Shown here one piece after another: positions 1 through 64,000 of a stretch of 64,000 nucleotides of DNA. The notes below the pieces were generated by a model. It was not told the DNA's origin, made no database searches, and saw only the letters and a program-made list of their open reading frames with translations. The translations under genes and the position numbers were made by a program. Source of the DNA: an uncultured Solirubrobacterales bacterium (GTDB taxonomy: Bacteria > Actinomycetota > Thermoleophilia > Solirubrobacterales > 70-9); NCBI GenBank assembly GCA_963795625.1, contig CAWCIS010000006.1, forward strand, positions 164,092 to 228,091, given 5' to 3'. Numbering within the stretch: the first letter of the stretch is position 1; each line of letters opens with the position of its first letter.

Positions 1-112
1 TGCGTCGCGCTGATCGGCGCGTCCGCGAAATCTGCCGATGGTAATTTGCAGCGGAGATGGCGGGGGCCGTCGGATCGCCACTCTTCTGCCACCGGATTCG
101 ACGTGACGCACC

Positions 113-141
113 TTGATCGCTCAGCAAAAGCTGCCTATGAC
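113..141 (+). promoter_or_regulatory. putative sigma70-like promoter of secreted paralog 1 (TTGATC - 17 nt - TATGAC)
   Basis: TTGATC at 113-118 and TATGAC at 136-141. The same hexamers and spacing recur at the same distance upstream of all seven paralogs. The conserved ~55-nt leader ends in AAGGAG. Confidence 0.4.
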
Positions 142-196
142 TCTCAGGACCGCTCGGCCACAGGGGTCGGGCGACTACTACAAGGAGCGAGATCGA

Positions 197-916
197 ATGA
201 TCCGCAATCTCAAAGTCCTGTTGGCGGCCGCGATGGCGCTGGCAGCCTTCGGCGCCGTCAGCGCCGGCGCCGCTCACGCGGCAGAAGAATTCCACTGTCA
301 GGCGGGGGTGACTCCATGCACAATCACAGCGTCCCAGGATGGCGCCGCTGGTTCGGTGACAGGGTCGCAGGTATTCATCCCTAAAAACAAAGCAGGAGAA
401 ACCGCTTCCTTCAAATGTGGGACGGTGTCAGGAGGCGCGACATCGACCACCGTCACGACCCCAGAACTCACAGTCGGCGCAGCCGGCCTATTGGCATACG
501 GCAGCTGCAAAGTCAACGGCAGCTCTGAAGTCAAAGTCCGGATGAACGAATGCCATTACCTGTTTACAGCGCTCAATGGCGAAACGGTCGCAGGCTCGAT
601 AGTTCACGTCCTGTGCAAAACCGCGAAACACATCGAAATCGAAGTCCCCGAAACCGGCTGCGTATTTGAAGTGACACCGCAGACACTGACGGGGGTTCAT
701 TACCACAACATCGGCACCAAAGGAACCTCCTCGACAGAAACGACAGTCGAAGTAAGCACCAGCATCCCCACCGTCGAGGTCGGCAAAGTGGGTACGGGCT
801 GTCTTCCTAAAGCAGTTGTGGGAGAAACCCTCACTGCCGAATACAAAGGCAACGCGCTCGCCACAGCAGAGAAAGACAACGCCAGCAAAGAAATGGTCGA
901 AGGCTGGTGGGCATAG
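197..916 (+). CDS. Cys-rich secreted protein, paralog 1 of 7 (unknown family)
   Basis: ORF 113..916 trimmed to the ATG at 197, preceded by AAGGAG. Signal peptide MIRNLKVLLAAAMALAAFGAVSAGAAHA. Eight conserved Cys. Invariant C-terminus MVEGWWA. Confidence 0.85.
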   Translation: MIRNLKVLLAAAMALAAFGAVSAGAAHAAEEFHCQAGVTPCTITASQDGAAGSVTGSQVFIPKNKAGETASFKCGTVSGGATSTTVTTPELTVGAAGLLAYGSCKVNGSSEVKVRMNECHYLFTALNGETVAGSIVHVLCKTAKHIEIEVPETGCVFEVTPQTLTGVHYHNIGTKGTSSTETTVEVSTSIPTVEVGKVGTGCLPKAVVGETLTAEYKGNALATAEKDNASKEMVEGWWA

Positions 917-965
917 CCATCAGTTGACGGCATCATGACCGCTGAGTTAGCGATCACGATGTGAT

Positions 966-1001
966 GAAGCGAACGGGCCGCATTGGCGGTCCGTTCGCTT
1001 C
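966..1001 (+). terminator. stem-loop terminator after paralog 1
   Basis: GAAGCGAACGGGCCGC / GCGGTCCGTTCGCTTC forms a 16-bp stem (one G-U pair) with a 4-nt loop, followed by TT. Confidence 0.55.
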
Positions 1002-1020
1002 TTAGAAACCCGTGCATTTC

Positions 1021-1050
1021 TTGACAAGCACTATCCCGTGCCGATACAGT
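1021..1050 (+). promoter_or_regulatory. putative promoter of giant-protein operon 1 (TTGACA - 18 nt - TACAGT)
   Basis: Perfect -35 TTGACA at 1021-1026 and a TANNNT-type -10 at 1045-1050. It lies inside the 5' extension of ORF 1012..5256, which argues for the downstream GTG start. Confidence 0.45.
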
Positions 1051-1116
1051 CCAATGGGATGTCGGGATGAGGAGCATGGGAGTGCTCACCAGGGAAGTAG
1101 CGGAGGGGGGAATCCA

Positions 1117-4100
1117 GTGAAGAGCAAAATCAGCTCGGTGGGCTTGGCCTCTGTGTCGATAGCGCTTTTTTCTGTCGCCATAGCGTTTCTACTGGGAGTT
1201 TCTACCTCCGCAGTGGCCGAAATCGCACCCTTCTGTACTCCGGGAATCCAGGGGGGTAAATGCGAAGACCCACATGGGATAGCGGTTGACACCGAAACCG
1301 GCCGCGTTTACGTAGCCGACTCGGGCAACAACCGCGTTGATGTCTTCCGATCGGACGGCATCTTCCTTTTCACCTTCGGCTGGGGGGTAAAAACCGGCGC
1401 CAACGAACTTCAGACCTGCACCACGGGATGTCAAGCTGGGATTGCCGGCGCGGGCCTTGGTCAGTTCTCCTCGCCGAGCTGGATCGCGGTGGACAACGAT
1501 GCCGCCAGCTCATCCCGGCATGACGTCTACGTCGGCACCGATAACTTCCGCGTCCAGAAGTTCGATCCGAACGGCGAACTCGTCAAAGCTTTCGGTACTG
1601 AAGGCCACGTCGGCAAACAGGGAACCGGCGCCTGCGAATTCGCAAGGGAAAAGGATCCCATCGCCGTGGGCTCGGGTGGCAATGTCTACGTTGCCGACAG
1701 CTTCGATAAAGACGGTCCGGGAAGCGGCCACGTCTTCGTCAGTCGGATCATCGTCTTCAGCTCCAGCTCCTCGGGCGCTTGCTCCGAAATTGAATTACCG
1801 AATATTGAAGGGGACTTCAAGACGATCCAAGCCCTCGCCGTTGATTCGACCGGCCATATCTATGTAACGGTCGAAGCGGACGGCAGGGGCATCCGCAAAT
1901 ACAGCCCCTCTGGAGTACTAGAAAAAGAACTCGATGTCGCGACCGAAACGACGGAAGGTCTTTTTACCCCGAGCTTGTCGATCGATACCGCTGACAATCT
2001 ATTTGCCGAGCAGCTGGCAGAAAGACTGCTCGAAGGCGAAACCGTTGACTTCTTCACCGAGTACTCGCCAGCGGGGGTAAGGCTCAAACACTTCGGCTAT
2101 CTGATCCACCCTGGAGGCCTTGTAGTTCCCGCCCTCGCCGCATACCACAGTCCCAGCGGCGATCTCTACGCCAATGAGGGATCACAGGAAATCAAGTATC
2201 TGCAGCTACCCCCCCCGGGCCCGGTCATAGCCTCGGTGGCGTGCAAGGTGAAAGCAGAAACCCTCGGCAGCAGTAAGGCGACCTTGCAGGCCCGGGTCGA
2301 TCCGGAGGGGAAACAGACGACCTTCCGATTCGAATACGTAACGCAGGATCAGTTCGAACTGAACGAATGGGACCAAGCCGAAATCACCGATCCCTCCACG
2401 CTGCCTGCGGAAGTCGAACTGGAGGAAGCGACGATCGAAGTCAAAGGCCTGAAACCGGAAACCAAATACCATTGCCGGGTTGTCGCCGAAAACGTCGACA
2501 GCGCTACCCCGGTACATGGCGAAGAAGGCACCTTCACGACTCTGGAAGGATTTGAATTTGGCCCCGCCTGGAGCGGGAACGTAGGGGAAACCTCGGCGAC
2601 CATCTTTGTCGATGGCAATCCGCTGGAAACCCCGGCGACGGGCCAGATCGAATACGTCGAAGACGCCAAGTACCAGCCGGACCACTCCTTCGCCGAAGCC
2701 CAGAGCGCGCCGGCGCCGGAACTGGATTTCGGAAACGGCAACACGATGAAGTTGGTGCAGGTGACGCTGAGCGGCCTGAAGCCCGGCACCCTCTATCATT
2801 ACCGCTTGCGGGCTCGTAACGGGACGCCGCCGGAGGGGTTGATCTGCCCCGAACGTAAACCGGCCTGCCCCGAGCTCGAGCACACCTTCAGGACCTACTC
2901 AGTTGGTGCTGCCGGAGCCGGCGAAGCGGACCATCGCCGCTATGAGCTCGTCTCGCCGGGGGAAAAGAACAGCGCCGAAGTGGGGGTATTCGGGCCCGCT
3001 GCGGGCTTCTTCGAGGACCGCGCGATGCGGATCGTGGCGTCGGCGGGCTCCGGCGAAGCGGTCACCTACACTTCTTGGACCTCGTTCGGGCAGGCCGAAG
3101 GGTCTTTCGCGGCCAGCCAGTACCTCTCAAAGCGGACCGAAGGCGGCTGGGTGACCGCAAATACTTCACCCTTCGGCTTCGTCGCCAACGTCCTCGACCC
3201 GCCATATCTGGGCTTCACGCCCGACCTGGGCTACGGAGCGTTCAAAACGACCGAACCGCCGCTGACCGGGGACTGCCGCAAAGGCTCCGAAGACATGTAC
3301 CTGCGCGACAACGAGACGGGGGCCCTGCGTTGCCTCTCGCCGGAAATCTCCGGTGGGCCCAATGCAGCCTGCCTGGTTTTCGCCGGCGCGAGGGAAGACG
3401 GCGGCCGCGTATTCGTGGCCGGCAGACCCGAAGGCGGAGAGTCCTACACCTACAGCCTGTACGAATCGACGCCGAGCGGGATCCAGTTGATCAGCGTGCT
3501 GCCCAGCGGAGAACCGGCGCCGGCGACCCCTGGAACCTCCTTTGGTCCGTCGAGGAGTTCTAGCGGCCCCGAAAACTGCCAGGTCTCGCGCACGCGCCTG
3601 AGCTCGGCGATCTCCAGCGACGGCTCGAAGGTATTCTGGACCTATGTGCCGGAAGCTAGCGTGAGGGTCACCCCGACCGCACCGGGCACTCAGAAAGTGA
3701 CCGTCGCCGGGGCGACCGAAGGCGACTTCACCCTCAGCTTCCAGGATAAAACGACGGCACCGATCGCCCTCAAAGCAAGCGCCGGAGTGCTGCAGGCGGC
3801 GCTCGAATCGCTGTCGACGATCGGGGCCGGCAACGTGGAAGTGTCCGGCTCCGGGCCCTATGTCGTCACCTTCAAGGGAGCGCTGAGCGGCACCGAAGTC
3901 CAACTCAGCTCCAACGCCGGCAACCTTCGGGCTGAACTCACGCAGCTGCTGGTACGCGTCGACAACAGCAAAACCAACCAGCTCGATGCGCCACCACCAC
4001 CGCCTGCAGATCAGAAAAATGTAGGAAAAGGTCCGGCTGGCGGCGGCGTCTTCTGGGCCGCTGCCGCCGACGGCTCCGTCGCCTATTTCACGGCCACCGG

Positions 4101-5256
4101 CAGGCTCACCTCCTCCTCCAAAGCTGCTGCGGGAGAACCGGATCTCTACCGTTATGAACTCGGCAACGCCGAAGAACCGCTAACCGACATCACCAAAGGC
4201 TCGGTTCCGGGCAACGTGCAAGGAGTGGTCGGAGCCTCTGAAGACGGCTCTTATGTCTACTTCGTCGCCAAAGCGGCGCTGACGGGCGAAGCAACGAACG
4301 GCGCCGGGCTAAAAGCCGAAAAAGGCGGTGAGAACCTCTACCTCTACCACGAAGGCCAACTGACGTTTATCGCCACCCTTGCCGCCCCTGAAAACGGCTT
4401 AGGCCGAGACGAAAGCAACTGGTCATCGGAACTGCGGCGCCTAAGCGCCCGCGTCTCCGCCGACGGCAGGCACCTGGCCTTCCTCTCGATCGAAGCGCAG
4501 AAACTGGCGGGCTATGAGAACACCCGCGCCTCAGGCAAACCCTGCGAATACTCCCTGAACGAGAACAGCGCAGAATTCATCGGCAGCTCCCTCTGCTCGC
4601 AGGCCTTCCTCTATGACGCCGACAGCGGCAAGCTGACCTGCGCCTCCTGCAACCCCTCGGGAGCGCGGCCGAAGGGCCCGACGATCTTCCCCAACTGGAG
4701 CAACGGCTTCGAAGGCCCGCGCTACCTCTCCAACAACGGCAAGCGCTTGCTCTTCGTCTCCTTCGACTCGCTGCTGCCGACGGATATCAGCGCAAAGGGG
4801 GACGTCTATGAGTTCGAGCTGCCGGGGGAGGGGACCTGCAGCGAGGCCGCCCCGGCCTTCGACCCGGTCTCCGGGGGCTGCCACCTCCTCGTCTCCAGTG
4901 GCAAAAGCAGCGACGAAAGCTTCCTGATCGATGCGTCAAGCGACGGCCACGACATCTTCTTCTCGACCCGCGACAAATTGGTCGGCTGGGACGTGAACGA
5001 AAACTTCGACATCTACGACTACCGCGAAGGAGGCGGGTTCGCGGAACCGGTGGCAGCATCGGTATGCGGCGGGGAAGCGGGCTGCGTGCCGCCGGCGAGC
5101 CCGCCGCCCGCAGCCTCCGCTCCGGCCACTCCCGGTTTCAGCGGGCCGGGCAACGCGAAGCCGAAGAAGCAAAAGCCCAAGAAGAAGAAGCACAAGCAGG
5201 CCAAGCACAAGAAGAAGGCAAAGCACGCCGGCAAGCAGCGGAGGGCGGGTCGATGA
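1117..5256 (+). CDS. giant exported NHL / FN3-like / PD40 (TolB-like) beta-propeller repeat protein with Lys-rich C-terminal tail
   Basis: GTG at 1117 preceded by GGAGGGGGG. Hydrophobic signal/anchor SVGLASVSIALFSVAIAFLLGVSTSAVA. NHL-like motif GRVYVADSGNNRVDVF. FN3-like modules (TFRFEYV..YHCRVVAEN; YHYRLRARN). PD40-like repeats SSDGSKVFWT, AADGSVAYFT, SEDGSYVYFV, SADGRHLAFLS, SNNGKRLLFVS, SSDGHDIFFST. Tail KPKKQKPKKKKHKQAKHKKKAKH. Confidence 0.85.
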   Translation: MKSKISSVGLASVSIALFSVAIAFLLGVSTSAVAEIAPFCTPGIQGGKCEDPHGIAVDTETGRVYVADSGNNRVDVFRSDGIFLFTFGWGVKTGANELQTCTTGCQAGIAGAGLGQFSSPSWIAVDNDAASSSRHDVYVGTDNFRVQKFDPNGELVKAFGTEGHVGKQGTGACEFAREKDPIAVGSGGNVYVADSFDKDGPGSGHVFVSRIIVFSSSSSGACSEIELPNIEGDFKTIQALAVDSTGHIYVTVEADGRGIRKYSPSGVLEKELDVATETTEGLFTPSLSIDTADNLFAEQLAERLLEGETVDFFTEYSPAGVRLKHFGYLIHPGGLVVPALAAYHSPSGDLYANEGSQEIKYLQLPPPGPVIASVACKVKAETLGSSKATLQARVDPEGKQTTFRFEYVTQDQFELNEWDQAEITDPSTLPAEVELEEATIEVKGLKPETKYHCRVVAENVDSATPVHGEEGTFTTLEGFEFGPAWSGNVGETSATIFVDGNPLETPATGQIEYVEDAKYQPDHSFAEAQSAPAPELDFGNGNTMKLVQVTLSGLKPGTLYHYRLRARNGTPPEGLICPERKPACPELEHTFRTYSVGAAGAGEADHRRYELVSPGEKNSAEVGVFGPAAGFFEDRAMRIVASAGSGEAVTYTSWTSFGQAEGSFAASQYLSKRTEGGWVTANTSPFGFVANVLDPPYLGFTPDLGYGAFKTTEPPLTGDCRKGSEDMYLRDNETGALRCLSPEISGGPNAACLVFAGAREDGGRVFVAGRPEGGESYTYSLYESTPSGIQLISVLPSGEPAPATPGTSFGPSRSSSGPENCQVSRTRLSSAISSDGSKVFWTYVPEASVRVTPTAPGTQKVTVAGATEGDFTLSFQDKTTAPIALKASAGVLQAALESLSTIGAGNVEVSGSGPYVVTFKGALSGTEVQLSSNAGNLRAELTQLLVRVDNSKTNQLDAPPPPPADQKNVGKGPAGGGVFWAAAADGSVAYFTATGRLTSSSKAAAGEPDLYRYELGNAEEPLTDITKGSVPGNVQGVVGASEDGSYVYFVAKAALTGEATNGAGLKAEKGGENLYLYHEGQLTFIATLAAPENGLGRDESNWSSELRRLSARVSADGRHLAFLSIEAQKLAGYENTRASGKPCEYSLNENSAEFIGSSLCSQAFLYDADSGKLTCASCNPSGARPKGPTIFPNWSNGFEGPRYLSNNGKRLLFVSFDSLLPTDISAKGDVYEFELPGEGTCSEAAPAFDPVSGGCHLLVSSGKSSDESFLIDASSDGHDIFFSTRDKLVGWDVNENFDIYDYREGGGFAEPVAASVCGGEAGCVPPASPPPAASAPATPGFSGPGNAKPKKQKPKKKKHKQAKHKKKAKHAGKQRRAGR

Positions 5257-8200
5257 GCGCGGTGAGGAGGTCTCTGGCGATCCTGGCGGCCCTAACGGCG
5301 CTGGCTGCCCCCGCGAGCGCTGCTGCGGCAATCGAAAAGCCGGCCTGGAGCGTGCAGCCCCTGGCGACGCCGACCAACTTCCTGGCGGGCGAACAGAGCG
5401 AATTCAACAAGCAGCCCCGCTACCAGGTGTTCATCACCAACAGCGGCGGCGAAAAGACCAATTCGAGCCCGATCAGGATCACCGACACGCTGCCGGCGGG
5501 GGTGGTGGTGAAAAGCGCAGAGTTGGAACCGCCTCGAGGGTTTCTGGGCTCCCTGGGAAAAGTCTGCAAAACCAAAGTCGCGGGCCAAGTCAGCACGGTC
5601 AGCTGCGAAGTCGAAGAAGCGGTGCCGGCGGGACTGGAACCGGCGCGACTCTCACCGGGCAACCAGATGTTCCTGGAAATCAAAGTGGCGGTGCCGGCGA
5701 CGCTCAGCGGCGCGCTGGTCAACCGGGTGGAAGTGGAAGGGGGCGGCGCGGAAGCGGTGGCGGCGGAGGGGGAGAACGAAGTCAACAGCGAAAACCCTGA
5801 AGCCGGGTTCCAGGAATTCAGGGCCGAACTTACCGGGGCCGACGGGAGGCCGGCGAGCGCGGCCGACTCCCACCCCTACCAGTACACGACGAGCTTCGGG
5901 TTGAACGTGATCGCGGCGCCCCCGGGCGTCACGGGCTCGGTGGTGCCAGCGGGGGGCGATACGAAGAAGATCGAAGTGGCGCTGCCGCCGGGGCTGGCGG
6001 GGAACCCGACCGTGGTGCCGCCCTGCCCGGCGCAGCAGTTCACGACCCACCGTAACGTCTACTCCCCGACCCGGGAAAACTTCATCACCTCGAACGAATG
6101 CCCGGACGCCTCGGTGGTGGGGGTGGCCAACCTGGAGCAGCTGGAAGGGGAATCGGCGGTGTTGGCGACGCCGATCTACAGCCTCGTCCCGCCGAAGGGG
6201 ATGCCGGCACAATTCGGCTTCGAAGTCGTAGGCGGCCCGCTCTACATCAATACGAGGCTGCGCAGCGATGGCGACTACGGGATCACGGCCTTCCTGGCCA
6301 ACATCACCGAGGCGAAGCGGCTGACGGCGGGGCGGTTCACCTTCTGGGGGACGCCGTGGGATGAAAGCCACACGCCAATGCGGGGTGAATGCTCGAAATC
6401 GTGGGAAACGAAATGCAAAGTGCCAGGGGCCGACGGCGCGCGGGCGTTCCTGCGGATGCCGAGCTCGTGCGCGGATCCGCTGGTGACGACGATGAGCTTC
6501 ACGACCTGGACGCGGCCGCCGGCGGCCGCGGGCGAGACCTCGGGGGAAGCGGCACCGACGGCGTGCGCCGCACCGCCGTTCGGGCCGACGATCGAATCGC
6601 GACCGAGCACGGACGTGGCGGACTCACCGGCGGGCCTTCACTTCGACCTGCATCTGCCCCAGCGCGAGCACGAAGGCCCGGCGGACACGGGAGAGGCGGA
6701 CCTGCGCGACGTGGCGGTGGCGCTGCCGAAGGGGCTGGTGGTGAACCCGGCCTCGGCGGATGGGCGCGCCGCCTGTTCTCCCGCTCAAGTCGGCCTGGCG
6801 AGCGCGCCGGGAGCGAGCCCGATCCGCTTCAACCTGGCGGCGGCGAGCTGCCCGGACGCGGCGAAGGTGGGGACGGTGGAAGCAGTGGCACCGGCGCTCG
6901 ATCACCCGATCGCGGGGAGCATCTACCTGGCGACCCAGGAAGAGAACCCCTTCAACAACCTCATCGCCCTCTACGTCGTCTTCGAAGACCCCCGCAGCGG
7001 AATCGTGATCAAGCTCGCCGGCAAGGTCACCCTGGACCCGGCGACGGGACAGGTGTCGACGAGCTTCACGGAAAACCCGCAGGTCCCGGTCGAAGACTTC
7101 AAGTTCGACTTCTTCGAGGGTGCCAGAGCACCGCTTCGCACCCCGATGGCGTGCGGGGACTACACGACCACCTCGACGATGACGCCGTGGACCGCTCCCG
7201 CCGGCCTCAGTACGACGCCCTCAGACTCCTTCCACGTCGGCGCCGGCCCGCAGGGCCCCTGTCCGAGCGGCGCCTTGGACCCAAGGCTCGCCGCCGGGAT
7301 GGCGAACCCCAGCGCCGGCACCTACAGCCCCTTCAGCCTGCGCCTGACCCGGGCCGATGGCACCGGCGAATTCGCCCGCCTCACCACCACGCCGCCGCTG
7401 GGCTTCACGGCCCGCCTGGCCGGGGTCCCCTACTGCCCGCAGGCGGGGATCGACCAGGCGATCGCCCGCGAACATCCCGGCCAGGGCGCCCTCGAGCTCG
7501 CGAACCCGTCCTGCCCGGCGGCCTCCCAGGTCGGAACCGTCAGCGCCGGCGCCGGCGCCGGCCCCACCCCGATCTACACCTCTGGCAAGCTCTACCTCGC
7601 CGGCCCCTACAAAGGTGCCCCGCTCTCGCTGGTGGCGATCATCCCCGCGATCGCCGGCCCCTTCGACCTCGGCACCGTCACCAGCCGGGTCGCCGCCCGC
7701 CTGGACCCCGAAACCGCCCAGGTCACCGCGGTGGCCGACCCGCTGCCGCTGATCCGCTCGGGCATCGTGCTCGACCTGCGCGACCTGCGGGTCAACCTCG
7801 ACCGGCCGGACTTCGCCCTCGCCCCGACCAGCTGCGAACCAAAGAGCGTGGGGGCGACTGTGCAGGGCACCTCGGGCAACTCCGCCACCGTCTCCCAGCG
7901 CTTCCAGGTCGGTGGTTGCGGAGCGCTGAAGTTCAAGCCGTCCGTCTCCCTGACGCTGAAGGGCGGTACGAAGCGATCCGATCACCCGGCCCTCAAAGCG
8001 GTGGTCACCTATCCGCAGAAGGGCCGCTACGCCAACACCGCCAAGGCCTCGGTCGCCCTCCCGCACTCCGAGTTCCTCGAGCAGGCCCACATCCGCACGA
8101 TCTGCACCAGGGTCCAGTTCGCCGCGAACGCCTGCCCCAAAGGCGCGATCTACGGTAAGGCCAAGGCCTTCACGCCACTGCTCGACAAGCCCCTTGAAGG

Positions 8201-8525
8201 CCCGGTCTACCTGCGCTCCTCCTCCAACCCCCTGCCCGACATGGTCCTCGACCTCCACGGCCAGATCGACGTCGTCGGCGTGGCCCGGATCGACTCCCAC
8301 AAGGGCGGCATCCGCTCCAGCTTCGAAGCCGTTCCCGACGCGCCGCTCTCCAAGGTGATCGTCGAACTGCCCGCCGGCAAGAAGGGCCTGCTGGTCAACT
8401 CGCGCAACATCTGCAACCACACCAACCGCGCCACCGCCAACTTCACCGCCCACAACGGCAAGACCTCCGAGTCGCGGCCGGTGCTGAAGGACAGCTGCAG
8501 GGGCAAGAAGCGCAAGAAATCGTAG
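5253..8525 (+). CDS. ~1090-aa exported partner protein (DUF11/CARDB-like N-terminal motif, remainder unknown)
   Basis: ATG at 5253 overlaps the upstream stop (ATGA). Signal peptide MSAVRRSLAILAALTALAAPASAAAA. ITDTLPAGVVV motif. Colinear paralog of 18073..21270 (shared blocks GTPWDESH..RGEC, IYLA..NPF..L(I/L)ALY(V/L)V..(I/V)(V/K)(L/V)AGK(V/L)T(L/P)DP). Ends CRGKKRKKS. Confidence 0.85.
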   Translation: MSAVRRSLAILAALTALAAPASAAAAIEKPAWSVQPLATPTNFLAGEQSEFNKQPRYQVFITNSGGEKTNSSPIRITDTLPAGVVVKSAELEPPRGFLGSLGKVCKTKVAGQVSTVSCEVEEAVPAGLEPARLSPGNQMFLEIKVAVPATLSGALVNRVEVEGGGAEAVAAEGENEVNSENPEAGFQEFRAELTGADGRPASAADSHPYQYTTSFGLNVIAAPPGVTGSVVPAGGDTKKIEVALPPGLAGNPTVVPPCPAQQFTTHRNVYSPTRENFITSNECPDASVVGVANLEQLEGESAVLATPIYSLVPPKGMPAQFGFEVVGGPLYINTRLRSDGDYGITAFLANITEAKRLTAGRFTFWGTPWDESHTPMRGECSKSWETKCKVPGADGARAFLRMPSSCADPLVTTMSFTTWTRPPAAAGETSGEAAPTACAAPPFGPTIESRPSTDVADSPAGLHFDLHLPQREHEGPADTGEADLRDVAVALPKGLVVNPASADGRAACSPAQVGLASAPGASPIRFNLAAASCPDAAKVGTVEAVAPALDHPIAGSIYLATQEENPFNNLIALYVVFEDPRSGIVIKLAGKVTLDPATGQVSTSFTENPQVPVEDFKFDFFEGARAPLRTPMACGDYTTTSTMTPWTAPAGLSTTPSDSFHVGAGPQGPCPSGALDPRLAAGMANPSAGTYSPFSLRLTRADGTGEFARLTTTPPLGFTARLAGVPYCPQAGIDQAIAREHPGQGALELANPSCPAASQVGTVSAGAGAGPTPIYTSGKLYLAGPYKGAPLSLVAIIPAIAGPFDLGTVTSRVAARLDPETAQVTAVADPLPLIRSGIVLDLRDLRVNLDRPDFALAPTSCEPKSVGATVQGTSGNSATVSQRFQVGGCGALKFKPSVSLTLKGGTKRSDHPALKAVVTYPQKGRYANTAKASVALPHSEFLEQAHIRTICTRVQFAANACPKGAIYGKAKAFTPLLDKPLEGPVYLRSSSNPLPDMVLDLHGQIDVVGVARIDSHKGGIRSSFEAVPDAPLSKVIVELPAGKKGLLVNSRNICNHTNRATANFTAHNGKTSESRPVLKDSCRGKKRKKS

Positions 8526-8661
8526 CAGCGAGCGATCCGGGGCCAGATCCCTGCGTGGCGCGAACCCGCACACGCGCGAAGTAGCGACACGGCCCTTGCA
8601 GGGGAAACGCAGGATCTGACCGGTGGCATGGACCCATCCGGGCCGACCATCGTGCCCCAAC

Positions 8662-8690
8662 TTGATCGCTCAGCAAAAGCTGCCTATGAC
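8662..8690 (+). promoter_or_regulatory. putative promoter of paralog 2
   Basis: Same TTGATC-17-TATGAC motif and leader as 113..141. Confidence 0.4.
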
Positions 8691-8745
8691 TCTCAGGACC
8701 GCGCGGCCAGAGGGGCCGGGCGACTACTACAAGGAGCCAGATCGA

Positions 8746-9492
8746 ATGATCCGCAATCTCAAGGTCCTGCTGCTCAGCGCAATGGCGCTGGCAGCCTTCG
8801 GCGCCGTCAGCGCCGGCGCCGCTCACGCGGCAGAAGAATTCCACTGTCAGGCGGGGGTGACTCCCTGCACAATCACAGCGTCTCAGGATGGCGCCGCCGG
8901 CTCAGCGACAGGTGGGCAGGTGTTCATTGTCAAAAACAACCAACCTAAACCAGAAACCGGTTCCTTCAAATGTGGGACGGTGTCAGGAGGCGCGACATCG
9001 ACCACCGTCACGACCCCAGAACTCACAGTCGGCGCAGCCGGCCTATTGGCATACGGCAGCTGCAAAGTCAACGGCAGCTCTGAAGTCAAAGTCCGGATGA
9101 ACGAATGCCATTATCTGTTTACAGCCCTCAATGGCGGAACGACCGCAGGCGCGATAGTCCACGTCCTGTGCAAAACCGAAAAACACATCGAAATCGAAAT
9201 CCTCGAAACCGGCTGCATATTCGAAGTGACACCGCAGACACTGACGGGGGTTCATTACCACAACATCGGCACCAAAGGAACCTCTTCGACAGAAACGACA
9301 GTCGAAGTAAAAATCCCCAACTCCCCCCCCACCTCCCCAGGTATCACCGTCGAGGTCAAAGCAGTGGGTACCGGATGCCTTCCCAAAGCAGCCGTGGGAG
9401 AAACCCTCACCGCCGAATACAACGGCAACGCGCTGGCTACAGCAGAGAAAGACAACACCAATAAAGAAATGGTCGAAGGCTGGTGGGCATAG
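8746..9492 (+). CDS. Cys-rich secreted protein, paralog 2
   Basis: ORF 8623..9492 trimmed to MIRNLKVLLLSAMALAAFGAVSAGAAHA. Carries an insertion KIPNSPPTSPGI in the variable patch. Ends MVEGWWA. Confidence 0.85.
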   Translation: MIRNLKVLLLSAMALAAFGAVSAGAAHAAEEFHCQAGVTPCTITASQDGAAGSATGGQVFIVKNNQPKPETGSFKCGTVSGGATSTTVTTPELTVGAAGLLAYGSCKVNGSSEVKVRMNECHYLFTALNGGTTAGAIVHVLCKTEKHIEIEILETGCIFEVTPQTLTGVHYHNIGTKGTSSTETTVEVKIPNSPPTSPGITVEVKAVGTGCLPKAAVGETLTAEYNGNALATAEKDNTNKEMVEGWWA

Positions 9493-9544
9493 TCATCAGT
9501 CGACTACATCCCGATTGCTGCAGCTAGCGATCAGGACGTGACGA

Positions 9545-9652
9545 GCCGGCACGGACCAAGAAGATAGGCGTGGTCCGTGCCGGCTACTCAACGGGGAGCG
9601 CGCTGGACCGATTTCTGCCTGTCTCTATTCGGCGGACGCGCCGAACAGAGAC
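9545..9652 (+). terminator. conserved double-hairpin intergenic module (copy 1)
   Basis: Hairpin 1 at 9545-9584: GCCGGCACGGACCA / TGGTCCGTGCCGGC. Hairpin 2 at 9621-9652: GTCTCTATTCGGCG-GACG-CGCCGAACAGAGAC. Confidence 0.45.
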
Positions 9653-9724
9653 ACGGCCTTTGCAGGGGAGACGCCGGCTTGCCGGGACTGCCTCGTCAGA
9701 CGGCGTCACTCATCGAGTCCCAGC

Positions 9725-9753
9725 TTGATCGCTCAGCAAAAGCTGCCTATGAC
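9725..9753 (+). promoter_or_regulatory. putative promoter of paralog 3
   Basis: Same motif as 113..141. Confidence 0.4.
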
Positions 9754-9809
9754 TCTCAGGACCGCGCGGCCAGAAGGGGCCGGGCGACTACTACAAGGAG
9801 CGAGATCGA

Positions 9810-10529
9810 ATGATCCGCAATCTCAAAGTCCTGTTGGCGGCCGCGATGGCGCTGGCAGCCTTCGGCGCCGTCAGCGCCGGCGCCGCTCACGCGGCAGAAG
9901 AATTCCACTGTCAGGCGGGGGTGACTCCATGCACAATCACAGCGTCCCAGGATGGCGCCGCTGGTTCGGTGACAGGGTCGCAGGTATTCATCCCTAAAAA
10001 CAAAGCAGGAGAAACCGCTTCCTTCAAATGTGGGACGGTGTCAGGAGGCGCGACATCGGCCACCGTCACAACCCCAGAACTCACAGTCGGCGCAGCCGGG
10101 GCGCTGGCTTACGGCAGCTGCAAAATCAACGGCAGCTCTGAAGTCAAAGTCCGGATGAACGAATGCCATTACCTGTTTACAGCCCTCAATGGCGGAACGA
10201 CCGCAGGCGCGATAGTCCACGTCCTGTGCAAAACCGCGAAACACATTGAAATCGAAACCCCCGAAGACGGCTGCATATTCGAAGTGACACCGCAGACACT
10301 GACGGGGGTTCATTACCACAACATCGGCACCAAAGGAACCTCTTCGACAGAAACGACAGTCGAAATAAACGCCACCGGTATCAGCGTGGAGACCTCCCAT
10401 GTGGGTACCGGGTGTATTCCCAGAGCAGCCGTGGGAGAAACCCTCACCGCTACCTACAACGGCAACGCGCTCGCCACAGCAGAGAAAGACAACACCAATA
10501 AAGAAATGGTCGAAGGCTGGTGGGCATAG
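9810..10529 (+). CDS. Cys-rich secreted protein, paralog 3
   Basis: ORF-track ORF. The signal peptide and first ~80 codons are identical to paralog 1. Ends MVEGWWA. Confidence 0.88.
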   Translation: MIRNLKVLLAAAMALAAFGAVSAGAAHAAEEFHCQAGVTPCTITASQDGAAGSVTGSQVFIPKNKAGETASFKCGTVSGGATSATVTTPELTVGAAGALAYGSCKINGSSEVKVRMNECHYLFTALNGGTTAGAIVHVLCKTAKHIEIETPEDGCIFEVTPQTLTGVHYHNIGTKGTSSTETTVEINATGISVETSHVGTGCIPRAAVGETLTATYNGNALATAEKDNTNKEMVEGWWA

Positions 10530-10581
10530 TCATCAGTCGACTACATCCCGATTGCTGCAGCTAGCGATCAGGACGTGACGA

Positions 10582-10689
10582 GCCGGCACGGACCAAGAAG
10601 ATAGGCGTGGTCCGTGCCGGCTACTCAACGGGGAGCGCGCTGGACCGATTTCTGCCTGTCTCTATTCGGCGGACGCGCCGAATAGAGAC
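10582..10689 (+). terminator. double-hairpin intergenic module (copy 2)
   Basis: Same sequence as 9545..9652, shifted by 1037 nt. Hairpin 2 is perfect here (GAATAGAGAC). Confidence 0.45.
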
Positions 10690-10761
10690 ACGGCCTTTGC
10701 AGGGGAGACGCCGGCTTGCCGGGACTGCCTCGTCAGACGGCGTCACTCATCGAGTCCCAGC

Positions 10762-10790
10762 TTGATCGCTCAGCAAAAGCTGCCTATGAC
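10762..10790 (+). promoter_or_regulatory. putative promoter of paralog 4
   Basis: Same motif as 113..141. Confidence 0.4.
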
Positions 10791-10845
10791 TCTCAGGACC
10801 GCTCGGCCACAGGGGTCGGGCGACTACTACAAGGAGCGAGATCGA

Positions 10846-11565
10846 ATGATCCGCAATCTCAAAGTCCTGCTGCTCAGCGCAATGGCGCTGGCTGCCTTCG
10901 GCGCCCTGAGCGCCGGCGCTGCTCACGCAGCAGAGGAATTCCACTGTCAGGCGGGGGTGGCTCCCTGCACATGGACAGCATCTCAGGATGGCGCAGCGGG
11001 TTCAGCAACAGGGGCGCAACTATTCATCCCTAAAAACAAAGCAGGAGAAACCGCTTCCTTCAAATGTGGGACGGTGTCAGGAGGCGCGACATCGGCCACC
11101 GTCACAACCCCAGAACTCACATTCGGCGCAGTCGGGGCACTGGCTTACGGCAGCTGCAAAGTCAACGGCAGCTCTGAAGTCAAAGTCCGGATGAACGGCT
11201 GTCACTATCTGTTTACAGCCCTCAATGGCGGAACGGCCGCGGGCGCAATAGTTCACATCCTGTGCGAAACCACGCAACACATCGAAAGAGAAGTTCCAGA
11301 AACCGGTTGCATACTAGAAACAACACCGCAGACACTTACCGGGGTTCACTACCACAACATCGGCACCAAAGGAACCAACTCGACAGAAATAACAGTTGAA
11401 ATGAAAGTCTCAGGCCTCGTTGTGGAGGTTGCCAAAGCGGGCACCGGGTGCCTTCCCAAAGCAGCCGTGGGAGAAACCCTCACCGCCGAACTCAATGGCA
11501 ACATGATCTTCACAGCAGAGAAGGACAACGCCAACAAAGAAATGGTCGAAGGCTGGTGGGCATAG
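10846..11565 (+). CDS. Cys-rich secreted protein, paralog 4
   Basis: ORF 10762..11565 trimmed to MIRNLKVLLLSAMALAAFGALSAGAAHA. Ends MVEGWWA. Confidence 0.85.
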   Translation: MIRNLKVLLLSAMALAAFGALSAGAAHAAEEFHCQAGVAPCTWTASQDGAAGSATGAQLFIPKNKAGETASFKCGTVSGGATSATVTTPELTFGAVGALAYGSCKVNGSSEVKVRMNGCHYLFTALNGGTAAGAIVHILCETTQHIEREVPETGCILETTPQTLTGVHYHNIGTKGTNSTEITVEMKVSGLVVEVAKAGTGCLPKAAVGETLTAELNGNMIFTAEKDNANKEMVEGWWA

Positions 11566-11617
11566 TCATCAGTCGACTACATCCCGATTTCTGCAGCTAG
11601 CGATCAGGATGTGACGA

Positions 11618-11724
11618 GCCGGCACGGACCAAAAGATAGGCGTGGTCCGTGCCGGCTACTCAACGGGGAGCGCGCTGGACCGATTTCTGCCTGTCTCTAT
11701 TCGGCGGACGCGCCGAACAGAGAC
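11618..11724 (+). terminator. double-hairpin intergenic module (copy 3)
   Basis: Hairpin 1 at 11618-11656 (loop 1 nt shorter). Hairpin 2 at 11693-11724. Confidence 0.45.
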
Positions 11725-11797
11725 ACGGCCTTTGCAGGGGAGACGCCGGCTTGCCGGGAACTGCCTCGTCAGACGGCGTCACTCATCGAGTCCCAGC

Positions 11798-11826
11798 TTG
11801 ATCGCTCAGCAAAAGCTGCCTATGAC
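11798..11826 (+). promoter_or_regulatory. putative promoter of paralog 5
   Basis: Same motif as 113..141. Confidence 0.4.
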
Positions 11827-11881
11827 TCTCAGGACCGCTCGGCCACAGGGGTCGGGCGACTACTACAAGGAGCGAGATCGA

Positions 11882-12601
11882 ATGATCCGCAATCTCAAAG
11901 TCCTGCTGCTCAGCGCGATGGCGCTGGCGGCCTTCGGCGCCGTCAGCGCCGGCACCGCTCACGCGGCAGAAGAATTCCACTGTCAGGCAGGGGTGGCTCC
12001 CTGCACAATCACAGCGTCCCAGGATGGCGCCGCTGGTTCGGTGACAGGTTCGCAGGTATTCGTCCCCAAAAACAAAGCAGGAGAAACCGGCTCCTTCAAA
12101 TGTGGGACGGTGGAAGGAGGCGCGACATCGGCCACCGTCACAACCCCAGAACTCACAGTCGGCGCAGCCGGGGCGCTGGCTTACAGCAGCTGCAAAGTCA
12201 ACGGCAGCTCTGAAGTCAAAGTCCGAATGCACAGCTGTCACTATCTGTTTACAGCCGTAAACGGCGGAACGGCCGCGGGCGCAATAGTTCACATCCTGTG
12301 CGAAACCGAAGAACACATCGAAATCGAAATCCCCGAAACCAAATGCATATTTGAAGTGACACCGCAGACACTGACGGCGGCGCACTACCACAACATCGGC
12401 ACCAAAGGAACCAACTCGACAGAAACGACAGCCGAAATAAAAGCCACGGGTATCACCGTCGAGGTCAAAGCAGTGGGTACCGGGTGTATTCCCAAAGCAG
12501 GCCTGGGGGAAACCCTCACCGCTACCTACAACGGTAACGCGCTGGCCACAGCAGAGAAAGACAACACCGACAAAGAAATGGTCGAAGGCTGGTGGGCATA
12601 G
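11882..12601 (+). CDS. Cys-rich secreted protein, paralog 5
   Basis: ORF 11642..12601 trimmed to MIRNLKVLLLSAMALAAFGAVSAGTAHA. Ends MVEGWWA. Confidence 0.85.
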   Translation: MIRNLKVLLLSAMALAAFGAVSAGTAHAAEEFHCQAGVAPCTITASQDGAAGSVTGSQVFVPKNKAGETGSFKCGTVEGGATSATVTTPELTVGAAGALAYSSCKVNGSSEVKVRMHSCHYLFTAVNGGTAAGAIVHILCETEEHIEIEIPETKCIFEVTPQTLTAAHYHNIGTKGTNSTETTAEIKATGITVEVKAVGTGCIPKAGLGETLTATYNGNALATAEKDNTDKEMVEGWWA

Positions 12602-12653
12602 CCATCAGTCGACTACACCCCGATTGCTGCTGCTAGCGATCAGGACGTGACGA

Positions 12654-12760
12654 GCCGGCACGGACCAAAAGATAGGCGTGGTCCGTGCCGGCCACTCAAC
12701 GGGGAGCGCGCAGGACCGATTTCTGCCTGTCTCTATTCGGCGGACGCGCCGAATAGAGAC
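12654..12760 (+). terminator. double-hairpin intergenic module (copy 4)
   Basis: Hairpin 1 at 12654-12692. Hairpin 2 at 12729-12760. Confidence 0.45.
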
Positions 12761-12823
12761 ACGGTCTTTGCAGGGCAGAAGCCAGCCCCCCCGGAACTGC
12801 CTCGTCACTCGTCGAGTCCTAGC

Positions 12824-12852
12824 TTGATCGCTCAGCAAAAGCTGCCTATGAA
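12824..12852 (+). promoter_or_regulatory. putative promoter of paralog 6 (TTGATC-17-TATGAA)
   Basis: Same position and spacing as the other copies; the -10 differs by one base. Confidence 0.35.
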
Positions 12853-12907
12853 TCGCGGGACCGCTCGGCCAAGGGGGCCGGGCGACTATTACAAGGAGCG
12901 AGATCGA

Positions 12908-13630
12908 ATGATCCGCAATCTCAAAGTCCTGCTTGCCGCCGCGATGGCGCTGGCAGCCTTCGGCGTCGTGAACGCCGGCGCCGCTCACGCGGCAGGGGAG
13001 CTATTCCACTGTCAGGCGGGGGTGGCTCCCTGCACAATTACAGCGTCCCAGGACGGCGCAGCCGGCACGGCGGCAGGGGCGCAGGTGTTCGTCCCCAAAA
13101 ACAAAGCAGGAGAAACCGGCTCCTTCAAATGCGGGACGGTGGAAGGAGGCGCGACATCGACCACCGTCACAACCCCAGAACTCACATTCGGCGCAGCCGG
13201 CCTACTGGCTTACGGCAGCTGCAAAGTCAACGGCAGCTCTGAAGTCAAAGTCCGGATGAACGGCTGTCACTATCTGTTTACAGCCGCGAACGGCGGAACG
13301 GTCGCAGGTGCGATAATACATGTTCTGTGTACGACCGCAAAACATGTCGAAATCGAAATCCCGGAAACCGGTTGCATATTCGAAGTGACACCGCAAACAC
13401 TGACGGGAGCTCACTACCACAACATCGGTACCTCGGGGACCAGCTCGACAGAAGTAACAGTCGAAGTACAAGTTAGCGGTGTCGTCGTCGAGGTCAAGGC
13501 AGTAGGTATTGGATGCATACCCAGAGCAGCTGTGGGAGACACCCTCACCGCCACCTACAACGGCAATCTGCTCTTTACAGCAGAGAAAGACAACACTAAC
13601 AAAGAGATGGTCGAATTCTGGTGGGCATAA
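12908..13630 (+). CDS. Cys-rich secreted protein, paralog 6
   Basis: ORF 12647..13630 trimmed to MIRNLKVLLAAAMALAAFGVVNAGAAHA. Ends MVEFWWA. Confidence 0.85.
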   Translation: MIRNLKVLLAAAMALAAFGVVNAGAAHAAGELFHCQAGVAPCTITASQDGAAGTAAGAQVFVPKNKAGETGSFKCGTVEGGATSTTVTTPELTFGAAGLLAYGSCKVNGSSEVKVRMNGCHYLFTAANGGTVAGAIIHVLCTTAKHVEIEIPETGCIFEVTPQTLTGAHYHNIGTSGTSSTEVTVEVQVSGVVVEVKAVGIGCIPRAAVGDTLTATYNGNLLFTAEKDNTNKEMVEFWWA

Positions 13631-13679
13631 TCCTAAGTTGACAAGAACCCAACGGGAGGGTACGACGACCGTTTTTTGC

Positions 13680-13715
13680 GTATCTCTATTCGGCGCGCGC
13701 GCCGAATAGAGATAC
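13680..13715 (+). terminator. single palindromic hairpin (variant of hairpin 2)
   Basis: GTATCTCTATTCGGCGCG / CGCGCCGAATAGAGATAC is a 36-nt perfect palindrome. Hairpin 1 is absent in this spacer, and a T6 run precedes the palindrome. Confidence 0.4.
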
Positions 13716-13787
13716 GGCCCTTTGCAGGGCCGAAGCCGGTTCGTCTGGAACCGCTCAAGCAGGCGCGAGGACCCAGCGGACCCCGGC

Positions 13788-13816
13788 TTGATCGCTCAGC
13801 GAGAGCTGCCTATGAA
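13788..13816 (+). promoter_or_regulatory. putative promoter of paralog 7 (TTGATC-17-TATGAA)
   Basis: Same architecture as the other copies, with a more diverged leader. Confidence 0.35.
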
Positions 13817-13870
13817 TTGTGGGAATGCTCGACCACAGGGCCGGGCGACTACGACAAGGAGCGAGATCGA

Positions 13871-14584
13871 ATGATCCGCAATCTCAAAGTCCTGCTGCTC
13901 AGCGCGATGGCGCTGGCGGCCTTCGGCGCGCTCAGCGCCGGCGCCGCTCACGCGGCAGAAGAATTCCACTGTCAGGTAGGGGTGGCACCCTGCACATGGA
14001 CAGGTTCCCAGGATGGTGCAGCGGGTTCAGTAACAGGCGGGCAGGTGCTCGTCATCAAAAACGCCGCAGGAGAAATCGCCTCCTTCAAATGCGGCACGGT
14101 GTCCGGAGGCGCGACATCGACCACCGTCACAACCCCGGAACTCACATTCGGCGCAGCTGGGGCGCTGGCTTACGGCAGCTGTAAAGTCAACGGCAGCTCT
14201 CAGGTCACTGTCCGGATGAACGGCTGTCACTACCTGTTTACAGCCGCAAACGGCAAAACGGAAGCAGGCGCGACAGTTCACATCCTGTGTGCAACCGAAA
14301 AACACATCGAAAGAGAAATTCCAGAAACCGGCTGCATACTAGAAACAACACCGCAGACATTGACCGGAGCTCACTACCACAACATCGGCGCCGGAGCTAC
14401 GACAGAAACGACAGTCGAAGTGAAAGTCAGCGGTGTCGTCGTCGAGGTCAAGGCAGTGGGCAGCGGGTGTCTTCTCCCTGTGAAAGTGGGAGAAACTCTC
14501 ACCGCCACGTACAACGGCAACATGATCATCACAGCAGAGAAAGACAACAGCAACAAAGAAATGGTCGAAGCCTGGTGGGCATAG
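13871..14584 (+). CDS. Cys-rich secreted protein, paralog 7 (most divergent)
   Basis: ORF 13676..14584 trimmed to MIRNLKVLLLSAMALAAFGALSAGAAHA. Ends MVEAWWA. Confidence 0.85.
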   Translation: MIRNLKVLLLSAMALAAFGALSAGAAHAAEEFHCQVGVAPCTWTGSQDGAAGSVTGGQVLVIKNAAGEIASFKCGTVSGGATSTTVTTPELTFGAAGALAYGSCKVNGSSQVTVRMNGCHYLFTAANGKTEAGATVHILCATEKHIEREIPETGCILETTPQTLTGAHYHNIGAGATTETTVEVKVSGVVVEVKAVGSGCLLPVKVGETLTATYNGNMIITAEKDNSNKEMVEAWWA

Positions 14585-14589
14585 CCGTC

Positions 14590-14619
14590 GGTGAGGGGTC
14601 GCCAGGGCGACCCCTCACC
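14590..14619 (+). terminator. GC-rich hairpin terminating the array
   Basis: GGTGAGGGGTCGCC-AG-GGCGACCCCTCACC, starting 6 nt after the stop codon. Confidence 0.55.
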
Positions 14620-14658
14620 TCGCTGATGGCGTAGCGTCCAGGGTCCAGGGGAGATTCC

Positions 14659-14686
14659 TTGACAGATATCCCTTGTTTCCTATAGG
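14659..14686 (+). promoter_or_regulatory. putative promoter (TTGACA - 16 nt - TATAGG)
   Basis: Perfect -35 at 14659-14664 and a -10-like TATAGG at 14681-14686. It would give a ~140-nt leader before the ATG at 14832. Confidence 0.45.
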
Positions 14687-14831
14687 GTCTCTGCGCGGTG
14701 CCCGAACGGGTTCGGGTGCCAGGTTTGAGGACGGGCACGCACGGGGGCGAGGGAGAAGTGGAAAGCAAGGCTCTCCGATCCGTATGGCCACGGTCCCTAC
14801 TTAGAAGACCAGTCTCTAAAGGGAGAGTGAA

Positions 14832-15675
14832 ATGAAGTTGAACCGCTATGTCGGCCTTCTCTTGGCGGTCGCCGGTTTGATCACCGCTTTCGCGGCGCTC
14901 AGCCCGGTGGCCCAGGCCGCGAAACCTAATCCCGGCTACACGCAGTTTGCCGGCTGTCCCAATCTGTATACAGAAAATCCGAACAGCCTCACCTGTCTCC
15001 GCTCCGAAATCAAGAGCGGCAAATTCAAGATGGGGAACAAAGAAGTTCCGATCGAACATCCGATCGTCTTGACGGGCGGGGTCCAAAAACTCTTCTCGCC
15101 GACGCCGGTCTACTTCAACTCCGAAGGCGGACTGACGAAAGTCAAACAGAAAGTCCCCGGCGGCATCATCGGCCTCACCGGATTGACCTGGCTGGCTGAA
15201 TTCCTCGGCATCGAAGCGTTGACGCTGTACGCAACGACCGAATTGGCTGGCACTCCGATCGTTGCCGGCACCGCGTTCGCGCAGCTCGCCGATCAAAGTG
15301 CACCTGGAGAACACGACCGGCGTTCTGGGCAAAAGCTGCTACGTCGGGTCGAACTCGGCTCCGATCGTCCTCAACCTGACGACCGGTACGACCAGCCCGC
15401 CGCCGCCCAACAAACCGATTTCAGGGAAAGAACCGTTCCTTGAATTCGAACCGATTCTGGAAATCCAGAAGGCGAAAAACGGCACCTACGTGGACAACTC
15501 GTTCGCGGCTCCCGGTGCCAACGGCTGCGTCCTGACGCTGTTCGGCTTCATCCCGATCAGCATCAACGGCCTGGTCAACACTCAGTCGGGCCTGCCGTCT
15601 CCGGCTGGGACCAACGAAACGGTGCAGAATTTCGACGCAGAACTCGCTGCGGGCGAACTGGTGTACACCGAATAG
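14832..15675 (+). pseudogene. exported protein of a second small family, interrupted by a +1 frame break (or sequencing error)
   Basis: ORF 14832..15443 has signal peptide MKLNRYVGLLLAVAGLITAFAALSPVAQA and looks protein-like until ~15290, then becomes Arg-rich nonsense. ORF 15262..15675 (frame +1) continues protein-like (IKVHLENTTGVLGKSCYVGS..). Frame +1 is closed upstream by a TGA at 15220-15222. Confidence 0.6.
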
Positions 15676-15709
15676 GCAACGTTTAAAGGGCCAATAGGCC
15701 TGAAGTTCT

Positions 15710-15743
15710 GGCGCGTGGCGGGTTTCCCGCCACGCGCCTTTTT
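15710..15743 (+). terminator. canonical intrinsic terminator
   Basis: 13-bp stem GGCGCGTGGCGGG / CCCGCCACGCGCC with loop TTT, followed by TTTTT. Confidence 0.75.
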
Positions 15744-15823
15744 GTTGGCTGCGTCAGGCAGATACTAGAAAATTCCTATATAGTTACTGAGTAGTTACGA
15801 GGGGTCGTCCGGGAGGGGACGCA

Positions 15824-18076
15824 TTGAGGGGTCGGTTTCTACTTACGCTCGGCGTTTTCGCCATGGCTGCTTGTTGCCTGGCTGCGCTGGCCGGTGCAGC
15901 GATGCCGCAGGTGGACGAGACTTGGGTCGAAGCAGTTGCCACCGACACCGCCGATCTTCATGCGCGGGTCGATAGTGGCGGTCTCGCTAGCACCTACCGC
16001 TTTGACTACATCGCCGAATCCGCTTACCTGGCGAATCTGGAGGCGGGCAGGGAAGGGTTCTTCGGGGCAGCGAGTATTCCCCAGCCGGAAGGCAACCCGG
16101 GCAAAGGCGCCGACAGTCCCGTCACGCAGTCGCTTACCGGCCTGCAGAAGGAAACGAGATATCGCTATCGGGTAGCGATACGCAACGCAGACGGGACCGC
16201 GGCAGGTCCGGAGCGGGTGTTCACGACCAAAGGCGCGGAAGGGCCGCTGGCCCTGCTCGACGGTCGCGGCTGGGAGATGGTCTCCCCAGTCGACAAAAAC
16301 GGCGGTGAGGTCCAAGCGCCCGGGACTGGCGGGAGCGGTGGCGTCTTCCAGGCCGCGTCCCAAGGCGGGGCGGTGACGTTCAGCTCCGTCGCTTCGTTCG
16401 GTGCCGACGCCGGCGGCGCCCCGGCGGGCAGCCAGTACGTCGCGCGCCGCGGACCCGGCGGCTGGGGGACCGAAAACGTGACCGCGCCGCTCGCCGCCGC
16501 CGGCTTCGGCGAAGAACCGGTCGGGGTCCCGTACCAGCTGTTCTCTGCCGGGCTTTCGCTCGGTCTGCTGGCGGCGCCCGACTATCCGCCGCTGCCGGGG
16601 ACCCCAGCACCGCCGGGCTATGGCAACTACTACTTGCGGGATGCCGCCGGCGCCTACTCAGCGCTCCTCACCTATGGCGACATCGCTCGCCTGACGGTGC
16701 CACCGCAGGACTTCGAGCTGAGCTTCGCCGGCGCTTCCACGGATCTCTCGCACATCGTGCTCTCGAGCTGCGCGGCCTTGACTGAAAACGCGACCGAAGT
16801 GCCGGGCTCCGGCACGGGCTGCGATCCGAAAGCGCCCAACCTCTATGTGCGCTCGGCAGCTGGCTGGCGATTGCTGAACCTGCTGCCGGGCGATTCCATC
16901 GGCACGCCGCCGGGCCGACTGGCCGCCCCCGCGGGCGCGGTCTCGGCCGACGGCTCGCGCGTCTTCTGGACCGACGGGTCCGACCTCTATCTCAACCAGG
17001 AAGGCGCCGGCTCGGTCCAGGTCGACGGTGCCGTCGGCGGCGGTGGGACCTTCCAGACCGCCGCGGCCGACGGCTCGGTCGTCTACTTCACCAAGGGCGG
17101 CAGCCTTTACCGCTACGACGTCGCCGGAGAAGCGACCGCGGACCTGACTCCCGGTGGCGGCGTGATCGGGGTACTGGGCGCCTCCGCCGACGGCTCGGCG
17201 GGGTACTACGCCACCACCGCCGGGGTCTTCCTCAACCGGGCCGGCGTCACCACCGGCCCGTTCGCCTCCGCCGTCGACCCCTCGAGCTTCCCGCCGAGTA
17301 CCGGGACCGCCCGAGTCAGCGCCGACGGCAACAGCCTCGCCTTCCTCTCTTCGGCCGAACTCACCCCGTACGACAACACCGAAACCACCACCAGCGGGCC
17401 CGGCAAACCCGTCTCCGAGGTCTATCTCTACGACGCCGGCGCAAACAAGCTCACCTGCGTCTCCTGCAACCCCACCGGGGAACGCCCGAAGGGGCCCTCG
17501 ACGATCCCTGGCGCGATCGCCAACGGCCCGGGCGAAGGCGCCACCCGTGCCTACAAGCCGCGGGCGCTCAGCGCCGACGGCGACCGCCTCTTCTTCGACA
17601 CCCGCGACGCGCTGGTCCCCAGGGCCGACACGAACGGGGAACCTGACGTCTACGAGTGGGAGGCAGACGGCAGCGGCACCTGCGCTCGAGCCGCCGGATG
17701 CCTGCAGCTGATCTCCTCCGGCAGCGGTCGCCCCGCCTCCTTCGTCGATGCCAGCGCGAACGGCGAGGACGTCTTCTTCCTCACCGCCAACTCGCTGGTC
17801 GGGACCGATCCTGGCTCGGTCGACCTCTACGACGCCCGCGAAGGCGGCGGCTTCGCCGAACCGCCGCCCCCGTTCATCTGCGAAGAGGACGCCTGCCAGC
17901 CGCTGCCGCCGCCCCCCGACGACCCCACTCCTGGCACCCTCGTGCCGACCGGCGGCAACCCGCCGGTTCACTTCCCGAAGGCCCACAAGACGAAGCCTCG
18001 GCACAAGCGCAAGCACCGGGCCCAGCGCCGGCAACGAAGTGGGCGCCACCACAGCAGGCCGGAGGGGAGACGATGA
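15824..18076 (+). CDS. exported FN3-like / PD40 beta-propeller protein with Arg/Lys/His-rich tail (shorter paralog of 1117..5256)
   Basis: Signal peptide MRGRFLLTLGVFAMAACCLAALAGAA. FN3-like TYRFDYI..RYRYRVAIRN. PD40-like SADGSRVFWT, AADGSVVYFT, SADGSAGYYA, SADGNSLAFLS, SADGDRLFFDT, SANGEDVFFLT. The C-terminal block YDAREGGGFAEPPPP..C..C is shared with the first giant protein. Tail KAHKTKPRHKRKHRAQRRQR. Confidence 0.85.
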   Translation: MRGRFLLTLGVFAMAACCLAALAGAAMPQVDETWVEAVATDTADLHARVDSGGLASTYRFDYIAESAYLANLEAGREGFFGAASIPQPEGNPGKGADSPVTQSLTGLQKETRYRYRVAIRNADGTAAGPERVFTTKGAEGPLALLDGRGWEMVSPVDKNGGEVQAPGTGGSGGVFQAASQGGAVTFSSVASFGADAGGAPAGSQYVARRGPGGWGTENVTAPLAAAGFGEEPVGVPYQLFSAGLSLGLLAAPDYPPLPGTPAPPGYGNYYLRDAAGAYSALLTYGDIARLTVPPQDFELSFAGASTDLSHIVLSSCAALTENATEVPGSGTGCDPKAPNLYVRSAAGWRLLNLLPGDSIGTPPGRLAAPAGAVSADGSRVFWTDGSDLYLNQEGAGSVQVDGAVGGGGTFQTAAADGSVVYFTKGGSLYRYDVAGEATADLTPGGGVIGVLGASADGSAGYYATTAGVFLNRAGVTTGPFASAVDPSSFPPSTGTARVSADGNSLAFLSSAELTPYDNTETTTSGPGKPVSEVYLYDAGANKLTCVSCNPTGERPKGPSTIPGAIANGPGEGATRAYKPRALSADGDRLFFDTRDALVPRADTNGEPDVYEWEADGSGTCARAAGCLQLISSGSGRPASFVDASANGEDVFFLTANSLVGTDPGSVDLYDAREGGGFAEPPPPFICEEDACQPLPPPPDDPTPGTLVPTGGNPPVHFPKAHKTKPRHKRKHRAQRRQRSGRHHSRPEGRR

Positions 18077-21000
18077 GGCGCTCGCGCGCAGTCGCCCTGA
18101 GCCTGGCGCCGCTCGCCGCCCTGCTCCTGCTCGCCCCGATCGCCATGGCAGCGGCCCCCAGCGTCACCACCTCTTCCGCCACCAACGTGCAGGGCATCTC
18201 GGCCCTGCTGCGGGGCAAAGTCGACCCCGGCGGCGCCGTCACTTCCTACCGCTTCGAATACGTCGACCAAGCGAGCTTCGAAGCCGACCAGCCCAACGGC
18301 TTCGCCCACGCCATCCGCACGCCGGATGCCCCGCTCGAAGGCAGCGGCGAACGCGACGTCAGCGCCACCGTCACCGGGCTCGCCCGGGACACCGCCTACC
18401 GCTACCGCCTCACCGCCGAAAACGCCGGCGGCACCGCAACCGGCCTGCCCCAGCCATTCACCACCTTCCACGGGTTCGGCTTCCGCTCCGGGGACGGCTT
18501 CGACGTCGCGATCACGCAGGAAGGGGGGATCACGCCCGAGCTCCACGCCGGCTCGCACCCGCACGCAATCACCACCACGATCAACTTCAACCTCGCCGGC
18601 GAATCCGCCGAACACCCCGGCGTCCCGGTCAGCGACGGCGACGCCCGCGACCTCGAGCTGGAAATGCCACCCGGCCTGATCGAAAACCCGAGCGCGGTCT
18701 CCAAGTGCAGCCAGGACGAATTCCACACTTCGCGCGTCTCCCAGTTCGAAGCCAGCCGCTCCGGTGAGAACTGTCAGCCGCTGAGCCAGATCGGCGTGGT
18801 TGAGATCCGCTCCAGCGCTGGAGGGGGGAGCATCCGCAGCTTCGGGATCTTCAACCTCGAACCGCCCCCCGGCTTCCCCGCGCAGATCGGCTTCAGCCCC
18901 TACGGCGTGCCGGTCGCCTTCACCCCGCACATCCGCGAGCTCGGCGGCGAATTCGGGACCACGCTGGACCTCCACAACCTCACCCAGAAGTTCGACGTCT
19001 ACGGGCTGACGCTGACGATCTGGGGGACGCCCTGGACGATCGACCACAACGGCCAGCGCGGCGAATGCCTGAACGAGGCCGAACCCGACATCCCCTTCGG
19101 CAAATGCCCGGTCGAACAGGGGATCAGGCCCCACCTACCGTTCTCTTACCTGACGCTCCCGGCCTCCTGCGGCGCCCCGCTCCGCTTCGGGATCGCCGCG
19201 ACCTCCTGGCAGCAGCCTGGAGCGGTGACCGCCAGCGCCCTCAGCCGCGACTCCTCTGGCACCCCGGCGGGGCTCACCGAATGCCCCCGCCTGCTCTTCG
19301 AACCGAGGACGACGACCCAGGCGACCAACCCCCGCGCCTCCGCGCCCAGCGGCTTCGACTTCAGCCTCACCCCCGCCGAAGAAGCGCTGACCAACCCCAA
19401 CCGCCGCGTCCCTTCGCAGGCGCGGCGGGCGGTCGTCACCCTGCCCGAAGGGATGACGGTCAACCCCTCGCTGGCCGCCGGGCTCGGCTCCTGCAGCCCC
19501 GCCGGCTACGCCGCCGAGTCCGCGACCTCGCCGCCCGGTGCCGGTTGCCCGGAAAACGCGAAGATCGGCACCTTCACCGTCCAGAGCCAGCTCTTCGAAG
19601 AAACGGTGAAAGGCGCGATCTACCTCGCCGAGCCCGACGACCCGGCCACCGCGGCGCCCGGCGCCGAGAACCCCTTCGACTCGCTGCTCGCCCTCTACCT
19701 GGTCGCCAAGATTCCCGCCCGCGGTGTGGTCGTCAAGGTGGCGGGCAAGCTGACCCCCGACCCGGGCAGCGGGCGCCTGACCGCGGTCTTCGACGACCTG
19801 CCGCAACTGCCCTACTCGAACCTCAAGATGCACTTCCGGGAAGGGCAGCGGGCGCCGCTGGTGACGCCCTCGGCCTGTGGCAGCTTCGCGACCCAGGTCG
19901 ACCTCACTCCCTGGAACGCCCCCGGCGTCACCGCCCACTCGGCGCCGAGCTTCACGGTCGCCAAGGGGCTCGGCCCGGGTGGCGCCTGCCCCGACGGCTC
20001 ACTGCCGCCGTTCGCCCCCGGCTCGGTCGCCGGCAGCTTCGGCGGTGCCGCCGGGTCCTACTCGCCCTTCCTCCTGCACCTGACCCGCGCCGACTCCGAA
20101 CAGGAGCTGACCTCCTACTCGGCGACCCTGCCGCCCGGGCTCACCGGCAAGATCGCCGGCATCCCCTTCTGCCCGGACGCGGCGATCGCCGCCGCCAAGG
20201 CCAAGACCGGCAGGGAAGAGGAACGACATCCCTCCTGCCCGGCGGCGAGCGAGATCGGCCACACGGTCAGCGGCTACGGCGCCGGCGCCGTGCTCGCCTA
20301 CGCGCCCGGCAAGCTCTACCTGGCCGGCCCCTACCGCGGCTCCACCTTCTCGGTCGTCGCGATCGACTCGGCGACGGTGGGCCCGTTCGACCTCGGCGTC
20401 GTCGTCGTGCGCTCGGCGATCCGGGTCGACCGCCGCACCGCCCAGGTCTCGATCGACTCCTCCAACTCGGACCCGATCCCCCACATCCTCAGCGGCGTGC
20501 CGATCCACCTCCGCGATGTCCGCGTCTACATCGACCGGCCCGAAACCACGCTCAACCCGACCAGCTGCGACCCCTCCTCCGTGGTCTCGGTCCTGACCGG
20601 CGCCGGCGCCGGCTTCGCCGACCCCGGCGACGACAGCACCGCCCGGGTGCCGAGCCGCTTCCAGGTCTCCGGCTGCTCGGACCTCGGCTTCGCCCCCCGC
20701 TTCGGCCTCCACCTCAAGGGCGCCACCAGGCGCGGCAGCTACCCGTCGCTCAGCGTCGACCTGCGGCCGCGCCGCGGCGACGCCAACATCGGCCGCGCCG
20801 TCGTCACCCTGCCGCCCGGCCTCTTCCTCGCCCAGGGGCACATCGAGACCGTCTGCACCCGGCGCCAGTTCGACGCGGAACACTGCCCGCCGGGAGCGGT
20901 CTACGGGCAGGCGACGGCGGTGACGCCGCTGCTGGCCTCTCCCCTGCGGGGCCCGGTCTACCTGCGTTCCTCGGACAACACCCTGCCGGACCTGGTGATC

Positions 21001-21270
21001 CCGCTGCGCGGCAACGGCATCGCGATCGACCTGGTCGGCCGGATCGACTCCCACCACGGGGGTCTGCGCGCCACCTTCGACGTGGTCCCGGACGCGCCGG
21101 TGACGAAGTTCGGGCTGACGATGAGGGGCGGCAAGCGCTCGCTCCTCGTCGTCGCCGAAGACGTCTGCGCGCATCCGCAGCGGGAGACGGCCCTGTTCCT
21201 CGGCCACGACAACGCCGGCTCGGTGGCGCATCCGCCGCTGCAGGCGGAGTGCGGGAGGGGGAAGGGATGA
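18073..21270 (+). CDS. ~1065-aa exported partner protein (paralog of 5253..8525)
   Basis: ATG at 18073 overlaps the upstream stop (ATGA). Signal peptide MRRSRAVALSLAPLAALLLLAPIAMAAA. N-terminal FN3-like TSYRFEYV..AYRYRLTAEN. Colinear with 5253..8525. Confidence 0.85.
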   Translation: MRRSRAVALSLAPLAALLLLAPIAMAAAPSVTTSSATNVQGISALLRGKVDPGGAVTSYRFEYVDQASFEADQPNGFAHAIRTPDAPLEGSGERDVSATVTGLARDTAYRYRLTAENAGGTATGLPQPFTTFHGFGFRSGDGFDVAITQEGGITPELHAGSHPHAITTTINFNLAGESAEHPGVPVSDGDARDLELEMPPGLIENPSAVSKCSQDEFHTSRVSQFEASRSGENCQPLSQIGVVEIRSSAGGGSIRSFGIFNLEPPPGFPAQIGFSPYGVPVAFTPHIRELGGEFGTTLDLHNLTQKFDVYGLTLTIWGTPWTIDHNGQRGECLNEAEPDIPFGKCPVEQGIRPHLPFSYLTLPASCGAPLRFGIAATSWQQPGAVTASALSRDSSGTPAGLTECPRLLFEPRTTTQATNPRASAPSGFDFSLTPAEEALTNPNRRVPSQARRAVVTLPEGMTVNPSLAAGLGSCSPAGYAAESATSPPGAGCPENAKIGTFTVQSQLFEETVKGAIYLAEPDDPATAAPGAENPFDSLLALYLVAKIPARGVVVKVAGKLTPDPGSGRLTAVFDDLPQLPYSNLKMHFREGQRAPLVTPSACGSFATQVDLTPWNAPGVTAHSAPSFTVAKGLGPGGACPDGSLPPFAPGSVAGSFGGAAGSYSPFLLHLTRADSEQELTSYSATLPPGLTGKIAGIPFCPDAAIAAAKAKTGREEERHPSCPAASEIGHTVSGYGAGAVLAYAPGKLYLAGPYRGSTFSVVAIDSATVGPFDLGVVVVRSAIRVDRRTAQVSIDSSNSDPIPHILSGVPIHLRDVRVYIDRPETTLNPTSCDPSSVVSVLTGAGAGFADPGDDSTARVPSRFQVSGCSDLGFAPRFGLHLKGATRRGSYPSLSVDLRPRRGDANIGRAVVTLPPGLFLAQGHIETVCTRRQFDAEHCPPGAVYGQATAVTPLLASPLRGPVYLRSSDNTLPDLVIPLRGNGIAIDLVGRIDSHHGGLRATFDVVPDAPVTKFGLTMRGGKRSLLVVAEDVCAHPQRETALFLGHDNAGSVAHPPLQAECGRGKG

Positions 21271-23451
21271 GGTTGGGGCGGCTCGTCACCTTGTTGGCGC
21301 TGCTGGCCGTCGCGAGCGCGGCGACGGCTGCCCGCGCCGACGCGGCGCTGCCCAACCACGACCTCGAAAAAATCGAAATAACCGCGGGCCGGGGAGGCGC
21401 GCCGCTGAAAGATGCCTGTGGGGTCGCGATCGACCCCGTCGGTTCCCGCGGCCGCGTCTTCGTCGCCAACTACTACGAACACGTCGTCTATGTCTTCCTG
21501 CCCAAAGGGAGCGAAGGATTCGAATTCGAACAGGCGCTCGAAATCCCCCAGGCGCCGGTCCCGCCGAGCGGCAAACCGGTCAGCGGGCCCTGCGACCTCG
21601 CGATCGACTCCAAAGGCAACCTCTACGTCAACCGCTGGCATTACGACGTCCTCAAGTATCCGCGCCTGGGTACGAGCTCACCCTCTTTCGGACCTCCGAC
21701 GGTTCTGGATCCGAACGGATCGACCAGCGTCACCGCCGACGCCGCCGACCATGTGTACGTCGACGATCGCACCTACGTGGCCGAGTACGAATCCTCGGGA
21801 GCGCCTGTCCTCGACGGCGACGGCGAACCGCTGCGGATCGGCCTCGGGAGCCTCGACAGCGGTTATGGAGTCGCCGTCTCGGATTTCCCCGGGGCCCTCG
21901 GTTTTCCCTCTACCGCGGGATGGGTGTATGTGGCTGATGCGGCCGACAACACGGTGAAGGTCTTCGACCCGGCCAAAGGCCCGTCCGCACCGCCTGAAGT
22001 GATCGACGGCGGGGGAACGCCGCAGCTCGGCTTCAGCTCCCTGCGCGACGCCGACCTCGCCGTCGACCCCGCCGACGGCCATCTCTACGTGGTCGACAAC
22101 CTGCAGCCCTTCTTCGTGGAACCCGAAGCCGTGGTCGATGAGTTCAGCTCGCTCGGCCACTTCCGCGGCACGGTGCCCACGGACTCGGCCAGCGGCCACC
22201 CGACCAAAGTCGTCGATGCAGAACCCAGCGCGGTCGCGATCGACTCCGGCAAGCTCTACCTGACCAGCGGCAACTACTTCGTCGACGGCGACGAACCGGC
22301 ACACAGCCGCTCGCGAGTTCTGATCTTCGGTCCGGGGGAGCACTTCGAAACCGGGATCCTCAAGGTCGTCAAGACGGGCAGCGGCACCGGCACCGTTTTC
22401 AGCAACAGCCCGGGTGGTCTCGGCTGCGGCACTGTCTGCGAAGGCGAATTCACCCAGGGGATAACGGTCAGCCTCACCGCTGTGCCCGCCCCCCACAGCC
22501 GCTTCGTCGAGCTGGACCAATTGCAAACCGCAGGCCGCACTGCCATCGCGCTGCAGCCTGGGAATGACCGCGGCCCCCGAAGAAGTCGGCGCCGAGTTCG
22601 AAGCGATCCCGCAGCTGCCGTTGACCGTGACCCGCTCGGGCAGTGGCAGCGGCACCGTGTTCAGCACCCCAACCGGGCTCGAATGTGGCGGTGGCTGCGA
22701 AGCCTCCTTCGACGAAGGCTCGACCGTGACCCTGTCGGCCGAACCCGCCGCGGGCAGCGCCCTCGCCGGCTGGGTGGGCTGCGAAGCCGAAACCGCCGCG
22801 GGCGCCTGTGTCGTCGAGATGGATGCCGCGCGCTCGGTCAGCGCCCGCTTCGACCCCCTCCCCGAAGTGAGCCCACCGCCTCCCCCGCCACGCCCACCGC
22901 ACACCCTCGCCGTCTCCGTGGTCGGGACCGGTTCCGCGGGCGGCACCGTGGTCAGCGAGCCGGTCGGCATCGAGTGCGGCGCCAACTGCGCCCGGCAGTA
23001 TGCCGACGGCACCGTGCTCACCCTGCGCGCCAACCCCGCCTCCGGCTCCAAGCTGCTCGGCTGGGGTGGATGCGACAACTCCAGCGGCAACGCCTGCACG
23101 GTCGCGCTGGGCGGCGACAAGACGGTCGTCGCCGCCTTCGGGCCGGGCTTGCGCGGCGCCCTGCGGGCGCGCAAGCTGCTCGCCCGGGGAGCCACCGGCA
23201 CCCTGCGCGTCTCGGTGCCGGCCGCGGGGGCCCTCACCGTCAGCAGCAAGGGGGTGCAGCCAAGCAAACAACTGCCGCTGCGCGCCGGCGAGACGACTGT
23301 CCCGATCCGGCTCGACGGGGCCGGCCGCCGCTCCCTGCGCAAGGCCCGTGGCGGCAAGCTGAAGCGCACCCTTGCCCTGGCCTTCACTCCCTTCGACGGC
23401 GGCGACACCATCCGCGCCACCGCGGCGGCCACCTTCGAGCTCGGCCGCTAG
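21267..23451 (+). pseudogene. exported NHL-repeat protein with three InlB-B-repeat-like modules, interrupted by a +1 frame break near 22512 (or sequencing error)
   Basis: ATG at 21267 overlaps the upstream stop (ATGA). Signal peptide MRLGRLVTLLALLAVASAATAARA. NHL-like GRVFVANYYEHVVYVF, GWVYVADAADNTVKVFD, GHLYVVDN. The repeat GSG.GTV.S.P.G..CG..C...F..G..V.L.A.P..GS...GW.GC....C.V occurs three times. The first repeat reads ..HSRFVE in frame 0 and continues WTNCKPQAALPSRCSLGM.. in frame +1 (ORF 22564..23451). Confidence 0.65.
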
Positions 23452-23897
23452 CCGTTGCCCTTCTCGTCGAGCCATTTCTGGGCTTCCTCGACGACGTCGG
23501 ATTTCAGCTCCAGATAGAGAGCTATGAGTTCGGCTTCGCAGGTGCGGTTTCCCGCCATCCAGGCCTCGTGCAGGAAGCCCCACATGTGGATCGTGCTCGG
23601 GAGGCTGAGGTTGAGCGCGTCGGCGGAATCCTCCATGAGCTCTTTGAAATCGGCTTCGAAGTGCTTGATCGCGACCGCCGGGATGTCGGGTTTCCGCTGG
23701 GTCGTGCGGGCGTCCATCTGGGCCTGGCCGGCGCGGATGCCGGCGAACCAGGCAAGCTCGAGGAACTCGTCCATCTCCTCGGTCTGCTCATGGTCAAGGT
23801 CGAGGGACTCTCCGCCCTTCCTCCGCAAGGGCTTGAGATCTCGCTCTCGCGCCGCCAGGAGATCGCGTTCGAAGTCTTCGCTGTCGAGCGACGACAC
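23448..23897 (-). CDS. hypothetical acidic helical protein
   Basis: ORF-track ORF of 149 aa with protein-like composition. It is convergent with, and overlaps by 4 nt, the end of the NHL gene. Confidence 0.5.
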   Translation of the reverse strand: MSSLDSEDFERDLLAARERDLKPLRRKGGESLDLDHEQTEEMDEFLELAWFAGIRAGQAQMDARTTQRKPDIPAVAIKHFEADFKELMEDSADALNLSLPSTIHMWGFLHEAWMAGNRTCEAELIALYLELKSDVVEEAQKWLDEKGNG

Positions 23898-24214
23898 TGC
23901 GCCAGTTTAGCTAAATAGAAATGAACCGGTATTCCTTTATGTACAACTGGAGTTCTCAAAGGGACGGGCTCGTGACGAATCGCGGCCAAGGTATTGACGA
24001 TCGTCGTCGTGAGCACGCTGATCGCGATTAGACCGGCAAGGCAGTAGCGCAGGTTCCGGTTCGTCTTGCGCTTCGTTTCGCGCTCTTTGACCTCAACCTC
24101 GGTCAGCAGTTCTTCGCACCTGTCTTCCCGCTGAGCCTTGGCCCGCGAGACCTCCGTTTCAGCCGCGATCCGCTCGGTTTCGACCCGCCGGCGCTCGCGC
24201 TCCTCAGGAGACAC
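23522..24214 (-). other. ORF whose first ~100 codons look like a small coiled-coil + single-TM protein; true 3' end unclear
   Basis: MSPEERERRRVETERIAAETEV.. is followed by a TM segment YCLAGLIAISVLTTTIVNTLAAI. Downstream the ORF overlaps 23448..23897 out of frame and turns Arg/Ser-rich. Confidence 0.3.
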
Positions 24215-24436
24215 TCGACCGGACTCCGGTCAACTGATAGTCACGGTGTGAAATTCCTACCCCCACCCTTTGCGCTGAACGGTGAAGACTGTAGCGGAAC
24301 CGTTTAGTTCCTGTCAAGGAACAGTTCGGTTTAACCGTTACTCGAATTGAGCGGTATAGGCGTGCTTTCCGGTGCTGGCTTACTAACCGGTTAAAGGTGA
24401 CACACTGTTACTCGTGTGACCGACGACCGTTGGTCG

Positions 24437-25000
24437 TCAGAGCCCAGCCGGGTGCCGTGCCACGAAGCCACTGGTGTCTACGCTGGCCTGGTGCCAGCGC
24501 GGGCCGGTCACGCCCGGTGGGGCGTCGCGGGTGTCGAAGCGGAGCCCGGCGACGACCATGAAGACATGGTGGGCGTTGGCGTAGACGGTGATCCAGCGGC
24601 CGACGCCTGCCTCTCCCCAATAGGCGAGCTGGCCGGAGACCACCGTCGTCGCCAGCAGATCGGCACCGTGGAGGGCATAGCCGACCGCCCCCGAGCAGTC
24701 GTAGCCACGGGTGAACCAGCTGGTGTGGCCGCCACCCCATACATAGGGCCGACCGTCGATCTGGTCGGCGGCGGCGATCACTTCCTTCACCGCGGGTGGG
24801 GAACCGGGGGGCGCAATCGCGCGACCGTCGACCAGGTCGGCGCCGCAGTCGCCGCTGGTCCGCTGCGGCCCCGGCGGATCGGAGGTGCAGCCCGCGCCCC
24901 ACGGCACCGCGGCCGCCGCGGCGGCCGGGCCGAGTGCGGCCGCCAGCGCGAGCGTCGCGCCGGCGGCAACAATGGCCAGCTTCTCTCCGATCCCGATCAA
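24437..25000 (-). CDS. secreted NlpC/P60 (C40) family peptidoglycan peptidase
   Basis: RPYVWGGGH..GYDCSGAVGY..H motif. ORF 24437..25330 trimmed to a TTG giving signal peptide (M)IGIGEKLAIVAAGATLALAAALGPAAAAAA. The start is uncertain. Confidence 0.75.
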   Translation of the reverse strand: MIGIGEKLAIVAAGATLALAAALGPAAAAAAVPWGAGCTSDPPGPQRTSGDCGADLVDGRAIAPPGSPPAVKEVIAAADQIDGRPYVWGGGHTSWFTRGYDCSGAVGYALHGADLLATTVVSGQLAYWGEAGVGRWITVYANAHHVFMVVAGLRFDTRDAPPGVTGPRWHQASVDTSGFVARHPAGL

Positions 25001-25047
25001 GGCACCAGGCAGGCTAGTAGCCCGGCGGGCCCCGCGCGGTTTCGGCC

Positions 25048-25620
25048 TCAGGGTTGCGGCACGTAGGTGAGGATCGCGATGCCGTCGCCGACCGTCCTCG
25101 AGTCGGCCAGCTTCAGCGCCAGCTTCTCCTCGCCGGCGCCGAAGAGGCGCTTGCCGCTGCCGAGGACGACCGGGAAGACCATCAGCCGCAGCTCGTCGAC
25201 CAGGCCGTGCTCGAGCAGCCCCTGCACCAGCTGGGCGCTGCCGGCCACGAGGATCACGCCGTCGACCTCGCTCTTGACCCTCGCGATCTCCGCGGCGAAG
25301 TCGCCGGAGAGCACCGTCGTGTTGTTCCACTCCGCCGCCTCGAGCGTCGAGGAGACGACGTACTTCGGCATCGAGTTCATCTTCTCCGCGAACCCGGCCT
25401 CGTCGCTCATCCCCGGCCAGGCGGCGGCAAAGCCGTCGTAGGTGCGCCGGCCCAGCAGCTGCGCCTCGGCCTCGACCAGCTCGTCGAGCTTGAACTTGTC
25501 GCCCTCGGGCCCGCGCTCGATCGCGAAGGTCCAGCCCCCGTGCTTGTAGTCCTCGCCGCCGCCAGGCGCCTCGATGACCCCGTCCAGCGAGATGAACTCG
25601 GTTACGACGATCCTGCCCAT
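25048..25620 (-). CDS. dihydrofolate reductase family protein (RibD C-terminal domain type)
   Basis: MGRIVVTEFISLDGV..GRRTYD..KYVVSSTL..ILVAGSAQLVQ..DELRLMVFPVVLG. ATG at 25620 preceded by AAGGAG. Confidence 0.85.
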   Translation of the reverse strand: MGRIVVTEFISLDGVIEAPGGGEDYKHGGWTFAIERGPEGDKFKLDELVEAEAQLLGRRTYDGFAAAWPGMSDEAGFAEKMNSMPKYVVSSTLEAAEWNNTTVLSGDFAAEIARVKSEVDGVILVAGSAQLVQGLLEHGLVDELRLMVFPVVLGSGKRLFGAGEEKLALKLADSRTVGDGIAILTYVPQP

Positions 25621-25738
25621 GATTTCTCCTTCTCGAGCTTGGCTTTCAAGGGGACGACGAACGAGCGCCGGCGAAATCGACACGGTTGCAAAGTCTTGCG
25701 AGACGTGGCCTATCGTCAGAGCCCGATAGGTTCGCGGC

Positions 25739-26314
25739 ATGGAGGCCCACCGGTCATACGAGCGCTTCGAGCAGGGGCAGCAGCTGGCCAGCGGTGGCGA
25801 GAGTCACGTCGGGCCGCACTACGGGCGCAACGCGGCCCTGGTCGTGGCGGTGATGGCGGCCTTCCTCGCGGTGGCCACCTTCCTCTCCAACGAGGCGGTG
25901 AAACACGTGATCACCGGGGAGACCCACCGGGCCGAGGCCTCGGCCCGGCTGGAGACGAACCGGATCCGGATCGACGTCGCCGAAGGCAACGCGACGATGC
26001 TGCGGGTGCTGGGCGCCGGCGGGCCGGGTGAGCACGAAGCGGCGGTGGCCGCAGGGGTGCACGAGGCCCGCATCGTCGAGGAGCTGGAGCCGACCGACGC
26101 CCGCCTCACCGCCGAGATCGAGCAGCACAAGCACGAGACCGACGACGCCAACGCCCAGCACGTCGATTACGAGCTGGCCGAGGTCGGCCTCCAGGTCGGG
26201 ATCGTCCTCGCCTCCGTCTCGATCATCGCCCGCCGCCGCTGGCTGCTCGGCGCCGCCGGTGCCGCCGCGACCGCCGGCGTCGTCCTGCTGCTGGTCGGCC
26301 TGCTGCTCGTCTGA
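25739..26314 (+). CDS. membrane protein, DUF4337-like (family assignment by recollection)
   Basis: 191 aa with an N-terminal TM (AALVVAVMAAFLAVATFL), a helical middle and two C-terminal TM segments. Confidence 0.6.
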   Translation: MEAHRSYERFEQGQQLASGGESHVGPHYGRNAALVVAVMAAFLAVATFLSNEAVKHVITGETHRAEASARLETNRIRIDVAEGNATMLRVLGAGGPGEHEAAVAAGVHEARIVEELEPTDARLTAEIEQHKHETDDANAQHVDYELAEVGLQVGIVLASVSIIARRRWLLGAAGAAATAGVVLLLVGLLLV

Positions 26315-26361
26315 GCTCGCAGCATTGTGCTGGCCGGGGCATGCAAAATGCTGCGAGCTCA
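26312..26361. terminator. perfect 15-bp inverted repeat between convergent genes; copy of a dispersed palindromic element
   Basis: TGAGCTCGCAGCATT ..20 nt.. AATGCTGCGAGCTCA. The two arms contain the stop codons of both flanking genes. A degenerate second copy lies at 36027..36077. Confidence 0.6.
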
Positions 26362-27777
26362 GACGCGGGCGAGGTGCCGCAGCGCTGACTGCGCCGCGTT
26401 GTAGCCGCCCATGCCGTGGACGCCGCCGCCGGGAGGCGTCGCCGCCGAGCAGATGTAGTGGCCGGGGATGCCGGTCGCGTAGGGGTCGAGGGCGAGGCGG
26501 GGGCGGATCGTCATCTGCCAGGGGGTGTTGGCACCGCAGACGATGTCGCCGCCGACGTAGTTGAGGTTGTGGGCGGCGAACTCGGCGGGCGAGCGGGTCG
26601 AGGTGGCGACGATGCGCTCGCGCAGGCCGGGGGCGAAGCGCTCGATCTGGTCGAGCACGGCGGTCTCGCCATCCCCGTCGTAGCCGTTGGGCACGTGCGC
26701 GTACGCCCAGATCGGGTGGACGTCCCCGGCCGAGCGCCGGGGGTCGGCGAGGTACTGCTGGCAGACCAGGACGAAGGGGCGGGCCGGCATGCGGCCGCGG
26801 TTGATGTCGCGCTCGGCGGCGACCATCTCCTCGAAGGAGCCGCCCACGTGGACGGTGCCGGCGCGGCGGCAGGCCTCGGCCGTCCACGGCACACCGCCCT
26901 CGACCGCGAGGTCGACCTTGAAGGCGGCCGGGCCGTGCTTGTAGCGGCGGTAGGCGCGGGCGACCCGCAGCGGCAGCCGGTCGCCGGCGATCGCGGCGAC
27001 GGCGCCGGGGGCGAGGTCGAAGGCGACCACGTCGGGGGAGCCGAGCTCGGCCAGCGAGCTCACCTGGACTCCGGTCTCGACCCTGCCGCCGTTCTCGCGC
27101 AGCTCCGCCACCAGCGCGTCGGCCAGCGACTGCGAACCGCCGCCGGCGACCGGCCAGCCGACGCTGTGCCCGGCGGCGATCAGCGCCATCCCGACCGAGG
27201 CGCTCAGCGGCCGCGTCAGCGGGCTGAAGGAGTGGGCGGCGACGCCGCCGAACAGCGCCCGCGCCCGCGCCGTCTTGAAGCCGCGGGTCAGCAGCGAGGC
27301 CGGCGCCGCGGCCGGGATCCCGAAGCGGGCGAAAAGCAGCGGGTGCCGGGTCCGGTGCAGGACCGGCGCCATCAGGTCCTCGTTGAGCGCGTCGAAGTTG
27401 CTCGCTGAGGAGGCGAAGAGACGGCGCCAGGGGGGCCCGTCCTCGTCGAGCCCGGCCACGGTCTCCTCCAGCGAGCGCACCATCGTCGCCGCGTCGCCGC
27501 CGTCGAGCGGGTGGGCGAGGTCGACCTCGGGCCGGCACCACTCCAGGCCGTGTCGCTCGAGCCCGAGCGAGCGGAAGAAGGGCGAGGCCGCCGCCATCGG
27601 GTGGCCCGCCGCGCAGACGTCGTGGATCGCTCCCGGCACGGTCAGTTCGGCGCTGCGGGTGCCGCCGCCGATCGTCTCCGCCGCCTCCAGCACCGTCACC
27701 TCGACCCCGGCCCGCGCCAGCGCCACCGCGCAGGCCAGCCCGTTCGGCCCGGAGCCGACGATCGTCGCCGTGCTCAT
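26359..27777 (-). CDS. phytoene-desaturase-family (CrtI-like) NAD(P)/FAD-dependent oxidoreductase
   Basis: MSTATIVGSGPNGLACAVALARAGVEVTVLEAAETIGGG Rossmann motif. C-terminal ..CSAATPPGGGVHGMGGYNAA. Trimmed from the 1054-aa ORF 26359..29523. Confidence 0.85.
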   Translation of the reverse strand: MSTATIVGSGPNGLACAVALARAGVEVTVLEAAETIGGGTRSAELTVPGAIHDVCAAGHPMAAASPFFRSLGLERHGLEWCRPEVDLAHPLDGGDAATMVRSLEETVAGLDEDGPPWRRLFASSASNFDALNEDLMAPVLHRTRHPLLFARFGIPAAAPASLLTRGFKTARARALFGGVAAHSFSPLTRPLSASVGMALIAAGHSVGWPVAGGGSQSLADALVAELRENGGRVETGVQVSSLAELGSPDVVAFDLAPGAVAAIAGDRLPLRVARAYRRYKHGPAAFKVDLAVEGGVPWTAEACRRAGTVHVGGSFEEMVAAERDINRGRMPARPFVLVCQQYLADPRRSAGDVHPIWAYAHVPNGYDGDGETAVLDQIERFAPGLRERIVATSTRSPAEFAAHNLNYVGGDIVCGANTPWQMTIRPRLALDPYATGIPGHYICSAATPPGGGVHGMGGYNAAQSALRHLARV

Positions 27778-29567
27778 GCCGGCGCCGCGGCGGGTACCGC
27801 CGGCCCCACCCGCCGCTCGACCGCGACCGGGAACTCGAACGACTCTTCCAGCCAGGGCTGGCGCTCGACCATGTCGGCGACGGCGACCGAGCCCTCCTCG
27901 ACCAGCCCGGTGGCGGCGTCGTAGATCGCGTAACGCTGGATGCCGCTGCCGACCGCTTCGGACTCCAGCGTCACCACCCGCACCTCGCCCGGCGCGAAGC
28001 CACAGCGCTCCTGCACCGCCTCCAGCAGCTGGCGCCCGTGGAAGTGGCCGTCGCCGAAGTTCCAGCCGTTGACGACGTTGGAGATCAGCTCGCCCTCGCG
28101 CGCGTCGTAGGCCTCGACGTCGTCGACGGCGTGGGGGAGGAGGGCGTTGAGCGCGCGCCCGTGCGAGTGCATCGCGCGGAAGGCGAGGCCCTTGTTGAGC
28201 AGGAAGTCGGCCGTCTCGCGGTCGTAGATCTCGGCCACCTGGTCGCCGACCACCCGCGCCGCCTTGGTCATCCGCTCGTCCAGTCTCGCTTCGGCGCCGC
28301 TGCCCTTGCGGAACAGCCACTGCGTCGTCGCCCAGTTGCCCGCGTAGTAACGCATCGAGGGCAGGAAGGAGACCTTGTCGGGGCGGAAGTTGCCGAGCAC
28401 CGGCAGGCCGAGGCAGACGATCGCGATGCCGGCGATCAGCAGCGGGTCGTCGAGCGAGGTCAGCGGCACGTCGCCGTAGTGGCCGAAGAGGAAGAGCGTC
28501 CCGAAGATCATGAAGATGTTCCACTCCAGCGGCACCGCCAGCGGGAACATCGAGGTGATGTTGAGGTGGAAGAGGATCATCCCGACGATCGCGATCGCGC
28601 GAACGGTGTTGTTGTCCACGGTAAGCAGGATCAGCGGCCAGCCGAGCTCCTGCACGGTGCCGAAGTGGGAGATGTTGGCCGCCAGTTTCGAGGGCCGCAT
28701 GTCCTCCGGGTAGTCGCGCCACATCTTCCGTTTCAGCGACTTCGGCCCGACCAGCGGCGCGTTGCTGATCATCACCGAGACGACGAAGGGGAAGTGACGG
28801 TTCAGCTTCGAGGAGGCGGCGCCCCACCAGATGAAGATGAAGACGAACTGCCAGGCGACGATCCACTGGCTGGGCGCGAAGAGGCCCACCGCGAGCATCA
28901 TTGCGTAGATTTCCGGCCGCGCGCCGAGGAAGGAGACCTTGTCGCGCAGGCCGAGCAGGGCGAGGAAGCCGAGCAGGATGCCGATGCCGGCGGGATCGAG
29001 ATGCCGGACCCCAGGAACCAGGATGAGTTCGGGCAGGCTCGGGTTGCCGATGTTGACCACGTTCTGGACCCCGGAGCCGAAGAGCAGATAGAAGCCGGTG
29101 GCGAGTACTCCTATATAGAGCGCCACGTCGAGCCAGGTGCGCCGCGTCCCTTTCGTGAACGGCACCCGGTCCGGCCACGGCGGCAGCCGCACCGTCCCCG
29201 GCCGCAGCCAGTAGAGCGGCCCGCCGATCGGCGGCACGAAGCGGAAGCTGAGCGGCATCGAGCCGGCCCCGAGCCCGAGGATCTCCCACAGCAGCGTCCA
29301 GACCGCGAACTTCTCGAACACGATCGGCTGCGTCCACCAGTCGCCGAAGTTGCCGATGCCCCCCAGTCCCGGCGTGGTCGAGATCGCCAGCAGCGCCCCG
29401 CCCGCGTAGACGACCAGCTTCAGCGCGTAGAGCAGGTAGACGAACGAGGGCGACCCGAACCCGTTCTCCCCCCAGTCCTGCACCAGCGGCTTGATCCGCG
29501 CCAGGTGCGGCTTGCGCTTCCACTCCTCCAACTCGAACGGCGGCGGAGCTGGCGAGAGGAAGCTCAT
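27774..29567 (-). CDS. large polytopic membrane protein, DUF3556-like (family by recollection)
   Basis: 597 aa with many hydrophobic segments. Its stop overlaps the start of the downstream oxidoreductase (ATGA). Confidence 0.7.
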   Translation of the reverse strand: MSFLSPAPPPFELEEWKRKPHLARIKPLVQDWGENGFGSPSFVYLLYALKLVVYAGGALLAISTTPGLGGIGNFGDWWTQPIVFEKFAVWTLLWEILGLGAGSMPLSFRFVPPIGGPLYWLRPGTVRLPPWPDRVPFTKGTRRTWLDVALYIGVLATGFYLLFGSGVQNVVNIGNPSLPELILVPGVRHLDPAGIGILLGFLALLGLRDKVSFLGARPEIYAMMLAVGLFAPSQWIVAWQFVFIFIWWGAASSKLNRHFPFVVSVMISNAPLVGPKSLKRKMWRDYPEDMRPSKLAANISHFGTVQELGWPLILLTVDNNTVRAIAIVGMILFHLNITSMFPLAVPLEWNIFMIFGTLFLFGHYGDVPLTSLDDPLLIAGIAIVCLGLPVLGNFRPDKVSFLPSMRYYAGNWATTQWLFRKGSGAEARLDERMTKAARVVGDQVAEIYDRETADFLLNKGLAFRAMHSHGRALNALLPHAVDDVEAYDAREGELISNVVNGWNFGDGHFHGRQLLEAVQERCGFAPGEVRVVTLESEAVGSGIQRYAIYDAATGLVEEGSVAVADMVERQPWLEESFEFPVAVERRVGPAVPAAAPA

Positions 29568-29586
29568 GCCGCCAATGCTCTCACGC

Positions 29587-30240
29587 CTAGTGCTTCTTCT
29601 TGCCCTTCTTCGCCTTCTTGACGCACTTCGCCTTGCCGCGCACGGTCTTCTTCAGGAATCCCCTCTTGCACTTGAGCACCGGCTTCTTGGCGGTCGGCGT
29701 CGGGGCGGGGAGGGCGGTGGAGGCACCGTCGCTTGCGGCCGCCGGCGGAGGCGTCTCGGTCGGGGTGGTCCCGCCGCCACCGGTGGTCACCGCGCTGGCC
29801 TTGCCGCGGACGGCCAGGGCGGTGCGGCCGCTGTCGGGATCGACGGCGATGCCGACCGGCCTCCAGAACGGCAGTTCACCGGACGGGGTCGCGTTCCAGC
29901 CGATCGTGGGCCGAGGGGTCACCACGGTCGGGCTGCTTTCCGGCATTGCCGCCTTCACCCCGCACGCTCCCAGCTCGTTTTCGCCCGGCGGCGCGGTGAC
30001 GGTTTGTTTGTAGGAGCCGTAGACGTCGGTGTTCACCGGCTGCGCCACCGCGATCGGCGCCAGCAGCGCGGCCGCGGGCCAACTCAACCCTGAACCCCGA
30101 ACTGCATCATTTTCGAAAGCTTCAGGATTACGAACGTGATGCAGTTTGTCCGACCTAGTCCTATCGGCAGTTCGCGACCGAACCTTTAGCTTTTTCGAAA
30201 TTAATTTCGAAAAAATCTTCAGAGCCTCTTTCAGAGCCAA
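29587..30240 (-). CDS. exported Thr/Pro-rich protein with Lys-rich Cys-containing C-terminal tail
   Basis: Hydrophobic LSWPAAALLAPIAVAQP. Tail KKPVLKCKRGFLKKTVRGKAKCVKKAKKGKKKH. The start is uncertain because the first ~45 codons lie in an AT-rich, intergenic-looking stretch. Confidence 0.5.
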   Translation of the reverse strand: MALKEALKIFSKLISKKLKVRSRTADRTRSDKLHHVRNPEAFENDAVRGSGLSWPAAALLAPIAVAQPVNTDVYGSYKQTVTAPPGENELGACGVKAAMPESSPTVVTPRPTIGWNATPSGELPFWRPVGIAVDPDSGRTALAVRGKASAVTTGGGGTTPTETPPPAAASDGASTALPAPTPTAKKPVLKCKRGFLKKTVRGKAKCVKKAKKGKKKH

Positions 30241-30261
30241 GAATCGGCGGATCGCCGTAGC

Positions 30262-31329
30262 TCAGAGCGTGATCACGTGGGCGCTATTCGGCGCGACCCG
30301 GCCCTCGAGCACGTCGAGATAGGCCTCGCGGACGCCCTCGAAGCCCTCGCTGGGGATCGTCTGCAGCCAGCCGGCGGTCCACTCGCAGAAGGGGTGCCAG
30401 GCGCCGGCGACGCGTTGCTCCAGCGCGGCCCGCCCCCAGTCCTGGGAGCGCTTGACGACGCGGTCGGGGGCGAAGAAGAAGGTCGGCGTCGGGCCGGGCA
30501 GCTCGGCGTCTCCCCCTCCGAACTCCTCCCAGTGCGTGACGCCCACGGCCATGCTGTGGACGAGCTCGTCGCCGTAGTGGGAGTGGACCGCTTGGCGCAC
30601 CTCGGCGTCGCCGGCGACGTCGACGTAGGTGGCGGGACCGCGCTCGAGCGAGTCGATCGCGTCGTAGGTGACGGTGCGGCCGTAGATCCCGAGGCCGGCG
30701 ACGAACTCGGCGCTGCGCGGCGAGGTCAGGCCGACCAGCTCGATCCCGTCGCGCTGGGCGAGCAGGAAGGCGGCGGCGATTGCGGTCTTGCTGGAGGCAC
30801 TGGAGATGACGATCGGGCCGCGCTCGGTAAATCCCTCGTCGCCGAGCTGGTCGTCGATCAGGAAGGAGGTGAAGAAGAGCGGCCGCAGCAGCATCTGGAT
30901 CGCCTCGGTGCCGGGCCGGTAGAAGGGGTCGGCTGCGGTGGCCAGGTAGCGGTGGTAGGCGGAGGGCAGCGCCGCCCGGTGCGGCGAGCCGTCGACGAAC
31001 CCGCCCGGGTCGACGCTGACCGGCGTCACCAGCAGCCGCGAGGACGGCGGCAGGTAGCCGTAGACGCGGGTCCCGACCTCGACCCCCTCGGCCTCGCTGC
31101 GCTCGACCTCGGCGAAGCCCCACATCGGCACCCGTCCCCAGCCGTCGTCGGCGGGGAAGAAGTCCCAGTAGGACATCGCCTCGCCCATCACCGCGTAGGT
31201 GATGTTGTTGGCGGTCAGCCCGAAGCTGTCGACCCGCAGCAGCGCCTGGCCGGGCGCAGGCGCCGGCGCCTCCGACTCGGCGATGCGACACTCGCGCAGA
31301 TCGTCGCGCTTGACCAGAAAGTCGCTCAT
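30262..31329 (-). CDS. DUF2855 family protein
   Basis: LLRVDSFGLTANNITYAVMGEAMSYWDFFPADDGWGRVPMWGFAEV..GTRVYGYLPPSS matches my recollection of the DUF2855 N-terminal signature. Confidence 0.75.
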   Translation of the reverse strand: MSDFLVKRDDLRECRIAESEAPAPAPGQALLRVDSFGLTANNITYAVMGEAMSYWDFFPADDGWGRVPMWGFAEVERSEAEGVEVGTRVYGYLPPSSRLLVTPVSVDPGGFVDGSPHRAALPSAYHRYLATAADPFYRPGTEAIQMLLRPLFFTSFLIDDQLGDEGFTERGPIVISSASSKTAIAAAFLLAQRDGIELVGLTSPRSAEFVAGLGIYGRTVTYDAIDSLERGPATYVDVAGDAEVRQAVHSHYGDELVHSMAVGVTHWEEFGGGDAELPGPTPTFFFAPDRVVKRSQDWGRAALEQRVAGAWHPFCEWTAGWLQTIPSEGFEGVREAYLDVLEGRVAPNSAHVITL

Positions 31330-31345
31330 CCCTGAGGGGATGGTC

Positions 31346-32710
31346 TCACGGCTTGCCGCGTTTGTAGAGCCAGCGCTGGAACAGCGGGCCGAGGTCGCGG
31401 CCGGAGACTTCCTCGGCGAGGGCGACGAACTGGTCGATGTCGGCGTTGCCGTAGCGGTGCCCGGTCGCCCAGCGGCGCAGCGTCTTCAGCATCTCCGCGG
31501 TCCCGATCTTCAGCCGCAGCGCCTCCAGCGCCATCGCCCCGCGCACGTAGGTGGAGGCGGCGAAGATGCTCTCCGCCGTGCCCGGATGACCTGAGGGCGG
31601 GTCCCAGAACTTCGTACTGGAAGCGGGGACGCGGTTGAGGGTGTGGAAGATCTGGGCGGCGCTGCGGCCGCCGTGGCGCTCGGCGTAGTACCACTGGGCC
31701 CAGGTCGCGAAGCCCTCGTTGAGCCAGATGTTGGGCCAGCGCTCGAGCCCGACCGAGTCGCCGAACCACTGGTGCGCGGTCTCGTGGACGACGGTGGTGA
31801 GGTCGGGGACGAAGGCGTAGGTCGGCCGGGTCTGGGTCTCCAGCGCGTAGGCGAAGTCGGCGACGTCGACGATCGAGCCCGCGGCGTCGAACGGGTAGGG
31901 ACCGAAGATGGCGCTCTCGAAGTGGACCACCTCCGGCAGCTTGCGCAGCACCGGCCAGGTGTCGGCGGCCAGCCGCGGGTCGACCAGGGTCCAGGTCGGG
32001 GTCGCGCCGATCTTGCCGCTGACCAGCCGGCCGCGGCCGATCTCGATCCCGGCCAGGTAAGGGGCCATCGGCTCCGCGGCACTCCAGCTGTAGGCGGTCT
32101 GGGCGCCGCGCCGAGACACTTCGGTCAGGCGCCCGTTGGCGACGCCCTTCAGCCCCCGCGGCACCGTGATCTCGAAGCTGAAGAGGGCCTTGTCCGTAAG
32201 GGTGTTGTTACAGGGGATCCAGGTGGCGGTGCCGATCGGCTCGCCGACCGCGAGGGCGCCGTCGTCGGTCCGGTACCAGCCCTCCTGGGAGCCGTCGGGA
32301 TCGGTCAGCAGCTGGGGCACGCCCTGGTAGTGGACGACAGTGGTGAATTCTTCACCGCCACTGGGTGGGACCCGCGGCGACACCTTCAGCTTGCCGCGGC
32401 CGCGACTGAACTGGGCCGGCCTGCCGTCGACGCTGACCGCGGTCACCTCGAGCCCGTTGAGATCGAGCGAGAAGTGGCTCAGCCGCTGGGTGGCGCTTGC
32501 CTCGATCGTCGTCGTCGCGTTGACCCGGCCGTTGCGGGGCTGGTAGGCGAGCTCGATGTGGTAGTCGGAGACGTCGTAGCCGCGGTTGCCGCTGCGCGGG
32601 AAGAAAGGGTCGCGGGCTTCGGTCCCGGCCGCCGCCGCGCTCGCCGCGAGCAGGCCGGCGAGGACGAGGGTGAAGCAGAGTAGGAGGCGCGCAAGCCGGG
32701 TCCTTGGCAA
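31346..32710 (-). CDS. secreted M1-family zinc metallopeptidase (aminopeptidase N-like)
   Basis: Signal peptide MPRTRLARLLLCFTLVLAGLLAASAAAA. HETAHQWFGD (HExxH) followed by WLNEGFATW. Confidence 0.9.
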   Translation of the reverse strand: MPRTRLARLLLCFTLVLAGLLAASAAAAGTEARDPFFPRSGNRGYDVSDYHIELAYQPRNGRVNATTTIEASATQRLSHFSLDLNGLEVTAVSVDGRPAQFSRGRGKLKVSPRVPPSGGEEFTTVVHYQGVPQLLTDPDGSQEGWYRTDDGALAVGEPIGTATWIPCNNTLTDKALFSFEITVPRGLKGVANGRLTEVSRRGAQTAYSWSAAEPMAPYLAGIEIGRGRLVSGKIGATPTWTLVDPRLAADTWPVLRKLPEVVHFESAIFGPYPFDAAGSIVDVADFAYALETQTRPTYAFVPDLTTVVHETAHQWFGDSVGLERWPNIWLNEGFATWAQWYYAERHGGRSAAQIFHTLNRVPASSTKFWDPPSGHPGTAESIFAASTYVRGAMALEALRLKIGTAEMLKTLRRWATGHRYGNADIDQFVALAEEVSGRDLGPLFQRWLYKRGKP

Positions 32711-32792
32711 GCCTCTGATCCTACGCGCCGCGGACCCCCAAGACGATTGCTCGGCGGGCAGGCCCGTGGGTGGCGCCCACTACGCTCGGCCT

Positions 32793-33269
32793 GTGGCCCG
32801 CATCCACATCCTCGAGCGCGAGCAGCGTGTCGCGCTGCCACTCGAGCGCGCCTTCGAGTTCTACGGCGACGCCCGCAACCTCGAGGCGCTCACGCCGCCC
32901 TGGCTCGGCTTCCGCCTCACCACGCCGGCGCCGCGGCCGATGCGCACCGGCGCCCTGATCGGCTACAGGCTGAAGCTGCACGGCCTGCCGGTGCGCTGGA
33001 CGACGCGGATCGAGGCCTGGGAGCCGCCGCACCGCTTCGTCGACGTGCAGCTCTCCGGTCCGTACACGCTCTGGGAGCACACCCACACCTTCGAGGGGAA
33101 CGACGACGGTACGATCGCGATCCGCGACCGCGTCCGTTACTCCCTCCCCCTCGGCCCGCTCGGCGAGCTCGCCCACGCCCTCTTGGTGCGCCGCGACCTG
33201 CGGCGGATCTTCGACTACCGCCGCGATGCGGTCGCCAAGCTGTTGATCCCTGAGCCCGCCCGGGGTTAG
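32793..33269 (+). CDS. SRPBCC-family (cyclase/dehydrase-like) protein
   Basis: GTG at 32793. ..LERAFEFYGDARNLEALTPPWLGFRL..GYRLKLHGLPVRWTTRIEAWEPPHRFVDVQLSGPYTLWEHTHTF.. Confidence 0.75.
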   Translation: MARIHILEREQRVALPLERAFEFYGDARNLEALTPPWLGFRLTTPAPRPMRTGALIGYRLKLHGLPVRWTTRIEAWEPPHRFVDVQLSGPYTLWEHTHTFEGNDDGTIAIRDRVRYSLPLGPLGELAHALLVRRDLRRIFDYRRDAVAKLLIPEPARG

Positions 33270-33279
33270 GCTGTCCGCA

Positions 33280-33726
33280 ATGGCCGATCCGAAGTTGCCA
33301 CTGAGTGGGGGATGCATGTGCGGCGGCGTCCGCTTCGAGCTCTCCGAGCCACTGCTCGGCGCCCTCTTCTGCCACTGCAAGCGCTGCCAGCGGCGCACCG
33401 GCACCGGCGTCTCGACCACCGCCCTGACCGCTCCTGGCTCCTATCGCACGGTCGCCGGCGAGGATCTCGTCAGCATCTGGGACCCGGGCGACGGCGGTTA
33501 CCTCAAGGCCTTCTGCTCGCGCTGCGGCAGCCAGCTCTTCACCACCAATCCCGAGGACCCCGAGATCCTCGCGATCCGCATGGGCGCGCTCGACGAGGAC
33601 CCCGGCATCCGCCCTTCCGTCCACCAGTTCGTCGGCTACGCCGCGCCCTGGTTCCCCGTCGCGGACGACGGGCTGCCGCGGTTCCCCGAGCGGGTCGGCG
33701 CCTCCGCGCCGCTGCCGGATCCCTAG
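33280..33726 (+). CDS. GFA family (glutathione-dependent formaldehyde-activating / CENP-V-like) Zn protein
   Basis: GGCMCGGVRFE .. CHCKRCQRRTG .. CSRCGSQLF cysteine pattern. Confidence 0.85.
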   Translation: MADPKLPLSGGCMCGGVRFELSEPLLGALFCHCKRCQRRTGTGVSTTALTAPGSYRTVAGEDLVSIWDPGDGGYLKAFCSRCGSQLFTTNPEDPEILAIRMGALDEDPGIRPSVHQFVGYAAPWFPVADDGLPRFPERVGASAPLPDP

Positions 33727-33756
33727 CCGCTGCCGGCGGATCGTCGCTTCGCCGGG

Positions 33757-35043
33757 TCAGCGGCGCTCGTTCAGCCGCGCCGCCTGGGTCGTCAGGTACT
33801 GCTGCTCGGGCAGGCTGTTGGTGCGGTCGGCAGCCCGACGGTACTCGGCGATCGCGGCGTCGGTGTCCCCCGAGCGCTCCAGCAGGTGGGCGCGGGTGGC
33901 GTGGAGGCGGTGGTGGCCCTCGAGCGAGTCGTCGAGCTCGGCGAGCAGGGTCAGCCCGGCCTCGGGGCCGTCGACCATCGCCGCCGCGATCGCGCGGTTG
34001 AGGGCGACCATCGGGTTGCCGGCGATCCGCTCCAGGAGGCCGTAGAGGCCGAGGATCTCGCGCCAGTCGGTGTCCTCGGGACGGGCGGCCCGGGCGTGCT
34101 CGACGGCGATCGCCGCCTGCAGCTGGTACTCGCCGACGGCGCCGCGGGAGACCGCCTCGGCGAGCAGCGCCGTGCCCTCCGCGATCGCCTCCCGGTCCCA
34201 GAGCGAGCGGTCCTGCTCGGCCAGCGGCACCAGCTTGCCGCCGGCGTCGGCGCGGGCCGGGCGGCGGGCGTCGGTCAGCAGCATCAGCGCCAGCAGCCCG
34301 GTGACCTCCGGGTCCTCGGGCAGGGCGAGGCGGGCGATCCGCGCCAGCCGGATCGCTTCGGCGGCGAGCTCGGCCCGGCCCAGGTCGGGGCCGCCGCTGG
34401 TCAGGTAGCCCTCGTTGAAGATCAGGTAGACGACGCGGAGCACCGAGCGCAGGCGTTCCGGGCGCTCGTCCGCGGCGGGCATCCGGAACGACTCCGGCGA
34501 GGCCTCGATGCTCTTCTTGGCGCGGCTGATCCGCTGCGCCATCGTCGCTTCGGGAACCATGAAGGCGCTGCCGATCTCCGCCGTGGTCAGGCCGGCGACC
34601 GCACGCAGAGTGAGGGCGATCGCCGAGGCCGGGGTCAGCGCCGGGTGGCAGCACATGAACATCAGGACCAGGGTGTCGTCGCTGTCGCCGGCGGTGCCGG
34701 GCTCGCTCGGAGGTGCCGCCGCCTCTGCCCGGTCGGCCGCCACCGCGTCCTCGCGCCCGCGCCGCGCCGTCTCGCTGCGGATGCGGTCGGTCATCCGCCG
34801 CGAGGCGACGTGGATCAGCCAGCCGACCGGGCTCTCCGGCACCCCCTGCGCCGGCCACTGCCGCGCCGCCTCGATCATCGCCTCCTGCACCGCATCCTCG
34901 GAATCGCCGAAGTCGCCGAAGCGCCGCACGACCGCGGCGAGAGCCCGCGGCGCCGCCTCACGCAGCAGGCTCTCGGCATCGGGGAGTCGCCTCACGTTCC
35001 GCGGTTCCGTTTCCACGTGATGGGTGGGTCTCGAACCGCGCAA
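33757..35043 (-). CDS. ECF-type RNA polymerase sigma factor with long C-terminal extension
   Basis: Region 2: SEDAVQEAMIEAARQWP..PVGWLIHVASRRMTDRIR. Region 4: LRAVAGLTTAEIGSAFMVPEATMAQRISRAKKSI. The TTG start immediately follows the upstream YciI stop. Confidence 0.85.
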   Translation of the reverse strand: MRGSRPTHHVETEPRNVRRLPDAESLLREAAPRALAAVVRRFGDFGDSEDAVQEAMIEAARQWPAQGVPESPVGWLIHVASRRMTDRIRSETARRGREDAVAADRAEAAAPPSEPGTAGDSDDTLVLMFMCCHPALTPASAIALTLRAVAGLTTAEIGSAFMVPEATMAQRISRAKKSIEASPESFRMPAADERPERLRSVLRVVYLIFNEGYLTSGGPDLGRAELAAEAIRLARIARLALPEDPEVTGLLALMLLTDARRPARADAGGKLVPLAEQDRSLWDREAIAEGTALLAEAVSRGAVGEYQLQAAIAVEHARAARPEDTDWREILGLYGLLERIAGNPMVALNRAIAAAMVDGPEAGLTLLAELDDSLEGHHRLHATRAHLLERSGDTDAAIAEYRRAADRTNSLPEQQYLTTQAARLNERR

Positions 35044-35442
35044 CTAGTGCTCGATCGGGCCCATCACCTCGCGGACCTCGATCGCCTGCTGGATCGGGGC
35101 GCCGTCGTGGGCGGGCGCGGCCGAGGCCCGGGCGGCGATCTCCAGCGCCCGCTCGGTCGACTCGACGTCGATCATCCGGTAGCCGGCGAGCAGCTCCTTC
35201 GACTCCGGGAAGGGGCCGTCGGTGATGACGGGAGCGGCGCTGCCGTCGGAGACGACGAATTTGGCCAGCTCCGGGGTGGTCAGCGCTTGTGCCTCGACCA
35301 GCTCGCCCCGCTCGCGCAGCTCGGCGTTGAGGTCCTTCTGGAAGGCGATGTGAGCCTCGATCGCCTCCGGCGCCCACTCGCTCATCACCGGCACGTCCTC
35401 GCGCATCATTCCTCCGTAGTCCTGCAGCAGCATGAACTTCAT
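35044..35442 (-). CDS. YciI-family (YCII/DGPF domain) protein
   Basis: MKFMLLQDYGG..ITDGPFPESKELLAGYRMIDV..ALEIAAR. ATG at 35442 preceded by AAGGAGG. Confidence 0.85.
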   Translation of the reverse strand: MKFMLLQDYGGMMREDVPVMSEWAPEAIEAHIAFQKDLNAELRERGELVEAQALTTPELAKFVVSDGSAAPVITDGPFPESKELLAGYRMIDVESTERALEIAARASAAPAHDGAPIQQAIEVREVMGPIEH

Positions 35443-35569
35443 CGTTCGCCTCCTTGTTCGTCGCGCCCGATTGGCGCGTTCACCAGTCTGTCGGAGCCGC
35501 GGCCGCGTTCTCGACATCGGCGTAAAGATCTTTTCGGGAGCGCCGCCCCGCCGCCCGGAGTTGCGCTCG

Positions 35570-35887
35570 CTAGAGCTCGAACTCGCCGCGCCGTCCCTCC
35601 GGGACCAGCTCGGCGTACTCGCGGTGCCGCTGGATATATGCCTTGACAAAAGGGCAGAAGGGCAGCACCGCGAGGCCGCGCTCGCGGACGTCGTCGAGGG
35701 CGAAGACGATCAGCTTGCTTCCCAGCCCCTGTCCCTCGAAGCGCTCGTCGATCTCGGTGTGGTTGAAGGCGATCTGCCCAGGCCGGAGCTTGTAGGTGAC
35801 GAAGCCGGCGAGCTCGCCCTCCACCCGGATCTCGTAGCGCTGCTCCTCGCCGTTGTCGCCGATCGCGATCGCGCCGTCGGTCGTCAT
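35570..35887 (-). CDS. small GNAT-family N-acetyltransferase (YjdJ-like)
   Basis: YEIRVEGELAGFVTYKL..IAFNHTEIDERFEGQGLGSKLI..LPFCPFVKAYIQRH. Confidence 0.8.
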   Translation of the reverse strand: MTTDGAIAIGDNGEEQRYEIRVEGELAGFVTYKLRPGQIAFNHTEIDERFEGQGLGSKLIVFALDDVRERGLAVLPFCPFVKAYIQRHREYAELVPEGRRGEFEL

Positions 35888-36026
35888 CCTCGGTCGCCCT
35901 CGACTTCGTCGACCATCTCGTAGTGAGCGACCCCGCGCCAGACCCTGGCGATCACCTGAGCACGGTGGGATTGGCGGCGCGGCATGCCGCCGATCCTATG
36001 CGCGGCCGCGCCACTATGAACCACGC

Positions 36027-36077
36027 GAGCTCGCAGCATTTTGCCGGTCATGGCATGCAAAATCCTTCGAGTTCAGA
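36027..36077. repeat. degenerate copy of the palindromic element seen at 26312..26361
   Basis: GAGCTCGCAGCATT..GGCATGCAAAAT..CGAGTTCAGAC. The left arm and loop end are conserved; the right arm carries substitutions. Confidence 0.5.
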
Positions 36078-36097
36078 CTTCAGGGTCGACGCTGCGC

Positions 36098-36373
36098 CTA
36101 CTCGGGCCTGTCCAGCTCCCGCTCGCGCTCGTCGGCCTTGCGCTCGTTCAGCTCGGCCTCGGCGGCGGCGCGTTTGGCGCGCTCCTCGGCCAGCTGAGCC
36201 TCGGCGCGGGCGTCGTGTGCCTGCTCGCGGTGATGGTCGACGTCGTCGTGCTTGGCCTGGACCTGGGTGCGGGCGAGCTGCTCGGTGCGTTTGCGCTTGG
36301 ACGCGGCCGAGACCAGCGCGGCGACGATGACCAGTACCACTACGACGATGATCACGATCAGAACGGTGGACAT
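36098..36373 (-). CDS. small N-terminally anchored coiled-coil protein (hypothetical)
   Basis: MSTVLIVIIVVVVLVIVAALVSAA is followed by a charged helical region. Confidence 0.5.
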   Translation of the reverse strand: MSTVLIVIIVVVVLVIVAALVSAASKRKRTEQLARTQVQAKHDDVDHHREQAHDARAEAQLAEERAKRAAAEAELNERKADERERELDRPE

Positions 36374-36436
36374 GGGATTCCTCTCCTCGATTGCCTGCCA
36401 CAGGCGGCCGGCTTCGACCGGGCGCTCCCCGTCCGA

Positions 36437-38461
36437 CTACTTCCCCCGTTCGCTCGACCCCGAAACCACGGTCGGCACCTCGTCGGAGTGGCAGAGCTCC
36501 TCCGAGAGCCGGGCGATCGCCGCGTCCAGCTCCGGCGCCTCCGGCTCCCAGTCGGCGACCAGGCTGGCGAGGCTGCGCTCGCGCGCGGCCAGCAGCCGCC
36601 CGCGCATCGCCAGCCCGGCGACGGTCAGGGACGCCGGCGCGCCGGCGCTCTCGACCAGGCCGCGACCGTGCAACCGCTCCATCCCTTCGCGCAGCCGACC
36701 GCGATCCGCCTCCTCGCCGACCGCAAGCGCAGCGGCCGGGATCGCTCCCTCCTCGGCCCGCCCCAGCAGCCAGACCTCGGCCGGGGTCAGCTCGACCTCG
36801 GCTTCGGCGATCACGCCCTCGATGAAGCGGCGGGTGCGCTCGCGGCCGACCAGGCGGCTGAGCTCGCGGGTGATCTCGCGCAGCGAGTCGGTGTCCTGGG
36901 GCGCCGCGAAGGCGTCGCCCAGGTCGCGGTCCTCGATCGTTTTGCGCAGGGGCCGCTCCTCCAGCAGCCAGGCGAGCAGGAAGGCGACGCCGACCACCGC
37001 GGCGGCGATCAGGAAGACGGTCGAGATCGAGTCGGTGAAGGAGTGCACGTAGCTGTCGTGCAGGGCCGCCGGCAGCGCCTTCAGCTGCGCCGGGTCGATC
37101 TGGCCGGCGGAGAGCCCGGCCGCCGCGGGCGAGTTCGGCGGCAAGCTGGTGGAGAGCTCGCTCGCCAGCCGGTTGGCGAAGATCGCGCCGAGGATCGCGG
37201 TCCCGAGCGAGCCGCCGATCGAGCGGAACAGGGTCGCCGAGGAGGTGGCGACGCCGAGCTGGGAGTAGGGGACGGCGTTCTGGACCGCCAGCACCAGCAC
37301 CTGCATGACGAAGCCGAGGCCGGCGCCGAGCACGAGCATGAAGAGGCCGGCCTCGAGCGAGCTGGTGCCGGGCTCGAGGCTGGAGAGCAGCAGCAGCCCG
37401 ATCGCGGCGACCGCGGTGCCGATGATCGGGAAGCGCTTGTAGCGGCCGTTGCGGGAGATCAGCTGGCCGGAGCCGATCGAGGCGACCAGCAACCCCGCCA
37501 TCAGCGGCACCAGCTGCAGGCCGGAGGCGGTCGGGCTGAGCCCGCGCACGACCTGCTGGAACAGCGGCAGGTAGGTGAGGGCGCCGAACAGGGCGAAGCC
37601 GACGACGAAGCCGATCGCGCTGGTGACGCGGAAGACCGGGTTGCGGAACAGCTCCGGCGGCAGCACCGGCTCGGCCGCGAGGTGCTCGACCCGGACGAAA
37701 GCGGCCAGCGCCACCACGGAGAGCAGGCCGAGGCCGATCACGGTGGCCGAGTCCCAGGCGTAGGTGGTGCCGCCGAGCGTGGTCAGCAGCACCAGCGAGG
37801 CGAGCGAGACGCCGAGCAGGGCCGTGCCGAGGTAGTCGACCTTGTGCTGCTTGCGCTCGCCGGCGCTCGGCAGCGCCACCGCCAGCACCACCAGCGCCAG
37901 CAGTCCCAGGGGGATGTTGATGTAGAAGATCCAGCGCCAGCTGGCGTGGCTGGTGAAGAAGCCGCCGATCAGCGGCCCGGCGACGCTGGCGACGCCGAAG
38001 ACGGCCCCGAACAGGCCCATGTAGCGGCCGCGTTCGCGCGGCGAGACGACGTCGCCGACGGCGGCCTGGGCGCTGACCATCAGCCCGCCGCCGCCCAGCC
38101 CCTGGATCGCCCGGAAGGCGATCAGCTCGGTCATGCTCTGCGCTTGGCCGCAGAGCGCGGAGCCGATCAGGAAGAGGATCAGCGCTCCCTGCAGCACCAC
38201 CTTGCGCCCGTAAAGGTCGCCGAGCTTGCCGTAGAGCGGGGTGACGATCGTGATCGCCAGCAGGTAGGAGGTGACGACCCAGGAGAGGTGGTTGAGCCCG
38301 CCCAGCTCGCCGACGATCGTCGGCAGGGCGGTCGAGACGATCGTCTGGTCCAGCGCCGCCAGCAGCATCGTCAGCATCAGCGCGCCGATCACGATCAGCA
38401 CGCGCCGTTTCGGCGTCGCCTCCGCGGCCTCCGCGGTGTCGGGTGCGATCGCCTCGGCCAT
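36437..38461 (-). CDS. DHA2 (EmrB/QacA-type) MFS transporter with ~170-aa cytoplasmic C-terminal extension
   Basis: [47 protein letters not shown] 36437..38605 trimmed to [11 protein letters not shown] (ATG at 38461). Confidence 0.88.
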
Positions 38462-38567
38462 GCCGGTCAGGGTAACCCCCTCTTTCGAGATCGCGTCCGA
38501 GCCCGGGCCACGGCCTCTGCCGGTGCGCTCGTTGATCGCGCCGGCCGGGTGCGGGAGCATCCACGGC

Positions 38568-39089
38568 GTGGGCGGTGCCGGAAAGGAGAGCGAGGGGCTG
38601 TGCATCGAGCGCGCCGGCGCCGCGCGCCTCGACGATCTGCGACCGCTCTGGGAATCGCTGAGCCGCCACCACGTCGCCGTCGCCCCCGATCTGCGGGCGC
38701 TGGGCGAGGTGCGCCCGGCCGCGGACTCGTGGGCGGTGCGCCGTGAGCTCTACCTGGAGCTGTTGGCCGAGCCCGGCGCCTTCGTCCAGATCGCCGAGGT
38801 TGCAGGAGCGCCGGTCGGCTATGCGCTGGTCCACATGCGCGGCCCCGAGGAGAGCTGGACGACCGGGCCCGTGGCCGAGCTGGAGACCCTGGCGGTGTTG
38901 CCCGGGCATCGTGGCAACGGCATCGGCACGGCCCTGGTCGAGGCCGTCTACGGCGAGCTGCGGCGGCTCGGCATCGGCCACCTCGGCGTCGGCGTGATCG
39001 CCGCCAACGCGGAGGCGATCCGCTTCTACGAGCGCCTCGGCCTAATGCCCTTCATGGTCGGCTACATCGGCAAAGTGCCAACGTCCTAG
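38568..39089 (+). CDS. GNAT-family N-acetyltransferase
   Basis: ..[33 protein letters not shown]. The start is uncertain (GTG at 38568, or a CTG a few codons later). The 5' part of ORF 38271..39089 is antisense to the MFS gene. Confidence 0.75.
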
Positions 39090-39107
39090 CCCGCCGGCGC
39101 GTCCCCT

Positions 39108-39404
39108 TCAGCGGCTGTGCAGCAGGCGCCCGACCGCGCCCATCATCTCCTCGGTCAGCTCCTCGCGATCGGCGGGGGTGGCGGCGCCGACGACGCAGTG
39201 GCGCGCGTGCTCGCCGAGCAGGGCCAGGGCGACCTTGTCGAGCGCCGCCTGGGCGGCGGAGATCTGGGTGAGGATGTCGATGCAGTAGCGCTCCTCCTCG
39301 ACCATCCGCTCGAGGCCGCCGACCTGGCCCGAGATCCGCCGTAGCCGGTTCTTGATCTTGTCCTTGTCGCCGATGTAGCCGGGGTGCTCCGGGCGCTTCG
39401 CCAT
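39108..39404 (-). CDS. csoR: CsoR/RcnR-family metal-sensing repressor
   Basis: KNRLRRISGQVGGLERMVEEERYCIDILTQISAAQAAL..EHARHC (Cys..His..Cys ligand pattern). Confidence 0.9.
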   Translation of the reverse strand: MAKRPEHPGYIGDKDKIKNRLRRISGQVGGLERMVEEERYCIDILTQISAAQAALDKVALALLGEHARHCVVGAATPADREELTEEMMGAVGRLLHSR

Positions 39405-39442
39405 CTCGCTCCTCCTCGCGGTTGTCCCGGCGATTGTAGCTG

Positions 39443-39460
39443 ATACCCCCCTAGGGTATA
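39443..39460. promoter_or_regulatory. putative CsoR operator (GC-tract inverted repeat)
   Basis: ATACCCCCCTAGGGTATA lies in the csoR-copA divergent intergenic region. It resembles the TACCC-N-GGGTA type operators known for CsoR. Confidence 0.6.
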
Positions 39461-41713
39461 GTGAGTGAGATGAGTCAGACCAGGGAGCAAGAGCGGATCG
39501 AGCTGCCGATCGAGGGCATGACCTGCTCCTCCTGCGCGGGCCGGGTCGAGAAGCGCCTGAACGCGATCGCGGGGGTCGAGGCGACGGTCAACTTCGCCAC
39601 CGAGCGGGCCGCGGTCAGCTTCGATCCGGCCCGGGTCGAGACCCGGGACCTGGTCGCGGCGGTCGGGGAGACCGGCTACGCGGCTTCGCTGCCCACGGGG
39701 CCGGGTGCGGCGAGCGCGGACGACGAGCCCGACTCCAGCGCCGACCTGCGCCGCCGGCTCGTCTTCGCCGCCGCGCTCTCGCTGCCGGTGCTGCTGATGG
39801 CGATGATCGAGCCGCTGCAGTTCGAGTACTGGCAGTGGGTCTCGCTGGCACTGGCGGCGCCGGTCGTGCTCTGGGCGGGTCGGCCCTTCCACCAGGCGGC
39901 CTGGCTGAACCTGCGCCACGGCGCGGTGACGATGGACACGCTGATCTCGCTCGGCACCCTGGCGGCGCTGGGCTGGTCGCTGGTCGCCCTCTGCTTCCTC
40001 GGCGCCGGCGAGCCGGGAATGACGATGCCGTTCGAGCTCGTCACCCCGCGCGACGCCGCCCCCGACCAGATCTACCTCGAGGTCGCCGCCGTCGTCACCA
40101 CCTTCCTCCTTGCCGGCCGCTACTTCGAGGCGCGCGCCAAGCGCCGCGCCGGGGCGGCGCTGGAGGCCCTGCTCGGGCTCGGCGCCAAGGACGTCGCCGT
40201 GCTCGACGCGGCGGGGGAGGAGCGGCGGATCCCCGTCGCCGACCTCGCCGTCGGCGACCGCTTCGTCGTCCGGCCCGGCGAGAAGGTCGCCACCGACGGC
40301 GTCGTCGAGCTCGGCTCCTCCGCCGTCGACCGCTCGCTGCTGACCGGCGAGTCGGTGCCGGTCGAGGTCGGGCCGGGGGACGAGGTGGTCGGCGCCACCG
40401 TCAACGTCGGCGGTCGGCTGGTGGTCCGCGCCGGCCGGGTCGGGGAGGACACCGCCCTGGCCCAGATCGCCCGCCTGGTCAGCGCGGCCCAGACCGGCAA
40501 GGCCCCGGTCGAGCGCCTGGCCGACCGCGTCAGCGCCGTCTTCGTCCCGGCCGTGATCCTCGCCGCGCTGGGCACGCTCGGCTTCTGGCTGCTCGACGGC
40601 GCCGGCGCGACCTTCGCCTTCACCGCCGCGGTATCGGTGCTGATCATCGCCTGCCCCTGCGCGCTCGGGCTGGCGACGCCGACGGCGCTGCTGGTCGGGA
40701 CCGGCCGCGGCGCCCAGCTCGGGCTGCTGATCAAGGGCCCGGAAGCGCTGGAGTCGACGCGGCGGATCGACACCGTCGTGCTCGACAAGACCGGCACGGT
40801 GACGACGGGGGAGATGGCGGTGGTCGCGGTGCACCTGGCGCCGGGGGTCGACGAGGCCGAGGCGCTGCGCCTGGCGGGCGCGGTCGAGGACGCCTCCGAG
40901 CACCCGATCGCGCGGTCGATCGCCGCCCGCGCCAAGGCGGGCGGGACGGTGCTCCCGGCGGTCGCGGAGTTCGTCAACAGCTCCGGCCTGGGAGTGCAGG
41001 GGGTCGTCGACGGGCATGCGGTGATCGTCGGCCGCGTCGCCTTCCTCGAGGACTGGGCGATGCACCTGACCCCGGAGCTGGAGGCGGCACGGAGCGAGGC
41101 CGAAAGCCTGGGCCGGACCGTCGTCGCCGCTGGCTGGGACGGCGAGGCGCGGGCGCTGTTCGTCGTCGCCGACACGGTCAAGGCGACCAGCGCCGAGGCG
41201 GTGCGCCGGTTGCGCCAGCTCGGCCTGCGGCCGCTGCTGCTGACCGGCGACAACGGGGCGACCGCCGCCGCGGTGGCGGCCGCGGTCGGGATCGAGGAGG
41301 TCGTGGCCGAGGTGCTGCCGGCGGAGAAGGCGGCCGAGGTCGAGCGCCTGCAGGCGCGGGGTCGCGTCGTGGCGATGGTCGGCGACGGCGTCAACGACGC
41401 CCCGGCGCTCGCCCAGGCCGACCTCGGCCTGGCGATCGGGACCGGCACCGACGTCGCGATCGAGGCCTCCGACATCACCCTGGTCGCCGGCGACCCCCGC
41501 GCCATCGCCGACGCGATCCGCCTCTCCCGCCGCACCCTGGCGACGATCAAGGGAAACCTCTTCTGGGCCTTCGCCTACAACGTCGCGGCGCTGCCGCTGG
41601 CGGCGGCGGGCCTGCTCAACCCGATCGTCGCCGGCGCGGCGATGGCCCTCTCCAGCATCTTCGTCGTCACCAACTCGCTGCGCCTGCGCGGGTTCACGCC
41701 GCGGCGCGGCTAG
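39461..41713 (+). CDS. copA: copper-translocating P1B-type ATPase
   Basis: HMA domain [43 protein letters not shown]. The start may be the ATG at 39470 rather than the GTG at 39461. Confidence 0.95.
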
Positions 41714-41722
41714 AGCAGTCGC

Positions 41723-41770
41723 CACGAGGAGTGCATTCCCCATCTATATGGCGGTGAATGCACTCCTCGT
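41723..41770. terminator. bidirectional hairpin between convergent genes
   Basis: ACGAGGAGTGCATTC ..17 nt.. GAATGCACTCCTCGT is a perfect 15-bp inverted repeat. Confidence 0.6.
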
Positions 41771-41808
41771 CATTTCAGAGCCCGTGCTCGTGCACGCGAC
41801 CACGGAGA

Positions 41809-42900
41809 TCAGCGGGCCGGCAGCGTGAACACCGGCAGCGGCTTGTCGACCGGCTCGCACAGCGCCGCCGGCGCTTCCTCGCGGACCAGCGTGCGGCGCA
41901 GCTGGACGAAGGCGACCGAGCCGAGGATCGCCGGGATCCCGAGCTGGACGACGCGGTAGGCGAGCACGGCGGCGGTCGCCTGTGAGAGCGGGCTGCCGTA
42001 GAGGGTCAGCGCGCCGATCAGGCCGCCGTCGATCCCGCCGATGCCCCCGGGCAGGGGGATCAGCCCGCCGAGCTGCCCGATCACGTAGGCGAAGACGAAG
42101 GCGGCGAAGGGCGGCGTGCTGCCGAAGGCCGCGAAGGCGGCGGCGAGGGCGACGACGTCGAGCGCCATGTAGCCGACCGAGCCGAGCAGGGCGTAGGGCT
42201 GGCGCGCCCGCAGCAGCCCGGCCGCGTCGTGGACGCCGTCGGCGATCGTCACCGCGGCGCGGCGGACGAAGCGCCCGGCCCGGGCTCGCCGTCCCTCGTT
42301 CTCGGTCGCGGCGCCCGGTTCCGGCCCGACCTGGCGCAGGATCCGCGGCAGCACCGCGACCAGCACGATCGCCGCCACCGCCAGCCCGCCCAGCGCCCAG
42401 GTGAGGATCAGCGGCCCGCCACCCGGCAGCACCCCCGTCGCCAGCGCCAAGCCGAAGAAGGCGGCGCAGAGGAAGTTCGGCGCGCTGGTGAGGACGAAGA
42501 AGGCGACGCTGCGCCGGGCGATCCGGTCGGCGCCCATCCCGCCCTGCCGCAGCGCCCAGGCCCCCAGTGCCAGCCCGCCGACGCCGCCGGCCGGGACCAG
42601 CACGTTGGTCCCCTGCTCCGCCATCCCGATCTCGTAGCTGAACCGCCAGCCCAGCCGTGTGCAGAAGACCCCGCGGAAGGCGACTACATAGGAGAGGCAG
42701 GAGGCGACCTCGAGGAAGAACAGCGCGACCAGCCAGACCCCATCCGCATGCGCGAACCGCTCCCGCACCTCGTCCAGCCCCGGCAGCGTGCTTATAAGAA
42801 GTGCCACGACCACCCCGACCAGCACCAGTCCCCCGGCGCGACGGGCGAAGCCGCCGGCGCTCAGTTCGCGCGGGAGCGGTTCCGGCAGAGACGAGGCCAT
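41809..42900 (-). CDS. polytopic membrane protein, UPF0104 / lysyl-PG-synthase-TM-like (flippase-like)
   Basis: 363 aa with ~8 hydrophobic segments. The family call rests on overall pattern only. Confidence 0.6.
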   Translation of the reverse strand: MASSLPEPLPRELSAGGFARRAGGLVLVGVVVALLISTLPGLDEVRERFAHADGVWLVALFFLEVASCLSYVVAFRGVFCTRLGWRFSYEIGMAEQGTNVLVPAGGVGGLALGAWALRQGGMGADRIARRSVAFFVLTSAPNFLCAAFFGLALATGVLPGGGPLILTWALGGLAVAAIVLVAVLPRILRQVGPEPGAATENEGRRARAGRFVRRAAVTIADGVHDAAGLLRARQPYALLGSVGYMALDVVALAAAFAAFGSTPPFAAFVFAYVIGQLGGLIPLPGGIGGIDGGLIGALTLYGSPLSQATAAVLAYRVVQLGIPAILGSVAFVQLRRTLVREEAPAALCEPVDKPLPVFTLPAR

Positions 42901-43028
42901 CGTCAGCGATCTTTGCAGCCCCGCCGGCCCGGCAATGTGCCCCGCCTGCGGGTCGGTATTTTAGGTTAGGTTGCCGCGATCACTCAAAGTCCTTACAGAG
43001 CTCGGCCTCCTGCCGCCCCCTCGCTGAC

Positions 43029-44525
43029 GTGACGCCCGATGCCCCAGAGGTAATCCCGACCACCGGCACCGTGCGGCTCGTACCGGACCCCCGCTCGCTC
43101 GAGGCGCTGGGACGCAACCACACCCTCGAGGCCGCCCTGGCGGAGTTGGTGGACAACTCGATCGACGCCGGGGCCGCGAATGTATCCATCCGCTTCATAC
43201 GTGCCAAGGGGCGATTGGTCAGGCTGCTGGTCGTCGACGACGGCACCGGAATGGACGAGGGGAGTATCGACATCGCGATGACGGTGGGGGGAGACCGCCG
43301 TTACGACGAGGCCGAGATCGGGCGATTCGGCCTCGGCTTGAAGGCGGCTTCGTTCAGTCAGGCGCGAAGCGTCACGGTGGTGTCGGCGGCGCGGGGATGC
43401 GCAGCCACCGGCCGGCGCCTGCAGATCGCACACGCCAAGCGTGACTACCGTTGCGAGATCGTCGACGCCGATTTCGCCACCCGTCAGCTCGCGCGGAACT
43501 GGGGGTTCTCGACCAGATCGACCGGCACCATCGTGCGCTGGGACGATGTCAAGGGCTTTCCGGCTCTGGACGACGAAGAGACGATCGACCGCTTTCTCCA
43601 GGCGGCGATTGCCAGGATTCGAACCCATCTGGGCCTGATCTTCCACAGGATCCTCGAGACTGGCGCGGTCCATCTTTTCCTCGACGTCGAGGATGGGGGA
43701 GAGGCGATTATGCACTCGGAGGTCACCCCCCTCGACCCGTTCGGCTATCCGCGGAGCGGTGCCGCCGGTTGGCCGAAACGACTCGCGGCGAGCGGAGCAA
43801 CCGGAGAGCTGTTGCTGGACTGTCACATCTGGCCGGGGCGCTCGACCATCGACCAGTTTCGGCTCGATGGCAACCTGATCCAGCGCCAGGGGCTCTTCGT
43901 CTACTACAACGGGCGACTCGTACAGTGCGGCGGCTGGAACGGTCTGTGTCACGAGGACAAGCAGCTCAACCTGGCGCGCGTAGCCCTCGACATCGAGGGG
44001 GACGTCGCTCAGATGGTGTCTCTGAAGCCGGAGAAGAACGGTGTCGAGGTCGGCCCCGACTTCGTCTCGGCGATCTACGCCGCGGAGGCAGCCGACGGCA
44101 CCGCCTTCGCTGCCTACATCGAACAGGCGCGCGGGGTTCTCAAGGCCGCTAATCGTCGCCGGCGCGTGCGTCCCGCCGTCATCCCGCCGGGGACCGGGAT
44201 CTCGCCACGGGTTCGCCGCGCGCTTTCGCGCGAGCTGACGTTCAAGGATGAGGATCCGGTCGAGGTTCGCTGGGCGGCCTTCGAAGACGACGATTTCTTC
44301 GAGATCGACCGCGAGCAGGGCGTGCTCTGGTTGAACAGCCGCTATCGCCGAGCCCTCGCCGGTGGGCGCAGCGGGTCGCTCAACGACCTGCCCGTGGTCA
44401 AGGCGCTGATGTTTCTCCTGGTCGAGAACATCTACGCCGGGCAGAACATGGGGCCTCGCGACAAGGACAACGTCGAGATGTGGCAGGCGATTCTGACCGC
44501 CGCCGCCCGGGACGAGCTCGGATGA
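43029..44525 (+). CDS. GHKL (Bergerat-fold, MORC/MutL-like, HATPase_c_3-type) ATPase
   Basis: N-box AELVDNSIDAGA, G1 VVDDGTGM, G2 GRFGLGLK. The start is set at the GTG at 43029 because the longer ORF 42801.. overlaps the opposite-strand gene. Confidence 0.85.
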   Translation: MTPDAPEVIPTTGTVRLVPDPRSLEALGRNHTLEAALAELVDNSIDAGAANVSIRFIRAKGRLVRLLVVDDGTGMDEGSIDIAMTVGGDRRYDEAEIGRFGLGLKAASFSQARSVTVVSAARGCAATGRRLQIAHAKRDYRCEIVDADFATRQLARNWGFSTRSTGTIVRWDDVKGFPALDDEETIDRFLQAAIARIRTHLGLIFHRILETGAVHLFLDVEDGGEAIMHSEVTPLDPFGYPRSGAAGWPKRLAASGATGELLLDCHIWPGRSTIDQFRLDGNLIQRQGLFVYYNGRLVQCGGWNGLCHEDKQLNLARVALDIEGDVAQMVSLKPEKNGVEVGPDFVSAIYAAEAADGTAFAAYIEQARGVLKAANRRRRVRPAVIPPGTGISPRVRRALSRELTFKDEDPVEVRWAAFEDDDFFEIDREQGVLWLNSRYRRALAGGRSGSLNDLPVVKALMFLLVENIYAGQNMGPRDKDNVEMWQAILTAAARDELG

Positions 44526-45520
44526 CCGCAGCCGCCCACGGGGGGCGAATGATGACTCCGGCCGTCCTGATGGAGCACTGGCACAACGGGGTCCCGGTCA
44601 TCGTTCCCCTCACGGGCACGCCGGAGTTGCGCCTATGGATCGATTCCACTCGCCGCCGACTTACCTTGCGGGCGCCGTCCAGCTCAGGCACCCAGCTGCC
44701 GGTCAACACGTTGGCGCACGTCAGCGTCGAGACCGTGATCGAGAACGGCGTCTCCTACGTGGAGATCTCCACCACCGACAAGGATCTCGTCTTCGACGGC
44801 TACGCGATGTTGATGGCTGTCGCCGATCGCATCCAGCTTGGCGGCGCCGAGGCGGTGGCCGCACTGGAGGAGACCCTGGCGACTTGGGGGGCGATCCTCG
44901 CCGCCCGGGCCCGCCTCAGCCCGGGCGCGGAAATCGGCCTCTTCGGCGAGCTGCTGGTCGTGCGCGGCTTGCTGGCCGCAGATGCGGCCGGTATCGGAGC
45001 TTGGCGAGGGGGTTTCGGCGAGGAGCACGACTTCGGATTTGCCGAAGCCGACCTCGAGGTGAAGACCACCAGCGGCGAGCGCCGTCATCACTGGATACAT
45101 GGCCTGGCCCAGCTGCTCGGGACTGACGGCAGCCCGCTCTGGATTCTCTCCCTGCAGATAACCCGCGGCGGCGACGGGCAGGGCCTGAGGCTGCCGGAGC
45201 TCATCGACGAGGTTCTTGCCGCGGTCGATGGACAGGGTCGAGACCGAGTCGAGCAGAATCTCGCAGGCGCCGGTTGGCACGAGGCACAGCGTGACCTCTA
45301 CGTCGAGCGCTGGCGGCCGCGCACGGCCCCCCTGCTGCTCCGAGTCGACGGCCGGTTCCCCCGCCTGACCGCGCCCTTGTTGTCCGCTCTAGCCGTCGAC
45401 ACCGGGTCGCTGCACCGGGTCGACTACGAGATCGACCTGACCGACCGACAGCCATCCCCCGATCCTCCACCCGCCGTGGTGGAAATCCTGACCCAGATGG
45501 AGGCGAACCCCGATGAGTGA
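44522..45520 (+). CDS. PD-(D/E)XK-motif nuclease-like protein
   Basis: ATG at 44522 overlaps the upstream stop (ATGA). GLFGELLVV .. EEHDFGF..ADLEVKTT (E..D..E-x-K). Confidence 0.75.
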   Translation: MTAAAHGGRMMTPAVLMEHWHNGVPVIVPLTGTPELRLWIDSTRRRLTLRAPSSSGTQLPVNTLAHVSVETVIENGVSYVEISTTDKDLVFDGYAMLMAVADRIQLGGAEAVAALEETLATWGAILAARARLSPGAEIGLFGELLVVRGLLAADAAGIGAWRGGFGEEHDFGFAEADLEVKTTSGERRHHWIHGLAQLLGTDGSPLWILSLQITRGGDGQGLRLPELIDEVLAAVDGQGRDRVEQNLAGAGWHEAQRDLYVERWRPRTAPLLLRVDGRFPRLTAPLLSALAVDTGSLHRVDYEIDLTDRQPSPDPPPAVVEILTQMEANPDE

Positions 45521-48464
45521 CGCGGAGAACCAGACGCTCTTCCAGATCTACGCGTCCACGCTGGACGCGATGAAGGCGGCGGGCCCGACCGCTCTGGGCC
45601 GGCGGGTCAGGTTCGAGGCGGAGGAGCGCGGTTCGGTGGAGATGGCCGATCCGGCGGTCCTCATCGACCATATCGCCGCCGCACCGGTGGACGATCTCCT
45701 GCTGACGAAGTTGCGCCTCACCCTGGCGACCTGGGATGCCGGGACGCTCGGTTCGTGGATGGCGGAGACGGCACCGCGGACCCCCGAGCGCCGTGCCCGG
45801 ATCTACGAGGTGCTCGAGCTCGAGGCGCCGCTGGTCGAGTGCCTCGGCCGGGCGATGCCGGTCGCAACCGACCAGGCAGTGATCGTCAGCACTGAGTTCG
45901 AGCCGTGGTACGGCCGGGTCATGGCGGAGCGCCACCCCTTCTACTGGCAGCACTATGCGGACTGCCTGGCGACTGACTGGGACGAGGACGCGATCGCCGC
46001 CCTCGATCTCAACACGACCCGGATCGTCGAGCGCCTCAGCGATCCCGAGCGGGCGGAGGCATTTCAGGCCAAGGGGCTGGTGGTGGGCTATGTCCAGAGT
46101 GGCAAGACCGCGAACTTCATCGGGGTTATCGCCAAGGCGATCGACGCCGGCTATCGGCTGATCGTCGTGCTTACCGGTACCACCGGGCTGCTGCGTGGCC
46201 AGACCCAGCGCCGGATCGACAAGGAGCTGGTCGGCTACGAGAACCTGATGCGGGGGATCGACCCAGAGGACGCGGAGGCCATGTTGTCGGTCGACTACGC
46301 CGACGATCCCGACTGGGAGGACTTCGTGCGTCACGGCGCCCTGCCGTCGACGCTCGGCGTATCGGATGTGTATCGCCTGACCACCCGTGAGGGTGATTAC
46401 AAGAGCCTCCAGCAGGGGATCTCGTCCCTGGACTTCGACCGGATCGATCCCACCAAGCCGCACAACGCGGCGGTCAATCTGCACCGCGTGCCGACCCGGA
46501 TCGCGATCGTCAAGAAGAACAAGCAGGTGCTCACCAAGCTGGTCAAAGACCTCAAGCGCATCACTGCCCGTCTCGGTGACATTCCCGCCCTGATCGTCGA
46601 CGACGAGTCAGACCAGGCATCGATCAACACCTCCAACCCGGACAAGTGGGAGCAAGGTCGACCCGAGCGCACCGCGATCAACGGCCTGATCTCGGAGTTG
46701 CTGGAAATGCTTCCCCGGGGCCAGTACGTGGGATATACGGCTACGCCATTCGCCAACGTCTTCGTGGATCCCAGTGACGCGGTAGACATCTTTCCGCGGA
46801 ACTTCATTCTCTCGCTGGACCGGGCACCGGGGTACATGGGCGCGACCGAGTTCCACGATCTCGAACGCCTACCGGAGGACGAGGTCAGGACCGTTGCCAA
46901 CTCCAATGGCCTCGCCTTCGTCAGGTCGATCGACGAGGAGGATGTCGAGGCGACGATGCAGGAAGCGCTTGACATGTTCGTCCTGACCGGGGCGATCAAG
47001 CTGTTTCGAGAGCAGGCCGGCGACCGCGCCGATCGCTTCAAACACCACACCATGCTCGTCCATCAATCGGTTAAACAGGCGGACCATCGCGAGCTCGCTG
47101 AGAGCTTTAGAGAGTTGTGGCGCGCCGCCGGCTACTACGCGGCGGCGGGCCACGCCCGGCTCGAAGAGCTGTTCGATTCCGATGTCAAAGAGGTGATGGC
47201 CGCCCGTCACGGCAAGGACGAGCCGGTGCCGCAGGCGTTCGCCGACATCAAGCCCTTCCTTGCCGAGGTCGTCGCGAGGGTCGATGGTCCCGACGGCGAT
47301 CCGGTCCTCATCGTCAACGGCGACAGGGAGGCCGCGAAGGAAGAGGTCGATTTCGACAGCCGCGGCGTCTGGCGGATCCTCCTCGGCGGTGCCAAGCTGT
47401 CGCGAGGGTTCACCGTCGAGGGACTCACGGTCTCCTACTACCGGCGGGTCACCAGGCAGGCGGACACGCTGATGCAGATGGGTCGCTGGTTCGGCTTTCG
47501 CGACGGTTACCAGGATCTGGTCCGCCTCTACATCGACCGGGGCGGGTCGGGCACCGAGTCGACCCTCGATCTCTACCGGGCCTTCGAGGCAGCGTGCAGG
47601 TCAGAGGAGTTGTTTCGGACCGAGCTGGCGCGATACGCGAAGGTCGAGGACGGCGTTCCCGCGATCACGCCGAAGGAGGTGCCGCCGCTCGTTGCCCAGC
47701 ATCTGGCCTGGCTCAAGCCGGCCGCCTCCAACAAGATGTACAACGCGCAGCTGGTCGAGCGGCGGTCCCCCGGCGAGCGTCTGGAGCCGACCGGATACCC
47801 GGCGGATGTCGGCGCGATCCGACGGAACACGGAGGTGTTGTCGCCGTTGCTCGCCTTGGCCGACAAGGAGGGGAGCTTCGAGCACTTGGCGAGGGATGGA
47901 GCTCGTCCTCTGCCCGCCCTCTACGGCTTCATCGAGCACCAGGGCTTTGTCGAGATCCTGAAGGAGCTGCGCTGGCAGCCCGATGACCATTTTGCCGCCG
48001 ATCTGGCCTGGCTCGAAGGCCTCGACTCCGAACAGATCGAGGATTGGGCGGTCGTCTTGCCACAGCACGTAGGCGGAGGGCCGCGGGCAACCCTGAAGGG
48101 CCACGGGTCGCTCAGCGTCTTCCGCCGCCGCCGGCGGCGCGGCCCGCTGTTCGGGGCAATCAGCGATCCGAAGCATCGACCGGTTGCGGACCGTATCGCC
48201 GGTGTCGGGGATCTCGACGATCCGCTGGCCGGCTCCCTGCATCGTCCCCGGCGCGGTGCCGTGCTGGTTTACCCGGTGGTCGAGTACGAGGAGGAGGATG
48301 AGGTTCCGGAGGAGCTGGACGCGAGCGAGGTCGTCATCGCCCTGGTTTTCGTCGCGCCGACCTCGACCGGCTCACCCGACGGCAGGTTGGTGCAGTTCGT
48401 AGTCCGCGACAAGAGCCGGGAACAGGAGCCGATCGTCGACGCGCCGTCCTCGAACGACGGCTAG
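45513..48464 (+). CDS. Z1-domain P-loop NTPase (983 aa)
   Basis: The start overlaps the upstream gene by 8 nt. Walker A GYVQSGKTANF. Walker B / DExx LIVDDESDQAS. The size and motif order match my recollection of Z1-domain proteins found next to Dcm/Vsr genes. Confidence 0.8.
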   Translation: MSDAENQTLFQIYASTLDAMKAAGPTALGRRVRFEAEERGSVEMADPAVLIDHIAAAPVDDLLLTKLRLTLATWDAGTLGSWMAETAPRTPERRARIYEVLELEAPLVECLGRAMPVATDQAVIVSTEFEPWYGRVMAERHPFYWQHYADCLATDWDEDAIAALDLNTTRIVERLSDPERAEAFQAKGLVVGYVQSGKTANFIGVIAKAIDAGYRLIVVLTGTTGLLRGQTQRRIDKELVGYENLMRGIDPEDAEAMLSVDYADDPDWEDFVRHGALPSTLGVSDVYRLTTREGDYKSLQQGISSLDFDRIDPTKPHNAAVNLHRVPTRIAIVKKNKQVLTKLVKDLKRITARLGDIPALIVDDESDQASINTSNPDKWEQGRPERTAINGLISELLEMLPRGQYVGYTATPFANVFVDPSDAVDIFPRNFILSLDRAPGYMGATEFHDLERLPEDEVRTVANSNGLAFVRSIDEEDVEATMQEALDMFVLTGAIKLFREQAGDRADRFKHHTMLVHQSVKQADHRELAESFRELWRAAGYYAAAGHARLEELFDSDVKEVMAARHGKDEPVPQAFADIKPFLAEVVARVDGPDGDPVLIVNGDREAAKEEVDFDSRGVWRILLGGAKLSRGFTVEGLTVSYYRRVTRQADTLMQMGRWFGFRDGYQDLVRLYIDRGGSGTESTLDLYRAFEAACRSEELFRTELARYAKVEDGVPAITPKEVPPLVAQHLAWLKPAASNKMYNAQLVERRSPGERLEPTGYPADVGAIRRNTEVLSPLLALADKEGSFEHLARDGARPLPALYGFIEHQGFVEILKELRWQPDDHFAADLAWLEGLDSEQIEDWAVVLPQHVGGGPRATLKGHGSLSVFRRRRRRGPLFGAISDPKHRPVADRIAGVGDLDDPLAGSLHRPRRGAVLVYPVVEYEEEDEVPEELDASEVVIALVFVAPTSTGSPDGRLVQFVVRDKSREQEPIVDAPSSNDG

Positions 48465-48916
48465 CGGCCCGGGCCCTGCCGCAGCCGCGATCGCACCACC
48501 CGCTCGACCCGGTCGGCCGCCGCGACGGGATCCTCGTGCTCCCAGAACCTCAGCACCGCCCAGCCGTGCTCGTCCAGCACCCGGTTGGTCGCGGCGTCGC
48601 GCTCGCGGTTGCGGGCCAGCTTGCGCTCCCAGAACTCGGCGTTCGCCACGGGCTTGGTCCCGTGCTCGGGGCAGGAGTGCCAGAAGCAGCCGTCGACATA
48701 GACGGCGACCCGGGCCGGCCCGAGGACGATGTCGGCGCGCGAGCGCAGGCCGCGGACCGGTGCCCGGTCGACGCGGAAGCGCAGGCCGCGGCGGTGCAGC
48801 TCCGAGCGCAGCGCCAGCTCGGGGGCGGTGTCGCGGCGGCCGAGGCGGGACATCTCGGCGCTCTTCGCGGCGGAGGACGGGACCGGTCGAGTTGGCGCTG
48901 GGCGCTTCTTGCTCAC
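48461..48916 (-). CDS. vsr: very-short-patch repair endonuclease
   Basis: RDTAPELALRSELHRRGLRFRV..ADIVLGPARVAVYVDGCFWHSCPEH..FWERKLARNRERD. Shares a CTAG stop overlap with the Z1 gene. Confidence 0.9.
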   Translation of the reverse strand: MSKKRPAPTRPVPSSAAKSAEMSRLGRRDTAPELALRSELHRRGLRFRVDRAPVRGLRSRADIVLGPARVAVYVDGCFWHSCPEHGTKPVANAEFWERKLARNRERDAATNRVLDEHGWAVLRFWEHEDPVAAADRVERVVRSRLRQGPGR

Positions 48917-48984
48917 CCCGCCGCACCTTAATGGCCGCCCGGATCGGGCCTGGCGCGATCCGGGCGAGAACCTACCCTCCGTTT

Positions 48985-49876
48985 ATGTCCCTTTTCGCCT
49001 CCGCCGAAGCGCCCGACCACGACCCCGAGCTCGACCTGGTTCTGGCTCGGCTGCGGGCTCTGGCCGGCGCCGATCCGGCGGCCAGGTTCGGGGCCGCGAT
49101 CCGGCGCTCGATCGACGAGGTCCTGGACGGCCCGCGCACCGGCCGCTGGGCCTTCTCCCAGCTCGAAGAAGACGGAGAAGACCTACGTCGGCACCAAGCT
49201 CAAGATCGTCGTCCGCACCTCCCTCGGCCTCGAGCCCGGGACGGTCCTCGACCTCGAGATCGAGGGTCACCCGGTCGACATCAAGTGGGGGATGAACAGC
49301 GGCTGGCAGATCCCGGAGGAGGCGGTCGGCCGCATCTGCCTCTGCCTCGGCGGGCTGCGGCGGATGTCGGAGTTCCAGGTCGGCGTCGTCCGCTGTCGCC
49401 CGGAGTACCTCAACGAGGGCGCCAACCGCGATCGCAAGAAGACCCTCTCGGCGGCGGGGCGGGCGGCGATGAGGTTCCTGGTCCCGGCGACGCCGCTGCC
49501 GGAGAACTTCGTCGCCGAGATGGACCCCGCGCTGCGCACCGAGGTGATGGGGGAGGACTCGATCCAGGCCCGGGTGACCAGGCTCTTCACCCTGCTGACC
49601 CGGACGCCGATCCCCCGCGACGCGATCGCCACGGTCGCGCGCACGACCGGCGATCCGATGCGCCGCGTCCGCGCCGATGCCTGGGCGGGCGATCCCCTCG
49701 ACGGAGTGCGGATCCTCTCGGCCAAGTACGGCAACGCGGTGATCGAGGCGCTCGGCTACCCCCGCCTCGCCCCCGGCGAGTTCATGTCGATCCCCCAGCG
49801 TGAGATCGACGGGCTCTCGGATCAGCGCAAGCGCGCGCTTCCCGAGCACGTCCGAGCCCGGTTCGCCTTCGACTAG
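48985..49876 (+). pseudogene. NaeI-family type II restriction endonuclease, +1 frame break at ~49166 (or sequencing error)
   Basis: The N-terminal part (frame of ORF 48760) reads ..IDEVLDGPRTGRWAFSQLE. The C-terminal part (frame of ORF 49292) reads KTEKTYVGTKLKIVV..LDLEIEGHPVDIKWGMNSGWQIPEEAVGRICL.. Deleting one A in CTCGAAGAAG restores QLEKTEKTYVGT. Confidence 0.7.
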
Positions 49877-49887
49877 CTAGGAGGGTC

Positions 49888-50967
49888 CTAGGCGGCGGCT
49901 GCCGTCAGCTCCGCCGCGGGGCGGGCGCCGGCCCGCCGGTCGAGCCCGGTCGCGACCGCCTCGGCGATGTGCCGGGCCAGCAGCGGGGGCACCGCGTTGC
50001 CGATCTGGCGAGCGACGCTGGTCATCGACTGCTCCTCGGGAAAGATGAAGTCATCCGGGAAGCTCATGCACCGCGCCGCCTCCCTGGGGGTGATCGGACG
50101 GTGGGCCGAGGGGTGCAGGTAGCGTCCTTTCTCGGGCTTGAAGAACTCGGTGCGGATCGTGTAGGCGGGGCGGTCCCACCAGAGCCGTCCGAAGACATCC
50201 GTCGTCCCGCTCGGCTTCTCGCGCCAGCACCGGGGCACCAGATCGGCCAGGCCGGCGCGGTCGAGGTTGCGCTGCATCGCGAACCGGTTGCCGCCGTCGC
50301 GTGGGACCGCCTTATAGCGGCGCACGCTCTCGGGGCGCGGATTGCGGGCCCGGTGCCAGGCTCGCCCGTCTGGGCGCAGCGATAGACCTGCAACCGCCCG
50401 GCGGAAGCTCACCCACGGTTCCCGCCGCTCCTCGGTCGCCAGGTTCGGGTCGCCGTGGGTCGCCTTGGGCCAGGGGACGCCCCCGTTGCGGATGCCGATG
50501 ACGATCGCTCGCCGCCGGCGTTGCGGTACGCCATAGTCGGCAGCGTTAAGGATGTCGCCCTCGACCTCAAAGCCGAGTCCCTCGGCACGTTTCCTGAACT
50601 CCCCGTACTCGGCCGAGCGCAGCAGCTCCGGCACGTTCTCCATTACGAAGGCGCTGGGCCCGGCCTGTTCGAGAGCCCGCAGGTACTCCTGCCAGAGCCC
50701 CCGCCGCTCGAAGCCGACCGCATCGCGGTTGAGCGGCGAGAACCCTTGGCAGGGGGGCCCGCCGATGAGGACGTCGGCGCTCTGAAAGCTCGCCACATCC
50801 TCGATCCGGGCCTCGGCGATGTGGTCGCCGAAGTTCCGGCGGTAGGTCGCGGCGGCGTCCGCGTCGGCCTCGACCGCGAGGATCGAGCGGAAGCGTTCGC
50901 TGTCCTCAAATCCACGGGTCATGCCGCCGCAGCCGGCGAAGAGATCGATCAGCGTGTAGCGCTCCAT
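49888..50967 (-). CDS. DNA (cytosine-5)-methyltransferase
   Basis: Motif I LFAGCGG, motif IV GGPPCQGFS, motif VI ENVPELL, motif X QIGNAVPPLLA. Confidence 0.95.
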   Translation of the reverse strand: MERYTLIDLFAGCGGMTRGFEDSERFRSILAVEADADAAATYRRNFGDHIAEARIEDVASFQSADVLIGGPPCQGFSPLNRDAVGFERRGLWQEYLRALEQAGPSAFVMENVPELLRSAEYGEFRKRAEGLGFEVEGDILNAADYGVPQRRRRAIVIGIRNGGVPWPKATHGDPNLATEERREPWVSFRRAVAGLSLRPDGRAWHRARNPRPESVRRYKAVPRDGGNRFAMQRNLDRAGLADLVPRCWREKPSGTTDVFGRLWWDRPAYTIRTEFFKPEKGRYLHPSAHRPITPREAARCMSFPDDFIFPEEQSMTSVARQIGNAVPPLLARHIAEAVATGLDRRAGARPAAELTAAAA

Positions 50968-51002
50968 CTCCTCAACATATGACCTGGTCCGGCGGCTCGG
51001 CC

Positions 51003-51383
51003 CTAGGGCCGCCCAAGCTTTTCGAGCTGCTCCTCGACGCGACCGAGGCAGGCGCCGAGCTGGTCTCTTATCTCGAAGTCCCAGAAGCGCAGGACATCCC
51101 AGCCGGCTTCACGCAGCGCCGCCTCTTGCTGCCGGTCGCGCTCCTGCGTGCGGCGGATCTTTCCGTCCCAGTACGCGCTCAGCTTGCCGGGCGTGAAGTG
51201 ATCGGGGTGGCCGTGCCAGAAGCCACCGTCGACGAAGATCGCAAGGCGCCACCGGGTAAAGGCGATATCCGGTTTTCCCGGCAGGCCTTCGGGGTGGCAT
51301 CTGTAACCAGCCAGACCCTGCTCTCGCAGGGCGCGGCGCAGTGCGACCTCCGGACGCGTATCGCGACTCTTGATCGCCGCCAT
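51003..51383 (-). CDS. vsr: very-short-patch repair endonuclease (second copy)
   Basis: SRDTRPEVALRRALREQGL..PGKPDIAFTRWRLAIFVDGGFWHGHP..YWDGKIRRTQERD. Confidence 0.9.
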   Translation of the reverse strand: MAAIKSRDTRPEVALRRALREQGLAGYRCHPEGLPGKPDIAFTRWRLAIFVDGGFWHGHPDHFTPGKLSAYWDGKIRRTQERDRQQEAALREAGWDVLRFWDFEIRDQLGACLGRVEEQLEKLGRP

Positions 51384-51454
51384 GTTCCGGGACCGGCCCG
51401 GCGTAGGAGAGAAACGAGGGGAGCCGATGGGAAAAGGCTACTGCGACAAGATGC

Positions 51455-52720
51455 TCAGGCCGCCAGAGTGAGGGCATCCCGCTCGCGTGGCCCGGGCGCT
51501 TCCCAGTCTCCGCTGGAATATTCGAGTGCGCGGCGGGCGGTCATAGCCGCCGCCCGGCCCAGCAAGGGTGGCACGGCGTTGCCGATCTGCTTGAGCATCT
51601 GCCACTCGCTCGTCTTAAAGACGAAGCCATCGTGGAATGACTGCAGCCGGGCTGCCTCTCGCACCGTGATCCAGCGCTCGTGCCGGGGGTGGACCCACTC
51701 AGAGAGGTCGCGATGCATCTGGGCGAGCAGGGTATGAGCGGGGCGGTTGGGGTGGAGCCGCCGCCACTTCTCCGGCCGTAGCCCGTCCCAGACGCCAGGA
51801 GGGAGGGAATCGCCCTTGGCTCCGGGAAGAAGCTGGGCGATAAGCAGTTTGCGCCGCTCCTGGATCTCCTTCGTGTGATGATTGTGGAGGAGGAGGCTGC
51901 CACCGGCACGAGCCTGCTTCTCGGCGGCGGAGTAGTAGCTGCCGTCGGTGTCGAGCCTCAGCTCCTCGCGGATGGGATTGAGCGAGCGCAGCCGCGGATA
52001 TGGCAGCGGCTCATCGTCGGGCGAGACGAGGCGAGGCAGATCCCCGATCGCCTGGCGAACGGTGGTCTCGGGCTGCCGCTCAAGCGCGGCGATCATCTCG
52101 ATCCACTCCCCGGCGGGCAGAGGAAGCTCAAGATCGTCCCGGGTTCCGAAAAAGACCGCGCGCTTGCGCAGCTGCGGAACGCCGAAGTCAGTCGCCGGCA
52201 GGACCCGGACCTCGGCGTTCGCGTAGCCCGCGCCCCGCAGTGCTTCCAGTGCCTGCTTGGCGAAGGTGCCCTTGGCCATCATCAGCATGTTGGGAACGTT
52301 CTCCATCAGAAAGGCTCGCGGCTGCAGGTCACTCAGCAGGCGAACGAACTCTCCATAAAGGACGTTGCGGGGATCGTTGAGATCGCGAGTGCCGATCTGG
52401 GAGTAGCCCTGGCAGGGCGGCCCGCCGAAGACGAGGTCTATCTCGGTCTCGTCTAAAGCGGCGAAGCGCTCCCTCTGACGTTCCCAGCGAGGGTCGCCTT
52501 TGACCCGGAAAGCCTCGATCGTCTCCTCGAACAGAGGAACTCCGGGGAAGTTATGCCGGTAGGTCTCAGCCGCGTAGCGGTCGTTCTCGACGGCAGCGGC
52601 AATGCCGAAGCCTGCCAGCTTCACCCCCTCACAGAAGCCGCCGCAACCCGAGAAGAGGGAAACGGCCTTGAGACTGGTCTGAGGTGAAGTTGGCATGAGC
52701 ACCGTGGAAGCTAATCTCAC
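51455..52720 (-). CDS. DNA (cytosine-5)-methyltransferase (second)
   Basis: LFSGCGG, GGPPCQGYS, ENVPNML, QIGNAVPPLL. The start may be the internal ATG at 52696. Confidence 0.95.
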   Translation of the reverse strand: MRLASTVLMPTSPQTSLKAVSLFSGCGGFCEGVKLAGFGIAAAVENDRYAAETYRHNFPGVPLFEETIEAFRVKGDPRWERQRERFAALDETEIDLVFGGPPCQGYSQIGTRDLNDPRNVLYGEFVRLLSDLQPRAFLMENVPNMLMMAKGTFAKQALEALRGAGYANAEVRVLPATDFGVPQLRKRAVFFGTRDDLELPLPAGEWIEMIAALERQPETTVRQAIGDLPRLVSPDDEPLPYPRLRSLNPIREELRLDTDGSYYSAAEKQARAGGSLLLHNHHTKEIQERRKLLIAQLLPGAKGDSLPPGVWDGLRPEKWRRLHPNRPAHTLLAQMHRDLSEWVHPRHERWITVREAARLQSFHDGFVFKTSEWQMLKQIGNAVPPLLGRAAAMTARRALEYSSGDWEAPGPRERDALTLAA

Positions 52721-52812
52721 GCGGAGACAAAAGCAGAGAAATCTCCGTGGGAGAATACACAGTAGGCTGATACGCCGTAGACGTTAGAGATGCCTGATCA
52801 TAGGCTGACCAG

Positions 52813-53064
52813 GTGAGCGCACTTTCGGAACAGTTCGGCGGCGTGGTCCGGCGTGAGCGCGAATCACGAGGAATTTCTCAAGAGCGGCTCGCCCACCTGG
52901 CGGATCTCGATAGGACCTATGTCCAGCGTCTGGAGCAGGGCAGGTACAGCCCTACGCTCGACACCATCGAGCGGCTCGCCAGGGCCCTTCAGCGTTTCCC
53001 CTCAGAGCTCGTTGCGCTGGCAGATGGCTTCGAAGCCGAAGATGCCGAGGACGAGGTTTCCTGA
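52813..53064 (+). CDS. XRE-family HTH protein, R-M controller (C) protein-like
   Basis: 83 aa with ISQERLAHLADLDRTYVQRLEQG. Divergent from the MTase and 2 nt upstream of the endonuclease gene. Confidence 0.8.
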   Translation: MSALSEQFGGVVRRERESRGISQERLAHLADLDRTYVQRLEQGRYSPTLDTIERLARALQRFPSELVALADGFEAEDAEDEVS

Positions 53065-53066
53065 GG

Positions 53067-54077
53067 ATGCCGTTCGCATTTGATGCTGCCCTCAGCTCTG
53101 AACTCGCACCTGATCTGAGGCCGATCGAGGATCGCCGGAACAATCCCGTTCGGGGCAGGCCAACTCTGTTCCGCCTCGCCCAGGCAAACATGCTCGCCTA
53201 TACCTTTCCGCACTTCGTGCCGGGTTTTGCCGAGGCAGGAATCAATCATCTGCCTTTCCCGGAACTCCTCAGCCGCCCGATTGAGAACGCGCAGAGATAT
53301 GGACGGCAGCTCTACGGCCAGCAATTTGATGTCTCCCCAAACCAGATGGCAAAGGTTGCCGGTGACATATTTCAGGAAGTTGAGGCAGCGGCGCTCTGGA
53401 ACGCGGCAGCCCGGTGGAACCGCTTTATGGCCGGGGGCGTATGGGAGCGGCAGCCCCGATATACGGCCCCGGCTGTAAAGCCGGACATATCGCGCCAGGT
53501 GGCGGTTGTAAGTCTGCCTCGACGCTATGACTGGGTCCGGCTTCTGACTCCGAATACCGCAGATGTCATCGAAGCAGTACGCGCTGACCTCGCGCGGCAT
53601 GATCTTCTCCTGCCGACCTCGACGCCGGACATCATCGTCACCGTTTTGCCCCCCGAGTGCCGGCTCTCGCCTGATTTTTCCTCGGACGTGCCCAATATCG
53701 GCCATCAGTCCCAGAAGGTGCTGAAGCTGGCTCACAAGCAGCTGGAGGGAAGGGTTGCCGCGGGCGAGATCATCCTCGCGATAGCCCTCAAGAAAAGCCT
53801 GCGCAGCGACCGTCTCTACCAGCCTCTGTACGAGGCAAACATCATGCAGCTACTGCTCGAAGGAAAACTAGATGCGCCACGGGTAGATTTCGAAGTTCAT
53901 ACTCTGGAATCGGCTGGCACCGCCGCGCTCGACACCTACCGCGCCGCCTCGCTCGCAGCGGTGGCGACCGGCAAAGCAATCCCGCACCGCGCGATTCGGG
54001 ATCTCTATGAGCCCTCCAGCGCGGATGAGCTGGTCAGGCGCTTCCTCGGCTTTCTCGATGAACGCACCGCCTGGTAA
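53067..54077 (+). CDS. NgoMIV/Cfr10I-family (CCGG-core) type II restriction endonuclease
   Basis: TPDIIVT (PD) followed by ALKKSLRSDRLYQPLYE. The K, R(+4)-S-D(+6)-R(+7) and E(+14) spacing equals what I recall for NgoMIV K187/R191/D193/R194/E201. A/T-richer codons than the neighbours. Confidence 0.7.
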   Translation: MPFAFDAALSSELAPDLRPIEDRRNNPVRGRPTLFRLAQANMLAYTFPHFVPGFAEAGINHLPFPELLSRPIENAQRYGRQLYGQQFDVSPNQMAKVAGDIFQEVEAAALWNAAARWNRFMAGGVWERQPRYTAPAVKPDISRQVAVVSLPRRYDWVRLLTPNTADVIEAVRADLARHDLLLPTSTPDIIVTVLPPECRLSPDFSSDVPNIGHQSQKVLKLAHKQLEGRVAAGEIILAIALKKSLRSDRLYQPLYEANIMQLLLEGKLDAPRVDFEVHTLESAGTAALDTYRAASLAAVATGKAIPHRAIRDLYEPSSADELVRRFLGFLDERTAW

Positions 54078-54141
54078 GCCCTTTAAATCAGCGAGACTGC
54101 GGCCGGCACTGCCTACTGCGGATGCTCGCGGACATGGCGAA

Positions 54142-55278
54142 TCAGCGCCCGAACCAGCGGGCGCGCCGGCTTGAGCCGAACTCCTGCTTCAGCGCCATCT
54201 GCTCCGCCGAGGGCGGGTTGAAGCTGCCGGTTTTCTCCGGCCCGGAGAGGAAGTCGATGTCGACGCTGCCGATCCGGTCCTGGCCGAACTCGATGTAACA
54301 GGTGCCCTGGCCAAGGTGGCGCCCGGGCGGATCGCCCGCGCCGAGCTCGGCGATCAGGGCCTGGGCGACGACGCGGGCCGCGCCCTCGGCGAAGACTCCC
54401 GCCTTCGGCACCCCGGCTGTGGCGACGTCGCCGACCGCGTAGACGCCGGGGAAGCGCGTCTTCAGGGTCGCGGGGTCGACCGGGACGAAGCCCTCCTCGG
54501 CGAGGCCGCTTGCGAGGACGACCTCGGGCGCGCGGTGCTTGGGCACCCCGAGGAAGAGGTCGAAGGGAAGCTCGCCGCCGTCGTCGAGGATCGCGACGTC
54601 GCGCTCGGGGTCGAGCGCGGTGACCCGCCGGCCCGCGATCAGCTCGATCCCGCGCCGCTCGAACTCGGCTTCGAGCGCGCCCGAGGCCTCCGGCGAGGGC
54701 GGGACCGGCCGGCCGAAGGGGATCGCGAAGGAGATCCGGCAGGCCTCGCGGACGCCGCGGGCCCGCAGTTCGTCGTCGAGCATCAGCGCGCACTCGCTCG
54801 GCGCCGGCGGGCACTTGAACGGCGCCCCGCAGACGCCGATCAGAGCGTGGCCGGCGGCGAAGGTGGGGAGGATCTCGGCCACCCGTTCGGCGCCGGCGAC
54901 CGAGTAGAACTCGTTGCCCGCCTCGGCGAGGCCGGGCGTGGCGTCGAGGTCATAGTCGGCGCCGAGGGCGACGACGAGGAAGTCGGCATCGTGGACGCCG
55001 GCGTCGGTGGTCACCCGCCTGGCCTCCGGGTCGATCGCGGTGACGGTCTCGCGCAGAATCCGCACCCCGGGCTTGGCGACCTCGCGGTAGGGCAGCCGCA
55101 CCGCGTCGCCGCCGACCCCGCGGAACATCAGGTCGAGCTTCGAGTAGCCGAAGACGAAGGCGTCGGACTTGTCGATCACCGTCACCTCGGCGTCCCCGCC
55201 GAGCGCCTCCGAGAGCTTCGTGCTCAGCTCCAGCCCGCCGAAGCCGGCACCGAGGATGAGGATGCGCGCGGCCACCAA
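54142..55278 (-). CDS. sulfide:quinone oxidoreductase-like NAD(P)/FAD-dependent oxidoreductase
   Basis: ILILGAGFGG Rossmann motif, FKCPPAPSE, VYAVGDV. Confidence 0.8.
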   Translation of the reverse strand: MVAARILILGAGFGGLELSTKLSEALGGDAEVTVIDKSDAFVFGYSKLDLMFRGVGGDAVRLPYREVAKPGVRILRETVTAIDPEARRVTTDAGVHDADFLVVALGADYDLDATPGLAEAGNEFYSVAGAERVAEILPTFAAGHALIGVCGAPFKCPPAPSECALMLDDELRARGVREACRISFAIPFGRPVPPSPEASGALEAEFERRGIELIAGRRVTALDPERDVAILDDGGELPFDLFLGVPKHRAPEVVLASGLAEEGFVPVDPATLKTRFPGVYAVGDVATAGVPKAGVFAEGAARVVAQALIAELGAGDPPGRHLGQGTCYIEFGQDRIGSVDIDFLSGPEKTGSFNPPSAEQMALKQEFGSSRRARWFGR

Positions 55279-55298
55279 TGCGAGATCCTAGTCGCCCG

Positions 55299-55736
55299 AT
55301 GTGGCTCCAACGGACGATCCGGCTGCGCCCGTGCCCGCGCGGCTTCCACCTCGTCACCGCCGAGGTGCTGGAGGCACTGCCCGAGCTGCGGGAGATCTCG
55401 GTTGGCGTCCTCCACCTGACGATCCAGCACACTTCGGCCTCCCTGGCCCTGAGTGAGAACGCCTCGCCGGAAGTGCGCGACGACTTCGAGGCCTGGTTCG
55501 ACCAGGCGGTGCCGGAACGGGCCCCGTACTGGACCCACACCCTGGAGGGCGACGACGACATGCCCGCCCACATCAAGGCGGCCCTGCTCGGCCCCTCGCT
55601 GACCCTGCCGCTGACCCGCGGCCGCCCCGCGCTCGGCACCTGGCAGGGGATCTACCTCTGCGAGCACCGCGATCATGGCGGCGCCCGCTCGGTCGTCGCC
55701 ACTGCCGCGGGCGAGCCGGCGGCGCGGCGGCGCTGA
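55299..55736 (+). CDS. YjbQ / UPF0047 family protein
   Basis: MWLQRTIRL..RGFHLVT..GVLHLTIQHTSASL..DMPAHIKAALLGPSLTLP..GTWQGIYLCEHR. Confidence 0.88.
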   Translation: MWLQRTIRLRPCPRGFHLVTAEVLEALPELREISVGVLHLTIQHTSASLALSENASPEVRDDFEAWFDQAVPERAPYWTHTLEGDDDMPAHIKAALLGPSLTLPLTRGRPALGTWQGIYLCEHRDHGGARSVVATAAGEPAARRR

Positions 55737-55837
55737 GCGTCGATCGCCCGACGCCTATCCCGAATCTCGCTGTAACGCTGCCCTCTGTCAGCGGACTGCA
55801 CGGCAGAAGTCCACATCCCGAACAGAGGAGCAAGCTG

Positions 55838-57028
55838 ATGAGAGTTCTGAATCGTGCCGGCCTGGCGATGGCCGCGCTCGTGGCCGTGTGTGCCCTGGCA
55901 GCCGGTCCCGCCAGTGCCCGACCGTTCCATCATTTCCCGCCGCCGCGATCGCCCCATCATTCGCCGCCGCCATTTCATCCTCCCGTGCCGCCACGGTCGA
56001 ATCATCCCGTCTTCGTCCAGACCGACGACCCGGCCGGCAACCAGATCGTCGCCTACGACCAGGCGGCCAACGGCAGCCTCACTGAGGTCGGCACCTACGC
56101 CACCGGCGGTCTCGGCGGCGTGTTGGAAGGCTCGGTCGTCGACCACCTCGCCTCGCAGGCCTCACTCACCTACGACGGCGACAACGGGCTGCTCTACGCG
56201 GTCAACGCCGGCAGCAACACGGTCTCGGTCTTCTCCGTCTCCGGCGACCGCCTCAGCCTGCGCCAGGTGATCGATTCCGGCGGGGCGTTCCCGGTCAGCG
56301 TCGCCGTCAGCCACGGGCTGGTCTATGTGCTGAACGCCGAGGAAGGCGGATCGGTGCAGGGCTACCGGGTCGGATTCGGTCGCCTCTTCCCGATTCTCGG
56401 CTCCGCCCGCCCGCTCGGCCTCGACCCCGCCAAAACGCCGCAGTTCGTCAATACGCCGGGCCAGCTCGCCTTCTCCCCCGACGGCTCGCAGCTGATCGTC
56501 ACGACGAAGGCCAACGGCAGCAACATCGACGTGTTCCAGGTGCGGGCGTTCGGACGGCTCTCGCCGGCCCCGGTCGTCAACTCCGAGCCGGGGACCGTCC
56601 CGTTCGGGGTCACCTTCGATCAGCAGGGCAACCTGATCGTCTCCCAGGCCGGCCCCAACGCGGTGGCGAGCTACTCGCTGCACGGGGACGGAACCGTGGT
56701 GCCGATCTCCTCGGCGTTGACCGGAGGGGCGGCGACCTGCTGGATCGTCCGCTCGGGCAGCGTGCTCTATGCCTCCAATGCCGGCAGCGGCACGCTCAGC
56801 AGCGTTGCCTCCGGCCTCAACGGCCAGCTGACGTTCATCGCCAACACCGAAACCCACGGTGGCACCGTTGACGCCGCGGTCTCGGCCGGCTCGCGATTCC
56901 TCTACGTCCAGGCCGGCGCCGCCGGCATCGTCGACGAGTTCGCGATCGGCGCCGGTGGCGCCCTGACCAAAGTCGGGTCCGTCACGGTCCCGGGCGCGGT
57001 CGGCGGCGAGGGCATCGTCGCCCTCTAG
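55838..57028 (+). CDS. secreted beta-propeller protein (lactonase/YncE-like) with His/Pro-rich N-terminal linker
   Basis: Signal peptide MRVLNRAGLAMAALVAVCALAAGPASA. Repeated ..LYAVNAGSNTVSVF.., ..LVYVLNAEEG.., ..FSPDGSQLIV.. blades. Confidence 0.75.
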   Translation: MRVLNRAGLAMAALVAVCALAAGPASARPFHHFPPPRSPHHSPPPFHPPVPPRSNHPVFVQTDDPAGNQIVAYDQAANGSLTEVGTYATGGLGGVLEGSVVDHLASQASLTYDGDNGLLYAVNAGSNTVSVFSVSGDRLSLRQVIDSGGAFPVSVAVSHGLVYVLNAEEGGSVQGYRVGFGRLFPILGSARPLGLDPAKTPQFVNTPGQLAFSPDGSQLIVTTKANGSNIDVFQVRAFGRLSPAPVVNSEPGTVPFGVTFDQQGNLIVSQAGPNAVASYSLHGDGTVVPISSALTGGAATCWIVRSGSVLYASNAGSGTLSSVASGLNGQLTFIANTETHGGTVDAAVSAGSRFLYVQAGAAGIVDEFAIGAGGALTKVGSVTVPGAVGGEGIVAL

Positions 57029-57102
57029 CGAGGGTCCGTCCCAGGTGAAGCTACGGCGTTCCCAGATTCGTAATCTGAGCGCCGTAGCTTGCCTGGCGAT
57101 TC

Positions 57103-57717
57103 GTGGATCCGCACTGCCCTACAGCCAACAGCGTCGGCGACGAGGAGCTGGTTTCGCGATTGCGCGCAGGCGAGGAGAGCGCCTTCGTCCTGCTCGCCTC
57201 TCGCCACCAGGCCGCGATGCTGCGACTCGCCTCCTCCTTCGTCTCCAGCACGGCGATCGCCGAGGAGGTCGTCCAGGACACCTGGTTGGCCGTCCTCCGC
57301 GGGATCGACGGGTTCGCCGGCCGCTCTTCGTTCAAGACCTGGCTGCTGGCGATCCTCGTCAACCGGGCTCGGAGCACGGGCGTGCGTGAGCGCCGCAGCC
57401 TGCCGATCGGCGATGCCGGGCCGGCAGTCGACCGCTCCCGCTTCGACGCGGAGGGAGCCTGGATGTCGCCGCCGCAGCATTGGGTGGAGGAGAGCGACGA
57501 CCGGATGCTCGCCGAGGGCGTGGGTGAGACGCTCGGCCTCGCCCTGAGGCGATTGCCGCCGCGCCAGCGGGCGGTGGTAATGCTGCGGGACGTCGAGGGA
57601 CTCGGCAGCGAGGAGGTCTGCGACGTGCTCGAGATCAGCGAAGGGAACCAGAGGGTCCTGCTGCACCGCGGCCGCAGCCGCTTGAGACAGTCGCTCGAGG
57701 AGTCCGTAAGGGTATGA
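57103..57717 (+). CDS. ECF sigma factor
   Basis: Region 2: AIAEEVVQDTWLAVLRGIDGF..SFKTWLLAILVNRAR. Region 4: MLRDVEGLGSEEVCDVLEISEGNQRVLLHRGRSRLR. Confidence 0.9.
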   Translation: MDPHCPTANSVGDEELVSRLRAGEESAFVLLASRHQAAMLRLASSFVSSTAIAEEVVQDTWLAVLRGIDGFAGRSSFKTWLLAILVNRARSTGVRERRSLPIGDAGPAVDRSRFDAEGAWMSPPQHWVEESDDRMLAEGVGETLGLALRRLPPRQRAVVMLRDVEGLGSEEVCDVLEISEGNQRVLLHRGRSRLRQSLEESVRV

Positions 57718-57974
57718 AGATGCTGCGCCGTCGCAACGAACTCGCCTGCCGAGAGATCGTCGAGCTCGTCACCGCGTACCTCGACGGCTCGATGCCCCGC
57801 TCCCAGCGCCGCCGCTTCGAGGCGCACCTCTCGGGTTGCTCCAACTGCACCGAGTACCTGGCGCAGATGCGGACGACGATCCGGCTCACCGGCCGTCTTG
57901 GCAACGAGGACCTGACCCCGGAGATGGAGGACGACCTCCGCGAGGTCTACCGGCGCTGGCATTCGGAAGGGTGA
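57714..57974 (+). CDS. zinc-finger (zf-HC2) anti-sigma factor
   Basis: 4-nt ATGA overlap with the sigma gene. HLSGCSNC motif. Confidence 0.85.
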   Translation: MKMLRRRNELACREIVELVTAYLDGSMPRSQRRRFEAHLSGCSNCTEYLAQMRTTIRLTGRLGNEDLTPEMEDDLREVYRRWHSEG

Positions 57975-58108
57975 GCGAGGGCGTGCGGGTGCAGTCGCGG
58001 CCGGTTGTCCTATTCGGCCGCGCCCGTTCGTCTTAGGGGCAGGTGGTCGAATGACGATCGCCGGGACGCTCGCCTGAGCGTGCGACCATCCACATCAAGG
58101 AGGCTTCA

Positions 58109-58453
58109 ATGCAATACATGCTGCTGATCTATTCGGGTGACTCGATGGACGAGTTCGGGAAGCTCTCCGAGCCCGAGCAGAAGGCGATCCTCGGCGAGTA
58201 CTACGCGATCTCCGAGCTCCCGGCCGTCCGCGGCGGCGACCAGCTGCAGCCGGGGGACACCGCGACCACGATCCGGGTCGAGGACGGGCGCACCCTGACC
58301 ACCGACGGCCCCTTCGCGACGACCAAGGAGGTACTCGGCGGCTACTACCTGCTCGAGGCCGACGACATCGACGCGGCGCTGGAGATCGCGGCCCGCATCC
58401 CGGCGGCCAGGATGGGCGGCGCGATCGAGGTGCGGCCGGTGGTGGAGCGCTGA
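58109..58453 (+). CDS. YciI-family protein (second)
   Basis: MQYMLLIY..TDGPFATTKEVLGGYYLLEA..ALEIAARIP. AAGGAGG lies upstream. Confidence 0.85.
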   Translation: MQYMLLIYSGDSMDEFGKLSEPEQKAILGEYYAISELPAVRGGDQLQPGDTATTIRVEDGRTLTTDGPFATTKEVLGGYYLLEADDIDAALEIAARIPAARMGGAIEVRPVVER

Positions 58454-59640
58454 TCGAGGGCGTCTTCCGCCGCGAGTGGGGGCGGGTCCTCGCCACCCTG
58501 ATCGGCTTCCTCGGCGACTTCGACCTCGCCGAGGAAGCCGCCCAGTCCGCCTTTGCCGCCGCCGCGGAGCGCTGGCCGCGAACCGGCGAGCCCGCCAACC
58601 CCCGCGCCTGGCTGATCACGACCGCCCGCAACCTGGCGATCGACCGCATCCGCCGCGAGCGCACGCTCGCCGCCAAGACCCGCCTACTGGAGGTGCCCGA
58701 GTCGATGGAGGAGGAGCCCACGGACATCGCTTTTCCCGACGAGCGCCTGGAGCTGATCTTCACCTGCTGCCACCCGGCGCTCGGGACCGAGGCGCAGGTG
58801 GCGCTGGCGCTGCGCACCCTCGGCGGCCTCAGCACCGCCGAGATCGCCCGCGCCTTCCTCGTCTCCGAGCCGACGATGTCGAAGCGGCTGATCCGCGCCA
58901 AACGCAAGATCAGGGAGGCCGGGATCCCCTTCCGGGTGCCGCCCGCCCACCTGCTTCCCGATCGCCTGGCGGTGGTGCTCGGGGTCGTCTACCTGATCTT
59001 CAACGAGGGCTACGGCGGTCGCAACGAGCTCGCCGCCGAGGCGATCTGGCTGGGTGGGGCGCTGGTCGAACTGATGCCCGACGAGCCCGAAGCCCACGCC
59101 CTGCTCGCCCTGATGACGCTTCACGACGCCCGCCGCTCCGCCCGCTTCGCCGACGGCTCGCTGGTGCTCTTGGAGGACCAGGACCGCTCGCTCTGGGACC
59201 GGGGGCAGATCGAGCGCGGGCGCGCGTCCCTCGAACGCGCCGTCGCGCTCGGCGGCAGAGGGCAGTACTCGGTGGAGGCCGCGATCGCCTCCCTCCACCT
59301 CGACGATCCGCCGGACTGGCCGCAGATCGCCGCCCTCTACGGCCGGCTGCACTCCCTCACCGGCTCGGCCGTGGTCGAGCTGAACCGGGCGGTGGCGATC
59401 GCCGAAGCCGGCGAGGTCGAGGCCGGGCTGGCGGCGCTCGAGCCGCTCGAGCTGGAGCATTACCACCACCTCCACGCCGCCCGGGCCGAGCTGCTGCGCC
59501 GGCTCGGCCGGGAGCGGGAGTCCCGCGCCGCCTACGACCTCGCGCTGGCGCTGGTCCACTCCGACTCGGAGCGGTCTTTTCTGGAACGAAGGCGCGGCGA
59601 GCTCGTCGAGGGCAAGGGGGGCGATGGGCGGAGCGGTTGA
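58450..59640 (+). CDS. ECF-type sigma factor with long C-terminal extension (second); no canonical start codon for region 2
   Basis: The frame is open upstream of the first in-frame ATG/GTG/TTG at 58693 and encodes VFRREWGRVLATLIGFLGDFDLAEEAAQSAFAAAAERWP..AWLITTARNLAIDRIRRER (sigma region 2). A CTG at 58450 overlaps the YciI stop (CTGA). Confidence 0.7.
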   Translation: MIEGVFRREWGRVLATLIGFLGDFDLAEEAAQSAFAAAAERWPRTGEPANPRAWLITTARNLAIDRIRRERTLAAKTRLLEVPESMEEEPTDIAFPDERLELIFTCCHPALGTEAQVALALRTLGGLSTAEIARAFLVSEPTMSKRLIRAKRKIREAGIPFRVPPAHLLPDRLAVVLGVVYLIFNEGYGGRNELAAEAIWLGGALVELMPDEPEAHALLALMTLHDARRSARFADGSLVLLEDQDRSLWDRGQIERGRASLERAVALGGRGQYSVEAAIASLHLDDPPDWPQIAALYGRLHSLTGSAVVELNRAVAIAEAGEVEAGLAALEPLELEHYHHLHAARAELLRRLGRERESRAAYDLALALVHSDSERSFLERRRGELVEGKGGDGRSG

Positions 59641-59813
59641 GCGGCCGCCCGCCGCCTCTCCGCCAGCGACGCATCGCCGACGCCCCAGGCCAGGCGCTCG
59701 GCGAGCTGACGCCGGGAGTGCTCGGAGGCGAGGTGGATGGCATCGACTCGCTCGCGGTAGACGACCTCGCCGCCGCCCTCGGTCGTGTCGGTGACGATCA
59801 GGATCTGCGTCAT
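59532..59813 (-). CDS. small hypothetical protein
   Basis: MTQILIVTDTTEGGGEVVYRERVDAIHLASEH.. with GAGGAGG upstream of the ATG at 59813. Its 3' end overlaps the sigma gene on the opposite strand. Confidence 0.35.
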   Translation of the reverse strand: MTQILIVTDTTEGGGEVVYRERVDAIHLASEHSRRQLAERLAWGVGDASLAERRRAAAQPLRPSPPLPSTSSPRLRSRKDRSESEWTSASARS

Positions 59814-59931
59814 CTTCTCCTCCTCGGTTGGGTCTTGTCCGAGGATGGACCCGAAAGCTTCAGCGCAGGTCAACCGGAGGTAAAAGCTCGTCCCCGGATC
59901 CCCTCCGACCCTCTGCCCAAGGCCAAGAACC

Positions 59932-60654
59932 TTGGTACCGTCCGCCGCGATGGGCCTCTTCAGTCGGAAGCAAGATTCAGGTGGGGGAATCACGGTCCCG
60001 GAGGGCATCGTGGCCGCAATGACCGAGTACGGACAGCGGCGATTGCGCGATGCCGACGCTCCGGGGCCAGTCCATGAGGAACTCGAATCCCTCGCCGCCG
60101 ATGACCAGAAGGCTTGGGTAGAGGCATTGAGCCAGGTCATCGTCCCCGTCGGGGGCGTGACGGCTTACGGCGCGTCCACCCTCGTGATGCTGTGCCTCAA
60201 CCATCCCGTCGAGCTTGCTGCCTACTGTCGCCTCCTCGATACCGCTCTCGACTATCTGCGCGCGGAAGGGGTGCCGGAGGTTGAACTGTCCATCAACGAG
60301 CGGAGCTACTGGCGCCGTAGGCATCCCGATCAGGCCTGGCTACAGCCTGTCGCTTCTCGCCCGGCCGAGTCATCCCTGACTCCACTCGCGGTTAGCGAGG
60401 AGCGGAAGCTCACTGTCATGGATGCCTCCCCGGACTCAAAGGCAATCTACGTCTTGCACTCCGCGGAGGGCGGGTACGTCTGGGCTCTCGATATGCCCAG
60501 CGAGGACGGATCGGGGCGTATCCGAGAAGAGCGCGGGCACGCCGGTACTCTCAGTGAGCTCTACGCTGAGCTCGCCGAGAATCTGCCTCCTAGTTACTGG
60601 GTTGATCCTGAGTTTGCGCAGTTCCTGCCTTTCCCGTACTCCCGTCCGCAATAG
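59932..60654 (+). CDS. hypothetical protein
   Basis: 240-aa ORF with protein-like composition and lower GC than the surroundings. Confidence 0.5.
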   Translation: MVPSAAMGLFSRKQDSGGGITVPEGIVAAMTEYGQRRLRDADAPGPVHEELESLAADDQKAWVEALSQVIVPVGGVTAYGASTLVMLCLNHPVELAAYCRLLDTALDYLRAEGVPEVELSINERSYWRRRHPDQAWLQPVASRPAESSLTPLAVSEERKLTVMDASPDSKAIYVLHSAEGGYVWALDMPSEDGSGRIREERGHAGTLSELYAELAENLPPSYWVDPEFAQFLPFPYSRPQ

Positions 60655-60721
60655 GGCCGGGGGCAGGGTTGCGACGATGAACCCACGAACGCGTAGGCCC
60701 TCGGGCGCTCGCCCGTCGCGG

Positions 60722-61798
60722 TCACGGTAGGACGCATTCGGCACTGATCCTCTGGACGCCGGCGATCAGGTCGATCCGCTCTGGCAGGGTGTCGAGGCGA
60801 TCGGCGAGCAGGTAGACGATGACCGCCAGACCCAACGCCCTGGCGCCGGCGATTCCGATCACCCCTGGTGCGCCGCCGCTGGCCACGATCACGAAGGGCC
60901 CGCCCCAGGTCATCCCAGCCGCCGCCCGACGGCCCCAGCGCATATTGGTGCGGTGGGTGCCCCGCAGTTCCTCCAGCTTGACCCCAAGCACTCCCGTGTT
61001 GACGGCACGGGTGCTGAAAAGCTTCGCGACCTCCTCCTCGCAGTGTGGTGCGCGAACAACGGTGCCCAGTGCCCACGCTGAGACGCCTGAGTGTTTCTCG
61101 GCGGTCTGCTCGGCGAGGAGGTCGAATTGAAAGTCCGTGAGTGCCTCGCGGAGAACATCGGAGCCGACGATCGAGAGCAACTTGCGCACTCCGCGCCGGA
61201 AAAGGCCGTTGCCGCCACCTGACAGCCGGAAGGGATTGGGCATGTTGGCAAGGTGGACGAGCGCCTCCGAGGCTTGGCCGAGGCCGGCGGCGAACAATCC
61301 AACGGTGAACTTGCCGGCTGGCTCGGCGGCGGAGGTGACCAACTCCGTTATGGCCGCTTTGGCAATGTCCAGCGAGCCTTGAGGTGGGAGCGCAGCGCCG
61401 GCCATGCCGTCGGGCAGCTGCTGCGGAAAGGCCCTGCGGGCATCTTCGAGTATCTCGGCAACCGGCTCGAGATACTCGGGTCGGGAGGCGATCTCCTCGC
61501 CAGATGCGCCGGTGGGCGAGAAAATCGCGTTCTCGGCTTCAAGGCGCAGAAGGTCGGCACCGACGATGAAATCGAGCGCGGCCGCGGCGAGAGAAGCGGT
61601 CTCGAGATCTGGGTCTGAAAGCACCGGTGCCTCGGAGGCGATTGCCTCCCCGAGCGCCTCGGAGGTATCTAGCAGTGCGGTGGTGCGCTCGACGTCAAGC
61701 CCATCGCCAGGCAGCTCAAGGCCACGATCGGTCTCAACGAAGCAGGCTTCGACTGCGATCAGGTAAGAACTGAAAGCTCCGGCCGTCTCCAGTCTCAT
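60722..61798 (-). CDS. hypothetical protein with C-terminal hydrophobic segments
   Basis: 358-aa ORF. The C-terminus GGPFVIVASGGAPGVIGIAGARALGLAVIVYLLA suggests a membrane anchor. Confidence 0.5.
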   Translation of the reverse strand: MRLETAGAFSSYLIAVEACFVETDRGLELPGDGLDVERTTALLDTSEALGEAIASEAPVLSDPDLETASLAAAALDFIVGADLLRLEAENAIFSPTGASGEEIASRPEYLEPVAEILEDARRAFPQQLPDGMAGAALPPQGSLDIAKAAITELVTSAAEPAGKFTVGLFAAGLGQASEALVHLANMPNPFRLSGGGNGLFRRGVRKLLSIVGSDVLREALTDFQFDLLAEQTAEKHSGVSAWALGTVVRAPHCEEEVAKLFSTRAVNTGVLGVKLEELRGTHRTNMRWGRRAAAGMTWGGPFVIVASGGAPGVIGIAGARALGLAVIVYLLADRLDTLPERIDLIAGVQRISAECVLP

Positions 61799-62079
61799 TT
61801 GTCAGGCCCGCATTCCTTATCCATGCTAACTCTCATTTCATCATGTACGAGATGCCATGTACACCTTGTTCGCCTGATTCTTCCTGGTAGCCTGCTGCCT
61901 CTTCTCTGCCGCGTCCAAGAGGGGCGGCGGTAGCCGAAGACCAGTCAGCGGAGACATGCAAAGGTGAACCGAGAGAGCCTTGGGATCCTGAGAGGGACCC
62001 ACACCCTTATCTTCCTCTTCGCTCCGAGTGGACTCGCGCTGCTCGGCTGCGGCGATGGGAGAACGGAGATGAGTACCCG

Positions 62080-62307
62080 ATGAGCGCGATTACCGTCGCC
62101 TGGCTGGCAGTTGCTGCGCTGGGACTGATCGATGCATTTCGCCATTCGAGCGCGGAATGGGACTATGCAGATCGAGAACGCACCTTCTGGGTCGTCTTCA
62201 TGCTCTTCCTCGGCCCGATCTTCGTGGCTCTATACCTGATCTTCGTCCGCCCTCGTTTCCCCGATCACGCCGCCAAGCAGCAAGCTGACCAGTTTCTGAA
62301 GCGATGA
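62080..62307 (+). CDS. small two-TM protein, PLD-nuclease-N-terminal (PLDc_N)-like
   Basis: WLAVAALGLIDAF..ERTFWVVFMLFLGPIFVALYLIF. Confidence 0.55.
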   Translation: MSAITVAWLAVAALGLIDAFRHSSAEWDYADRERTFWVVFMLFLGPIFVALYLIFVRPRFPDHAAKQQADQFLKR

Positions 62308-62335
62308 CTCCAAGAGCGCGCGCGATCGAGGGTGG

Positions 62336-63202
62336 GTGGTGGCAGTGATCGACGTCATCGAGGTGCCGGCAGCCGGCACGGCCGCGGATGTTGCCGAGCA
62401 GGGGCTGATCTTCCCCGTCCCCGGTGCGCAGAAGAACACCGTGGTATTCGAGCCTCGCGATGGCGACTCGATCCAGTCGCTCACCGCCAAGTCCCTCGAG
62501 TTCAAGGTCGGCAACCGCACCATGTTGCGCGTGCGCAAGGTGCGCATCGACATCTTCATCACCGATGCCCGCTTCGCCGTCGCCTGCAGTAAGTACGACA
62601 AGGGGGGTGGCTGGGTCGGCGGTGCGACGGCGATGGTCGTCTTCAACACGGTGAGCAAGGCTCGCGCGAAGCTGCGCTCACGCGGCAGGATGCTCGCCGG
62701 CCAGGTGCGCTATCCATGGCTGCGGTGGGTGGCCAGCTCGCCGAAGACGGGCTACACGAGCGAGGAGACCCTGATCCTTCAGTGCGCGGCCGAGAACGGC
62801 ACGGCGATGACGCTGACGCTGACCTTGCCGAAGAACATCGAGGCCTCGCGGGTCGCCGCTGAGATCGCCGATCGAGCGGCTCGCTACCGGCTCTCCAGCG
62901 AGAAGCTCGACGGCGAGGCCAGGGCGGGGATCGAAGCCCACCTCAGCAGCCAATCCCGAGTAGTTGCGGGCGGCGAGAAGCAGGTGTTCGAAATGGCGGC
63001 CCCGATGCCGATCGGCGAGCACTCGGCCCGGATCGCCCCCCAGGCGGATCTGCTCCCGGCGTCGGAGGTCACAGTCTCCGAGCCGGCTCCCACCCCGCCA
63101 TCGCCGCCATCCCCCGAGGAGGCGTTCTGCACCGCCTGCGGCGAGGGGGTCGGCGCTGAGGACGTCTTCTGCTCTGCCTGTGGAGAGAAAGTCGAGACGT
63201 GA
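62336..63202 (+). CDS. hypothetical protein with C-terminal zinc ribbon
   Basis: An N-terminal ~200-aa domain and a Pro-rich linker are followed by FCTACGEGV..FCSACGEKV. Confidence 0.6.
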   Translation: MVAVIDVIEVPAAGTAADVAEQGLIFPVPGAQKNTVVFEPRDGDSIQSLTAKSLEFKVGNRTMLRVRKVRIDIFITDARFAVACSKYDKGGGWVGGATAMVVFNTVSKARAKLRSRGRMLAGQVRYPWLRWVASSPKTGYTSEETLILQCAAENGTAMTLTLTLPKNIEASRVAAEIADRAARYRLSSEKLDGEARAGIEAHLSSQSRVVAGGEKQVFEMAAPMPIGEHSARIAPQADLLPASEVTVSEPAPTPPSPPSPEEAFCTACGEGVGAEDVFCSACGEKVET

Positions 63203-64000
63203 GCGAGGGCAGCGGCGCCGCACTCACTGAGTCGATCTTCTGCGGTGCGTGCGGCGCCGGGATTGACCCCGGCGCGCGCTTCTGCCGTTCCTGTGGTGCC
63301 GATCAGCTGCAGTTCTCCGAGCCCGAGCCCGAGCCCGAGCCGGCGCTGAGCGCCGGGGGTGGGCTCCGCGACGCGCTCACCGAACGTCACGGGTTCGCCC
63401 CCAGTCAGCCTCCGCTTGGCGATGGCGCCTTCGAGCCCGGCGAGGGCGGCGTCGTTGGCGCGCTTGAGGGCCTGCCGCTGCGCGTCGAGGAGGGCAGCCG
63501 GCCCGAGGGTGGGGCCCCGCTGATCCGGGTCCGCTTCGGACTCGCCGGCGGCGATCCCGAGGCCGTGAAGAAGGCGCTTAGCGAGGTCCCTGCCTGGCGC
63601 GTCTCGGCGGGCCGCACGGGAGTCGAGGTCCTGGCTGCTCAGGAGGACAGTGGCGGCGACACTGACGCTGTGCTCACTTACGTCGAGGACCTGGCCCGGC
63701 GCGCCGCTGCCGCGATGGAGTCAGAGAAGCCTCCCAGCGATAGCGCCCGGGCTCTCACGGTCTGCGGCTATCCCCAGTGGGTGCAGACGCCTGACACCAC
63801 CGATGTCGATGGGGTCCAGCTGCGTCACTTCGAGCTGGAGAATGGAGAGGCCGAGTGGGAGGAGCTGGCGGTGCGACTGGCGCCGAGCGCCGACGGTGCG
63901 ATGTTTGCGACGGGGACCTGGGATGAAGAAGAGCCGTTCATCTCGTTGATGGGCAGGGTGGTGCTGATGCGGCAGGACGACGGTGGCCGCGAGACGTCGG
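63199..64000 (+). CDS. hypothetical protein with N-terminal zinc ribbon (3' end outside the window)
   Basis: Not in the ORF track because no stop is reached. GTG at 63199 overlaps the upstream stop (GTGA). My hand translation reads VSEGSGAALTESIFCGACGAGIDPGARFCRSCGADQLQFSEPEPEPEP.. and stays open to 64000. Confidence 0.6.
   Translation, partial: MSEGSGAALTESIFCGACGAGIDPGARFCRSCGADQLQFSEPEPEPEPALSAGGGLRDALTERHGFAPSQPPLGDGAFEPGEGGVVGALEGLPLRVEEGSRPEGGAPLIRVRFGLAGGDPEAVKKALSEVPAWRVSAGRTGVEVLAAQEDSGGDTDAVLTYVEDLARRAAAAMESEKPPSDSARALTVCGYPQWVQTPDTTDVDGVQLRHFELENGEAEWEELAVRLAPSADGAMFATGTWDEEEPFISLMGRVVLMRQDDGGRETS

Follow-up and report, generated by a model that had tools for sequence, protein, structure and literature searches.

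A triad of overlapping genes for a GHKL ATPase, a DUF4420 nuclease and a DEAD-Z1 motor as a putative methylation-gated restriction system in an uncultured Solirubrobacterales bacterium

In the window analysed here (the whole stretch of 64,000 nucleotides), three overlapping genes encode a GHKL ATPase, a PD-(D/E)XK nuclease of the DUF4420 family and a DEAD-Z1 helicase-like motor. We consider it somewhat better than an even bet (probability of roughly 0.55) that this triad works as a restriction machine of the Mza / DEAD-Z1 kind, driven by ATP and gated by methylation. We favour this reading because of the domains and motifs of the three proteins, their homology to MzaB, MzaC and MzaD, the DEAD-Z1 hallmarks of the motor and its exclusive fold matches to SF2 enzymes, and also because of the linkage to cytosine methylases (Dcm) and Vsr endonucleases among 70 related loci, the one-strand runs at loci L001 and L002, a similar array on an Arthrobacter plasmid and the restriction-modification (R-M) cassettes next to the triad. 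The type of operon is already known, as it was predicted by Iyer et al. (2008) and rediscovered by Miller et al. (2022).

Results

The GHKL gene (43029..44525, + strand) has a GTG start and encodes a MORC/MutL-like and MzaB-like protein of 498 aa; it is followed by the genes of the MzaD-like DUF4420 protein (44522..45520, + strand; 332 aa) and the MzaC-like DEAD-Z1 protein (45513..48464, + strand; 983 aa). The overlaps of 4 and 8 nt given in the preliminary description were read directly at both junctions, as an ATGA overlap (ggATGAccg) between the first two genes and as ATGAGTGA between the last two. Overlapping junctions also occur in relatives, for example of 4 and 11 nt at L001. The three proteins are identical over their full length to the database proteins P0241, P0121 and P0001 of the same genome, respectively, and all three ORFs are full length, covering 96-100% of their closest homologues. 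In this window the triad forms its own transcription unit, with both methylase genes on the opposite strand. Since the same gene order recurs in dozens of genomes and the domain E-values are so low, the triad is far beyond chance.

The domains and motifs noticed earlier from the letters alone all stood up, being recovered by Pfam (HATPase_c_3, DUF4420 and Z1) and intact and invariant in the homologue alignments. The GHKL protein (HATPase_c_3, 1.5e-23) keeps the Bergerat motifs E39-x3-N43-x2-D46, D70/D71-G72-x-G74 and G98-x2-G101-x-G103, and its family profile matches MORC2/4/3 (1.7e-8 and weaker), MutL, TopoVI-B and PMS2 in the PDB, while no S5 domain was detected in it by sequence. It matches MzaB in PADLOC (6.7e-30) and scores 130 bits against the NCBIfam MzaB cut-off of 850. 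In the DUF4420 protein (Pfam, 9.5e-32; NCBIfam MzaD, 9.2e-17, 61 bits against a cut-off of 420) the E..D..ExK nuclease residues E137, E143, D170, D177 and E179-x-K181 are invariant among 39 homologues, and variation within the triad is greatest in the N-terminal ~95 aa of this protein. Its AF2 model reaches a pLDDT of 91 and found no significant fold neighbour in the PDB, which counts against the favoured reading.

The Z1 protein (Pfam Z1, 1.2e-52) matches MzaC in PADLOC (2.1e-62) and in NCBIfam (265 bits against a cut-off of 1500), as well as a REBASE-type 'Type II helicase domain protein' profile (1.2e-35). Its Walker A (Q195-S-G-K198-T), Walker B (D363-D-E-S-D367) and D651-TLMQMGRWFG661 motifs are invariant in the alignment. 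With the AF2 model as query, Foldseek returned only SF2 motors at E ~1e-4. HsdR of EcoR124I, a Type I subunit, ranked first, and the others were DEAD-box proteins, RecQ, Mfd and SNF2; the model itself is of moderate confidence only (pLDDT 69), a further point against the favoured reading. Also against it, the Pfam search detected no DNA-binding or sequence-reading domain in the triad proteins.

Linkage was counted in the 70 related loci whose flanks were complete, with a distance limit of 5 kb for Dcm and Vsr genes. A GHKL gene lies directly upstream of Z1 in 68 of them, and in 37 DUF4420 is found between the two. Dcm is present within 5 kb in 54 loci, in many cases immediately following Z1 or Vsr on the same strand, and Vsr within 5 kb in 41. 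In L002, which is the closest of the relatives that have a linked Dcm, the genes form one co-directional run Dcm-Vsr-GHKL-DUF4420-Z1, and L001, also among the closest relatives, has Vsr-GHKL-DUF4420-Z1-Dcm on one strand. Additionally, a mobilizable Arthrobacter plasmid carries in a row Dcm, a 1096-aa protein, GHKL, PD-(D/E)XK and Z1.

The triad is part of an 11-kb stretch with two further R-M cassettes, where G+C is in parts below that of the flanks. Next to Z1 lies the very-short-patch repair endonuclease gene vsr1 (48461..48916, - strand; Pfam Vsr 7.5e-16; NCBIfam vsr 114.5 bits, above the cut-off of 97.85), convergent with Z1 and sharing with it the palindrome CTAG, common to both stops. 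The broken classical endonuclease noticed beforehand is a NaeI-family gene with one frameshift (48985..49876, + strand; ATG at 48985, stop at 49876), which runs in two frames apparently by one extra base near 49160-49170; in agreement, Pfam NaeI matches one frame with positions 5-42 of its profile and the following frame with positions 44-256, and tblastn with intact relatives places the frame switch at 49155-49175. Judging from the sequence, this gene may be either a pseudogene or the product of an assembly error. Convergent with it is the C5-cytosine methyltransferase gene dcm1 (49888..50967, - strand; Pfam DNA_methylase 9.2e-61), whose product is 58% identical to the Dcm of L002, co-directional there with Vsr-GHKL-DUF4420-Z1, and 50% identical to the triad-adjacent Dcm of L080. 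A second methylase gene, dcm2 (51455..52720, - strand; Pfam DNA_methylase 3.5e-59; PADLOC MTase_II PDLC03326, 1.8e-119), is divergent from its classical partner, an intact Type II restriction endonuclease gene of the Cfr10I/Bse634I family (53067..54077, + strand; Pfam Bse634I 6.1e-61; PADLOC REase_II 9e-114). Between both methylase genes we found vsr2 (51003..51383, - strand; Pfam Vsr 1e-20), spotted through the repeat D2 and missing from the genes listed in the preliminary description.

Discussion

The account in the preliminary description of work by Iyer, Abhiman and Aravind proved accurate. Among their MORC/paraMORC operons, the 'third type' combines the ATPase with an SFII helicase bearing the motif DThhQXuRhFG and a novel RE-fold protein with E-D-ExK residues, and it is frequently accompanied by cytosine methylases and nucleases of the Vsr family (PMC2292703). 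The triad operon is of this type, with DTLMQMGRWFG as the helicase motif, both kinds of gene nearby and the same patchy, mobile distribution, and nothing essential differs.

The mzaABCDE system is reported to have been validated experimentally as anti-phage (Gao 2020, as cited in PMC9523054); according to a preprint, the E. coli version restricts T4 without growth arrest and purified MzaD cuts DNA in vitro (10.1101/2022.06.16.496414). The defence HMM libraries, a search proposed at the outset, assign the triad proteins to MzaB, MzaC and MzaD and thus to a defence family, and not to the non-defence families that the preliminary description named as a refutation. Nevertheless, by sequence the triad is best called Mza-like and not Mza, since its scores (130/850, 265/1500 and 61/420 bits) are far under the equivalog cut-offs and neither MzaA nor the AIPR protein MzaE was detected here with Pfam and PADLOC. 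Its gene order is B-D-C, and it has the Dcm and Vsr linkage that does not appear in the description of Mza in PMC9523054.

The DEAD-Z1 motor has been dissected biochemically in CglI and NgoAVII (PMC5861437, PMC4267653, PMC5737866). In H.CglI, Walker A has Q for G, Walker B reads DDExD and motif VI is QxxR (PMC5861437); the triad protein shows all three, with QSGKT as Walker A. In CglI, NgoAVII and BceSIV such a motor comes with a C5-methylase and with a nuclease that is separate from it, and cutting needs NTP hydrolysis (PMC4267653); a separate nuclease is present in the triad too, and a protecting C5-methylase is suggested by linkage. In those systems, however, the nuclease is of PLD plus B3 type instead of PD-(D/E)XK, there is no counterpart of the GHKL ATPase, and the motor has 632 aa against 983, with about 180 extra N-terminal residues in the triad protein, whose C-terminal region has no sequence match to the solved C-domain of H.CglI. 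The earlier remark that no biochemical mechanism is known holds for the GHKL-containing, Dcm/Vsr-linked variant and does not hold for the motor, for Mza or for MzaD.

According to the favoured reading, the Z1 protein would be a two-lobe SF2 motor (DEAD N-core, Z1 C-core) that, by homology to H.CglI, translocates on double-stranded DNA, and the DUF4420 protein would be the cutting subunit, as its homology to MzaD suggests. The GHKL protein may act as an ATP-gated dimeric clamp through which engagement of DNA is coupled to the action of motor and nuclease. A linked C5-methylase, most likely Dcm1 and possibly Dcm2, would mark host DNA and so spare it, and the Vsr enzymes would repair the T:G mismatches that arise from 5-methylcytosine deamination. 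An anti-phage role is predicted from homology to Mza, whereas complex formation, protection by methylation and the choice of the partner methylase are suggested by gene linkage.

The same components may be read otherwise. Mza is described without a methylase component in PMC9523054; therefore the core may not need methylation to discriminate self from non-self, which speaks against a methylation gate. The triad could be an Mza-type defence that responds to another cue of infection or foreign DNA and then degrades the DNA, with methylases, Vsr and Type II enzymes as mere neighbours in the island. We hold this to be unlikely, although it would fit the 16 of 70 loci with no Dcm within 5 kb, a point against the favoured reading, the separate transcription of the methylases in the window and the scarce correlation between Dcm and triad similarity (rho 0 to 0.24 among 19 loci). 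Against it stand the frequent Dcm neighbours, the methylase-like gene (DUF1156) that several Dcm-less loci carry within the operon and the lack of the true Mza partners AIPR and MzaA. A Type IV-like enzyme that attacks foreign cytosine modifications, with the GHKL/MORC protein as reader of epigenetic marks, seems improbable. MORC-type ATPases were tied to marks such as DNA methylation (PMC2292703), and mzaABCDE activity against T4 differs with the cytosine modification state, but unmodified T4(C) is restricted at least as well as the modified phage (preprint 10.1101/2022.06.16.496414). Furthermore, such an enzyme next to a host C5-methylase would target its own DNA unless the specificities were disjoint, and Pfam detected no methyl-reader domain of SRA, SBD or YTH type.

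To our knowledge, Actinomycetota are among the bacteria without MutS/MutL, and these would be served by a self-contained pathway for very-short-patch or mismatch repair made of triad and Vsr, with the GHKL protein, a MutL/MORC homologue, as MutL analogue, the Z1 motor as UvrD analogue and DUF4420 as a MutH-like or excision nuclease. The triad motor is an SF2 DEAD-Z1 protein and UvrD belongs to the SF1 helicases; the MutL-family ATPase, Vsr and helicase at sites defined by cytosine methylation are common to E. coli MutL-Vsr-UvrD by analogy only, and the triad has no MutS-like sensor and the distribution of a mobile defence element. In 27 of the 70 relatives Vsr is an immediate neighbour that points in the same direction, more commonly without DUF4420 (19/33 vs 8/37; Fisher p = 0.003, uncorrected for phylogeny), and in L003 it is fused to the operon, with no Dcm detected within 10 kb. 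E. coli MutL interacts functionally with Vsr and UvrD (as cited in PMC2292703), and Iyer et al. allowed that such modules may now and then be recruited to repair (PMC2292703). Even so, we regard such a pathway and these roles as very improbable: the homologous Mza is an anti-phage system, 29 of the 70 loci lack a Vsr gene within 5 kb, and the module is sporadic, plasmid-borne, present in Proteobacteria such as Hyphomicrobium and Stappia and found also in DUF1156/DUF499 operons. The least probable case is an eroding island with a triad no longer functional or expressed, as could be thought from the frameshifted NaeI-family gene, from the Dcm and Z1 of L002, each split between frames in tblastn, and from a promoter scan that detected no sigma-70-like promoter upstream of the triad on the + strand. 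That scan, however, used a crude E. coli-type consensus on a 70% G+C organism, and the triad keeps full-length ORFs with every catalytic residue in place.

That the triad is the restriction arm or a methylation sensor of the methylase on the NaeI side, as proposed in the preliminary description, is compatible with the data and not demonstrated by them. In favour of it, the L002 run includes the close relative of Dcm1, and no NaeI gene was detected there; against the proposal, methylases are exchangeable between loci, there is no common transcription unit and, as Dcm and triad similarity are hardly correlated, a fixed methylase-nuclease specificity pair is not evident.

The triad also resembles the putative defence system that Miller et al. 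(2022) term 'type I', as far as the passage of PMC9523054 on this type describes it, in its core of Z1 (~925 aa), PD-(D/E)XK and cytosine methyltransferase and in a strong association with DNA-repair endonucleases. That description, of a six-gene layout, is purely computational and names no GHKL protein in this passage. The PD-(D/E)XK family is printed there as DUF4220, presumably DUF4420.

Organization of the triad and conservation of its motifs

Three overlapping genes on the plus strand of the window encode a GHKL ATPase (43029-44525, 498 aa; Pfam HATPase_c_3, 1.5e-23), a DUF4420 protein of the putative PD-(D/E)XK family (44522-45520, 332 aa; Pfam DUF4420, 9.5e-32) and a Z1 protein (45513-48464, 983 aa; Pfam Z1, 1.2e-52). 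Each ORF is identical over its full length to an existing protein call of this genome. The GHKL/DUF4420 junction is ATGA, with an overlap of 4 nt, and the DUF4420/Z1 junction is ATGAGTGA, with an overlap of 8 nt. In the homologue alignments, GHKL motifs I-III (E39xxxN43xxD46, DDG72xG74 and G98xxG101xG103) are invariant, as are the DUF4420 catalytic residues E137/E143, D170 and E179-x-K181 and, in the Z1 protein, Walker A V194-Q-S-G-K-T199 (K198) and Walker B D363-D-E-S-D367. The Z1 stretch D651-T-L-M-Q-M-G-R-W-F-G661 is invariant in 39 homologues. The preliminary description had recognized an overlapping three-gene unit with these domains, a GHKL Bergerat site, an E..D..ExK motif and the GKT Walker A and DDESD motifs; ORFs, overlaps, Pfam assignments and alignments bear this out, so that genes, domains, motifs and linkage are established and the original identification was correct. 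Within the triad, conservation is lowest at the DUF4420 N-terminus, where mean identity is 26%, and at the Z1 C-terminus, where it is 31%; these two stretches are at most candidates for specificity or regulation. Scanning for promoters and terminators turned up no usable signal for the three genes.

A PADLOC search, which the same description had proposed, matched all three proteins to defence families: the GHKL ATPase to MzaB (6.7e-30), the DUF4420 protein to MzaD (6.8e-5) and the Z1 protein to MzaC (2.1e-62), the latter being also paired with a REBASE-type 'Type II helicase domain protein' (1.2e-35). Against PDB, the GHKL family profile found MORC2, MORC4, MORC3, MutL, TopoVI-B, PMS2 and MLH1, in the ATP-binding region only; as to an S5-fold domain C-terminal to the GHKL domain, a feature of the type-3 R-M operon discussed below, the PDB sequence matches end at about residue 137 and the MzaB model alignment reaches residue 326. 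Searched against PDB as a single sequence and as a 13-sequence profile, the Z1 protein gave no meaningful match. Its AlphaFold model is of only moderate confidence (pLDDT 69), and the Foldseek neighbours of this model are exclusively two-lobe SF2 motors, the top one being HsdR of the Type I enzyme EcoR124I. Modelling of the DUF4420 protein gave high confidence (pLDDT 91), but Foldseek found no significant neighbour for it in PDB (best E = 0.07); its assignment as a nuclease is therefore based on membership in the Pfam family, on catalytic residues that do not vary and on the survey of the PD-(D/E)XK superfamily (PMC3424549).

Genomic neighborhood

Upstream of the triad lies a divergent gene for an LPG-synthase-like membrane protein. 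Downstream, Vsr1 (48461-48916, minus strand) is convergent with the Z1 gene, and the two stop codons overlap in the palindrome CTAG (48461-48464), leaving no space for an intervening terminator. A NaeI-family endonuclease gene follows on the plus strand (ATG at 48985, stop at 49876), with one frame switch near 49160-49170 that fits an additional base in gaAgaagacgg; beyond the switch, the similarity to intact relatives runs on unbroken in the next frame. It looks like either a true pseudogene or an assembly error, both being compatible with the single sequence. Next comes Dcm1 (49888-50967, minus), then Vsr2 (51003-51383, minus), which was found through its repeat with Vsr1, and Dcm2 (51455-52720, minus). 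Vsr2 thus lies between both Dcm genes, in the minus-strand order Dcm2-Vsr2-Dcm1; relative to the Pfam Vsr model, its ORF sets in only at position 13, which gives it a shorter N-terminus than a typical Vsr. An intact endonuclease gene of the Cfr10I/Bse634I family (53067-54077, plus) completes the set. The Z1 and DUF4420 genes are adjacent, and the Dcm genes are located 1.4 and 3.0 kb downstream of the triad on the opposite strand. Judging by the adjoining NaeI- and Cfr10I-family genes, GCCGGC and RCCGGY would be tentative guesses for the motifs of Dcm1 and Dcm2.

The entire 11 kb form an R-M/defence island. Parts of it fall below their flanks in G+C, which is about 70% for the window. A search for the boundaries of the island found neither a tRNA gene anywhere in the window nor a convincing pair of direct repeats at the flanks. 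Separately, window positions 1-16000 have a G+C of 0.58-0.65, against about 0.70 elsewhere, and a strong positive AT skew; they include a 1414-aa NHL/fibronectin-III repeat protein (1012-5256) and several ORFs without Pfam match, and are probably another acquired region.

Related loci

At least 7,446 Z1 homologues exist. Scanning one genome per species gave 80 related loci, almost all from Actinomycetota, onto which the window proteins were mapped and whose ORFs were clustered; the counts below refer to those 70 that have 5 kb or more of sequence on either side. The closest relatives are from Solirubrobacterales, with 74% identity in Svornostia abyssi; one Solirubrobacterales Z1 homologue carries the gene name 'sle' in one source. 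The GHKL gene is directly 5' of Z1 in 68/70 loci and DUF4420 lies between them in 37. A Dcm gene is found within 5 kb in 54/70 loci and a Vsr gene in 41/70, being adjacent and co-directional in 27/70. The order on one strand is Dcm-Vsr-GHKL-DUF4420-Z1 in L002, the Svornostia abyssi locus, whose Dcm is 58% identical to Dcm1, and Vsr-GHKL-DUF4420-Z1-Dcm in the related locus L001. The L002 homologues of Dcm (5969-6995) and Z1 (10001-12902) each align in two frames, which points to frameshifts or sequencing errors in S. abyssi.

On the mobilizable plasmid p2MP of Arthrobacter sp. 68b (L081; NZ_KJ410765.1, 7279-23984), Dcm, a 1096-aa hypothetical protein, GHKL, PD-(D/E)XK and Z1 are encoded in one direction, and an IS21 element adjoins. 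The linkage among relatives, together with this plasmid-borne copy, indicates a mobile module that is almost always accompanied by a DNA methylase. The linked methylase is exchangeable, and Dcm similarity hardly follows triad similarity. A search for a specificity domain by covariation between Dcm and the triad domains in 19 loci, a small and phylogenetically non-independent sample, gave no usable signal (rho from 0 to 0.24, partial correlations at most 0.30). In some Dcm-less loci the triad operon also includes genes for a DUF1156 methylase-like protein and a HEPN-DUF499 protein. In L066, L067, L070, L074, L075 and L077 (at about 1000-7400 of each locus), DUF1156 (about 950 aa), HEPN_Swt1-DUF499 (about 1130 aa), GHKL, DUF4420 and Z1 are co-directional, and the triad is there attached to a different modification module.

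Relation to known systems

The preliminary description referred to a comparative genomic prediction of such operons, and exactly this operon is described by Iyer, Abhiman and Aravind (2008; PMC2292703). Their type-3 R-M operon combines a MORC/paraMORC GHKL ATPase, an SFII helicase and a new RE-fold protein with an E-D-ExK signature, with frequent cytosine methylases and Vsr nucleases, and DNA looping and unwinding were proposed for it by analogy with MutL, MutH or Vsr, and UvrD. In agreement, the GHKL ATPase of the window has intact ATP-binding motifs, the C-terminal helicase motif DThhQXuRhFG reads DTLMQMGRWFG, the DUF4420 protein occupies the place of the adjacent RE-fold protein, and two cytosine methylases and two Vsr nucleases are linked.

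A second relative is mzaABCDE, the validated system of Gao et al. (2020) as cited in the account of Miller et al. (2022; PMC9523054). That account outlines a putative system with a core of co-located Z1, PD-(D/E)XK and Dcm genes, linked with repair endonucleases and likened to mzaABCDE; the same three genes are co-located in the window. A preprint (10.1101/2022.06.16.496414) reports that T4 restriction by the E. coli mzaABCDE involves no growth arrest, that MzaD cleaves DNA as a purified protein, and that MzaD point mutants weaken both cleavage and T4 restriction. The triad scores below all three NCBIfam equivalog cut-offs (bits vs cut-off: MzaB 130/850, MzaC 265/1500, MzaD 61/420), and no match to MzaA or MzaE (AIPR) was obtained by Pfam (ten proteins, 41.8-54.1 kb) or by PADLOC (eight, 43.0-54.1 kb). 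For these reasons we reject an assignment to Mza proper and consider the locus homologous to Mza.

The Z1 protein also has features that define the DEAD-Z1 motor of the CglI H-subunit (Toliusis et al., PMC5861437): in the DEAD N-core, Q for G in Walker A and a DDExD Walker B; in Z1, the predicted C-core, Q655-M-G-R658 for a motif VI shortened to QxxR. Among the conserved histidines where the Z1 insertion begins, H512 and H517 do not vary and H511 and H525 hardly do; these are candidate counterparts of the H282/H290 pair of H.CglI. Of H.CglI, only the C-terminal domain was reportedly solved by crystallography; the fold of this DNA-binding domain had no match here by PDB sequence or profile searches, nor among the best 50 Foldseek matches listed. 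Moreover, the CglI R-subunit joins a PLD nuclease to a B3-like reader, whereas the partner here is the PD-(D/E)XK DUF4420 protein. Nuclease type and C-terminal domain thus led us to reject a CglI-family enzyme. In CglI, NgoAVII and BceSIV, the R-subunit binds an unmethylated site, the DEAD-Z1 motor then translocates on dsDNA with ATP hydrolysis, and collision leads to cleavage (PMC4267653, PMC5737866, PMC5861437). The earlier statement that no mechanism had been established is in consequence only partly current: it holds for the GHKL partner and for the Dcm/Vsr-linked variant and fails for the motor, studied in CglI, and for the Mza nuclease. The triad belongs to a computationally well-described and partly validated kind of system.

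Proposed role and alternatives

We favor, with a probability of about 0.55, that the triad is an ATP-driven restriction machine from which the host is protected by a linked C5-methylase. By homology, the DEAD-Z1 protein would translocate on DNA and the DUF4420 protein would cut it, in a role in defence. From linkage only, we infer a complex, methylation gating and a partner methylase: a GHKL dimer may clamp or gate, and the linked C5-methylase would protect the host, Dcm1 being the first choice because its homologues stand beside the triad in two related loci (L002 and L080). Vsr would repair the deamination damage caused by methylation. As a putative role, the restriction arm of the adjacent methylase suggested in the preliminary description is plausible.

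A methylation-independent effector of the Mza type that merely shares the island with R-M genes is an unlikely, if the least unlikely, of the other explanations, and a modification-dependent enzyme resembling Type IV is very improbable. A MutL/UvrD/MutH-like repair pathway built around Vsr is slightly less probable again: the module is mobile, 29/70 loci have no Vsr within 5 kb, and the Mza phage phenotype also argues against repair. Least credible of all is a silent remnant, as the triad ORFs are full-length and their motifs intact.

According to a prediction of 2008, the eukaryotic MORC chromatin ATPases descend from prokaryotic MORC/MutL-like GHKL ATPases of restriction-type operons. The locus offers a compact and intact three-gene example, with two candidate protective methylases and an apparently broken classical endonuclease alongside, and is therefore a reasonable construct for probing methylation gating of the GHKL/Z1/DUF4420 module. 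As it is one of thousands of similar loci, its value is that of a good representative, not of a discovery, in tests of the part that MORC-like ATPases play in bacterial restriction.

Loci without DUF4420

In 33/70 loci, mostly from Streptomyces (L009, L012, L015, L017, L020 and about 28 more), DUF4420 is absent and the gap between GHKL and Z1 is below 100 nt, with no room for a gene. Vsr is often fused to these operons and is then the sole nuclease detected there; it is adjacent and co-directional in 19/33 of them vs 8/37 DUF4420-bearing loci (p = 0.003, uncorrected for phylogeny). The Vsr nickase is a known MutL client in E. coli. In seven DUF4420-less loci (L022, L025, L035, L038, L043, L057 and L058), a full-length NaeI-family gene (Pfam 3e-124 in L035) is directly 3' of Z1, at about 13000-14000 in locus coordinates and at 5955-7696 in L035. 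An NgoMIV-family gene comes next in L035 and L038, and both enzyme families are known for GCCGGC.

The absence of DUF4420, the Vsr fusion and the NaeI/NgoMIV genes after Z1 suggest that the GHKL-Z1 pair may accept different nucleases. In this reading, quite unlikely in our estimate, GHKL clamp and DEAD-Z1 motor would form a general chassis for interchangeable nucleases and methylases; if true, Type II folds of the classical kind, and the Vsr nickase as well, would take part in an ATP-driven long-range machine as its subunits for cutting or sensing. For the window, one possibility is that restriction for the NaeI-type methylase passed to the triad once the NaeI-like gene had broken; alternatively, the triad could act on nicks made by Vsr.

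Additionally, loci from Streptomyces, Rhodococcus and Nocardia share recurrent Dcm neighbours, namely a DUF6339 protein, a 330-aa protein without Pfam match, an HTH_3 protein of about 720 aa and a fusion of a sacsin-like ATPase with a ResIII/DEAD helicase, as in L015 (15776-22919), L016 (1-7635) and L054 (15491-20290, with a fusion of about 1600 aa). This set may be a further defence system.
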